NCBI GenBank assembly: GCA_028817905.1
Contig: JAPPOR010000544.1
Location: forward strand, 1 to 27,303
Length of the DNA stretch: 27,303 nucleotides
From: Myxococcales bacterium
GTDB taxonomy: Bacteria; Myxococcota_A; Polyangia; Polyangiales; JAFGIB01
Direction of reading: 5' to 3'
The notes beneath the pieces are model-generated. The model was not told the origin of the DNA, made no database searches, and worked only from the letters and a program-made list of their open reading frames with translations. Position 1 is the first letter of the stretch; each line of letters begins with the position of its first letter. Below are positions 1 to 27,303 of the stretch, piece after piece. Both the position numbers and the translations under genes were made by a program.

Positions 1-54
1 GCGGAGTCGAGCAGTTGTGCGAGGGCGCGTGATTTGGTGATGGATGCGGGCTAG
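1..54. repeat. Left copy of a ~54-bp inverted repeat, truncated by the window edge (partner at 9535..9588)
   Basis: The reverse complement of 1-54 is ctagcccgcatccatcaccaaatcacgcgccctcgcacaactgctcgactccgc. Positions 9535-9588 read ctagcccgcatccatcaccaaatcacgcgctctcgcacaactgctctccgc. The first 30 nt are identical, then there is one substitution and a 3-bp indel. Confidence 0.8.
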
Positions 55-776
55 GCCTGGTTCGCCTTTTGCTCATCATGTTCCACCTTGCCGTCCCGCA
101 GGTGAACGACGCGGGCGGCGTGGGCGACCACGCGCGCGTCGTGGGTCGAAAAAACAAAGGTCATCCCGCGTTCGGTCCGCAGGCGACGCATCATCGCTAT
201 CAGTGCTTCGGCGTTGTCGCTGTCCAGGTTGGCGGTGGGCTCGTCGGCGAGCACCAGGCGCGGCTCTCCGGCGACCGACCGCGCCACCGCGACCCGCTGC
301 TGCTGTCCACCGCTGAGCTCGCCTGGCCGCCGGTCCGCGAGTTCGGCAAGCCCCAACTCCGCCAGGGCCCGCTGTGCTCGCTTGCGGCGCTCGCGGGCTC
401 CGATGCCGCGCAGCTCCAGCACGAACTCGACGTTTTCCTGGGCGGTCAGGACCGGTACCAGGTTGTACGCTTGAAAGACGAAACCGATCTCCGAAAGGCG
501 CAGCCTGGCTCGCTGCCGCTTCGTGAGCGATCCCAGGTCCCGCCCCAGGACAGTGACCGACCCGGATGTCTGACGGTCCAGCGCGCCGATGAGGTTGAGC
601 AAGGTGGTCTTCCCGCTGCCGCTGGGGCCGACCAGCGCCGTGAACTCGCCTGCCCCAATCGCCAGGTCGACGCCCCGAAGAGCGTGGACCGAGATGTCAC
701 CTTGACCGAAGGTCTTCGTGACACCCCGCATGTGCAACAGCGCGCGTGTGGCATCCTGATCGTGGCTATGGGTCAT
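51..776 (-). CDS. ABC transporter ATP-binding protein (LolD/MacB/FtsE-like)
   Basis: The ORF 51..890 translation contains Walker A GPSGSGKTT, the ABC signature LSGGQQQRVAVAR and Walker B LVLADEPT. The start was placed at the internal Met (MTHSHD...). That gives an ATG at 776..774 overlapping the upstream permease stop (TGA 775..773) as ATGA. Confidence 0.85.
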   Translation of the reverse strand: MTHSHDQDATRALLHMRGVTKTFGQGDISVHALRGVDLAIGAGEFTALVGPSGSGKTTLLNLIGALDRQTSGSVTVLGRDLGSLTKRQRARLRLSEIGFVFQAYNLVPVLTAQENVEFVLELRGIGARERRKRAQRALAELGLAELADRRPGELSGGQQQRVAVARSVAGEPRLVLADEPTANLDSDNAEALIAMMRRLRTERGMTFVFSTHDARVVAHAARVVHLRDGKVEHDEQKANQA

Positions 777-2014
777 TGGGCTACTCGCAAGGCATCGGCG
801 GGGTCCGTACGGGTGGCGTACAGCGCCGGGTACAGGGCGGCGAATACTGTTGCGGTCAGGGATAGCAGCAGGGCATGGGGCAGGATCCATGGGCCGAGGT
901 CCGCGTACATGACGGGGTCCAAGAGCACACCGCTCAGCGCCATGTCGCCCTCGCCCATCATCTCGGCCAGGCGAATGCCAGACGTGGCGAAATGGTAGAC
1001 AACCGGCAATCCGATGAGCAGGCCCAAGGCCGCACCGATGGCGCCCACACTGAGTGACTCGGCGAGCACGATCGCCGCCATCTGCGCGGCACTGACACCC
1101 AGGGCCGACAGGACCGCGAACTCTTTGCGCCGCTCGAGGACCGAGGCGAGCTGCGCACTCATCACCCCCAGCAGGACCAGCACGATCACAAGACCCACGG
1201 TCACGCGTGCAAAGCCCTGATCCATCTGGTAGCCCGCGAGTAACTCGGGCGCGACCTCGTGCCAGTGCAGGATTCCCTCCGGGGGAGCAACGACTTCTGA
1301 GAGCGCAAGGGCGATGCGGTCGGCTTGCCGGTAGTCCGACAGCAGAATCGTGACCTCGCCGGCGCCCTGTGCGCCGCTGAGCTGCACGGCGTCTGCCCGC
1401 GGCACCTGGACCAGGCCTCCATCGATGTTGTCGCTACCGGTCTCGACCACCCCGACGATTCTCAGCAGCGCCGATTGCATCTGTCCCGAGGCGTCCATCG
1501 CCGTGACCAGCACCTCGTCGTCGAGCGCACCGTCGAGACGCGTCAGGAGCTTCTTGCCCACCACCGCCGTACCGCGCTCGCCGGGCCGCAGGTAGCGTCC
1601 CTGCGCGATCCGCCGCACGAACCTCAGGGCCGCGGGTTCGCTTGCGGGATCGACCCCCACGACCTCGGCCGCCGCGACCCGTGTTCCCAGTCCCAGCAAG
1701 CCCTGGACGCGGGTGCGCGGCGTGGCCACCGCCACGCCCGGCAGCGAGCGCGCGTGCGCCAAGGTCTGTTCCCAATTCTGCAGCCGCAAGCTTCGGTCGC
1801 GCCGGGCTTGCCAGCCGGCTGGCACAACCCGCAGATGGCCCGCGCCGCATTCGGCCGCAGCACGAATGATCATCTCCTCTTCGCCCCGGATCCATGCCAG
1901 CGTGATCAATCCGATGGCGCAGCCGATGCCCACGCCCAGGGCCGAAAGCAGCGTCCGGCGGACGTGGCGACCGAGTCCGCGCACGGCGTAGCGGGCCGAT
2001 AGAGCAAACCTCAT
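773..2014 (-). CDS. ABC transporter permease, FtsX-like (LolC/E-MacB family), second of two
   Basis: N-terminal TM helix, a large periplasmic region, then C-terminal TM helices typical of FtsX/MacB permeases. The start was trimmed from ORF 773..2341 to the Met (MRFALSARYAV...) at 2014. It overlaps the upstream gene's stop as ATGA (cat 2012-2014, tca 2011-2013). Confidence 0.8.
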   Translation of the reverse strand: MRFALSARYAVRGLGRHVRRTLLSALGVGIGCAIGLITLAWIRGEEEMIIRAAAECGAGHLRVVPAGWQARRDRSLRLQNWEQTLAHARSLPGVAVATPRTRVQGLLGLGTRVAAAEVVGVDPASEPAALRFVRRIAQGRYLRPGERGTAVVGKKLLTRLDGALDDEVLVTAMDASGQMQSALLRIVGVVETGSDNIDGGLVQVPRADAVQLSGAQGAGEVTILLSDYRQADRIALALSEVVAPPEGILHWHEVAPELLAGYQMDQGFARVTVGLVIVLVLLGVMSAQLASVLERRKEFAVLSALGVSAAQMAAIVLAESLSVGAIGAALGLLIGLPVVYHFATSGIRLAEMMGEGDMALSGVLLDPVMYADLGPWILPHALLLSLTATVFAALYPALYATRTDPADALRVAQ

Positions 2015-3246
2015 GCGCGCATCGCCTCCACGGGCTGCAGGGTGGCGGCGTGCAAGGCCGGCCACAGAGACGCTAGCAGGGACGTGACAATGACAGCCGA
2101 AAGGCCGCTGGCGACGGTTTGAAACGAAGTGCGCGGAAACACGACGACGCCGAAGTTCATGCCGGCCAAGCTGAGGTTCTGCAGTTCGTTGCCAGCGCCT
2201 CCGAGGCCGGCGAAGTCGACGCCGGACGAGGCGAGGAGGGCGTTTCCGGCGATTCCCAAGGTCGTTCCCAGCCCGGCACCGAGGGCTCCCAACAGCAGTG
2301 CTTCGAGCGTCAACATGCCCACGATTCGCTGGGGTGAGCATCCGAGGGCCAACAACATGCCGAGCTCGTGGTTGCGCTCGAACGCCGCCATCAACATCGT
2401 GTTGGCGACCCCCGCGGCGGCCGCCACGAATACCAACAGCAGCAGGATCCAGGTAAAGCCGCTGGTCATCTGCAGCATCGACGTGAGCTCGGGCGCAAGC
2501 TCATCCCAGCGCTTGATCTCGAGCTCGCCGAAGCTGGGCAGACCGCCGACACTGGCGGCCAGGTGCGGGGCCCCATCGGGGTCGGCGCCATGCAACGTGA
2601 TCTCGTGCGCCTCGTCGTCCATCACGAACAGGCTTTGGGCCGCTGGGAGTGTCATGATCAGACCCGTGCTTTCGACCAACTCCACGGGGCTGGGGAGCAG
2701 GCCGGCGACCTCATATAGGTCGTTGGCGATCGAGCCGTCAGCTGCCTGCCCCACAATCGCGAGTTCATCGCCTTCCTTGACGTTCATGCGGTGCGCGAGA
2801 CTCTTGCCGATCAGAACCTGGTCCGATCGCAGGTTGGTGAGCTCGGGTCGCGTGCCCAAAAGACCCCGGGCACCCGCTTCTCGCTTCGGTTGCAGTCCCA
2901 CCACGACGCCCATGAAGCCCTGCTCGCCGAGGGCGACCAGGACCGGCGCGTAGATGCGCGCGGAGGCTTCGGGTGCTTCTGGAAGTCCGCGCAGCTGGCT
3001 GAGCTTGTCACCGAGGTGCGTGATCGTAAGGTCCATGCTCTGCTGCTCGCGATAGTCGTGCGCGTGAACCTGCACATGACCGAGCATCGGGCCGGTGAAC
3101 GCGTCCACCATGGCGTCCGTGTATCCGTTCATCAGGCCGTCCATGAGAAGCACCCCGGCTTGGGCCAGGGTGATGGCGAATAGACCGAGAAAGGTTCGAC
3201 GGAAGTTGCGCCCGAGGTTGCGTCGCGCGATACGGAGCGTCGTCAT
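2011..3246 (-). CDS. ABC transporter permease, FtsX-like (LolC/E-MacB family), first of two
   Basis: 411 aa starting MTTLRIARRNLGRNFRRTFLGLFAITLAQ, with FtsX-type topology (N-terminal TM, periplasmic domain, three C-terminal TMs). The ATG at 3246..3244 overlaps the upstream stop at 3245..3243 (ATGA). Confidence 0.8.
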   Translation of the reverse strand: MTTLRIARRNLGRNFRRTFLGLFAITLAQAGVLLMDGLMNGYTDAMVDAFTGPMLGHVQVHAHDYREQQSMDLTITHLGDKLSQLRGLPEAPEASARIYAPVLVALGEQGFMGVVVGLQPKREAGARGLLGTRPELTNLRSDQVLIGKSLAHRMNVKEGDELAIVGQAADGSIANDLYEVAGLLPSPVELVESTGLIMTLPAAQSLFVMDDEAHEITLHGADPDGAPHLAASVGGLPSFGELEIKRWDELAPELTSMLQMTSGFTWILLLLVFVAAAAGVANTMLMAAFERNHELGMLLALGCSPQRIVGMLTLEALLLGALGAGLGTTLGIAGNALLASSGVDFAGLGGAGNELQNLSLAGMNFGVVVFPRTSFQTVASGLSAVIVTSLLASLWPALHAATLQPVEAMRA

Positions 3247-4025
3247 CGGGCACGCTCGAGCCGCTGAAGCGAGAACGTACCTGGCGGAACCTCGGCGTCG
3301 AAGTCGATGTCGAGGTAGCGCATGACCGTTCGCTTGCCCGGCTTTCCGACGGGCGTCAGCGTCATGCGTGTCGGGATGCGGTGCCCGTCCACGACGCGCA
3401 CCTGGTCGAATACGAGGGTGCGCGCATGCCGCATGCGGCGGTCAAAGTAGTGCGCTCGCCGCGGCAAGGTAAGATCCCCGTTGAAGGTGATGTCGATGCG
3501 CTTCCAGAGGCCCACGGTTTTTGCCTTCGCATCCAGCCGCACGAGCTTGCCCTCGTTGTCTGGCGCGTCGGTGGCCGCCGTGGCATGGAAGTCGTCTGCG
3601 TAGCTCGAGGCACGCACGAGGTCGTCATTGGTGAAGTCGCTGCCCATCCAGGGCGACAACATGGCGGACGGGGGAATACGGATGGTGCGCGCGATCCTGG
3701 GCAGGTAGTTCCAGAGATTCTTTTCCACGCGCAAGGTCGCCGTGCCCTTGTCGCGGGCGGGCGACTCGATCACGATAAGGGCCCGGTCCTTGCCCCGCGT
3801 CAGCGCCCGCATGCGGACGGTGCGCGAACGCCGTTTGGTCTCTACCGTCATCTCGATCCGAGCGATGCTGCTTTCCGATCGGTACAGCTCGTCTAGGCGT
3901 CGCAGGGCGGCCTGGAGCTCGCCTTGGCTCTTGCCCCCGGCATGCGCGTCCTGCCCGATCGCAGTGGCGGCGAGGGCACATGTCAGGGCCAGGGCGCCCG
4001 TGGCCCGCATCGTCCACGTACTCAT
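3243..4025 (-). CDS. Periplasmic LolA-like / outer-membrane lipoprotein-sorting-like protein with signal peptide
   Basis: Internal start MSTWTMRATGALALTCALAATAIGQDAHA looks like a signal peptide. The ~260-aa mature domain carries a WMGSDFTNDDL motif, recalled from LolA-like (PF17131-type) proteins that often accompany FtsX/RND exporters. Its ATG 4025..4023 overlaps the TetR stop 4024..4022 (ATGA). The long N-terminal extension of ORF 3243..4754 is rejected because it overlaps the TetR gene in another frame and is Arg/Pro/Gly-rich. Confidence 0.65.
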   Translation of the reverse strand: MSTWTMRATGALALTCALAATAIGQDAHAGGKSQGELQAALRRLDELYRSESSIARIEMTVETKRRSRTVRMRALTRGKDRALIVIESPARDKGTATLRVEKNLWNYLPRIARTIRIPPSAMLSPWMGSDFTNDDLVRASSYADDFHATAATDAPDNEGKLVRLDAKAKTVGLWKRIDITFNGDLTLPRRAHYFDRRMRHARTLVFDQVRVVDGHRIPTRMTLTPVGKPGKRTVMRYLDIDFDAEVPPGTFSLQRLERAR

Positions 4026-4657
4026 GGGCTCTCCCGGTTCACCGAGGGCGGAGCCGACAGGTCTCGGCACAGCTCGAGGGTCTTGAGCGATAGATGCTCG
4101 ACGTCCGCGGGGGAAAGGTCGTCGAGCCGGTCGGCGAACCACCGGTCGAGCCCCAGCAGAAGATGCGTCAGTCCGGTCGCGAGCATGTCGGTGGGCACGT
4201 CGTCTCGCACGGCACCCAGCGTTTGCCCGTGCTCGAGGGTCTCGATCACCGCAGCCTGTAGTTGCTGTCGGACGCGGTCGACCACCTGCTGGGCCCCGCT
4301 GTCGCCGTACAGGCAACGTCCCAGGGCGGAAAGGTCCGGCTCCGCAAACGTGAGCTCGGCGGCCCGCATGCCCCAGGCCCCCAGCGATTGCCAGAAGCCG
4401 TCCGCATCGTGGGCCGGCGGCGGCGGCCCGACGCGCGCGATGACGTCCGCGACCAGTTGGTCGATGACCGCACCGAACAGGTCCGCCTTGTCGGCGAAGT
4501 AGTAGTACATCGCGCCTTTGCTCACCTCGGTGGCCGCGATGATGCGGTTGTAACTCGCGCGCTCGAACCCGTGGGTGGCGAACTCCTTTCGCGCTGCCCG
4601 AAGAAGCTGATTGCGCTTGGTTTCCGGGAGCTTGAAGTAGCGTTCGAGGGGCGGCAT
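4022..4657 (-). CDS. TetR/AcrR family transcriptional regulator
   Basis: The N-terminal HTH region LLRAARKEFATHGFERASYNRIIAATEVSKGAMYYYFADK matches the TetR_N signature. Its 211-aa size is typical. It is the first gene of the ATGA-coupled exporter operon. Confidence 0.85.
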   Translation of the reverse strand: MPPLERYFKLPETKRNQLLRAARKEFATHGFERASYNRIIAATEVSKGAMYYYFADKADLFGAVIDQLVADVIARVGPPPPAHDADGFWQSLGAWGMRAAELTFAEPDLSALGRCLYGDSGAQQVVDRVRQQLQAAVIETLEHGQTLGAVRDDVPTDMLATGLTHLLLGLDRWFADRLDDLSPADVEHLSLKTLELCRDLSAPPSVNRESP

Positions 4658-4670
4658 CCGGGGCTCGTCC

Positions 4671-4727
4671 TAGACCAGTGAGGTTCTCTACCACTGGTCC
4701 AACCTTTGGTTCGACCAGTGGTCTAAA
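4671..4727. promoter_or_regulatory. Putative TetR operator array: GACCAGTG-N11-CACTGGTC plus the compact palindrome GACCA-G-TGGTC
   Basis: The inverted repeats lie 14-70 bp upstream of the TetR start codon (4657, minus strand). Half-site TAGACCAGTG at 4671-4680, its inverse CCACTGGTC at 4691-4699, and the palindrome GACCAGTGGTC at about 4713-4723. Confidence 0.45.
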
Positions 4728-4748
4728 AATGTCGCAAGTCCGCCGGGC

Positions 4749-4754
4749 TGTCAA
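4749..4754 (-). promoter_or_regulatory. Candidate -35 hexamer (TTGACA on the minus strand) for the TetR-exporter operon
   Basis: Perfect TTGACA on the minus strand. About 17-18 bp downstream is a weak -10 (CATTTT/ATTTTT) that overlaps the second operator palindrome. Confidence 0.25.
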
Positions 4755-4758
4755 GTCG

Positions 4759-4880
4759 TTCCGGTCTCCGGTTCCGGGTCCGGTCCCGGCTTCCGGCTTC
4801 CGGCTTCCGGCTTCCGGCTTTCGGCTTCCGGTCCCGGTCCCGGCTTCCGGCTTCCGGCTTCCGGCTTCCGGCTTCCGGCG
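4759..4880. repeat. Heptanucleotide tandem repeat (GGCTTCC)n, about 17 units with a few 6-nt and variant units
   Basis: Directly visible: ...ccggcttccggcttccggcttccggctttcggcttccggtcccggtcccggcttccggcttccggcttccggcttccggcttccggcgg. It begins right after the TAA stop (4882-4884) of the upstream minus-strand gene and ends just upstream of the candidate -35. The unit length is not a multiple of 3. Confidence 0.9.
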
Positions 4881-4881
4881 G

Positions 4882-7398
4882 TTATTCGCAGCCGGGTTGG
4901 TTGCCGCAGGTGAAGCGCACGTGCAGGTGGTCCAGATGGCCGGGGACGTGCTGCACCAGCGGCTGTCCTTGCCCGGGAGCTCGCGGGTATTCCAGCCAGG
5001 CCGCCAGATCGGTTTCGGAGATCAGGTTGTGCTTGCGCGCGTGGTCGTAGAGCAGCTTCTGCAGAGAGCGGTCGACGTAGATGGCCTCGACCTCACCGGT
5101 TGCCCTGAGCAAGTGCAACATGCGCCAGGTGCGGCGCAAGTGCAGATTGCCCGCGCCCATGTCCCGCCAATTGTAGGGCTGGCCGGGGGCTGGGAGCTGG
5201 GGATAGCCCAGGTCCACGTCGCGCCCCGACTGGTGACTGCCGTGGGGTGGCAAGGGCCCTCCCTTGCGCTGTGAGAGCGTCCCGACCAGGATCGGATCGG
5301 CTTGCGGTTCCAGCTTGGGCCACGCCCGCAGGATCGCGTCGAGCAACCCGATCGTGCGGCGTGTGGCCCACGTGCGCGCTCGCTTGGCCTTGATGATGCG
5401 GCCGTCGCCGGGTGGTAGCGGAGCGGAGCCCTGGATGCGCCCTCGGCTGGGGCTGCCGATCGAGCGGCTTTCCTTGCCTGGGACGTGTCGGTAGATCACC
5501 ACCTCGGTGCCGGCCTTGAGCTCCTTGTCCAGGTCCAGCTCCTGATTCAGCGCCTCCATCTCGCTGTGATAGATCTCGTATAGGTTGGCCACGAAGCGCG
5601 CGGTTCCCCCGCGTTTGATGGCGTACTTGACCTCGGTCGGTTGACGCTTCTGCCACGCTTCGATCGAGCGCGCCGCTGCGCGGATGCCGCGCGGGTCAGG
5701 TGGTGCGCTGGTGTCGTCGGCCGCCGCCGCCTGCGCTTGTGTCGATGAGGTGACCGCCGGCTTGTCGACCTCGGCAGAGGCCCCCTCTACCACCGATGCG
5801 CGCTCGCTGTGGGCGCGCACGATCCCGAGCGGCTCGTCCGTCACCACGACCGTACTACCCGAAAACGCGGTGCCTTCGGTCGACAGGCCGTGCCAGCCAC
5901 TGGGGACCGCTGGTAGGGTTCCGCTGAACATCCGGTGTGCGTCGGTGGGGCTTAGATTGATGCAGCCATGGGAGCGCGGGATGCCAAACCGCGTGTGCCA
6001 GAACGCAGCGTGCAGCGCGAAGCTTCCCTGAAAGTACTGGGTCCACGGCACATCTTCCACGCGGTAGCGGTTGTCGCCCGCCTCTGGTCCCAGGTCGGCC
6101 ATCGTGTCTGTCACGCGCTTGCGCCGGATCTGAAACACGCCCGTAGGGGTCGCGTGGTCCGCGATGCCGCTGGACATCAAGGTCGCGAACACGGGTGTGT
6201 CTCCTTCGTAGAGCACGGCGGTTTGCTGATCGAGGTCCAGATGCACCCACGGGTGGTCCGCTGGCACGCCCCTGGGCCGCGGCACGGCGTGGGCGACTGC
6301 GGCGAACCAAGCGCGCAAGTATCGGGGGCCGTTCGGCGTCTGGAGCTCGTGCATGATCCGCTCGCCCATGCGACGCGTCCCTAGCCAGGTGTCGAGCAAC
6401 GTCTGCCGCTCGATCTCGGGCAGGTCTGGGTCTGTGCGAAAGACCGTTGTGCCATCGTGACGTATAAACATGCGCTTCGGCTGGGCGGTGCGCACGGCCC
6501 AGGCGATTGGGAGGCGGCGATCGCCGGAGAGCTCTACCCCGTGGAAGTCGTGGCCGGTCCTGGGCTCGAGCCGGGCCTGCTTGATGTAGCGACCCTGGGT
6601 GGTGCGGACAAAGCGCCGCGAGGCCCGGACCTCCGTGCCGCTGACGGCTACGAAGAACCCGCGGTCCAGGTAGCGGGCGGTCACCTCGGTTCCGGGTGGA
6701 CCCCGATCGAGTTCGCCTGCGAGATAGCGTGCCGCCCGCTTGGGCTTCTTCTCGAGTAGCTCGTGGTAGTGCTGGGCTTTGGCGGCCGCCGCCCGTTGCT
6801 CCGAGCGGGACGGGAGCCGATGGTAGGAGGGCACGGTCGCCTCCTTGACGAAGTAGTAGTCATAGGGCAGGGGCTCATCGCGCGCCGGAGGTGGCAGCAC
6901 CATGGCACCGCGGGCGCGGGCCCTTTGTGCTTGCCCGTCCTTCCAGCCTCCGTCCGTGGGGGCCTCCAGAACGATGGCCGCGTCCTGGACTTCGAGGCCC
7001 TCGCGCGGGCACACGTAGCCGGTGGGGTGGATGCGGTAGTAGCCACCGTAACATTTCCGCCCTTCGGTTCGCTCCTCGGAGAGCCGCACACGCGAGCCCT
7101 GGCGGAGCCATCCGACGACCGCCGTCTCCGGATCGGGCCTCTGATAGACCTTGAGCTCGACCGTCGTTACCGCCCCGTGCTTGGGGTATTCGGCTTCCAT
7201 CTTCTCGCGGGCCAGCCGCTGCGCTTCGGCCCGTGCGGCTGCCTGCCGCCGGGCCTCCCGCTCGGCTTCCGTCTCGGGCACCTCTTCGGCGGACAACGCG
7301 CCCGGCTGCCCCGACTCGGCTCCATCGTCTCCGCAGGCGGACACGAGCACAATGCTGGCTATCGCCACAAGCGCGACTGCCCACGAACCACTGCCCAT
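4882..7398 (-). CDS. Lipoprotein fusing SH3b-like, L,D-transpeptidase (YkuD) and MepA-like (peptidase M74/LAS) murein endopeptidase domains
   Basis: Lipoprotein signal peptide MGSGSWAVALVAIASIVLVSAC. SH3b-like segment VYQRPDPETAVVGWLRQGSRVRL...GYYRIHPTGYV. YkuD catalytic motif RSHGCINLSP. C-terminal MepA-like zinc motifs HGSHQSGRDVDLGY and GHLDHLHVRF. The start was chosen at the Met preceding the lipobox (ATG 7398..7396). The ORF-track start at 7512 would run through the 11-bp repeats. Confidence 0.75.
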   Translation of the reverse strand: MGSGSWAVALVAIASIVLVSACGDDGAESGQPGALSAEEVPETEAEREARRQAAARAEAQRLAREKMEAEYPKHGAVTTVELKVYQRPDPETAVVGWLRQGSRVRLSEERTEGRKCYGGYYRIHPTGYVCPREGLEVQDAAIVLEAPTDGGWKDGQAQRARARGAMVLPPPARDEPLPYDYYFVKEATVPSYHRLPSRSEQRAAAAKAQHYHELLEKKPKRAARYLAGELDRGPPGTEVTARYLDRGFFVAVSGTEVRASRRFVRTTQGRYIKQARLEPRTGHDFHGVELSGDRRLPIAWAVRTAQPKRMFIRHDGTTVFRTDPDLPEIERQTLLDTWLGTRRMGERIMHELQTPNGPRYLRAWFAAVAHAVPRPRGVPADHPWVHLDLDQQTAVLYEGDTPVFATLMSSGIADHATPTGVFQIRRKRVTDTMADLGPEAGDNRYRVEDVPWTQYFQGSFALHAAFWHTRFGIPRSHGCINLSPTDAHRMFSGTLPAVPSGWHGLSTEGTAFSGSTVVVTDEPLGIVRAHSERASVVEGASAEVDKPAVTSSTQAQAAAADDTSAPPDPRGIRAAARSIEAWQKRQPTEVKYAIKRGGTARFVANLYEIYHSEMEALNQELDLDKELKAGTEVVIYRHVPGKESRSIGSPSRGRIQGSAPLPPGDGRIIKAKRARTWATRRTIGLLDAILRAWPKLEPQADPILVGTLSQRKGGPLPPHGSHQSGRDVDLGYPQLPAPGQPYNWRDMGAGNLHLRRTWRMLHLLRATGEVEAIYVDRSLQKLLYDHARKHNLISETDLAAWLEYPRAPGQGQPLVQHVPGHLDHLHVRFTCGNQPGCE

Positions 7399-7444
7399 TA
7401 AGGCCGTAAGCGTAGCAGAACCTGTGGGGCCCTGTCCCGCCCCA

Positions 7445-7488
7445 GGGGCACGCAAGGGGCACGCAAGGGGCACGCAAGCGGCACACAG
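7445..7488. repeat. Direct 11-bp repeat array GGGGCACGCAA x3 plus one degenerate copy (GCGGCACACAG)
   Basis: Visible in sequence at 7445-7488. It lies in the divergent intergenic region between the lipoprotein gene (start 7398, minus) and the FAH gene (start 7643, plus). Confidence 0.85.
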
Positions 7489-7642
7489 TGATGGCCCGCG
7501 CGCGCAAAACATTTAGCCAGCGGTCGCTGACAACGGTGACCGTGGGGTGCATAAGTGTTAGCCAAGAGGGCTGTCAAGCGAGCTCGTGCACACTTTGCCG
7601 ATGGGCAGGGGGCACGATGCGACCCAGCACAGGAGCGATGCG

Positions 7643-8536
7643 ATGAAGTTGGCCATGTTCACACACGCGGGCGGAACCCGGTTGGGGGTCGTGCAGGGGG
7701 ATATGATCGCCGATCTGGCGACTGCCGATCCAGCGTTGCCGCCGGAGCTCAAACGGCTGCTCGAACTCGGTCCAGCCGCGATGGAACGTGCTCGCGAGGC
7801 GGCCAAAAAGGCGCGGGACCTGTTGCCGCTGTCCAACGTGCGTTTGGAAGCGCCGATCGACCGGCCTAACAAGTTCATCGCGGTAGGTCTCAACTACGCG
7901 GATCATGTGGCTGAGACCGGCAGCGACAGGCCGGAGTTTCCCACCATTTTCAACAAGCAGAACACCTGTGTGAATCGCACCGGTGGCCCTGTGCACTTGC
8001 CACGGGTGTCTCCCGACATGTTGGACTACGAGGGTGAGATGGCGTTCGTGATCGGGCGGCGTTGCCGACACGTGCCGCGTGCGCGGGCTGCCGAGGTGAT
8101 CGCGGGCTACTGCATCGTCAATGACGTTTCGGTGCGCGATTGGCAGTTGCGTACGCCGACCATGACGATCGGCAAGTCCTTCGACACCCATGGACCGATC
8201 GGCCCGTGGCTGACCACGGCCGACGAGGTGGGCGATCCGCACGTCCTGTCACTGCGCACGACCGTCAACGGAGAGCAACGTCAAGCTAGCAACACAAGCC
8301 ACCTCATCTTCAACTGCTTCCAGCTGGTTGAGCACCTTTCCACGGCCTTCACGCTCGAGCCAGGGGACGTGATTTCGACCGGGACACCCTCGGGTGTGGG
8401 CCTCGCGATGAAGCCGAGGTGCATGCTCAAGGCAGGGGACGTGGTCCGGATCGAGATCGAAAGGCTCGGTGCGATCGAAAACCAGATCATCGACGAGCCC
8501 GGTGACACGGTCAGCTTGGGTGCGTTGAACGGATAG
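7643..8536 (+). CDS. Fumarylacetoacetate hydrolase (FAH) family protein (HpcE/HpaG 2-keto-4-pentenoate/oxohept-ene-dioate hydratase-like)
   Basis: FAH-family metal-binding motif DYEGEMAFVIG and a C-terminal GDVISTGTPSGVG motif. AGGAG at 7631-7635 sits 7 nt upstream of ATG 7643 (MKLAMFTHAGG...). The ORF-track start at 7586 has no ribosome-binding site. Confidence 0.85.
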   Translation: MKLAMFTHAGGTRLGVVQGDMIADLATADPALPPELKRLLELGPAAMERAREAAKKARDLLPLSNVRLEAPIDRPNKFIAVGLNYADHVAETGSDRPEFPTIFNKQNTCVNRTGGPVHLPRVSPDMLDYEGEMAFVIGRRCRHVPRARAAEVIAGYCIVNDVSVRDWQLRTPTMTIGKSFDTHGPIGPWLTTADEVGDPHVLSLRTTVNGEQRQASNTSHLIFNCFQLVEHLSTAFTLEPGDVISTGTPSGVGLAMKPRCMLKAGDVVRIEIERLGAIENQIIDEPGDTVSLGALNG

Positions 8537-8568
8537 GCATGCCGTAGCCCTGCGTTTCGGGACGCTGG

Positions 8569-9516
8569 CTACGCATCACCTTCCGAGTGCGCGACGGAAT
8601 CCTTGACCTGGTCCAGCAGCCAGCGCGTTGCCAGGTCGTCGTGCGGGCGCCGGACGGCCAAAACATGGATCGGGTTGGGGCGAAAGGGCAGCTCGTGCAG
8701 GGCCAAACCGAAGCGCTGGGCGTGGGCGCGAGCGAGGCGGTGTGGGACCACAGCGACCGCGTCCGTGTTCCCGACCACCGCCAGGGCCATCAGAAAGCGT
8801 GGCACGGCCGCGACCGTTCGATGCGGCCAAGCCTTGCGGCTGTAGGAGCCGACGGCCGGTGACCGGAAGTCACCGCCGACCGATACCTGTACGTGGCCGA
8901 GTTCGGCGTAGAGGGCGCGCGTGATCTTCTTTCGCAGGCGCGGATGGCCGCGCCGAGCGATCATGCAGTAGTGGTCGTCGAACATGGGCTCGGCGGCGAA
9001 GCCCTCGATGCTTCCCAAGAATTGGCCCAAGGCGAGGTCGACGTCGTCCCGCTCCAATGCAGACAGGGCGTCCTGACCGAGCCGCTGGCTGAACGCAAAG
9101 CGCGCCCGCGGCGCCGTCCGAGCGAAGCGAGCCAACAGCGGTGGCACCACCAGGGTTGCGAGGAAGTCGGGGGCCGCCAGGCGGAAGCTGCGCGTGGTGG
9201 TGCTGGGGTCGAAGCTCGTCGCAAGCCCGAGCGCGTCCCCGAGTCCATCTAGCAGCGCGTCGATTCGCGGGGCGAGCTCCAGTGCGTGACGCGTGGGTTC
9301 GAGACCGTGGGGTCTGCGTACGAAGAGTTCATCATCAAACAGCTCGCGCAGGCGAGCCAGGGCGTGGCTCACGGCGGACTGGCTCATGAACAGGCGCTCC
9401 GCGACCACCGTCGTGCGCCGCTGGCGCAGCAGTTCACGAAGCACCAGGAGCAACCCGCCGTCGATCCGCTTGATCTTGTTCTTGTCGATATCTTTCATCA
9501 AATGATTTCGGTACAT
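8569..9516 (-). CDS. LysR family transcriptional regulator
   Basis: N-terminal HTH IDGGLLLVLRELLRQRRTTVVAERLFMSQSAVSHALARLRE matches the LysR LDLNLL...SQPAVS pattern. The C-terminal substrate-binding domain is ~300 aa. An alternative in-frame ATG lies at 9498 (MKDIDKNK...). The 5' end sits in an unusually AT-rich patch. Confidence 0.8.
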   Translation of the reverse strand: MYRNHLMKDIDKNKIKRIDGGLLLVLRELLRQRRTTVVAERLFMSQSAVSHALARLRELFDDELFVRRPHGLEPTRHALELAPRIDALLDGLGDALGLATSFDPSTTTRSFRLAAPDFLATLVVPPLLARFARTAPRARFAFSQRLGQDALSALERDDVDLALGQFLGSIEGFAAEPMFDDHYCMIARRGHPRLRKKITRALYAELGHVQVSVGGDFRSPAVGSYSRKAWPHRTVAAVPRFLMALAVVGNTDAVAVVPHRLARAHAQRFGLALHELPFRPNPIHVLAVRRPHDDLATRWLLDQVKDSVAHSEGDA

Positions 9517-9534
9517 GAGATATCGGGAGAGTGC

Positions 9535-9588
9535 TAGCCCGCATCCATCACCAAATCACGCGCTCTCGCACAACTGCTCTCCGCGCCG
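9535..9588. repeat. Right copy of the ~54-bp inverted repeat
   Basis: See the left copy. This copy sits 19 bp upstream of the LysR start codon. The left copy abuts the TAG stop (51-53) of the ABC ATPase gene. Confidence 0.8.
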
Positions 9589-9783
9589 CTTTCGCCTCAG
9601 TCAAAGGCACAGTGAGTATTCCCTCCGTCACCGATAGCCCTGCGAAGCCGATCACTTGCACGAGCATCACGTGCCTTGGTGAATGATCCGAGCTAGCCCG
9701 GATGACTCATGACTTCGGGGTCGGGCCCAACAAGGCCGCGGGCAACGGGTAAGGGGCAAGGAAGGGGGGGCGGACCGAAGCGG

Positions 9784-12700
9784 CTACGATGGCCGTGTGC
9801 CGCGGTCGGTGCGCGTCACGTGGCCCGCTTCGGCCATCGGCCGTGCGTCGCCGGAGCGGACCAGTGCCGAGGCCACGGCGGAACACTGGGAGGCGATCCC
9901 TTCCCCCGTTGGGTCTTCGCACGGGGAGGCGGTCGTGAACAGGCCCACGAACATCAGCTCGCTGCGGACCTTGCAGCTGAGCACCATGACCCGGTGCTCG
10001 GTGCCGCGTTCGTCGACATAGGTCGCAGCGCCCGGCACCGTCAGCATGCGGGTCGCTTGTTCTTCCCGGGGGGGCGACGCGTTCGGCAGCTCATCGCCAA
10101 TGTGCTCGGCGAAGAAGAACCGTGCGAACGCTCGGTCCGCGTTCGTCGGTGGTGCCTGCTCCTGGCTCGCAACCAGGGACAGTTCACCGTCGCGTCCAAC
10201 CAGGTAGAGATGACCTCCCGCCGCGTGCGTGATGTTGCACAGAAGGTGCAGGGCCTGTCGCGCTCGAGCTTCCGGGTTGTGGCAAGTAGCGAGCTTCTTG
10301 GCATAGGCGCAAGCATCCGCGGTCAAGGTAGCGGTGTCGGCGCCGAACACCGACGCCTCAAAGTTGCTCAGGCCCAAGGTGATCTCCAGTCCGTTTCCCC
10401 GGGCTTCGTCCACCAGGCGCACGAGTTCGGGCGCTGCAGTCGGATTCGACGACTCACCGCGCCCGTGCAACGCCAACAGGGCGTAGCGCCTGGCGGCTTC
10501 CTCGTCGCGGGCCCACACGGCGATCTGTGCTCTCACGTGGAAGCTCGCGACGAGGTGCAGTCCACGGATGTCGTGGGCCTCGGTCCACTCGATCAGACGT
10601 TCGACCCGCGCTGCAGCGTGTTCGATGTCCCCGGCGCGGGCCTCCGCTAGCGCAAGGGCTCGGGCGATCGCCAGCCTCGAGACATCGATGTGTTCCGCAT
10701 GGCAGCGCTCGAGCGCTTCGCGAGCCAACTCGATCGCTTCGGGAAGGCGTCCCTGGGCCCTTCGGACGCTGACCAATCCAGCCACCGCCATCGCCCACGT
10801 GTCTTCCGACGAAAGGCGTCCCGGTTTGCCGGGTCGGCACAGCTCCAGTGCCTCTTGGAGCGGCGCCTCGGCCTGGTCCTCTTTGCCCTTGAAGAGCTGG
10901 AAGTAGCCGGTTGCCACATTGGCCGCGGGCGTCCAACGAGGGCTGCGCTTGGCCAGGGCCGACAGGCCCTCCATCGCGCGGTGAACCGATCCGAGGTCAC
11001 TCGCAAGGATCCCGGCTTCCAGGTCCGCGTGCCACCGTGGGACCAGCACGTGTCGGACATTCGAACGCAGTGCCAGCAGTTCGGCCTGCTTGCGAAACTC
11101 GTTGGCCCCAGGACCATCTCCCTGCATCAGGCGCGTGACCGCACGCGATTGCATCGCGTTGACGGCGTAGAGGCGATCGTCTGCGACCCGCTGGGCCCAC
11201 TCGTGGGCCGACTCACGCGCGAGCCGGGCCTCCAGCATCCCGATGAGATGCGCCAGCCCGTTCCGAATCGACTCCAGATAGGTCACCTGATCCCCTTCGA
11301 TCGTTTCCAGCGCTTCATGGGTGGTGACCAGGCGCCGGTGGGCGGCCAAGGTCCGGCCCAGGCACAGCGCCTCCTGGATCCCCAGGCAGTCCTGCCACAT
11401 GGCGTGGGCCGCGGGCGACAGGGGGGCGAGCGGCTCGAGCAGGGCAGGCAGGCTCGATAGCAGGTCCGTGTCCGCCACGCGGGAGCCGGTTGTGACCGCC
11501 GGAATCACGTAGAAGCAGAGCATCTTGATCGCTTCGTCAACCGGGTACACCCGCTCGCGCTCAGGGGTCTCTTCAAAGCGTGTGATCGCCCGTGTGAGCG
11601 CGCGCTGCAAGCGCTCGTGGGGATCGAGGGAGGCGGGCAGTGCGCGGTAGTCGAGCAGACCCGCGTCCCGCTCGAGCTGCGCGAGCCAGGCCGGGGCGTT
11701 GCGGTAGAAGACGCCTTCGTCTTGGGCGAGGATCGCGGCCGAGCACAACCCGAAGCGCAGGTCGTGCTCGGCGCGCTTGGAGCGACCGCTCGCGAGCAGC
11801 TGGACAAGGGCGCCCTCGCCCGTGGCAGCCACCCGATCGAAGTCCAGCTCGAGCGCCATATCGACCTGGTCGTCAAAGACCAAGGCGCACGTCGACAGTA
11901 CGTCGAGCGCCTCCTCCGAGCGTCCCGCCTCGTTGAGGTGGTGCGCGACCAGAAAACCCAGATCCTTGCCCTTCTGCTGTCTGCGAAACTCGGCCAGCGA
12001 CGTATGGGTCGCGCGTGCGTCAGCGGCACTCATGAGTGCTCGCAACGTGCCGGCTAGGGTGCGGTGGCGCAGGCTGTAAAAAAGGCCGTCGCCCTGCACC
12101 AGGTCGGCCTGCAGGAGAGCGAGCAGCGCACCTTCCAGTTGAGAGGCTGAAGCCTTGGGCGCCAGGTTGCGAAAGTCGTCGCGGCTAAGAACATCCTGGC
12201 CCAACAGTGCCAGCGCCTCGGCCAGCGTGCGGGCGAGCGGCGGGAGCCCCTCGATGCGTCGGACGAAGGCGTCCATTGCGGTAGTGGGCAGATCGTTTGC
12301 GTCCAGCTTGGCGGGCAGCGTCCACCGAGCGTCCTGGTAGTGGATGACGCCGTTGTCGACCAGATGCTGGGCCAGAGCCATGGTTTGTTGGGGACTTCCG
12401 AGCGCGACGCTGTGGATGCGGTCCGCCACAAACGCGACATTGGCGACGTCCCCGAACACGGATGCGACCAACGCGGCGCTTTCGGCAGGTGAGAGCGGGG
12501 CAAGGGTCGCCGCCTGGCCGTGCCTCGCCAGCATGTGGTAGGCGCCCGGCGCGCATTGGGTGGCATTTGGGTCAGAGGTGGTCAACAGCAGCAAGCGCTG
12601 ACGGGGGGCATCCATCGCGAGCTCCGCGAGCAGGGAAAGCGAAGGTTCGTCGATCCGTTCCAGGTCGTCGATGGTGATGGCCACCGCGTGCGTGTCGCAG

Positions 12701-14034
12701 ATGCGTGCGAGCCAGGCGCAGAGGTCCATCTGCAGACGCCCCCGTCCTTCGGGTGGATCGGCCAGTGATCGGATGGAACTGCCTGCGGTCGCGCCCTGGT
12801 TGTGCACGATCAGCTGCTCGCAGATACCTGCTTGTCGCGCCGTCGAACGCGCGACCGCTGGGATCTGCTGCAATAGCTGCTCGAACAGATCCTGCACGAC
12901 GCCGAACTGCCGCTCGGGGCCGACCGTGGCGCCGGAGCGAAGCACCACGGTGCCGAAGGTCTTGGCTTGCAGCGCACAGGCGTCCAGTATGCGCGAGCGG
13001 CCCAGTCCGGTTTCGCCCTGGAACAGGATGGTGTTGCCGACCCCGTGGAGCGCACGTCGCAAGTGATGGCGTACGCTGCGGAGCTCGGAAGCGCGGCCAA
13101 CGAGCACGGGCGTGTCGAGATAGGCGCGCGAGACTTCGATGGACTCGCGTTCGTGGGTGTTTGCGATGGCTTCGAGTCGGGGCATGACTTCGAAGGCGGA
13201 ACGCGGGCGCTGGGTCGGATCGATCCGCAGCAGCGAAGCGCACAGGGCGTCCAAGGCGGGGGGGATGCCGGGAGCATGGCGCGAAGGCGGGACCAGCTCG
13301 TGGTTCCAGGCGTGCCGCAGCTGTGAGAAGTCCTTGGCCGCGAAGGGCAGCTTGCGCGTCAGGGCGTAGTAGAGGGTGCCTCCAAAGGAAAACAGGTCTG
13401 AGCGGGCGTCGAGAGCGGCTCGGTGCAGGACTTCCGGCGCCACGAAGGCCGGCGTTCCGACGACCTCGGTGGCGGGACCCATCGGCATCAGCGCGCCGAA
13501 GTCGATCAACTTGGCGTGGCCGTCGCGGGTGCAGCGGACGTTTCGCGGGCTTACATCGCGATGCAGCAGGCGGCGCGAGTGGAGCAGTGCGAGCGACGAA
13601 CAGACCTCCAGCATCAGCGCGCAGACCCGCAAGGGGCTCAACGGCGAAAGCCCCTGGAGGTCGCCGCCATCGAGCAACTCCATGGTGTAGAAGGGGCCCG
13701 CCTGGTCGACCCCGTAGTCATAGACATCGATGATGCGCGGGTGGCTTAGCTGCGCGAGCGTATGGTACTCGCGCTCGAACATGGACACGCTCTGCCGTGG
13801 GGTCTTGTGGCGGGCCTGCGGTTGCAGGTTCTTGAGGGCGACCTCGGTCTGGCTGCCGACGTCCAGGGCGCGGTAGACCACGGCCATGCCGCCCCGCCCG
13901 AGCTCTTCCCCCAGGCGGTAGCGACCCCCAAGGAGTCGTGCCCGTGGCACGGAAGCGGCCGTCGGAACGGGTGGAGGCCTGCTGAAGCGCCTGGCTCCGA
14001 CAACCGGAGGGTCACTTTGCGTTTTCGCTGCCAT
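9784..14034 (-). CDS. Ser/Thr protein kinase fused to AAA/STAND-type NTPase, TPR-like helical repeats and a C-terminal GAF-like domain (1416 aa)
   Basis: Hanks kinase motifs: glycine loop GRGGMAVVY, VALK, HRDVSPRN, DFG and APE. Downstream P-loop-like LFQGETGLGRS and Walker-B-like ITIDDLERID. Then a long alpha-helical repeat region and a C-terminal GAF-like segment. The architecture is typical of myxobacterial PknK/MalT-like kinases. Confidence 0.85.
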   Translation of the reverse strand: MAAKTQSDPPVVGARRFSRPPPVPTAASVPRARLLGGRYRLGEELGRGGMAVVYRALDVGSQTEVALKNLQPQARHKTPRQSVSMFEREYHTLAQLSHPRIIDVYDYGVDQAGPFYTMELLDGGDLQGLSPLSPLRVCALMLEVCSSLALLHSRRLLHRDVSPRNVRCTRDGHAKLIDFGALMPMGPATEVVGTPAFVAPEVLHRAALDARSDLFSFGGTLYYALTRKLPFAAKDFSQLRHAWNHELVPPSRHAPGIPPALDALCASLLRIDPTQRPRSAFEVMPRLEAIANTHERESIEVSRAYLDTPVLVGRASELRSVRHHLRRALHGVGNTILFQGETGLGRSRILDACALQAKTFGTVVLRSGATVGPERQFGVVQDLFEQLLQQIPAVARSTARQAGICEQLIVHNQGATAGSSIRSLADPPEGRGRLQMDLCAWLARICDTHAVAITIDDLERIDEPSLSLLAELAMDAPRQRLLLLTTSDPNATQCAPGAYHMLARHGQAATLAPLSPAESAALVASVFGDVANVAFVADRIHSVALGSPQQTMALAQHLVDNGVIHYQDARWTLPAKLDANDLPTTAMDAFVRRIEGLPPLARTLAEALALLGQDVLSRDDFRNLAPKASASQLEGALLALLQADLVQGDGLFYSLRHRTLAGTLRALMSAADARATHTSLAEFRRQQKGKDLGFLVAHHLNEAGRSEEALDVLSTCALVFDDQVDMALELDFDRVAATGEGALVQLLASGRSKRAEHDLRFGLCSAAILAQDEGVFYRNAPAWLAQLERDAGLLDYRALPASLDPHERLQRALTRAITRFEETPERERVYPVDEAIKMLCFYVIPAVTTGSRVADTDLLSSLPALLEPLAPLSPAAHAMWQDCLGIQEALCLGRTLAAHRRLVTTHEALETIEGDQVTYLESIRNGLAHLIGMLEARLARESAHEWAQRVADDRLYAVNAMQSRAVTRLMQGDGPGANEFRKQAELLALRSNVRHVLVPRWHADLEAGILASDLGSVHRAMEGLSALAKRSPRWTPAANVATGYFQLFKGKEDQAEAPLQEALELCRPGKPGRLSSEDTWAMAVAGLVSVRRAQGRLPEAIELAREALERCHAEHIDVSRLAIARALALAEARAGDIEHAAARVERLIEWTEAHDIRGLHLVASFHVRAQIAVWARDEEAARRYALLALHGRGESSNPTAAPELVRLVDEARGNGLEITLGLSNFEASVFGADTATLTADACAYAKKLATCHNPEARARQALHLLCNITHAAGGHLYLVGRDGELSLVASQEQAPPTNADRAFARFFFAEHIGDELPNASPPREEQATRMLTVPGAATYVDERGTEHRVMVLSCKVRSELMFVGLFTTASPCEDPTGEGIASQCSAVASALVRSGDARPMAEAGHVTRTDRGTRPS

Positions 14035-14236
14035 GAAACTACGCCCCGCATCCTCAGGATCTCACGTGCCAGGTACTGTCCGCAATATGGGTACGCTGGG
14101 CCGTGGGTGAAGACATCATGGGCTATGTGGGAAGCTGGGCGCGCATGTAGTCTTTTCGGGTGGCTGTGCGACAGGGGTTGATCGGCTCGATTCGGGGCGC
14201 TCGGATCGCCTCGGTTTGGCGTAGCATGCGCCCACC

Positions 14237-15970
14237 ATGTGGGAAGCGATCGCGCTCGCAGCTGACCTGGGTGTCCTGACCGTCGGGTACTGGCTTTCGG
14301 ATTGGGCCATACGGGGAGGGGGCTTGTTGGGGGCGCTCGGACGCATTCGGTTGCTGCACGATGGCCCGACCGCCCTGGTCTTCATGGCGACCTATGCGGC
14401 GCTCTCGCCCCTGTGGTCATGGGAGCACGTTCCGGAAGGCGAGACGCTCCGATGGGTCGCCGCGGTGCTGGGGCTGGCGCTCGCCTGGCGCGCGGCGACC
14501 CGTGACATCGACGTGGTGCGCGGCAATCGGCAGACGCTCGTGCGCTTGCTGGTGCTCGCCAGTGCGGTCCTCACGTGGCTGTCCCCCGGGATGCTGGTCA
14601 GTACGTGCCTGCTGCTAACGACGCCGTTTGGCATGTGGCAGCACCACGCAACCCTGCCCATGCGCGTGCTTCAGGCGCTGCTGGCGTTTGTCGTGTTGCA
14701 ACCGTTGGTCAGCGGGCTCGGCGCCCTGCGAGATGCGTCGGCGCTGTTCCTGTTTCTGGTAACGATTCAGGTCTCGCACTACGTGGTGACCGCCCTGGCC
14801 AAGGGACACCTGGGTCCGCGCTGGTACTCGTGGCCGCTGGACAACCGCCTGCACCACATCGCCGCGAGCGCCTACAGTTGGGGTTGGGCGCGCTTCGTGC
14901 CCTGGGCGCGCTGGCGGCGCGTGGTCGCCGTGGTACGCGCGCTGGAGGTGCCGCTGCAAGTGGTCGTCTTCTTGCTCGAAGCGCTTTCGCCACTTGCGCT
15001 GCTGCACGCCCATGCTTCGGTCGGCTTCAGCATCGCCTTCGCCGGCTTTCACCTGGGTGTGTTCCTGCTTTCGGGTCTGCTTTTCTGGGAGTGGATCGTG
15101 ACTGACCTCGTGCTTGCGATGGCCGTCTGGCGGCTTTCCGCGGGGGCGGCCGCGGTCGCCTTTGGTCCCGGGGCGCTGTTGCTGGGGGTCGTGCTCATGG
15201 TGGCATTCCCCCTGCGTCACAGGCTTTGGCGCCCGATGTCACTCGGCTGGTGGGACACGCCCTTCACCCAGCGCATGCATTGGCGGGTGCGCGGTCGCAG
15301 TGGCGCCATGTACGGCCTATACGCGGACTTCATGGACCCCCACGAGCGCATCTACGGCAAGGTCCATGGCTACTTCCTCGCACCCGTGCCGGTCCTGACC
15401 TACCATCTTGGGGAGGCCTTTCGTCACGAGCTGCGGGACGGCTTGCGCGCGGCCGGAGGCGATCCCGGGCGGCTGGACGCGCTGCGCGAACAGTTCGGGA
15501 TCGAGCCCCGCGACGCCCGCCTGCTGGAGAACCACGAGACCTATCTTCAGCGGTTTTGTTGGGAGCTCAATCGGGGGGCTCGCAAGCATGTGCTGCCGTC
15601 GCGGTTACGCTTCCTCAAGGCCCCGGGGGGGCAGTGCTACTACTGGGGTGACTTGCCGGCGTACCGGCGCCAGGAGCCCATCGAAGAACTCGAAGTGGTC
15701 TATCGCGAGGAATACTTCGACGGCGAGGCGCTGCAGCGGCTGCGCGATGAGGTGGTGTTGCGTGTCCCGATCGAGCGAAGCTCCACGCCGCCACGGGCCG
15801 CTCGCGAGCCCACCCCCAAGGAACTCGACGATCACCTCCTTTCGTTCGCCGCTGGACGCTTGATTCGCCTACCGGGGCTGGGCGACGGGCTGGTGCACGC
15901 GGATGACGGTGTGCCGGGGTCGCGGGCGGGCGCGGCCGCCGGACCCGTTGCGCCACCCGATGAGGGTTAG
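14237..15970 (+). CDS. Polytopic integral membrane protein (at least 8 predicted TM helices in the N-terminal ~330 aa) with a C-terminal soluble domain; family not recognised
   Basis: The 577-aa ORF has many hydrophobic 20-aa stretches rich in W/L/A. The C-terminal ~230 aa is hydrophilic. It is divergent from the kinase gene across a 202-bp intergenic region. No motif is confidently assignable from sequence alone. Confidence 0.55.
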   Translation: MWEAIALAADLGVLTVGYWLSDWAIRGGGLLGALGRIRLLHDGPTALVFMATYAALSPLWSWEHVPEGETLRWVAAVLGLALAWRAATRDIDVVRGNRQTLVRLLVLASAVLTWLSPGMLVSTCLLLTTPFGMWQHHATLPMRVLQALLAFVVLQPLVSGLGALRDASALFLFLVTIQVSHYVVTALAKGHLGPRWYSWPLDNRLHHIAASAYSWGWARFVPWARWRRVVAVVRALEVPLQVVVFLLEALSPLALLHAHASVGFSIAFAGFHLGVFLLSGLLFWEWIVTDLVLAMAVWRLSAGAAAVAFGPGALLLGVVLMVAFPLRHRLWRPMSLGWWDTPFTQRMHWRVRGRSGAMYGLYADFMDPHERIYGKVHGYFLAPVPVLTYHLGEAFRHELRDGLRAAGGDPGRLDALREQFGIEPRDARLLENHETYLQRFCWELNRGARKHVLPSRLRFLKAPGGQCYYWGDLPAYRRQEPIEELEVVYREEYFDGEALQRLRDEVVLRVPIERSSTPPRAAREPTPKELDDHLLSFAAGRLIRLPGLGDGLVHADDGVPGSRAGAAAGPVAPPDEG

Positions 15971-16283
15971 CCCGGGTCATTCACGACTTACGACGCCGCC
16001 TCGCTTGTTCTTCGACTCCACAGTGCTTTCGACCCCCTGCAATACGGGCAGTATGTGGGTCGGTGGCCGACAAGCCGTGGGAAGCCGAGTCCCGACGCGA
16101 TCCGACGCGGTGTTGATGGATAGCCCGGGCCAGACCGGTGCGAGGTGAATTCTGGCCAGCCGGGCGTGGGTCACGCTGGTAGTCCCCGCGGGTGGTCACG
16201 GAAAAGCCGGGACAATCGCGATCCCCTGTTGTAGATCCAGTGCGCTTGGCGGAAACGTCGGCAGGGAAGGGGGACGTGCCTTT

Positions 16284-16976
16284 TTGCAGGAGCTGCTGGC
16301 GCAAAGCTTCGCCTATCCAACGGTCGTGTGGAGCGTGCTGCTCGGCCTCGCGTCTTTCTATTGGTTGCTTGTTCTGGTGGGCGCGGTGGGTATGGAGGTA
16401 CTGGAGGGCAGCGTGGAAGGGGCGGCCGACGCTGCCGGTGCCGCTGGCGGGGGCCTAGCTGATATCGGTGAGGCAGCCGAGGCGGCGTCCAATGCGGCGA
16501 GCGCCCTGTCCGTCTTTGCCCTGCTGCGGCGACGGCGCGCTCCCCTGACGGTCAAGTTCTCCATGGTCACCCTGCTCGGGTGGTTGAGCTGCTGGTACGC
16601 GAGTGCGTGGCTCGGCGGGTTCGTCCCGGATGCCGTGCCGGTCGTCGCCTGGGGGACCGGCCTGCTCTTGCTAACCTTGCTCCTGGCGATTCCGGTGGCG
16701 GCCACGCTGCTGATCCCCCTCGAGCCACTCTTCGATACCCATGAAGCGCGGCGCCGCGGTCATCTCGTGGGCGAGGTCGTCGAAATCGAGACCAGTCGGG
16801 TGGACCGCAAGTTCGGCCAGGCGCGGCTCGAGGACGGTCAGGCGGGGATGATTCTCCAGGTGCGCTGCGACCCGAACCGGCAGCTCAGCCGAGGCAAGCG
16901 GGCCCTGATCCTGACCTACGACGAGGAGCAGGAGTTCTACGAAGTCGAACCGTACGATGACCTGTTGCAGAAATGA
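16284..16976 (+). CDS. NfeD/YqiJ-like membrane protein (N-terminal TM region plus C-terminal NfeD-type OB-fold)
   Basis: N-terminal and central TM helices, with a C-terminal GEVVEIETSRVDRKFGQARLEDGQAGMILQVRCD beta-rich segment typical of NfeD short-form OB domains. These classically pair with SPFH/flotillin genes. The ORF-track start is a TTG at 16284, preceded by GGAAGGGGGA (16266-16275). The true start could be a downstream GTG. The stop overlaps the flotillin start (ATGA at 16973-16976). Confidence 0.7.
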   Translation: MQELLAQSFAYPTVVWSVLLGLASFYWLLVLVGAVGMEVLEGSVEGAADAAGAAGGGLADIGEAAEAASNAASALSVFALLRRRRAPLTVKFSMVTLLGWLSCWYASAWLGGFVPDAVPVVAWGTGLLLLTLLLAIPVAATLLIPLEPLFDTHEARRRGHLVGEVVEIETSRVDRKFGQARLEDGQAGMILQVRCDPNRQLSRGKRALILTYDEEQEFYEVEPYDDLLQK

Positions 16977-19054
16977 GAGGTGACCAAGTGGACTTGATCC
17001 AACCGTGGGTGATCGGCTTCGCCCTGCTCGTACTCGTCGTGCTGGGCGCGCTGGTGATGTTTGCGCGCTTCTATCGCAAGGTGGACCAGGGCAAGGCGCT
17101 GATCATCAACACCATGGCCTCGGAGCCGATGGTGACGTTCACGGGCGGCATCGTCGTCCCCATCTTGCACCGCGCAGAGATCATGGAGATCTCGGTCAAG
17201 ACCATCGATATCGACCGGCGTGGCAAGGAGGGGCTGATCTGCAAGGACAATATCCGCGCCGATATCAAGGTTGCCTTCTTCGTACGCGTCAACAAGACCC
17301 GCGGCGACGTGCTCAAGGTGGCCCAGTCGATCGGATGCGACCGGGCGTCGGATCAGAAGACCCTCGAGACACTGTTCGTCGCCAAGTTCTCCGAGGCGCT
17401 CAAGACGGTCGGCAAGCGGATGGAGTTCGAAGAGCTCTATACGATGCGGGACGTGTTCCGAGATCAGATCATCGAGGTGATCGGCAAGGACCTCAACGGG
17501 TACGTCCTGGACGATGCCGCGATCGACTATCTGGAACAGACCCAGGTCGAGCTATTGGACCCGCAGAACATCTTGGATGCTCAGGGCATTCGCAAGATCA
17601 CCCAGATGACTGCGGCCCAGAGCGTCGCGACCAATGACCTGCGGCAGGAGGAACGCAAGTCGATCACGCGCCAGAACGTGGACGCCCAGGAGAAGATCCT
17701 GGAGATGGAGCGCCAGCAGGAAGACGCGGTCGCCAAGCAGAAGCGCGAGGTCGAGAGCATTCGCGCGCGCGAAGAGGCGGAAACACTGCGTGTGCAGGCC
17801 GAGGAGCGGCAGCGGTCGGAGCTGGCCCGCATCAAGGCCGACGAGGCGATCGCCGTCGAGGCGCAGAACCAGCAGCGCCAAGTCGAGATCGCCCAAAAGG
17901 CGCGCGAGCGGGCCGTCCAAGTCGAGGCGGAGCGGGTCGAGAAGGACCGTCAGCTCGAGGCGATCGCGCGCGAGCGCGAGACCGAACTGTCGCGCATCGA
18001 CAAGGAAAAATCGCTGGAGGTGGAGCGCAAGGTGATTGCAGACACCATCTCGCAGCGAATCGCGGTCGAAAAACAGGTGGCCGAGGAGGAGGAGCGCATC
18101 AAGGACCTGCGGGTGTTGGCGGAGGCCAAGCGCAACAAGGACGCGACGGTGATCGCCGCCGAGGCCCAGGCGCAGGAAGTGGTGGTCAGGCAGGTCAAGC
18201 AGGCGGAGGCGGAGGAGTTGTCGGCCAAGCACAAGGCCTCCGAGCAGGTCACGATCGCGGAGGCCGAGCTCGAGTCGGCCGACAGGCTGGCGCGCGCCAA
18301 GATCCGGCTGGCCGAGGGCACCCAGGCTGAACAGGCCGCCCAGGGGCTGGCCCAGGTGCGCGTTAAGGAAGCGGACGCGCTGGCGATCGAAAAAGAGGGC
18401 AAGGCGAACGCCGAGGCGAACCGGAATATGCTGGTCGCCGAAGCAGCGGGGGCCGAAGCCAAGGGGATGGCGGAGGTCAAGGTCAAGGAGGCCGAGGCCG
18501 CGGCCATCGAGCGAGTCGGTGCCGCCGAGGCCCAAGCGATCAAGGTCAAGATGGAGGCCGAGGCCGCTGGCCTGGCCAACAAGGCCGACGCGATGCAGAA
18601 GCTCGATGGCCTGGGTCGCGAGCACGAAGAGTTCAGGATACGCCTCGAAAAGGACAAGGAGGTCGAGCTTTCTTCGATCGCGGCGCGCAAGGAGGTGGCG
18701 GGTCGCAATGCGGACATTCTCTCGCAGGCAATGGCGAACGCGCGTATCAACCTCGTCGGAGGCGACGGTGCCTTCCTGGACCAGTTCTTCCGGGCCGTTT
18801 CCGTTGGCCAGTCCCTCGATGGTGTGGCCCACGGCAGCGATGCCGGCCGCGCGATGCTTACCGAGTATGTCGACGGGGACGCGAGCTTTCGCGAGGATTT
18901 GAAGGAGGTCCTGACGAAGGGGCGGTTCCAGCCGGAGGATCTGAAGAACCTCAGTCTGTCCGCGCTTTTGGCGCAGATGGCTGCCGGCGCGGACGGGACC
19001 AGGAAGAAGGCGCTGGAGGACCTCCTGCAGCGTGCCAAGGACTTGGAGTCCTGA
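16973..19054 (+). CDS. Flotillin / SPFH (band-7) family protein, YqiK/FloT-like (693 aa)
   Basis: N-terminal membrane anchor WVIGFALLVLVVLGALVMFARFYRK. SPFH domain. Long Glu/Ala/Arg/Gln-rich coiled-coil region with flotillin-type EA repeats (AEAEA...). ATGA-coupled to the upstream NfeD-like gene. Confidence 0.85.
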   Translation: MRGDQVDLIQPWVIGFALLVLVVLGALVMFARFYRKVDQGKALIINTMASEPMVTFTGGIVVPILHRAEIMEISVKTIDIDRRGKEGLICKDNIRADIKVAFFVRVNKTRGDVLKVAQSIGCDRASDQKTLETLFVAKFSEALKTVGKRMEFEELYTMRDVFRDQIIEVIGKDLNGYVLDDAAIDYLEQTQVELLDPQNILDAQGIRKITQMTAAQSVATNDLRQEERKSITRQNVDAQEKILEMERQQEDAVAKQKREVESIRAREEAETLRVQAEERQRSELARIKADEAIAVEAQNQQRQVEIAQKARERAVQVEAERVEKDRQLEAIARERETELSRIDKEKSLEVERKVIADTISQRIAVEKQVAEEEERIKDLRVLAEAKRNKDATVIAAEAQAQEVVVRQVKQAEAEELSAKHKASEQVTIAEAELESADRLARAKIRLAEGTQAEQAAQGLAQVRVKEADALAIEKEGKANAEANRNMLVAEAAGAEAKGMAEVKVKEAEAAAIERVGAAEAQAIKVKMEAEAAGLANKADAMQKLDGLGREHEEFRIRLEKDKEVELSSIAARKEVAGRNADILSQAMANARINLVGGDGAFLDQFFRAVSVGQSLDGVAHGSDAGRAMLTEYVDGDASFREDLKEVLTKGRFQPEDLKNLSLSALLAQMAAGADGTRKKALEDLLQRAKDLES

Positions 19055-19066
19055 GCCAGGCTGAGA

Positions 19067-22000
19067 ATGGCTGAAGATCGCGATAGCGCCCAGGGGGGAA
19101 CGGCGGCCGCGCCGGGTCAGGTGGCCGAGTCGGAGCTGGCCGGGGGCAGCTACGAGTTGATCCGGGAGCGCCTCGTGGTGCAGGCCCGGGGTCTCGGTGA
19201 GCTTTCGGCTGCGTTGAACACTCGTCGCCAGGAGGTCTTTGGAGGCACGCAACTCGCTGTGGTCGGCAATGCGCGCGTGCGCACGGAGAACAACTGCCGG
19301 CCGCGGGACATCGTCCAGGTCAGTGGCCACATGCTGTTCGGGTACAACGTGTTCATCGGGCTGCGGACCGAGACGCGCATTGAAGACGTGCTGGGGCTCT
19401 ATGACCTGTCGGATGCCCAAGACGCGTTCGGGCTTGAGTTGCTTGCGGCCGACCATGCGGACACTGCGTTCCTGCACGCCCCCGAGTTCGTACGCGATTT
19501 CGAGGAGCTCTGCCGCTACTACAAGGAGACTCGCCTCGTTCGCCTGACACGCAATGAAGCGCACCTGCTGGCCGTGTTTCAGATCGGGCAGAGCGACAGT
19601 GATCTGCGGATCTTCCGCTTTCAATTGTCACCCGAGGGTGTCCGCTACATCGACAATCGCGGCGACCGCGAGTACCGCTTTCCCCCATCGCATGCGTTCG
19701 AGTGGACCCAAACCACGCGCGACCAGCAGGTCGCCGGTCGTGTGCCGCACGCGAATATCGAAGACGAGCTCTTCGTCGAAACGAGCGGGGGCGACCTCAC
19801 GCTCAAGGTCGAGAACAACACGGAGACGGGGGAGGGCATCTACAACGAGCCCGTCGAGGAAGACAATCAGAGCCTGGACGACGCCGAGATTCACTACGCA
19901 CGCGTCGGTGCGTTGATCCTGCTCAAGGTGTTGCCCTATCGCGAGGAGCGCTATCGCTACCTGGTGTTCGCGACGCGGTCCCATCGCGTCCAGCGGATCG
20001 ACGCGATCGGAGAGGCCTGCCTCGAGCTGCCCGAGGATCACGGGATCATCTTTCCTGGTGGGTACTTTCTTCAGGATGGGCAGTACAAGGTCTTCGATGG
20101 AGACTTTTCTGGCTTTCAGTACGAGCGTCGCGTGCTCGCGCCCAATGGTGAGGACGTCTTGTACGTCTTTCACAGGCACCTCGATGGTCACTATGTGCTG
20201 TTCCCCTACAACCTGATCCGCAAGGAGGTGCAGACGCCGATTCACTGTCACGGATACAGCCTGTTTGAGGATGGCCGGATGGTGATCTTCCGGTCCACGT
20301 CCGATGAGCCTACCCGCGTGCACGCGATGCAGCTGTGGCAAACGCCGTTCGTGTCAGAGGAGTTTGCTGCACAGGCGCCGCAGGGTGAGGGATTGCTGGA
20401 GAATATCGGCAACGCCGAACTGGTGCGCGGCATTTCCGATTGCTACAGCATCCGCCGAGCGGTCGAGGAGACCGAGCCATCACGGCAGGTCTACGAGGAC
20501 TTGATAGCCGCCATCGGGCGCACGCTCGATGCCTACTACTGGCTCGAGGAAGCCGAGGTCGGCAATCTGCGCGCCGCGCTCGAGGAACTGCGCTCGACCA
20601 CAGAGCTCATCGTGGACGAGTTCGTCAAGGTCACCGCCCTCAAAGAGCAGGCGCAGACCGCGCTCTCCGATGCCGAGCGGGCACAGGTCGATCTGCTCAA
20701 TCGCAGCCGCCCGGATGTGTTCAGGTCGGTGCAGGAGTTCATGGGTGGGTTGACGGGGCTTCGGACCCAGCGGGGCCATCTCATCACGCTCAAGGAGGTA
20801 CGCTACATTGACGCGGGCCGCCTGGATGAACTGGAGCAGCAAGTCGTCGAGGCCTTTGATCGCTTGAGTCGTGCCACCGCGGCTTTCTTGTTGCAGGGCG
20901 AGGCGCTCGCGCCCCTGCGCAAGGAGATCGAGGAACTGCTTCAGGGGATCGAGGGCACCAACAAGACCCATGAGCTTGCAGCCCTTGGAGAGCGGCTCGA
21001 GGAAACCTCCGAGGGCCTGACGGTCCTCAGCGAGGTGGTCGGTAGCCTGGAGGTCGAAGATCCCGTCGAGCGGACCGCCATCCTGGAGCACATTTCCGAG
21101 GTGTTCGCGCAGCTCAACAGGGTGCGCGCGACCTTCCAGAATCGCAAGAAGGAGCTGCTGAGCGTAGAGGGCAAGGCGGAGTTTGCAGCTCAATTTACGC
21201 TGTTTTCGCAGAGCGTGACCAGCGCCATGGGCCTGGCGGACACGCCCGAGCGTTGCGATGAGCAGCTGTCGCGTTTGATGGTGCAACTGGAGGAACTGGA
21301 GGCGCGCTTCAGCGAGTTCGATGAATTCCTGGCGGACCTGACCAGCAAGCGCGAGGAGGTCTATCAGGCGCTGGAGCAGAAGAAGCAGCAGTTGCTCGAC
21401 GAACGCCAGCGACGCGCCGAGAACCTTCTTTCGGCCGCCGATCGCATCCTTGTGGGGATCGAGCGGCGCGCCAAGGGCTTTGCGGAAGCCGACGAGCTCA
21501 ACGCCTACTTCGCGTCCGATCCGATGGTGTTGAAGCTGCAGGAACTTGCCGAGCGGCTGGAGGACCTCGGTGACGCCCCGCGGGCGGAAGGGCTGCGCGC
21601 GCGTCTGAAAACGGAGCGCCAGAACGCCGCGCGCAGCCTGCGCGACAAGCTTGAGTTGTTCGAGGAGGGCCAGGCGGTCGTCAAGTTCGGCCAGCATCGC
21701 TTCGCGGTCAACCAGGAGGCGCTCGAGCTCACCTTGCTCGCTTCCGGGGATGACATGCAGTTGGCGCTGTCCGGCACCAACTTCCGGGAGCCGGTTTCCG
21801 ATAGCGACTTCGAAGCCACCCGGGACTACTGGGACCAGCATCTCGTGTCGGAGACGCCCGACGTCTATCGCGGGGAATACCTGGCGGCGTCGATCCTGTT
21901 CGACGCGCAGGCCCATCGCGATGGGTTGTCGCTGCAGGGCCTGCGGGATGCTGAGCGCACCGAGGAGGGGCTTTTTGAGCTGGTGCGCAAGCAGGCCGCG

Positions 22001-24598
22001 GCGCGCTTTGATGAGGGCTACGAGCGGGGGCTCCACGACGCCGACGCGACGCGGATTCTCGAAGGCTTGCTGCACCTGCACGACGGCGCGGGCCTGTTGC
22101 GGTTCTCGCCCGACGCGCGGGCCGTGGCCGTGCTGTTCTGGGCGCTGGCCCCGGAGGGCGTTGCCGACGTCCCCAAGGAAGCATGGCGAAGGCGGGCGAG
22201 GAGCCTTCGCCAGTTGCGCGAGGTGTTTGAGCATTCTTCTGCGGTGGGCGAGCTTGCGGGGGAGCTTGGTGCGGCCATCGGGCGCTTTTGTCAGGAGCAA
22301 GGTCTCGACGTGTCGGCCGCGCAGGTGCGCGAGGCCGGGGCCTATCTTGTGGAGGAGCTCGGCGCTGAGGAAGTGCGTTTCGCCAGCAGTGCGGGGGCCG
22401 AGCGTTTGCGCACGACCCTGTTGGACCAGCTCCACTCGCAGGGGACTCGAGCGCGCTTCGAGCAGGACCTGGAGGCGCTGCAGGAGCGTGTTGCTGGCGG
22501 GATCGGGCTGGCACGGGCCTGGCTCGAGGCCCTGAGCCGCAGGACGAACGCCTCGCTCGATGCGAACGATGCGGGCGCCTCGCGGCACGTCTTGCTGGAG
22601 GCGGCTGTACAGCTGTTTACGTTACACCGAGTCGCGTACGTGCAGAGCAGCGCCCGCACGGTGGCGACCGTGGAGGGGCTCTTGGGCCAGCATCCGCGCA
22701 TCGTCGGGCGCAAGCTCGAGTTGCGTCTGGATGAGTTCCTCGCGCGGCTTTCGGAGTTCATTCATACGCGTGTGCCGGGGTATCGGCGCTACCGAGAACT
22801 TCGCCACGCGCTGCTTGAGCGAGAGCGTGCGCGTCTACGTCTCGACGAGTTCATGCCGCGCGTGCTGTCGTCTTTCGTGCGCAACCGGCTGATCAACGAA
22901 GTGTACCTTCCACTCATCGGCGACAATCTCGCCAAGCAGTTGGGCGCTGTGGGTGACAGCAAGCGTACGGACTTGATGGGCCTGCTGTTGCTCATCTCGC
23001 CTCCCGGGTACGGAAAGACCACCCTGATGGAGTACATCGCCAGTCGCCTTGGACTGGTCTTCATGAAGATCAACGGGCCCTCCCTGGGCCACGGGGTCAC
23101 TTCGCTCGATCCGGGGCAAGCGGATAGTGCGACGGCTCGCCAGGAAGTGGAGAAGGTGAACCTGGCCTTTGAGATGGGCAATAACGTGATGCTCTATCTC
23201 GATGACATCCAGCATACGCACCCGGAGTTCCTGCAGAAGTTCATCTCGTTGTGCGATGGTCAGAGGCGCATCGAGGGCGTATGGAAAGGCAACACGCGTA
23301 CCTATGACCTGCGTGGCCGTCGCTTTTGCGTGGTGATGGCGGGCAATCCCTATACCGAGAGCGGTGAGAAGTTCCAGATCCCGGACATGCTCGCCAACCG
23401 CGCCGACACTTACAACCTGGGTGACATTCTGGGTGGCTCCCAGGAGGCGTTCGCCCTGAGCTACGTGGAGAACTCGATCACCAGTAACCCGGTGCTGTCC
23501 CAGCTTGCCAATCGCGACCAGGCGGATGTCTACCGTTTCGTCAGGCTGGCCCAGGGCGAGGAGGTGCGCACCAGCGAGCTGAGTCATGGCTACTCGAGCG
23601 TCGAGGTCGATGAGATCGTGGCGGTGCTCAGGCGGATGTTCCAGGTGCGAGACATTCTCCTATCGATCAACCGGACCTATATCGCGTCGGCGTCTATGGA
23701 CGACCGCTTCCGGACCGAGCCACCGTTCAAGCTGCAGGGAAGCTACCGCAACATGAACAAGCTGGCCGAGAAGGTCGTGGCTGCGATGAATGACGCGGAG
23801 CTGCAGCAGCTCATTTCTGACCACTATCAAGGGGAGGCCCAGACCCTGACCACGGGTGCCGAGCAGAATCTGTTGAAGCTGGCCGAGCTGCGCGGGGTCC
23901 TGACCGAGGAGCAAGCCGCGCGCTGGGCCGCGCTGAAGAAGGGCTTCCAGCGTGTGCAGAGCGTTGGCGGGGGCGACGATGATCCGGTGACGCGTGTAGT
24001 CGGCCAGCTCAGCGGTGTTGGGGTTCAGCTGGAGGGGATTCGCGACGCGCTATCGGCCGCCTCGGAGCGAGCCCTGGCTGCACGCGCGGAGCAGGAGCGG
24101 GCGCTGGTGCCCGAGGAACCGGTAGAAACCGCGGCCGAAGACGCTGCCTTCGCGCAGCACCGGGAGATGCTGACCGCACGCCTCGGGCAAATTGTGGAGG
24201 CGGTCGAGGGGCTGGCTCGACGCAATGTCGACGTTCAGGTCCAGGCCGACGTGGGTCGTGATCTCTTGGGTCTGATGGAGCAGCATGGCCAGCTGGTGCG
24301 GGAGGGCATCATGCCCCTGGTGCAGCATACGGTTCGCCAGGCGGCCCAGGCCGCCCGGGCAACCCAGACAGCTCAGCAGGTATCCCAGCCGACGAGCGCC
24401 AGCCCTGGTGCGGCCGTAGGCCCTCCGGGTGCAGCCCCGGTCGAGCACGACCTGCACTGGAACATCGGCCACATTCTGGGCCTGACCCGGGCGATCGCCG
24501 AGCGCATCGACGACATGCAACGGGGCCAACGAATGATCCTGCGCGACCTTTCCGCCCGGCGAAAACGGGCGGCCGCTGCGCGCAAGGCGAAGGAATAG
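19067..24598 (+). CDS. Giant (1843 aa) protein: beta-rich N-terminal region, ~800-aa helical/coiled-coil middle, C-terminal AAA+ ATPase (MoxR/dynein AAA_5-like) and a basic tail
   Basis: Walker A SPPGYGKTTLMEY (about 23001-23030). Walker B VMLYLDDIQH (about 23188-23213). Sensor-1-like VVMAGNPYTE (about 23330-23355). The N-terminal ~440 aa are rich in short beta-strand-like Y/F/V segments. The middle is heptad-like E/L/R/Q-rich. The start ATG at 19067 is 12 nt after the flotillin stop. Confidence 0.8.
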   Translation: MAEDRDSAQGGTAAAPGQVAESELAGGSYELIRERLVVQARGLGELSAALNTRRQEVFGGTQLAVVGNARVRTENNCRPRDIVQVSGHMLFGYNVFIGLRTETRIEDVLGLYDLSDAQDAFGLELLAADHADTAFLHAPEFVRDFEELCRYYKETRLVRLTRNEAHLLAVFQIGQSDSDLRIFRFQLSPEGVRYIDNRGDREYRFPPSHAFEWTQTTRDQQVAGRVPHANIEDELFVETSGGDLTLKVENNTETGEGIYNEPVEEDNQSLDDAEIHYARVGALILLKVLPYREERYRYLVFATRSHRVQRIDAIGEACLELPEDHGIIFPGGYFLQDGQYKVFDGDFSGFQYERRVLAPNGEDVLYVFHRHLDGHYVLFPYNLIRKEVQTPIHCHGYSLFEDGRMVIFRSTSDEPTRVHAMQLWQTPFVSEEFAAQAPQGEGLLENIGNAELVRGISDCYSIRRAVEETEPSRQVYEDLIAAIGRTLDAYYWLEEAEVGNLRAALEELRSTTELIVDEFVKVTALKEQAQTALSDAERAQVDLLNRSRPDVFRSVQEFMGGLTGLRTQRGHLITLKEVRYIDAGRLDELEQQVVEAFDRLSRATAAFLLQGEALAPLRKEIEELLQGIEGTNKTHELAALGERLEETSEGLTVLSEVVGSLEVEDPVERTAILEHISEVFAQLNRVRATFQNRKKELLSVEGKAEFAAQFTLFSQSVTSAMGLADTPERCDEQLSRLMVQLEELEARFSEFDEFLADLTSKREEVYQALEQKKQQLLDERQRRAENLLSAADRILVGIERRAKGFAEADELNAYFASDPMVLKLQELAERLEDLGDAPRAEGLRARLKTERQNAARSLRDKLELFEEGQAVVKFGQHRFAVNQEALELTLLASGDDMQLALSGTNFREPVSDSDFEATRDYWDQHLVSETPDVYRGEYLAASILFDAQAHRDGLSLQGLRDAERTEEGLFELVRKQAAARFDEGYERGLHDADATRILEGLLHLHDGAGLLRFSPDARAVAVLFWALAPEGVADVPKEAWRRRARSLRQLREVFEHSSAVGELAGELGAAIGRFCQEQGLDVSAAQVREAGAYLVEELGAEEVRFASSAGAERLRTTLLDQLHSQGTRARFEQDLEALQERVAGGIGLARAWLEALSRRTNASLDANDAGASRHVLLEAAVQLFTLHRVAYVQSSARTVATVEGLLGQHPRIVGRKLELRLDEFLARLSEFIHTRVPGYRRYRELRHALLERERARLRLDEFMPRVLSSFVRNRLINEVYLPLIGDNLAKQLGAVGDSKRTDLMGLLLLISPPGYGKTTLMEYIASRLGLVFMKINGPSLGHGVTSLDPGQADSATARQEVEKVNLAFEMGNNVMLYLDDIQHTHPEFLQKFISLCDGQRRIEGVWKGNTRTYDLRGRRFCVVMAGNPYTESGEKFQIPDMLANRADTYNLGDILGGSQEAFALSYVENSITSNPVLSQLANRDQADVYRFVRLAQGEEVRTSELSHGYSSVEVDEIVAVLRRMFQVRDILLSINRTYIASASMDDRFRTEPPFKLQGSYRNMNKLAEKVVAAMNDAELQQLISDHYQGEAQTLTTGAEQNLLKLAELRGVLTEEQAARWAALKKGFQRVQSVGGGDDDPVTRVVGQLSGVGVQLEGIRDALSAASERALAARAEQERALVPEEPVETAAEDAAFAQHREMLTARLGQIVEAVEGLARRNVDVQVQADVGRDLLGLMEQHGQLVREGIMPLVQHTVRQAAQAARATQTAQQVSQPTSASPGAAVGPPGAAPVEHDLHWNIGHILGLTRAIAERIDDMQRGQRMILRDLSARRKRAAAARKAKE

Positions 24599-24690
24599 CG
24601 GAGCCTCCCGAGGCTCGGCCCGAGCCTCGCCGGAGGCTGGCCCCGAGTCGTCCGCGAGACACAACGGCCACGGTGCCACGCAGCGCCTTG
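24599..24690 (+). terminator. Two tandem short GC hairpins, then a 9-bp stem, right after the giant gene's stop; possible intrinsic terminator without a U-tract
   Basis: gagcct-cccg-aggctc and agcct-cgccgg-aggct at 24601-24640, and gtgccacgc...gcgtggcac around 24673-24700. There is no T-run, which is usual for a high-GC genome. Confidence 0.3.
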
Positions 24691-24788
24691 CCAGGGCGTG
24701 GCACGGGGGTTGCTTGAGGCAGTCCATTGGCGACCTGGTGAGTCGATACTGCATTCGGCTTGCGCGTACAGGAAAGCAGGGAGGCGAG

Positions 24789-26057
24789 ATGAGAAGAACG
24801 GAGCGAGCAAGCCGGTGGATGAACCTCGGGACCGACGGGCTTCATGCGGGACCTGCATTGGGCCTTGCATTGGGCCTTGCGTTGGCCCTGTCGACGACCG
24901 CGATCGCCGGGTGCCTGGGTGAGTCGGAAGCCCACGAGGTGGCGCCGGCCGAGAGTGGCCTGGCAGAACTGCGCCCAGTGCAAGGAGATTATCCGGTCAC
25001 GGGCAGCGGCGGTGAAGTCACCTGTGCCGAATACGAGTACGACGGACCGCAGGACGGGCTCACGTACATGGTTTCCGAGCGCTACGTATTCAGCAAGATG
25101 GCGGCGTTGCTGGAGACAGACGAGGAGTTCAAGCAGGCGGCGCTAAGTCAGGGGTTGGGCACGGTGGCGACCTGCGGGCAGGCGCGTCGCATGAAAACAC
25201 TTTGGCGAGAGCATATCGAAGCGCGTCCTTCCCTTGAGCACGACCAGGTGGCGGAGGATCCCGACACAAGGATCACCGAAGAGCTGGTAGAAAAGATCGC
25301 GGACGGTCGGGCGTACAGTCATCGCCCCACGGTTCGGCTAGTCACCTGGAAGAGCGCGTCCAGTACCGAGAACGTTTTTGGCTGCTCAGGCGTGTTCATT
25401 GCAGATCGAGTTATACTGTCAGCAGCGCACTGCTTCCCCAGCGATGCGCGGATGCGGATCACGGTGCGCAGTGCGGATGGTTGCGTTTTCCCCAAGGGTG
25501 CGGACTGCAATGTGGACCCAGGCAACAACCTCGTCACGGTCACAAGGCACCCGCTGTATTCGGGCAACGCCTTCCACGATATCGCCGTGCTCGAGTTGCC
25601 GGAGGAGCCGGGGTCACCGATGAATGACAGCGCCAACTGGATGCGGATCGCGACGAAGAACGCCTCGAGGGGTCAACGATACTGGCAGACTGGATGGGGT
25701 GCGAACAATCACAACGGAGATGGCTCCAACACGTTGAGGTTGACGAACCGAGATATCGGCATCGACTGGGTGGGCGACCATCATTTCATCTACAACGTGG
25801 TTCGGGGCGAAGGACGCGGATGCAAGGGAGACTCCGGTGGTCCAATGATTGCCACCGGGCTCGCGAGTGCCAATGTCGTGATGGGCCTGAACAGTGAGGG
25901 CGACCTGGATCGCCTGTCCGATGCGTGCCCATCGCCTGGAGAAAAGGTTCGCTCCACGGCCCTGGTCGACAACGTTGCATGGATCGAAGGTCAGATCGGA
26001 CGCATCTGCCAGGAGTTCTCCGGCAATGCTGGCTTCACCTACAAGCGTTGCTGGTGA
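24789..26057 (+). CDS. Secreted trypsin-like serine protease (peptidase S1), probable lipoprotein
   Basis: Signal peptide plus lipobox ...LALSTTAIAGC. Catalytic His in ILSAAHCF, Asp in HDIAVLEL and Ser in GDSGGPM. GGGAGG at 24779-24784 sits before the ATG at 24789. The ORF-track start at 24714 is a TTG with no ribosome-binding site. Confidence 0.8.
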   Translation: MRRTERASRWMNLGTDGLHAGPALGLALGLALALSTTAIAGCLGESEAHEVAPAESGLAELRPVQGDYPVTGSGGEVTCAEYEYDGPQDGLTYMVSERYVFSKMAALLETDEEFKQAALSQGLGTVATCGQARRMKTLWREHIEARPSLEHDQVAEDPDTRITEELVEKIADGRAYSHRPTVRLVTWKSASSTENVFGCSGVFIADRVILSAAHCFPSDARMRITVRSADGCVFPKGADCNVDPGNNLVTVTRHPLYSGNAFHDIAVLELPEEPGSPMNDSANWMRIATKNASRGQRYWQTGWGANNHNGDGSNTLRLTNRDIGIDWVGDHHFIYNVVRGEGRGCKGDSGGPMIATGLASANVVMGLNSEGDLDRLSDACPSPGEKVRSTALVDNVAWIEGQIGRICQEFSGNAGFTYKRCW

Positions 26058-26221
26058 CTAGTACAACGGTTCGTACGTTCCAGCAGGGTCGCTCGAGTGG
26101 ATGCGCGCCCAGGACGCGGCCGGGGAGGCAAAGGACATGCCGGGCATATTCGAGCCGAGGGCCTGTCCCGGGTGGGCATACGCCGAGCAACCCTGCTCGA
26201 ACACACGAACTGTTGTACTAG
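26058..26221. repeat. 164-bp element with ~37-bp imperfect terminal inverted repeats (long hairpin); MITE-like or a structured bidirectional terminator
   Basis: Left arm ctagtacaacggttcgtacgttccagcagggtcgctc (26058-26094). The reverse complement of the right arm (26185-26221) is ctagtacaacagttcgtgtgttcgagcagggttgctc. About 31 of 37 positions match. Both arms begin with CTAG. A central near-palindrome catgccgggcat is present. The element fills the whole gap between the convergent protease gene and the small minus-strand gene. Confidence 0.6.
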
Positions 26222-26481
26222 GTTAGGTGGGACAGGAGCTTGACGGTTACACCGGCAAGCTGGTCGATGTTCTCGATTAGCTTGGTCACCTTGCGGTTGT
26301 GGTTGGCGGCGCCATTCACGATTGCCATTAGCTCCGCCGCCCTTTCCTTGTCCTGCTTGCTCGGCAGCAGCTCGTTCAAGCGCCTGTCGCTCATGGGCAG
26401 CACGCGGGCAAGGTCGTCCTTGAGCTGGCGGTTGGTCTTGCTGGCTGATTCCTTCGCAATCTTGCTGAATTGGTTGGGCAT
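26218..26481 (-). CDS. Small hypothetical protein (87 aa), hydrophilic and helical
   Basis: Start ATG 26481..26479 is preceded by a strong ribosome-binding site: minus-strand GAAGGAGA, 5 nt upstream. It lies 1 nt after the upstream gene's TGA (26485..26483). Local GC is about 58%, against a ~69% window average. The N-terminal extension in ORF 26218..26589 overlaps the upstream gene and is rejected. Confidence 0.55.
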   Translation of the reverse strand: MPNQFSKIAKESASKTNRQLKDDLARVLPMSDRRLNELLPSKQDKERAAELMAIVNGAANHNRKVTKLIENIDQLAGVTVKLLSHLT

Positions 26482-26482
26482 C

Positions 26483-27121
26483 TCATTCTCCTTCGCCGTC
26501 TTGGTCAAACAGGGTCTTGAGCCGTGACAGAGCCTCCTTGGGATCGTCGCCGGCTTCCAAGATCGCGGTAATTTGGTCGCTGGTCTCAATGGCCTTGTCG
26601 ACCAGATCGTTCTTGGCCTCCAGGAGCCCGAAGCGCTCCGCTACCCTGTCCTGTTCCGCCTGCACGTCGTGGGCCGTCTGGATGTAGGCTGTCACGGTGC
26701 TCTGCATCTGGCTCAGCTGGGCGTACACTTGGTCCAGGCTGCGCAGGGCCTTCGCCTCCTGCCTGTTCAGAGGCGCCAGGAGCGAAGCGCGCTGGCGTTC
26801 GATCTCGTCCTGCCCCGCCTGGGCGAACTCCAGCATGATTTGCTCGGCGTTCGCGCCCGGCTCCGCGACCTTGGCGAGGACCTGCGAGTCGGCCACGAAG
26901 TTCTCCATGAACACGGGTGTCCAACGCCGGGCGATGAAGTCGTCCACCCGGCGCCTGGACAGATCGTAGTAAGCCCGGATCCACGCTTCCTGCGAGGCGT
27001 GTAGGGCGGCGATCTGTCGACCGACCGTCGTGGACAGGATGGCCGTCTCCTGCGGCACCGACATCGAGCACCCGGCCGAAAGGCATATGCCCGCGACCAG
27101 CATACGTAGCCCAGTCTGCAT
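26483..27121 (-). CDS. Hypothetical lipoprotein with coiled-coil region (212 aa)
   Basis: Lipoprotein signal MLVAGICLSAGC. Helical Q/E/A-rich body. Minus-strand GGAGGGG ribosome-binding site before ATG 27121. It forms a tight pair with the downstream small gene. Confidence 0.6.
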   Translation of the reverse strand: MQTGLRMLVAGICLSAGCSMSVPQETAILSTTVGRQIAALHASQEAWIRAYYDLSRRRVDDFIARRWTPVFMENFVADSQVLAKVAEPGANAEQIMLEFAQAGQDEIERQRASLLAPLNRQEAKALRSLDQVYAQLSQMQSTVTAYIQTAHDVQAEQDRVAERFGLLEAKNDLVDKAIETSDQITAILEAGDDPKEALSRLKTLFDQDGEGE

Positions 27122-27303
27122 CGTTCCCCTCCGTGTGATCGTTCGCGGCGAACCCTAGCCGGTCCTCGGCACAAATCAATGAAATGGCTCACATGGACAA
27201 TGCGGGACGGACCGAAGAACTGCAGGAGTTGCGCAACCAGAAGCGCGTCCGGCCGACAACACGGGTATGCCACGCGTCGCACGCCAGCACGCGCCAGGAG
27301 TCG

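Follow-up and report, generated by a model that had tools for sequence, protein, structure and literature searches.

Insertion sequences of the IS1380 family have ends starting with CC and are flanked by direct repeats of 4–5 bp, according to their ISfinder description. The piggyBac elements target TTAA and carry CCC...GGG ends, and precise excision is their hallmark. REP/RAYT repeats are imperfect palindromes of ~20–40 nt, often clustered, found with a RAYT (IS200/IS605-like) gene in the genome. The bacterial MITEs, including the Correia elements of Neisseria, the RUP elements of Streptococcus and the Tn3-derived TIMEs (PMC4133298), are small, non-coding elements with terminal inverted repeats and a target-site duplication, present in multiple dispersed, partly decayed copies that lie mostly at gene boundaries and at which short-read assemblies break. 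Within the IS1380 family, IS1247 generates a 5-bp duplication (Table 2 of PMC3281130), and piggyBac has been recognized as the eukaryotic counterpart of IS1380-like transposases (PMC5718144). In the literature that we searched, nothing specific was found on IS1380-derived MITEs, on CTAG as an IS1380 target or on MITEs of Myxococcales.

Here, we analysed a window of 27,303 nucleotides (the whole stretch of DNA under study) from a Myxococcales bacterium, in which an inverted repeat of about 54 bp brackets a 9.5-kb block holding an exporter operon and genes for a murein hydrolase, FAH and a LysR regulator. Very probably, this repeat is the overlap of two separate copies of a ~165-bp MITE that lie in opposite orientation 9.5 kb apart. 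The element shares all the features of bacterial MITEs listed above, and differs from the Correia, RUP and TIME elements in that its ends are of the IS1380 type.

Extent and anatomy of the repeated element

The inverted repeat described in the earlier note is genuine, positions 1–54 of the window being the reverse complement of 9534–9588. The two arms are 98% complementary over 46 nt (9–54 on the plus strand against 9534–9579), and after a 3-bp indel the match runs on to positions 1 and 9588. A 45-mer taken from the repeat had only two matches in the window when up to 3 mismatches were allowed, and chance matches numbered 0 in 100 dinucleotide shuffles. The suspicion that the homology extends beyond position 1 was confirmed with two contigs (L001 and L003) that carry the same ABC ATPase gene and continue past the left edge of the window. 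In these contigs the left copy (copy A) goes 113 nt further left, measures 167 nt (L001 7505–7671; L003 8582–8748) and aligns end to end with positions 9534–9696 of the window (copy B, plus strand, 163 nt and complete), which also aligns over its full length with copies C to G from other loci. The repeat length of 54 nt was therefore an underestimate: the full unit is 163–167 nt, and the left copy, represented in the window by its inner 54 nt (1–54, minus strand), is clipped at the window edge. An nhmmer search scored 179.9 bits for copy B and 47.7 bits for the window part of copy A.

The element is an imperfect palindrome with 17-nt termini (CCCGCATCCATCACCAA), bounded on both sides by CTAG. 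In copy B, the CTAG on the LysR side (9534–9537) is followed by a terminus (9538–9554, plus strand) identical to that of metagenomic IS1380-family insertion sequences. The opposite terminus is degenerate (CTCGGATCATTCACCAA; 9676–9692, minus strand), matching the consensus at 13 of 17 positions, and ends at the CTAG on the kinase side (9693–9696). The arms of copy A match over 27 nt at 89%, and a copy in another Myxococcales MAG (L010) has perfect arms of 21 nt, CTAG included. The coding content is limited to spurious ORFs of 39–40 aa that lack any Pfam domain. In its small size, its terminal inverted repeats and its lack of a transposase gene, the element conforms to a MITE.

Copy B is flanked by the start of the LysR gene (9516, minus strand) and by the stop codon of a Ser/Thr kinase gene (9784, minus strand), and two further contigs (L041 and L042) show the same arrangement. 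The distance from the copy to the LysR ATG at 9516 is 17 nt, not 19 as previously given. No site was predicted by a promoter/terminator scan of 9400–9850, the region around this copy. A second hairpin element in the window (26058–26221) bears no similarity to the MITE (local score of 17), and no further copy of it was present in the fetched loci.

Insertion sites and dispersed copies

Copy A is adjacent to the ATPase stop, as had been noted, but it does not merely abut it: the TAG sits within the terminal CTAG of the element (51–54), which forms one half of the target-site duplication. The ATPase gene (51–776, minus strand) starts with the ATG at 776, overlapping the permease stop; the longest ORF, of 279 aa, was rejected as the ATPase. 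Three relatives, with ATPases 76–85% identical, lack the element; in them a gene of ~430 aa directly adjoins the ATPase gene or overlaps it, and no copies of the terminus were found. Beyond copy A lies the ortholog of this gene, with 58–65% identity to the proteins of the relatives in a four-way alignment and 68% to that of L036 by BLASTP. In silico deletion of copy A together with exactly one CTAG produced an ORF of 438 aa, which starts with MMSKRRTRPRV inside the 3′ end of the ATPase gene. When both CTAGs were kept the ORF was 10 aa long, and when both were removed it was 56 aa long, so that only excision with one CTAG restores the interrupted ORF, as a target-site duplication implies. Because the operon is continuous in three relatives and excision restores the start of the downstream gene, the left copy is placed inside a conserved operon. 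By this reconstruction, the insertion of copy A removed the first nine codons of the downstream gene.

Copies A, B, C and D each have CTAG at both ends, and we found no direct repeats outside the flanking CTAGs. The window holds 16 CTAGs where 87 would be expected, a five-fold deficit, and 5 of the 16 bound such elements. The duplication is most simply read as 4 bp (CTAG); a 2-bp duplication of TA inside CTAG would look identical. If this reading is correct, the unoccupied site at the end of the ATPase gene would read ...CAGGCCTAGAGTCCC... A search for an empty site at sequence level in a close strain found none, as all contigs of the population have both copies. Likewise, a look-up of the LysR protein for a strain lacking copy B returned two contigs that both carry it.

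Overall, the element was recovered at seven or more loci with differing gene contexts. Using its spurious 39–40-aa ORF we retrieved 19 distinct variants, nearly all from the same sample series as the window, and the fetched contigs provided four more loci from that series, again in different gene contexts; these contigs derive from the same samples, which does not demonstrate one shared genome. A 20-mer scan of genome contigs gave, among the matches listed, the one further copy in L010; the other three of the four (L007–L009) were rejected as chance matches to the 20-mer. Some copies, retrieved independently of the CTAG pattern, have TTAG/TTGG, CTTG or decayed ends. Copies A and B share 84% identity and each is nearer to a copy elsewhere than to the other (A–D, 91%; A–C, 90%; B–C, 88%). 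Of the options raised in the earlier note, a REP/MITE-like intergenic family was essentially right, with a ~165-nt unit that has terminal inverted repeats and recurs at these loci. The many dispersed copies are also the outcome that had been named beforehand as speaking against the repeats being the termini of one large element.

Termini shared with IS1380-family insertion sequences

The 21-mer composed of CTAG and the terminus heads a complete element of 1778 nt (L023, 1468–3245), whose 475-aa ORF is assigned to the IS1380 family by its matches to NF033539 (373.6 bits; cut-off, 180) and PF13701 (E = 2e-135). The same 17-nt terminus heads the IS1380-type element of L021/L031, and that of the L038–40 element matches at 16 of 17 positions. 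The CTAG in these metagenome hits is there by construction, as the search pattern contained it. For L037 (P0133) there was no matching terminus within reach, and a protein search with the N-terminal transposase fragment of L021 returned truncated fragments only. Annotated IS1380-family elements on plasmids have related ends, CTAGCCCGCAT... in Pseudomonas putida pKF715A and CTAGCCCGAAT... in Rhizobium leguminosarum pRle248a, with CTAG-CCCGCAT... flanking the annotated elements.

Compared with the family (IS1380A, IS1247, ISEcp1, ISPme1 and the pKF715A and pRle248a copies), the MITE termini start with CCCGCAT after CTAG like the plasmid copies, and all 17 nt are common to the MITE and the metagenomic elements. 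As expected of a MITE, the terminus is therefore shared with autonomous, transposase-bearing elements (L023 and L021/L031, with L038 at 16 of 17), and the combination of CCCGC...GCGGG ends with a 4-bp CTAG flanking repeat is that of an IS1380 derivative. The 4 bp fall within the 4–5-bp range that ISfinder describes for the family, the 5 bp of IS1247 being listed in PMC3281130. In contrast, IS1380 elements are 1.6–1.8 kb long and carry a transposase, whereas the ~165-nt MITE carries none and shares no internal sequence with them. Since similarity to the recovered full-length elements is confined to the 17-nt terminus, the MITE did not arise from any of these by simple deletion. No IS1380 transposase with such ends was found by Pfam scans in the window, and none was linked to the same genome.

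Based on the shared ends, we predict that the element is mobilized in trans by an IS1380 transposase. A DDE transposase of this family made elsewhere would bind the 17-bp terminal inverted repeats and insert the element at a CTAG tetranucleotide, duplicating it. Copy A would have landed on the CTAG containing the ATPase stop, a site within the opening codons of the operon's next, overlapping gene, and copy B just upstream of the LysR gene. The earlier proposal of a non-autonomous element mobilized in trans would apply to the 165-nt copies individually and not to the 9.5-kb block. The statement that the block encodes no transposase, integrase or recombinase stands as far as Pfam scans are concerned. 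Similar to piggyBac, the MITE resides in a palindromic tetranucleotide and has CCC...GGG ends; the differences are the target, CTAG here and TTAA there, and the bacterial host.

Competing explanations and significance

The arrangement resembles IS-bounded composites such as Tn6097 (PMC3281130) in that two inverted copies of a transposable element surround cargo-like genes, and a composite non-autonomous transposon of 9.9 kb (MITE–block–MITE) could have delivered the exporter operon, murein hydrolase, FAH and LysR genes together. The copies are inverted with usable termini on each, and IS1380-family transposases mobilize adjacent DNA via alternative ends (ISEcp1, ISPme1; PMC9330008). The outer ends of both copies carry CTAG, as does every single-copy insertion, hence the flanking duplications cannot discriminate against such a unit. 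However, the flanking copies of a composite transposon should be near-identical, whereas these have diverged and each has closer kin elsewhere. One boundary also cuts a conserved operon, as in the three relatives the ATPase gene is fused to or overlaps a gene outside the block, so that the adjacency spans the left boundary, and it is this outside gene that the excision of copy A alone restores. Moreover, the block was seen at no other location, there is no empty site for a 9.5-kb unit, and G+C content is flat (65–69%) over the block and its flanks. We consider a composite unit very unlikely, and an ancient insertion of the block, with the repeats as its footprint, is contradicted by the same continuity of the operon, by copies that are not each other's closest relatives and by the flat G+C. 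Given the 84% identity, the closer copies elsewhere, the element-free relatives and the ORF restored by excision, it is highly likely that two MITEs with IS1380-type ends inserted independently and that the 9.5-kb block is resident chromosome rather than a mobile unit.

A structured element selected by the host (REP-like, an RNA hairpin, a terminator or a regulatory site) rather than derived from a transposon would be in keeping with a long imperfect palindrome located in intergenic regions beside gene ends and starts. The palindromic architecture, which suits a MITE as well, comprises 56 predicted pairs, and a folding energy of −41.5 kcal/mol (z = −7.3) was computed for the perfect copy. Nevertheless, the fold of copy B is not more stable than that of shuffled sequence (z = −0.8), most of the variation among copies disrupts predicted pairs, with only 1 of the 56 being compensatory, and the covariation term is unfavourable (+2.84). 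Rfam, at gathering thresholds, had no matches over the whole window. With termini identical to those of transposase-bearing IS1380 elements, copies that stand singly rather than in clusters and a length of ~165 nt, far above that of a REP unit, the element does not fit the REP/RAYT pattern either, and we find a host-selected structure very unlikely. The left copy might also have arisen in assembly, as a chimeric contig end induced by the repeat. The window begins inside the element, the same ATPase gene is carried by seven contigs of which four among the six listed likewise stop within the element, and L002 shows a gap of Ns at copy B. Such breaks are the expected product of a dispersed repeat, though, and two independent assemblies (L001 and L003) continue uninterrupted across copy A to the ortholog lying downstream, as L041 and L042 do across copy B, which makes an artefact highly improbable. 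Finally, the repeat might have been the 3′ coding end of a duplicated gene: read in the frame ending with TAG, the 3-bp indel preserves the codon register and the one substitution (AGG to AGA) leaves the amino acid unchanged. This reading, to which we give virtually no probability, is refuted by the right copy, where a TGA 21 codons upstream interrupts the frame, and by an alignment that continues for 110 more nt through a non-coding palindrome; the remaining copies also lie in unrelated contexts.

Beyond the two independent insertions, three further readings have between them a small chance of being right. Insertion by this IS1380-type lineage and its MITEs could be strictly limited to CTAG, which would make them a bacterial equivalent of the TTAA-specific piggyBac. 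The 9.5-kb segment could be invertible by recombination between the two inverted copies or, by analogy with ISEcp1-type transposases acting on surrogate ends, mobilizable in trans via the outer ends. In addition, an outward-facing ATG in the terminus (ATG-C[G/T]G-GCT-AG|N) may serve as the new start of the decapitated downstream gene (432 aa), with a predicted N-terminus of MLARV..., in which case the MITE would be a donor of translation starts.

The main value of these results is corrective: the 9.5-kb block does not warrant annotation as a mobile island, because its apparent terminal repeats are, in all likelihood, two unrelated insertions of a dispersed 165-bp element. The analysis documents, for uncultured Myxococcales, a MITE family whose ends are of the IS1380 type and offers a clear example of a MITE landing on a stop codon within an operon and cutting off the first nine codons of the next gene. 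The element also explains why assemblies break at these sites in this population. The CTAG target, together with the CCC/GGG ends, parallels piggyBac and may interest researchers working on the IS1380/piggyBac superfamily.

A CTAG-bounded palindromic unit and its dispersed copies

The earlier note described inverted repeats of about 54 bp bracketing a 9.5-kb block of the window. The repeat is real and chance is excluded: positions 9-54 of the plus strand pair with 9534-9579 as an inverted repeat of 46 nt (98% complementary), which with a 3-bp indel extends to positions 1 and 9588, and a 45-mer from it had only two sites in the window at ≤3 mismatches and none in 100 dinucleotide-preserving shuffles. 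Its extent, however, had been underestimated, since the window edge cuts the left copy. Public contigs encoding exactly the ABC ATPase of the window numbered seven (six examined), all from the metagenome sample series ROBB21-1. Four of the six stop within the repeat and a run of Ns interrupts one at the right copy, but contigs L001 and L003 read through it and carry a 167-nt sequence downstream of the ATPase stop codon. This complete left copy (copy A) aligns over its full length with 163 nt at window positions 9534-9696 (copy B), and the homology ends exactly at CTAG on both sides, which places the true boundary sought to the left of the window. The unit is therefore 163-167 nt long, and the 54 nt first seen are the visible third of copy A. 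Its terminal inverted repeats read CTAGCCCGCATCCATCACCAA ... TTGGTGATGGATGC[G/T]GGCTAG, and it is an imperfect palindrome over most of its length. There is no sign that the palindrome is selected as an RNA structure, because only 1 of 56 predicted pairs is compensatory (with an unfavourable covariation term), shuffled sequence folds as well as copy B does, Rfam gave no match to the element, and neither a promoter nor a terminator came up at copy B in simple scans.

Gene callers at times annotate a spurious ORF of 39-40 aa within the element. Used as a probe, this ORF recovered 19 distinct variants, 18 in ENA assemblies and one in an NCBI Myxococcales MAG. Four ENA variants, all from the ROBB21-1 series, were looked up and yielded four additional loci whose gene contexts are unrelated (LysR/CYTH, an amidohydrolase-like gene, seryl-tRNA synthetase and a CHAP-domain gene), on contigs with a G+C content (63-65%) similar to that of the window. 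Pairwise identity among seven loci is 77-93% and one end has decayed in several copies, so that the family is not the product of a recent burst. Copies A and B are 84% identical, compared with 91% for A-D, 90% for A-C and 88% for B-C (C and D being copies at other loci); A and B are not a matched pair.

We also observed a related subfamily on contig L052 (1774-1936; terminus CTAGCCCGGATGATTCATGAAC), where a main-family copy lies 37 nt away. This variant terminus is similar to what is seen at the degenerate right end of copy B (CTAGCTCGGATCATTCACCAA) and in a partial match at L010 2725-2788. When L043, L045 and L046 are compared with L044, or L052 with L053, one flank of the element is common and the other differs, reflecting either assembly chimeras at the repeat or real rearrangements between strains at the MITE. 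In L043 the final 7 nt of the element are missing.

Ends in common with IS1380-family insertion sequences

We scanned species-representative genomes with a terminus pattern that had no CTAG in it. Among the matches listed was a third complete copy, in another Myxococcales MAG (L010, 447-612), with perfect 21-nt ends and bounded by CTAG; the other three rows were chance matches. A metagenome scan with the 21-mer (CTAG plus terminus) gave 21 loci, at which CTAG is circular evidence, being part of the pattern. At nearly all of these loci, 76-127 nt separate a contig end from the match, which is directed off the contig, a signature of a multicopy repeat. Here the terminus heads longer elements rather than the 165-nt unit. 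One of these, in L023, is complete (1778 nt): it has the terminus at either end, with one mismatch, and lies between two CTAGs. The 475-aa product of its ORF belongs to the IS1380 transposase family, with matches to NCBIfam NF033539 (373.6 bits; cut-off 180) and Pfam PF13701 (E = 2e-135). Two more, internally different IS1380-type elements have the same terminus (L021/L031, identical; L038-L040, 16/17). The L023 transposase is ~50% identical to its closest annotated relatives; among these are copies on Pseudomonas putida pKF715A and Rhizobium leguminosarum pRle248a, whose ends are CTAGCCCGCAT... and CTAGCCCGAAT..., respectively. Beyond the 17-nt terminus, we found no sequence common to the 165-nt unit and the full-length elements recovered.

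This terminus is common to transposase-bearing elements, and the 165-nt unit is therefore a MITE that has the ends of a single IS1380-family insertion sequence lineage. It has the testable defining features of both a MITE and an IS1380-family derivative, and the suggestion of a MITE-like family was thus right, the dispersed unit having IS1380-type ends. In the mechanism we infer, the 17-bp ends would be recognised by a DDE transposase of the IS1380 family that is provided in trans and would insert the element at CTAG.

Insertion of copy A into an operon and status of the 9.5-kb block

The ABC ATPase gene (51-776, minus strand) starts at an ATG overlapping the stop codon of the upstream permease; a longer 279-aa ORF is absent from records and was rejected. 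In three relatives (L032, L034 and L036) the ATPase is 76-85% identical and is followed, after a 13-nt gap or with a 1- or 20-nt overlap, by a gene of 428-478 aa. This gene is the ortholog of the one lying just beyond copy A in L003 (58-65% identity in a four-way alignment; 68% to L036 by BLASTP), and none of the three ATPase loci contains the terminus. Removing copy A from L003 in silico while leaving exactly one CTAG restored a 438-aa ORF that begins ATG ATG, 29 nt within the ATPase 3' end, and whose N-terminus (MMSKRRTRPRV...) resembles those of the relatives; the ORF was 10 aa long when both CTAGs were kept and 56 aa when both were removed. Copy A therefore inserted into the CTAG holding the ATPase stop codon, within a pre-existing operon, and cut the first nine codons off the next gene (~430 aa). 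This identifies the target-site duplication as CTAG or its TA core; no other direct repeats were found outside the CTAGs. Just left of window position 1 (L001 7661, L003 8738), an ATG in the terminal repeat (ATG CTG GCT AG|A) shares the reading frame of the decapitated gene, and gene callers place the start there (MLARV...). The consensus terminus has the same ATG, facing outward. The in-element ATG may or may not be the cellular start.

The 9.5-kb block is not a unit. It had been proposed as a composite element or as the footprint of an ancient insertion; its left boundary, however, lies within an operon, since copy A interrupts one that already existed, and the unmatched copies A and B (84% identical) do not fit a composite. 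G+C is flat over the region, and the reported lack of a transposase, integrase or recombinase inside the block extends by Pfam to any mobility gene in the whole window. The synteny check proposed earlier was informative on one side: operon adjacency spans the left boundary in the three relatives; at their distance, synteny is lost outside the operon, and with it any such comparison at the right boundary. Every contig of this population carries copy B, and no close-strain empty site for the element was found among them. IS1380-family transposases can move adjacent DNA via surrogate ends (PMC9330008), which leaves a small residual possibility that copies A and B could act together; we saw no sign of past joint action here.

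Other window features and relation to known elements

A single 503-aa ORF at 3243-4754 was rejected in favour of the two genes called on L002-L004, LolA-like (3243-4025) and TetR (4022-4657), so that the exporter operon comprises TetR, LolA-like, two MacB-type permeases, ATPase and the ~430-aa protein. Just before the TetR start, the palindrome AGACCACTGGTCGAACC...GGTTGGACCAGTGGT (4660-4720, minus strand) looks like a candidate TetR operator. Between the TetR and YkuD/M74 peptidase genes, the heptamer TTCCGGC has 18 tandem copies (4759-4879), ~8 in L003 and N gaps in L001 and L002, so the array length is variable or unresolved. The 11-mer AGGGGCACGCA has 3.7 tandem copies (7444-7484) near the YkuD/M74 ORF 5' end. 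A plus-strand gene run (14237-24598) encodes 577-, 230- and 693-aa products without Pfam matches, then an 1843-aa protein in which Pfam recognises DUF3686 ('ATPase involved in DNA repair', 666 bits) along with DUF7902 and AAA/AAA_5; a role in defence or repair is possible for this module.

Directly after the stop codon of a trypsin-like protease gene (24714-26057) lies a second, unrelated 164-nt element (26058-26221) with CTAG on either side. Its terminal inverted repeats (CTAGTACAACGGTTCG...) span 38 nt and are 87% complementary, and the predicted fold is a long hairpin of -52.6 kcal/mol (z = -6.8). In sequence it is unlike the IS1380-type MITE, and the loci we fetched contained no additional copy of it; it probably belongs to a different MITE family that targets CTAG or TA. 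The window has 16 CTAG sites where 87 would be expected, a five-fold deficit, and five of these 16 sites form boundaries of hairpin elements.

The transposon piggyBac has a TTAA target and CCC...GGG ends, which the palindromic 4-bp target (CTAG) and CCC...GGG ends of the element parallel. In prokaryotes, piggyBac has its counterpart in the IS1380 family (PMC5718144). A limited literature search, and hence weak negative evidence, found no report of IS1380-derived MITEs or of MITEs in Myxococcales. The element is of an ordinary kind, and adds a member to the known class of MITEs.

What the first reader, a model, noticed from the sequence alone, without database searches (positions are those of the whole stretch)
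4759..4880. About 120-bp heptanucleotide microsatellite (GGCTTCC)n wedged between a cell-wall hydrolase gene and the exporter operon promoter
There are about 17 tandem units. Most are the perfect 7-mer cttccgg/ggcttcc, with a few 6-mer (tcccgg) variants. The tract starts immediately after the stop codon (4882-4884) of the upstream gene and ends just before the candidate -35 hexamer at 4754..4749. Long perfect short-unit repeats are rare in high-GC chromosomes and are hot spots for slipped-strand mispairing. The tract lies upstream of the -35, so copy-number changes would not alter -35/-10 spacing. They could still change the distance or phasing to upstream activator sites, alter read-through from the upstream gene, or form non-B DNA. 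The unit contains CCGG, so the tract carries a dense array of HpaII/MspI-type methylation sites. It is not coding: the unit is not a multiple of 3, and the plus-frame ORF 4678..5274 is an artefact of translating the repeat.
Basis: seen in the sequence. Interest (0 to 1): 0.55.

Follow-up and report, generated by a model that had tools for sequence, protein, structure and literature searches.

The report
Variable heptamer repeat between two genes
A real, non-coding 7-base tandem repeat fills the gap between a cell-wall enzyme gene and the promoter of a TetR-controlled exporter operon in an uncultured myxobacterium; its length differs between co-occurring strains, but nothing shows it does more than an ordinary unstable bacterial repeat.

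Summary
Window 4759-4881 holds 18 head-to-tail units: 10 perfect CTTCCGG, two 7-mer variants and six 6-mer variants. They form two roughly 54-bp higher-order blocks. The tract runs from 2 nt after the stop codon of a YkuD/M74 cell-wall enzyme gene to 4 nt before a -35 hexamer. That promoter (TTGACA-17-CATTTT, with a TetR operator at the start site) is supported by conservation in distant orthologues. The tract is far beyond chance and non-coding.

The window is a whole contig of a "Myxococcales bacterium" MAG. Metagenome contigs of the same population (99-100% identical) carry a short allele with 2 perfect units instead of 10 (75 bp shorter), or break exactly at the tract. The long allele equals the short one plus 3 units, a 54-bp block duplication and 4 substitutions.

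Orthologues of either flanking gene have no tract, and the gene junction itself is lineage-specific. The promoter-proximal ~30 nt are nearly the same in both alleles. No operator lies upstream of the tract. I conclude it is an ordinary slippage-prone intergenic repeat, probably near-neutral, that also gives the upstream mRNA a hairpin-forming 3' tail. A regulatory role is unproven.

The parts
4759..4881 (-). Heptanucleotide tandem repeat. It reads (GCCGGAA)n on the gene strand and (CTTCCGG)n on the plus strand. It has 18 units plus a terminal CGG.
   Evidence: TRF period 7, 18 copies, score 158. Unit decomposition. Chance test.
4844..4878 (-). Distal run of 5 perfect units next to the hydrolase stop codon. 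The short allele has only 2 units here.
4778..4831 (-). A 54-bp higher-order block present in the long allele but absent from the short allele. On the minus strand it reads GCCGAAA, 4x GCCGGAA, GCCGGGA, CCGGAC, CCGGAA. It is a diverged duplicate of the neighbouring block 4832-4885-ish.
   Evidence: TRF period 54. Self-BLAST 88-90% identity. Duplication model reproduces the long allele with 4 substitutions.
4759..4777 (-). Promoter-proximal degenerate units (minus strand CCGGAA CCGGAGA CCGGAA, followed by CGAC). They are shared by the long and short alleles, so the DNA just upstream of the -35 does not change with copy number.
   Evidence: Allele comparison.
4882..7398 (-). Upstream gene: YkuD L,D-transpeptidase plus Peptidase_M74 murein endopeptidase fusion. 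The 838-aa form is the one called in all related assemblies. The 876-aa ORF extends to 7512.
   Evidence: Pfam. Gene calls in L001-L010. Homologues.
4749..4754 (-). -35 hexamer TTGACA of the TetR operon promoter.
   Evidence: Conserved cTTGAC in 10 of 11 aligned upstream regions, including 8 distant TetR relatives. The strict sigma-70 scan found nothing, so the hexamer is inferred from conservation.
4726..4731 (-). Inferred -10 hexamer CATTTT, 17 nt from the -35. The pattern yAnnnT is kept in the orthologues.
   Evidence: Alignment. Inference.
4671..4725 (-). Three copies of the operator palindrome (TA)GACCAnTGGTC. They lie between the -10 and the TetR start codon and overlap the predicted start site.
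4022..4657 (-). TetR-family regulator, the first gene of the operon.
   Evidence: Pfam TetR_N 2e-13.
51..4025 (-). Rest of the operon: a LolA-like protein, two FtsX/MacB_PCD permeases and an ABC ATPase.
   Evidence: Pfam. The same five-gene operon occurs in relatives.

Best explanation
The tract is a non-coding variable-number tandem repeat (a microsatellite with minisatellite-like higher-order structure). It grew by replication slippage and one block duplication in unconstrained spacer DNA, at a lineage-specific junction between two gene blocks.

Shown:
- It is tandem, far beyond chance and non-coding.
- It fills the whole spacer from the stop codon to the -35.
- It differs in length between near-identical strains of one natural population.
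- The long allele can be derived from the short one by +3 units, one 54-bp duplication and 4 point changes.

Inferred:
- Each unit carries the self-complementary CCGG. Slipped strands can therefore fold back, which favours further slippage.
- The same property gives the hydrolase mRNA a long imperfect 3' hairpin.
- That hairpin may damp read-through into the TetR-controlled promoter and protect the 3' end. This looks like a by-product rather than a selected function.
- Copy-number changes occur in the distal perfect units. The roughly 30 nt next to the -35 and the core promoter stay the same, so the promoter's own strength is expected to be largely insensitive to tract length.
For: - Tandem structure and significance.
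- Non-coding.
- Polymorphism: four contigs (three ENA assemblies and one Logan contig, made with different assemblers) cross a 148-bp intergenic region with 2 perfect units, against 224 bp in the window. They also carry linked flank differences.
- Contigs 100% identical to the window (L005, L009) stop exactly where the two alleles diverge: after ...GCCGGAAGCCGG, and at the A/G site just before CTTGACA. This fits both alleles coexisting in those samples.
- The long allele contains variant units (GCCGAAA, CCGGAC) that are absent from the short allele, so it is not a graph artefact of the short one.
- No tract occurs upstream of the conserved promoter in TetR orthologues, nor downstream of hydrolase orthologues. 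Their neighbours all differ.
- The same heptamer forms tracts of 3-30 units in many unrelated phyla, mostly outside likely ORFs. This suggests a sequence-intrinsic tendency to expand rather than a lineage-specific function.
- RNA fold of the long allele is -75.3 kcal/mol with z = -4.9. The short allele gives -36 kcal/mol with z = -3.0.
Against: - Neutrality is an absence-of-evidence argument. No expression data, reads or isolates were available.
- The long allele rests on a single short-read MAG assembly, so the exact unit counts in the two perfect runs could be off.
- The tract's position is suggestive. It abuts a promoter and a stop codon, and both alleles persist in one population. That would also fit selection for variability.
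- Interruptions of the perfect runs argue against very high switching rates, but they do not rule out function.
Confidence: 0.62

Rival explanations
1. Contingency locus. Tract length tunes expression of the TetR/LolA-like/MacB-type ABC operon, or of read-through from the hydrolase gene, in a graded way. The models are the H. influenzae hmw1A heptamer and the N. meningitidis nadA TAAA tract. Coexisting alleles would be maintained because they give different expression states.
For: - The tract directly abuts a footprint-supported promoter.
- Length differs between co-occurring strains.
- If transcribed from the upstream gene, longer tracts form a much more stable RNA hairpin (-75 vs -36 kcal/mol).
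- Precedents exist for heptamer and upstream-of-promoter SSR control (PMC12721329, PMC2791445).
Against: - The tract is not between the -35 and -10, not in a 5'-UTR of the operon and not in an ORF.
- No operator copy lies upstream of it, so there is no nadA-type spacing between regulator sites.
- The roughly 30 nt next to the -35 are almost the same in both alleles.
- Perfect runs are at most 5 units and are interrupted.
- The alleles differ between strains about 0.5% diverged, not demonstrably within a clone.
- The tract is absent from all orthologous promoters.
Confidence: 0.15
2. Selected 3' structure. The CCGG-based hairpin array acts as a U-tail-less terminator, an insulator or a 3'-end stabiliser for the hydrolase mRNA. 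This would keep the TetR-repressed promoter free of read-through. Repeat expansion would simply be how the structure arose.
For: - The tract begins 2 nt after the stop codon, so it must be transcribed.
- Both alleles fold significantly better than shuffles.
- Cyanobacterial 7-bp STRR repeats are likewise hairpin-forming intergenic elements suspected of affecting transcripts (PMC2670836).
- In other genomes the heptamer's tracts often sit a few bases to a few tens of bases after a stop codon.
Against: - There is no U-run, and the terminator scan found nothing.
- The helices are 4-bp CCGG stems separated by 3x3 internal loops, a weak architecture.
- Hydrolase orthologues manage with unrelated downstream sequences.
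- The 3'-end/convergent-gene trend in other genomes is not significant against a length-weighted background.
Confidence: 0.15
3. Assembly artefact. The long tract, or the short one, is produced by mis-assembly of short reads, and there is no real polymorphism.
For: - Five of eight ENA scaffolds have a 100-N gap at the tract.
- The same assemblies also place N-gaps with overlapping ends at the invariant 11-bp repeat, so these scaffolds are fragile at repeats.
- The long allele is seen in only one assembly.
Against: - The short allele has only 14 bp of perfect repeat, shorter than any assembly k-mer, so it cannot be a collapsed long array.
- It was recovered by two pipelines in five samples, with linked flank variants.
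- The long allele carries private variant units.
- The break points coincide with the allele divergence points.
Confidence: 0.05
4. Protein-binding or methylation array. The CCGGAA units are iterated binding sites for a regulator or nucleoid protein, or a dense block of CCGG methylation sites with epigenetic effect on the adjacent promoter.
For: There are 17 CCGG sites in 122 bp against 0.9 expected. Three units span 21 bp, about two helical turns, so every third unit faces the same side (inference).
Against: - No methyltransferase or candidate regulator for this motif is encoded in the window.
- The motif is absent from orthologous promoters.
- The CCGG density is an automatic consequence of the repeat unit.
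- A 7-bp spacing puts neighbouring sites 240 degrees apart.
Confidence: 0.03

Closest known systems
Bacterial intergenic VNTR / simple sequence repeat loci (as used in MLVA typing; reviewed in PMC3899988 and PMC12699852)
   Same: Head-to-tail short units, interrupted by variant units. Copy number differs between closely related strains. Located in non-coding DNA. A hotspot for indels.
   Different: Nothing essential. The host is an uncultured free-living Myxococcota lineage rather than a pathogen, and the unit is a GC-rich heptamer with a self-complementary CCGG core.
Haemophilus influenzae hmw1A/hmw2A (ATCTTTC)n heptamer SSR (PMC12721329, PMC8262952)
   Same: Heptanucleotide unit, a dozen or more copies, in the regulatory region upstream of an operon. 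RNA hairpin formation by the repeats is central there, and possible here.
   Different: There the tract lies downstream of the active promoter, is transcribed in the 5'-UTR, pairs with a G-rich arm and is cut by RNase III. Expression falls with repeat number. Here the tract lies upstream of the -35, is transcribed only as the 3' tail of the preceding gene, and pairs with itself. No expression data exist.
Neisseria meningitidis nadA TAAA tract (PMC2791445)
   Same: An SSR located upstream of the core promoter, so that length does not alter -35/-10 spacing. The regulated gene is under a ligand-responsive repressor.
   Different: In nadA, NadR operators and an IHF site flank the tract, so length changes operator spacing. 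Here all operator copies are downstream of the -35 and none is upstream of the tract. The DNA upstream of the tract is coding sequence.
Cyanobacterial STRR (short tandemly repeated repetitive) 7-bp repeats (PMC2670836)
   Same: Tandem 7-bp units in intergenic regions, able to form hairpins, function unknown and possibly acting on transcripts.
   Different: STRRs are multi-locus families typical of filamentous cyanobacteria, and their unit sequences differ. Here only one locus is seen in 27 kb. Whether the genome holds more could not be tested.

Membership tests
Bacterial VNTR / simple sequence repeat | Head-to-tail copies of a short unit, beyond chance | tested here: met
   TRF period 7, 18 copies, score 158. 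Perfect period-7 run of 33 positions vs at most 15 in 200 shuffles.
Bacterial VNTR / simple sequence repeat | Copy number differs among closely related genomes | tested here: met
   10 vs 2 perfect units, 75 bp difference, between contigs 99.2-99.6% identical.
SSR-mediated phase-variable (contingency) locus | Tract placed where length changes reading frame, -35/-10 spacing or spacing between regulator sites | tested here: not met
   The tract lies after the stop codon and upstream of the -35. Operators occur only at 4671-4725, with none upstream of the tract.
SSR-mediated phase-variable (contingency) locus | High-frequency reversible length changes within a clonal population | not testable with these tools
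   Only assemblies are available. Contig breaks at the allele divergence points hint at mixed alleles within samples, but those samples are communities, not clones.
SSR-mediated phase-variable (contingency) locus | Expression of the linked gene depends on repeat number | not testable with these tools
   No expression data.
hmw1A-type 5'-UTR heptamer SSR | Repeat transcribed within the 5'-UTR of the regulated gene, downstream of its promoter | tested here: not met
   The conserved -35/-10 lie between the tract and the TetR gene.
nadA-type distal promoter SSR | Tract upstream of the core promoter | tested here: met
   The tract ends 4 nt upstream of the -35.
nadA-type distal promoter SSR | Repressor operators on both sides of the tract | tested here: not met
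   GACCANTGGTC with up to 1 mismatch matches only at 4689-4723 in the whole window.
Intrinsic (Rho-independent) terminator | GC-rich hairpin | tested here: met
   MFE -75.3 kcal/mol, z = -4.9. Short allele -36 kcal/mol, z = -3.0.
Intrinsic (Rho-independent) terminator | U-run immediately 3' of the hairpin | tested here: not met
   The terminator scan found 0 sites in 4300-5300. No T-run follows the tract on the minus strand.
Dispersed intergenic repeat family (REP/MITE/STRR-like) | Many copies at different loci of the same genome | tested here: inconclusive
   There is no second tract of 2 or more units in the 27.3-kb window or in the strain contigs.
Known RNA family (Rfam) | Match to a curated covariance model | tested here: not met
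   No hit at E<=1 in 4000-8000.

The most novel reading that the evidence does not exclude
The tract is a genuine contingency element in a free-living, non-pathogenic myxobacterium. Slippage-driven length variants coexist in the natural population. Through the length of the CCGG hairpin array at the end of the hydrolase transcript, they would set how much transcription leaks past the TetR-repressed promoter into the LolA-like/MacB-type export operon. That would be stochastic, heritable tuning of an envelope-export system outside the host-pathogen context where such loci are known.
Probability: 0.1. Interest if true: 0.55.

Novelty: new member of a known kind. Interest (0 to 1): 0.28.

Why it matters
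This is mainly a clean, documented example of a polymorphic heptanucleotide VNTR in an uncultured Myxococcota population. It has three practical uses:
- It could serve as a strain marker.
- It explains why short-read assemblies of this population break at this spot.
- It shows that (GGCTTCC)n tracts recur, mostly in intergenic DNA, across many high-GC phyla.

If tract length turned out to affect read-through or operon expression, it would extend SSR-based contingency regulation to free-living soil or sediment bacteria. No evidence for that was found.

Tried and rejected
- **Coding repeat.** Rejected. The tract lies after the TAA of a complete protein, and the plus-strand ORF has no family support.
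- **Known RNA family.** No Rfam hit.
- **Canonical terminator or sigma-70 promoter by consensus scan.** None found. The promoter was instead established by conservation.
- **Conserved regulatory element.** Rejected. No tract occurs at orthologous TetR promoters or after orthologous hydrolase genes.
- **nadA-like flanking operators.** Rejected.
- **Lineage-specific motif.** Rejected. The same heptamer forms tracts in Streptomyces, Acidobacteriota, Gemmatimonadota, Binatia and others.
- **Enrichment of such tracts at gene 3' ends or between convergent genes.** There is a trend (12 convergent: 3 divergent: 18 tandem), but it is not significant against the length-weighted background of the same loci, so it is not claimed.
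- **Polymorphism of the neighbouring 11-bp repeat.** None. The N-gaps there are overlapping contig ends.
- **Further alleles via the hydrolase protein look-up.** This returned only contigs already in hand.
- **Sample origin via literature search on the accessions.** Nothing found.

Full report
**What is there**

Window 4759-4881 is a tandem array. Tandem Repeats Finder gives period 7, 18.0 copies, 87% matches and score 158. It also detects a 54-bp higher-order period with 2.3 copies and score 200. Read on the plus strand and split after each CGG, the units are:
- 10x CTTCCGG
- 1x CTTTCGG
- 1x TCTCCGG
- 3x TCCCGG
- 2x TTCCGG
- 1x GTCCGG
- a terminal CGG

The layout on the plus strand is as follows. 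Five degenerate units lie next to the promoter (4759-4789). They are followed by four perfect units, one variant and one perfect unit (4790-4831). Two TCCCGG units come next (4832-4843), then five perfect units (4844-4878), then CGG, then the stop codon TTA (TAA on the minus strand) at 4882-4884.

The longest perfect period-7 self-match is 33 positions. No period from 4 to 12 exceeded 15 in 200 dinucleotide-preserving shuffles of the window. The tract carries 17 CCGG sites where 0.9 would be expected. No second stretch of two or more units exists in the window.

**Context**

All relevant genes are on the minus strand. The 876-aa ORF 4882..7512 has a YkuD L,D-transpeptidase domain (1.5e-16) and a Peptidase_M74 murein endopeptidase domain (3.3e-12) that reaches residue 871. 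Related assemblies call it as 838 aa, which places the start at 7398.

Downstream lie five genes:
- a TetR regulator (4022..4657)
- a LolA-like protein
- two FtsX/MacB_PCD permeases
- an ABC ATPase

The long minus-strand ORF 3243..4754 and the plus-strand ORF 4678..5274 are artefacts. The first matches only LolA_like, in its C-terminal half. The second matches nothing. No Rfam family matches the region.

**Promoter**

The consensus scan found no sigma-70 site, but conservation does. Upstream regions of TetR relatives at about 40-65% protein identity were aligned with the window and with the short-allele contig L001. Ten of the 11 aligned sequences share cTTGAC, then 17 nt, then a yAnnnT hexamer, then TTAGACCAnnGGTCgAAC.

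In the window these elements are:
- TTGACA at 4754..4749
- CATTTT at 4731..4726
- three operator palindromes between 4671 and 4725

This is a classical autorepressed TetR promoter.

**Origin and polymorphism**

The TetR protein is 100% identical to an NCBI entry from a "MAG: Myxococcales bacterium" whose longest contig is 27,303 bp, so the window is a whole MAG contig. Relatives of both flanking genes are Sandaracinaceae-like Myxococcota.

The same TetR is encoded on contigs from eight ENA metagenome assemblies (ROBB21-1, SAMN13943220-28) and two Logan assemblies. These contigs are 97-100% identical to the window. The contigs behave in three ways at the tract:
- Four contigs (L001, L002, L007 and the Logan contig L010) cross a 148-bp intergenic region, against 224 bp in the window. 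They have only two perfect units followed by the degenerate units, plus linked flank differences: G instead of A just before CTTGACA, and a 1-bp indel near the TetR start.
- Two scaffolds (L006, L008) have a 100-N gap, but the contig to the right of the gap spans the whole short allele.
- Three scaffolds (L003-L005) and the Logan contig L009 include two scaffolds (L003, L005) and L009 that match the window at 99.9-100%. All four stop exactly at the two points where the long and short alleles diverge.

The short allele cannot be a collapsed long array, because its perfect repeat is only 14 bp, shorter than any assembly k-mer. The long allele cannot be a graph walk through the short one, because it contains private variant units (GCCGAAA, CCGGAC).

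A simple model reproduces the long allele exactly: short allele, plus 3 units (21 bp), plus duplication of a 54-bp block, plus 4 substitutions.

One caveat applies. The same ENA scaffolds also put N-gaps, with overlapping ends, at the neighbouring 11-bp repeat, which is not polymorphic. Gaps alone therefore prove nothing. The argument rests on the contigs that cross the tract and on the positions of the break points.

**Is the tract conserved, and therefore likely functional?**

No. The five-gene operon is conserved in relatives at 60-65% TetR identity, but they have different upstream neighbours and no tandem repeat before the -35. Hydrolase orthologues at 59-66% identity are followed by three different genes and ordinary short spacers.

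The hydrolase-to-TetR junction is thus lineage-specific. The tract occupies precisely the spacer created at that junction.

**Is the motif special to this lineage?**

No. The hits include Streptomyces, Acidobacteriota, Gemmatimonadota, Binatia and Halomonas, among others. Tracts range from 3 to 30 units, and several are as long as this one.

I built a GC3-based gene proxy and calibrated it on the window. By this proxy, 55 of 72 tracts in high-GC loci are not covered by a likely ORF. There is a trend towards gene 3' ends (12 convergent, 3 divergent, 18 tandem). It is not significant against the length-weighted background of the same loci, so I do not claim it.

The recurrence suggests that this CCGG-containing unit expands readily wherever it arises.

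**Mechanism**

Each unit contains the self-complementary CCGG. As RNA, the minus strand across the long allele folds at -75.3 kcal/mol (z = -4.9), and the short allele at -36 kcal/mol (z = -3.0). Both folds are stacks of 4-bp helices separated by small internal loops. As DNA the plus strand gives z = -2.7.

Fold-back of slipped strands is the textbook route to expansion and contraction. That step is inferred from established knowledge, not tested here.

Because the tract starts 2 nt after the stop codon, it must be transcribed as the tail of the hydrolase mRNA. The hairpin array may slow read-through into the TetR promoter or protect the 3' end. However, there is no U-run, and orthologues do without it.

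Length variation affects the distal perfect units. The roughly 30 nt adjoining the -35 are the same in both alleles apart from two small differences. No operator lies upstream of the tract. I therefore expect little effect on the promoter's intrinsic activity.

**Comparison with known systems**

The tract meets the definition of a bacterial VNTR/SSR. It resembles three known systems in some respects:
- The hmw1A heptamer tract of H. influenzae, in unit length and hairpin logic. That tract, however, lies in the 5'-UTR, downstream of the promoter (PMC12721329).
- The nadA TAAA tract of N. meningitidis, in lying upstream of the core promoter. That tract, however, is flanked by operators, which are lacking here (PMC2791445).
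- Cyanobacterial 7-bp STRR repeats, in being hairpin-forming intergenic heptamers of unknown function (PMC2670836). A multi-locus family could not be shown here.

General surveys find that STRs are not enriched in bacteria but are indel hotspots (PMC12699852), which fits.

**Verdict**

This is a real, well-placed, polymorphic but ordinary intergenic heptanucleotide VNTR. It is a new member of a known kind. The speculative functional consequences remain untested, and the one that could be tested (regulator sites on both sides of the tract) was not met.

Noticed in passing
window 7444-7484: An 11-bp tandem repeat, AGGGGCACGCA x3.7 (TTGCGTGCCCC on the minus strand). It lies 46-86 nt upstream of the likely true start (7398) of the hydrolase gene, in the divergent intergenic region shared with the FAA-hydrolase gene. 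The period equals one helical turn, so it may be a direct-repeat regulator site. Copy number is identical in all strain contigs that cross it. The N-gaps there in ENA scaffolds are overlapping contig ends.
   Followed up: partly
window 9534-9682 and window 1-54; L001 10604-10756: A MITE-like dispersed element of about 150 bp with terminal inverted repeats of about 20 bp (CTAGCCCGCATCCATCACCAA ... TTGGTGATGGATGC.GGCTAG). One copy lies between the LysR gene and the Ser/Thr kinase gene. A second copy (87% identity) lies just downstream of the ABC ATPase gene and is truncated by the left end of the contig, which probably explains why the contig ends there.
   Followed up: partly
window 14237-24598 (+): A four-gene cluster. 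Three proteins (577, 230 and 693 aa) have no Pfam hit. They are followed by a 1843-aa protein with DUF3686 ('ATPase involved in DNA repair', 2.4e-200), DUF7902 and an AAA domain. Only weak PADLOC hits were found (LmuB 3.9e-5). Function is unknown; it could be a defence or DNA-maintenance system.
   Followed up: partly
window 4671-4725: Three copies of the palindrome (TA)GACCAnTGGTC lie between the -10 and the TetR start codon. The promoter-proximal one is conserved as TTAGACCAnnGGTCgAAC in TetR relatives down to about 40% protein identity, which gives a ready-made operator prediction for this TetR/LolA-like/MacB-type operon family.
   Followed up: yes
window 4882-7512: The mechanical 876-aa ORF over-extends the hydrolase gene. 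All related assemblies call an 838-aa product starting at 7398. The YkuD plus Peptidase_M74 fusion is kept only in a handful of relatives at 56-66% identity; most homologues are YkuD-only proteins of about 500 aa.
   Followed up: partly
window 24601-24647 and 24854-24889: Further short tandem repeats: a 12/23-bp unit x2-3.5 and TGCATTGGGCCT x3. They lie near the 3' end of the 1843-aa gene and the start of a trypsin-like protease gene. Not examined.
   Followed up: no
L011-L130 (genome-contig hits): (GGCTTCC)n tracts of 3-30 units occur in many phyla. Several single MAGs, especially long-read Acidobacteriota MAGs such as MFD00072.bin.2.96 and MFD05567.bin.2.14, carry three or four separate tracts. 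This hints that in some genomes the heptamer behaves as a multi-locus repeat family.
   Followed up: partly

Follow-up and report, generated by a model that had tools for sequence, protein, structure and literature searches.

The 1843-aa protein encoded by the single open reading frame at positions 19067–24598 (+ strand, stop codon included in the coordinates) belongs, as an ordinary member, to the widespread and already catalogued DUF3686–DUF7902–AAA+ family, and its gene is the third of a conserved flotillin operon. This operon is the strongest functional clue for the ATPase, and it was missed in the preliminary description of the window (the whole 27,303-nucleotide stretch of DNA that was analysed; all features given below lie on its + strand). 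The chances appear about even that the protein acts in the cytosol and uses ATP to remodel or regulate the membrane scaffolds of flotillin (and PspA). For the window itself the result is mainly a correction, in which the protein proves to be no oddity, but one of thousands built nearly identically.

The family assignment is carried by profile matches along the protein. DUF3686 (PF12458) was matched at aa 45–491 with an E-value of 2.4e-200 and 666 bits (cutoff 25), covering positions 4–448 of the 448 in the profile, and DUF7902 (PF25472) was matched in the helical region at aa 612–696 with an E-value of 1.7e-26 and 92.7 bits (cutoff 26). More than 5335 homologous sequence clusters were found for the 1843-aa ATPase; the best 120 of these are all 1658–2044 aa long and carry the identical Pfam set, and the nearest non-identical relative shares 64% identity. 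By using the AAA+ module as the query, 387 representative clusters were retrieved at E ≤ 1e-30, with the module always at about residue 1200–1300 in the full-length members. The distant members preserve the domain order at a full length of only about 1600–1650 aa. Across phyla, the identity amounts to 60–71% in the AAA+ module and about 50% over the whole protein. The family is also found on megaplasmids and chromids, including pQBR103.

[quoted passage not shown] With the ATPase of the CesT/Tir-PspA-YqiJ/YuaF-flotillin operon of that work, the window protein shares the Pfam domains, their order, the length class, the place directly after flotillin-like and YqiJ-like genes, and the invariant motifs of Walker A, Walker B and box VII. 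In comparison with those operons, the window holds an abbreviated three-gene form, without PspA, CesT-like or phospholipase D genes, and in comparison with the family the last ~200 aa of its ATPase, basic tail included, are lineage-specific. No experimental work on any family member was found in the full-text literature under DUF3686, PF12458, flotillin combined with AAA+, MoxR or beta-propeller, or "DNA repair ATPase" combined with SPFH or flotillin, and a survey of SPFH proteins in P. aeruginosa makes no mention of an ATPase of the flotillin operon (PMC13086221). Queried with the protein alone and with a profile of 63 sequences, the PDB chains gave only matches of ~35–70 residues around Walker A (p97, Rix7, NVL, RuvB and similar); as these are confined to the surroundings of that motif, the family is without a solved structure. 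In NCBIfam, only sub-threshold RuvB and Cdc48 matches to Walker A were obtained.

The trio in the window runs in the order YqiJ/NfeD-like, flotillin-like SPFH and ATPase. The first gene (16284–16976) encodes a 230-aa YqiJ/YuaF (short NfeD)-like membrane protein with a hydrophobic N-terminal part and a beta-rich C-terminal part; its TTG start is uncertain. A Pfam scan of this protein gave no match, and its YqiJ identity is indirect, because it depends on the 3 of 21 aligned homologues that match YqiJ_N (best E-value 8e-5). The second gene (16973–19054) encodes a 693-aa flotillin-like SPFH protein, in which an N-terminal TM segment is followed by a Band_7/SPFH domain (aa 36–219), a long helical region rich in E/A/K/Q and, finally, a C-terminal domain. 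Scanned at full length, this protein had no Pfam match, even at E 10, while Band_7 was found with an E-value of 1.5e-11 when the N-terminal 225 aa were scanned alone; the empty scans may well stem from a composition-bias filter responding to the E/A-rich region. The genes are tightly spaced: the YqiJ-like stop codon overlaps the flotillin-like ATG by 4 nt (ATGA, 16973–16976), and the ATG of the ATPase gene (19067–24598) lies 12 nt past the flotillin-like stop codon. The ATPase is soluble and of roughly 200 kDa, with no TM segment and a maximal 19-residue Kyte-Doolittle hydropathy of 1.24. A scan of the window (65% GC) for promoter and terminator consensus sequences was uninformative. The neighbouring genes of the window are of the envelope and housekeeping type.

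The conservation of this arrangement was surveyed in 80 loci, each from one genome, of Myxococcota, Actinomycetota, Gammaproteobacteria, Planctomycetota and others, with LQGSYRNM as the family-wide search pattern. A flotillin-like gene lies directly upstream of the ATPase gene in 74 of the 80 loci, at 49–62% identity, and a YqiJ-like homologue takes the same position as in the window in 66. The flanking genes of the window beyond the trio are kept in none of the 80. The gammaproteobacterial loci encode further products: one has PspA-like sequence features, a small one takes a position like that of the CesT-like gene, and another bears an HKD motif of the phospholipase D type. In the plasmid pQBR103, the polyamine genes of the PspA-type neighbourhood precede the trio, and the flotillin-like protein of the window is 44% identical over 613 aa to a gene product of this plasmid annotated as "SPFH domain-containing protein". 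Since the ATPase gene stands almost always beside that of a flotillin-like scaffold, the protein probably works at the membrane and not in DNA repair.

The layout upstream of the ATPase core was derived from two AlphaFold2 models (pLDDT 85 and 84), with Pfam and Foldseek used for the folds, and the identity of each segment was measured against 62 homologues. What had been described as an unusually long helical spacer of about 1300 aa is, over ~1290 aa, a succession of a beta domain, a rod, a small beta domain and an all-alpha domain. Behind a helix at aa 28–58, an all-beta, propeller-like domain occupies aa 64–425 (362 aa; 19256–20341) and forms the core of DUF3686, whose match corresponds to positions 19199–20539. 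It is modelled with about 26–27 strands, equivalent to roughly 6–7 blades. A propeller had been suspected in this region from the start, and Foldseek agrees: with aa 1–1100 as the query, chains with a beta-propeller at the N-terminus and a helical region behind it came out on top at an E-value of ~1e-6. The N-terminal region has independently been termed a beta-propeller (PMC11237479).

A helical rod follows at aa 443–864 (422 aa; 20393–21658), and it contains DUF7902 (20900–21154). In the models it comprises ~15 helices of 4–58 residues joined by loops of 1–8 residues; with helices and loops this short, the chain should fold back into bundles instead of forming a continuous two-stranded antiparallel coiled coil. 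The rod resembles tandem spectrin repeats or bundles best, and its heptad character is partial. Only around aa 631–700, 731–760 and 1640–1670 does a crude heptad score rise above the 99% level of shuffled sequences; the heptad periodicity proposed for the middle of the protein was therefore recovered in the first two of these stretches and not throughout. Next comes a small beta domain of five short strands at aa 871–909 (21677–21793), which is present in both models, with pLDDT values of 60–77 in the first and ~90 in the second. It is succeeded by an all-alpha domain of ~12 helices at aa 913–1185 (21803–22621), with pLDDT mostly above 90 and no Pfam or PDB-sequence match; as it has no parallel beta-sheet, it is not an ATPase fold. 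A basic segment with a net charge of +8 (aa 1191–1292; 22637–22942) then contributes three strands, a 37-residue helix (aa 1221–1257) and a helix leading into the ATPase.

The identity to the homologues is 60% in the propeller, 58% in the rod, 46% in the all-alpha domain and 64% at aa 1191–1292. Propeller and rod nearly equal the lid of the ATPase in conservation, which argues for specific interactions of these parts. The absence of catalytic motifs from the first ~1300 aa held up, as no catalytic domain upstream of the AAA+ module was matched in Pfam, NCBIfam or PDB sequences. The presence of a further, degenerate ATPase or of a nuclease domain in aa 913–1290 was considered and ruled out, the segment being all-alpha with small strands only and without any profile match; in agreement with the single ATPase claimed before, no extra domain of this kind that would explain the length emerged from Pfam or AlphaFold2. 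Self-BLAST and hhalign comparisons of the propeller halves and of the rod halves gave no significant internal repeats, and the blades and bundles are thus not recognisable as sequence repeats.

The AAA+ alpha/beta core spans aa ~1293–1452 (22943–23422) and is the sole P-loop module, in good agreement with the single module placed earlier at about residues 1300–1480. Its motifs comprise Walker A PPGYGKTT at aa 1312–1319 (23000–23023), Walker B MLYLDDIQH at aa 1375–1383, with DD and not DE, sensor 1 VVMAGNP at aa 1422–1428 with Asn1427, and box VII PDMLANRAD at aa 1439–1447 with Arg1445. The models also place a beta-hairpin, with strands at aa 1401–1406 and 1409–1414, between Walker B and sensor 1, and an invariant, non-aromatic loop is found at aa 1336–1363. 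The motifs PPGYGKTT, LDDIQH, MAGNPYTE, PDMLANRAD and LQGSYRNM all stand at the expected positions, and these five are invariant or nearly so across 63 aligned proteins and 67 locus-encoded proteins; among the latter, PPGYGKTT and PDML[AS]NRAD are present in 67 of 67, and LDDIQH or VDDIQH in 62. With 84% identity to the homologues, the core is the most conserved part of the protein. Pfam assigns it 28.8 bits for AAA and 25.8 bits for AAA_5, both just over the cutoffs. Only 917 matches to the module were obtained at E ≤ 1e-3 in 1.84 billion representative proteins, which marks it as an isolated clade. The invariant DD in place of DE at Walker B suggests slow or regulated hydrolysis; hydrolysis could even be very weak, which would make the protein a nucleotide switch and not a motor.

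The core is followed by the lid and a post-lid helical domain (aa 1459–1633; 23441–23965), with 65% identity to the homologues and the invariant LQGSYRNM at aa 1556–1563, and then by a variable C-terminal extension (aa 1634–1843; 23966–24595) whose four long helices are connected by linkers of low confidence; it also includes a stretch rich in A/P and ends in the basic tail RRKRAAAARKAKE (aa 1831–1843). In this extension the pLDDT ranges over 33–84 and the identity falls from 28% to 11%; in the last 120 aa it is 11% with 42% gaps against the 62 homologues. A net charge of at least +4 in the last 25 aa occurs in just 14 of 120 homologues. Of the ~360 aa described after the module, now ~390 aa, the long helices, the A/P-rich stretch and the basic tail were found again, and the tail is not a family-wide trait.

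Foldseek with the ATPase returned RuvB, MCM, NorQ, CbbQ2, ClpA/B and Lon, with target-normalised TM scores (TMt) up to 0.62. The best superpositions of the core are with the MoxR proteins (RavA, CbbQ, NorQ), namely CbbQ2 with TMt 0.62 and NorQ with TMt 0.55–0.60, which share the hairpin between Walker B and sensor 1. RuvB and MCM are comparable by E-value, and the hairpin consequently marks a wider insert-bearing AAA+ group and not MoxR uniquely. The MoxR motif is "...NP...G...LP.A.LDRF", and "...GNP...G..F.IPD.L.NR.D" in the window ATPase parallels it. The sequence similarity is marginal: AAA_5 scores 25.8 bits against a cutoff of 22 (E-value 1.2e-5), less than the 28.8 bits of the generic AAA profile, and in distant homologues it scores 19.7, 20.4 and 22.6 bits, described as falling below the cutoff. 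Whereas MoxR proteins are about 250–500 aa long, with an N-terminal ATPase, a VWA partner and the canonical Walker B hhhhDE, the window protein has a C-terminal core in 1843 aa and belongs to a family with LYLDDIQH, in which DD is invariant; a VWA domain is absent from it and from its conserved neighbours. The C-terminal placement of the module, earlier called atypical for MoxR/AAA_5, is supported by these data.

For the remodelling of flotillin and PspA scaffolds, the following mechanism may be envisaged. By analogy with other AAA+ proteins, the AAA+ modules would assemble into a ring, probably a hexamer, from which the rods and propellers would stick outwards as arms. To judge from the gene order, these arms would dock on the cytoplasmic flotillin/NfeD scaffold, and on PspA where the operon encodes it. 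ATP binding and slow or regulated hydrolysis would then assemble, disassemble or remodel the membrane scaffold during envelope stress, in a manner resembling Vps4 on ESCRT-III or FtsH with HflK/C, although the ATPase is homologous to neither. The family match, the constant architecture, the folds indicated by AlphaFold2 and Foldseek, the conservation of the operon, its tight spacing and the lack of a TM segment count in favour of this proposal. Against it count the many flotillin operons, indeed most of them, that have no such ATPase; moreover, FloA-NfeD of S. aureus is reported to act without ATP (Ukleja, 2024). Flotillin is thus not generally dependent on an ATPase of this kind.

Gene order cannot tell a remodeller of the scaffold from an ATPase that the flotillin/NfeD cage recruits or corrals and that acts on other membrane substrates, e.g., unfolded or mislocalised proteins caught by the propeller. 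We hold this reading to be rather doubtful, although the operon linkage speaks for it equally. It parallels HflK/C-FtsH of bacteria and the prohibitin-m-AAA proteases of mitochondria, in which an SPFH scaffold is likewise coupled, genetically or physically, to an AAA+ ATPase at the membrane; such pairs of an SPFH cage and an AAA+ machine are well established, as in FtsH-HflK/C (PMC13220708), and in S. aureus unfolded proteins are stabilised by flotillin microdomains (PMC11222466). The invariant loop at aa 1336–1363 sits at the usual position of a pore loop, but it has no aromatic-hydrophobic pore-loop motif, and a DD at Walker B is not what a processive unfoldase usually has. Both FtsH and m-AAA are proteases of the classical clade with a membrane anchor, whereas the window ATPase is soluble, carries a propeller and a rod, belongs to another clade and contains no protease domain in Pfam. 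It is improbable, in turn, that the protein is a dynein- or SMC-like device with a long coiled-coil stalk passing on ATP-driven movement, or a pure structural scaffold. The ~420-aa helical region with its partial heptad periodicity, the marginal match to AAA_5 ("dynein-related" in Pfam) and a weak PADLOC match to the SMC-like LmuB over aa 490–860 point in this direction, but the last covers nothing beyond the helical region of low complexity and probably reflects composition. The likeness to SMC and dynein stalks drawn in the preliminary description is not supported by the models: the predicted helices reach at most 58 residues and fold back into bundles, whereas the coiled coil of SMC, Rad50 and SbcC is continuous over hundreds of residues. 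Dynein and midasin concatenate six AAA+ modules and send the stalk out from within the ring, in contrast with one module here, a rod that lies ~430 residues ahead of the ATPase and does not emerge from within it, and an all-alpha segment at aa 913–1185.

The database labels would place the protein among the DNA repair ATPases, as a relative of SbcC, Rad50 or SMC ("ATPase involved in DNA repair" for DUF3686 in Pfam, "DNA repair ATPase" at NCBI), and weak RuvB matches in the Walker A region go in the same direction. These matches reach 18–19 bits against family cutoffs of 27–299, and no P-loop is present in the beta domain that makes up the DUF3686 region. In SMC, Rad50 and SbcC the head is split between the termini, whereas the window ATPase has a beta domain at its N-terminus and AAA+ as its only P-loop; it lacks an ABC-type head, a signature motif, a zinc hook and a hinge, and neither the SMC_N nor the Rad50 profile matched it. 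No cluster with a nuclease (SbcD/Mre11) or kleisin was seen among the 80 loci, and the conserved neighbours are membrane proteins; the conserved flotillin/NfeD operon itself argues against the name. A role in DNA repair is accordingly very improbable, the name is unsupported, and it has probably spread from a coiled-coil-driven match to the COG "ATPase involved in DNA repair". An anti-phage or conflict system, in which an NTPase with a propeller sensor and membrane effectors (SPFH, and phospholipase D in some loci) aborts infection, would fit the occurrence on megaplasmids and chromids such as pQBR103 and the HKD-motif protein encoded downstream in some loci. Defence systems often combine a large NTPase with a repeat sensor. 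However, PADLOC gave no significant match beyond those driven by composition or Walker A, the window neighbours are envelope and housekeeping genes, and very high cross-phylum conservation with a fixed three-gene core in varying surroundings is unlike fast-evolving defence islands. This role, too, is improbable.

The proposed remodelling of flotillin and PspA scaffolds by the ATPase would be of wider interest, as the family is tied genetically to systems whose bacterial dynamics have no known ATP-dependent regulator. It is notable for the 1600–2000 aa of each protein and for an ATPase module strikingly conserved across phyla, and its study could show how bacteria control the scaffolds of their membrane microdomains and of membrane repair. 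PspA and Vipp1 are bacterial relatives of ESCRT-III. Bacteria appear to be without a Vps4-like ATPase for PspA (PMC7619361), and it is conceivable, though on balance unlikely, that a six-armed AAA+ ring of this family is the missing energy source for the ATP-driven assembly and dismantling of flotillin/PspA (ESCRT-III-like) scaffolds. Each arm would be a spectrin-like rod with a propeller at its tip and would hold on to the cytoplasmic flotillin/NfeD cage or to PspA polymers. Such a ring would be a non-homologous functional counterpart of Vps4 on ESCRT-III. As in the Vps4-ESCRT-III system, an AAA+ ATPase is co-encoded with a membrane-remodelling polymer, given the PspA-like gene of the gammaproteobacterial loci; no PspA gene is adjacent in the window, and the likeness would be a functional and hypothetical one. 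The window ATPase differs from Vps4 in having no MIT or Vps4_C match in Pfam, in its non-classical clade and in the hairpin before sensor 1. The order of an N-terminal propeller and a helical region is shared with the top Foldseek matches of aa 1–1100, membrane-coat proteins such as the clathrin heavy chain, Nup155/Nup133, IFT-A and CORVET/HOPS subunits. These have no AAA+ module, the TM scores are very low (0.09–0.13) with no evidence of homology, and the rod of the window protein looks like spectrin-like bundles and not like an alpha-solenoid. If the six-armed ring is real, its propeller and helical arms would have converged with the layout of eukaryotic membrane-coat proteins.

The ATPase is encoded by a single uninterrupted ORF of 1843 aa (19067-24598, forward strand), which is real, as the preliminary description had proposed, and which carries its ATPase at the position given there (about aa 1300-1480). 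The sole P-loop of the protein is the Walker A motif PPGYGKTT (aa 1312-1319), followed by Walker B MLYLDDIQH (aa 1375-1383), sensor 1 VVMAGNP (aa 1422-1428) and box VII PDMLANRAD (aa 1439-1447). By using Pfam, a full-length match to PF12458/DUF3686 was obtained at aa 45-491 (E 2.4e-200), together with PF25472/DUF7902 at aa 612-696 (E 1.7e-26); at aa 1307-1432 the profiles AAA (28.8 bits) and AAA_5 (25.8 bits) matched weakly, though above their cutoffs. The protein thus belongs to a known family, an outcome that the preliminary description had itself named as refuting its reading. Searches of Pfam, NCBIfam and PDB bore out that nothing catalytic is recognisable upstream of the AAA+ module, and neither a second ATPase fold nor a nuclease was found in the protein. 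It also lacks a transmembrane segment (maximum 19-residue hydropathy 1.24) and detectable internal sequence repeats.

The fold was predicted with AlphaFold2 on two overlapping pieces, using an alignment of 62 homologues: aa 1-1100 (pLDDT 85, pTM 0.54) and aa 851-1843 (pLDDT 84, pTM 0.72). In these models a disordered stretch (aa 1-27) and one helix (aa 28-58) lead into an all-beta domain of some 26-27 strands (aa 64-425), an all-helical region of about 15 helices of 4-58 residues joined by loops of 1-8 residues (aa 443-864), a small five-stranded beta domain (aa 871-909), an all-alpha domain (aa 913-1185), and three strands with a 37-residue helix (aa 1191-1292). The AAA+ alpha/beta core follows (aa 1293-1452), with a beta-hairpin at about aa 1401-1414 between Walker B and sensor 1, then the lid with more helices (aa 1459-1633) and four long helices connected by low-confidence linkers (aa 1634-1843). 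The roughly 1290 aa before the ATPase, which had been presented as a long helical spacer, are therefore predicted to include all-beta, helical, small beta and all-alpha domains.

A Foldseek search with the first piece returned 40 PDB matches at E<=1e-3, mostly beta-propellers such as CyRPA, PON1, WD40 proteins and the clathrin terminal domain. The top matches were proteins combining a propeller with a helical domain (IFT-A, nucleoporins, clathrin heavy chain and CORVET), with low query TM scores of 0.09-0.13. In the ATPase, a crude heptad score exceeded the 99% shuffle level only around aa 631-700, 731-760 and 1640-1670. Judging from the models, the “coiled-coil arm” of the preliminary description corresponds best to folded-back, spectrin-like bundles arranged as a rod, and not to a two-stranded stalk of the SMC or dynein type. 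The rod and the propeller-like domain bear out part of the preliminary interpretation; the analogy with SMC and dynein fails. Within the propeller-like domain (19256-20341, forward strand), many polar residues are invariant, among others C77, H228, E249, N251, E261, D272, D312, E362, D363, H419 and Q422, and enzymatic six-bladed propellers (PON1, GH43, acylaminoacyl peptidase) are among the Foldseek matches; the domain may be catalytic or metal-binding as opposed to purely binding.

In Foldseek, the second piece matched RuvB, MCM, NorQ, CbbQ2, ClpA/B and Lon; by target-normalised TM score, the MoxR proteins CbbQ2 (0.62) and NorQ (0.55-0.60) ranked highest. Together with the hairpin, these matches assign the module to the AAA+ groups in which a beta-hairpin is inserted ahead of sensor 1; there it sits close to MoxR and RuvB-like proteins and apart from the classical clade. 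An aspartate replaces the usual glutamate of Walker B throughout the family. DnaA also has a DD Walker B, and general knowledge of AAA+ proteins suggests that such a pair may go with slow or regulated hydrolysis.

More than 5335 clusters homologous to the ATPase were found at E<=1e-10. The best 120 homologues are all 1658-2044 aa long, 55-64% identical and furnished with the same Pfam set, in addition to one identical ENA entry; in distant representatives of about 1600-1650 aa, DUF3686, DUF7902 and AAA keep their places. When the AAA+ module alone (aa 1260-1640) was used as a phmmer query against 1.84 billion representative proteins, only 917 matches were found at E<=1e-3 (387 at E<=1e-30), and in every full-length match the module lay at about residue 1200-1300, which points to a sequence-isolated clade of fixed architecture. 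Further members were seen in Deinococcus, Proteus, Vibrio, Halomonas, Hymenobacter and Streptomyces, and their ATPase modules are 60-71% identical. Among 67 relatives taken from the 80 genomes with the best loci, Walker A and box VII (PDML[AS]NRAD) are kept in all, and Walker B (LDDIQH or VDDIQH) in at least 62. Mean identity to 62 homologues is 84% for the AAA+ core, 65% for the lid, 60% for the propeller-like domain, 58% for the helical rod, 46% for the all-alpha domain (aa 913-1185), 28% for aa 1634-1720 and 11%, with 42% gaps, for the last 120 aa. The levels in the rod and the propeller indicate that selection acts on both and that neither is a loose spacer. The basic C-terminal tail (RRKRAAAARKAKE) reported earlier is present in the ATPase but is not conserved, occurring in only 14 of the 120 homologues; on sequence grounds, the C-terminal extension that had been stressed is lineage-specific.

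When one genome per species was scanned with a pattern, a relative was found in at least 595 genomes, and the best 80 genomes include Myxococcota, Actinomycetota, Gammaproteobacteria, Planctomycetota, Acidobacteriota and others. Genes of the window were compared with the best 80 loci by tblastn. The 693-aa gene (16973-19054, forward strand) immediately precedes the ATPase in 74 of them at 49-62% identity, and the 230-aa gene preceding it (16284-16976, forward strand) was found in 66; contig ends account for most loci that miss either one. Other flanking genes, namely those for a 577-aa membrane protein and a trypsin-like protease, are kept in none of the 80. The two upstream genes overlap by 4 nt (ATGA), and 12 nt separate the second from the ATPase gene. 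Exceptions to this tight trio were noted at loci L016 and L027, where about 4 kb and more than 6 kb, respectively, lie between the flotillin-like gene and the ATPase, and in Labilithrix sp. (L023), where neither a flotillin-like nor a YqiJ-like gene could be detected in the 7 kb upstream of the ATPase.

The 693-aa protein has an N-terminal transmembrane segment and a Band_7/SPFH domain, detected by Pfam with E 1.5e-11 when the N-terminal 225 aa were scanned alone, and it is 44% identical to an annotated “SPFH domain-containing protein” of plasmid pQBR103. At full length, this flotillin-like protein gave no Pfam match even at E<=10, likely because its E/A/K/Q-rich helical region triggers the HMMER composition filter; if so, the filter is an annotation pitfall for flotillin-like proteins with such regions. 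The 230-aa protein itself has no Pfam match, and YqiJ_N was matched by 3 of its 21 aligned homologues. Gammaproteobacterial loci carry extra genes upstream, for a protein of about 209 aa placed like a CesT-like gene and one of about 233 aa with PspA-like sequence features, and downstream, for a protein of about 228 aa with an HKD (phospholipase D-type) motif, these labels being based on sequence reading and gene position. In pQBR103 (NC_009444.1, 87136-106269), the trio follows DUF2491, DUF350, DUF1190 and glutathionylspermidine-synthase genes, and an MvaT/MvaU-type nucleoid protein gene lies directly downstream on the opposite strand. Since the trio is found on this 425-kb Pseudomonas fluorescens plasmid and on megaplasmids or chromids of Deinococcus, Streptomyces, Vibrio and Hymenobacter, the cassette moves horizontally. 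Long antisense ORFs of 362-702 aa run opposite the flotillin and ATPase genes (17552-19624, 20480-22588 and 17950-19038, all reverse strand), and such ORFs opposite the flotillin gene were seen in 39 of the 80 loci (55 ORFs); they look like a by-product of high GC and biased codon use in the E/A-rich region and not like a gene.

The operon has already been described, with the architecture given in a supplement as “Betapropeller+Coiled-coil+AAA-ATPase”; some loci also carry CesT/Tir-PspA and phospholipase D, and a shortened form occurs widely in bacteria and archaea (PMC11237479, mSystems 2024). The authors of that study proposed a chaperone-like assembly of membrane-linked complexes, with ESCRT systems as the analogue (PMC11237479). 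A Vps4-like ATPase is seemingly absent from bacteria (2025 review, PMC7619361). The literature search found no experimental paper on any DUF3686-DUF7902-AAA+ member, and a PDB sequence search found no solved structure; the ATPase is hence a member of a known, computationally described and experimentally uncharacterised kind.

Membership of the family, the domain layout, the invariant residues for nucleotide binding, solubility and a conserved, tightly packed operon with an SPFH/flotillin gene and a YqiJ/NfeD-like gene were observed, and we are nearly certain of the family assignment and the membrane context. About an even chance is given to a mechanism in which the AAA+ modules would assemble as a ring from which rod-plus-propeller arms stick out, the arms would attach to a cytoplasmic flotillin/NfeD scaffold (and to PspA where present), and ATP binding and hydrolysis would remodel, assemble or dismantle this scaffold during envelope stress. 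The scaffold might instead recruit the ATPase for work on other clients near the membrane, like HflK/C with FtsH; gene order is equally compatible with both, and we consider this recruitment unlikely, though it is the main rival to scaffold remodelling. A dynein- or SMC-like motor, an anti-phage system and a role in DNA repair are each judged very improbable. Neither sequence, fold nor gene context supports the public labels “ATPase involved in DNA repair” and “DNA repair ATPase”. The locus as such is ordinary. For work on what energises the flotillin and PspA scaffolds of bacteria, the family makes a good target.

Elsewhere in the window, a cluster at 51-4754 (reverse strand) comprises an ABC ATPase, two MacB/FtsX-type permeases and a 503-aa protein with a LolA-like domain, and looks like a lipoprotein- or envelope-export system. 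Because two ORF calls in this interval (773-2341 and 2011-3246) share about 330 nt, one or both starts are probably over-extended. The 876-aa protein at 4882-7512 (reverse strand) joins a YkuD L,D-transpeptidase (aa 422-530) to a C-terminal Peptidase_M74, a MepA-like murein endopeptidase (aa 684-871), an unusual fusion of a cross-link-forming with a cross-link-cleaving peptidoglycan enzyme. A 1416-aa protein (9784-14034, reverse strand) combines a Ser/Thr kinase, AAA_16 (STAND-type NTPase) and TPR, as is typical of myxobacterial signalling proteins, and similar genes were found by tblastn at no fixed position in 11 of the 80 loci. The 577-aa polytopic membrane protein (14237-15970, forward strand), soluble in its C-terminal half, has no Pfam, NCBIfam or PADLOC match and no counterpart in the 80 related loci. 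After the ATPase stop, GC-rich inverted repeats at 24600-24705 (forward strand; GGAGCCTCCCGAGGCTC... and GTGCCACGC...GCGTGGCAC) may be a terminator without a T-run. For the secreted trypsin-like protease gene downstream of them (24714-26057, forward strand), ATG 24789, with GGAGG ahead of it, is a more likely start than TTG 24714.
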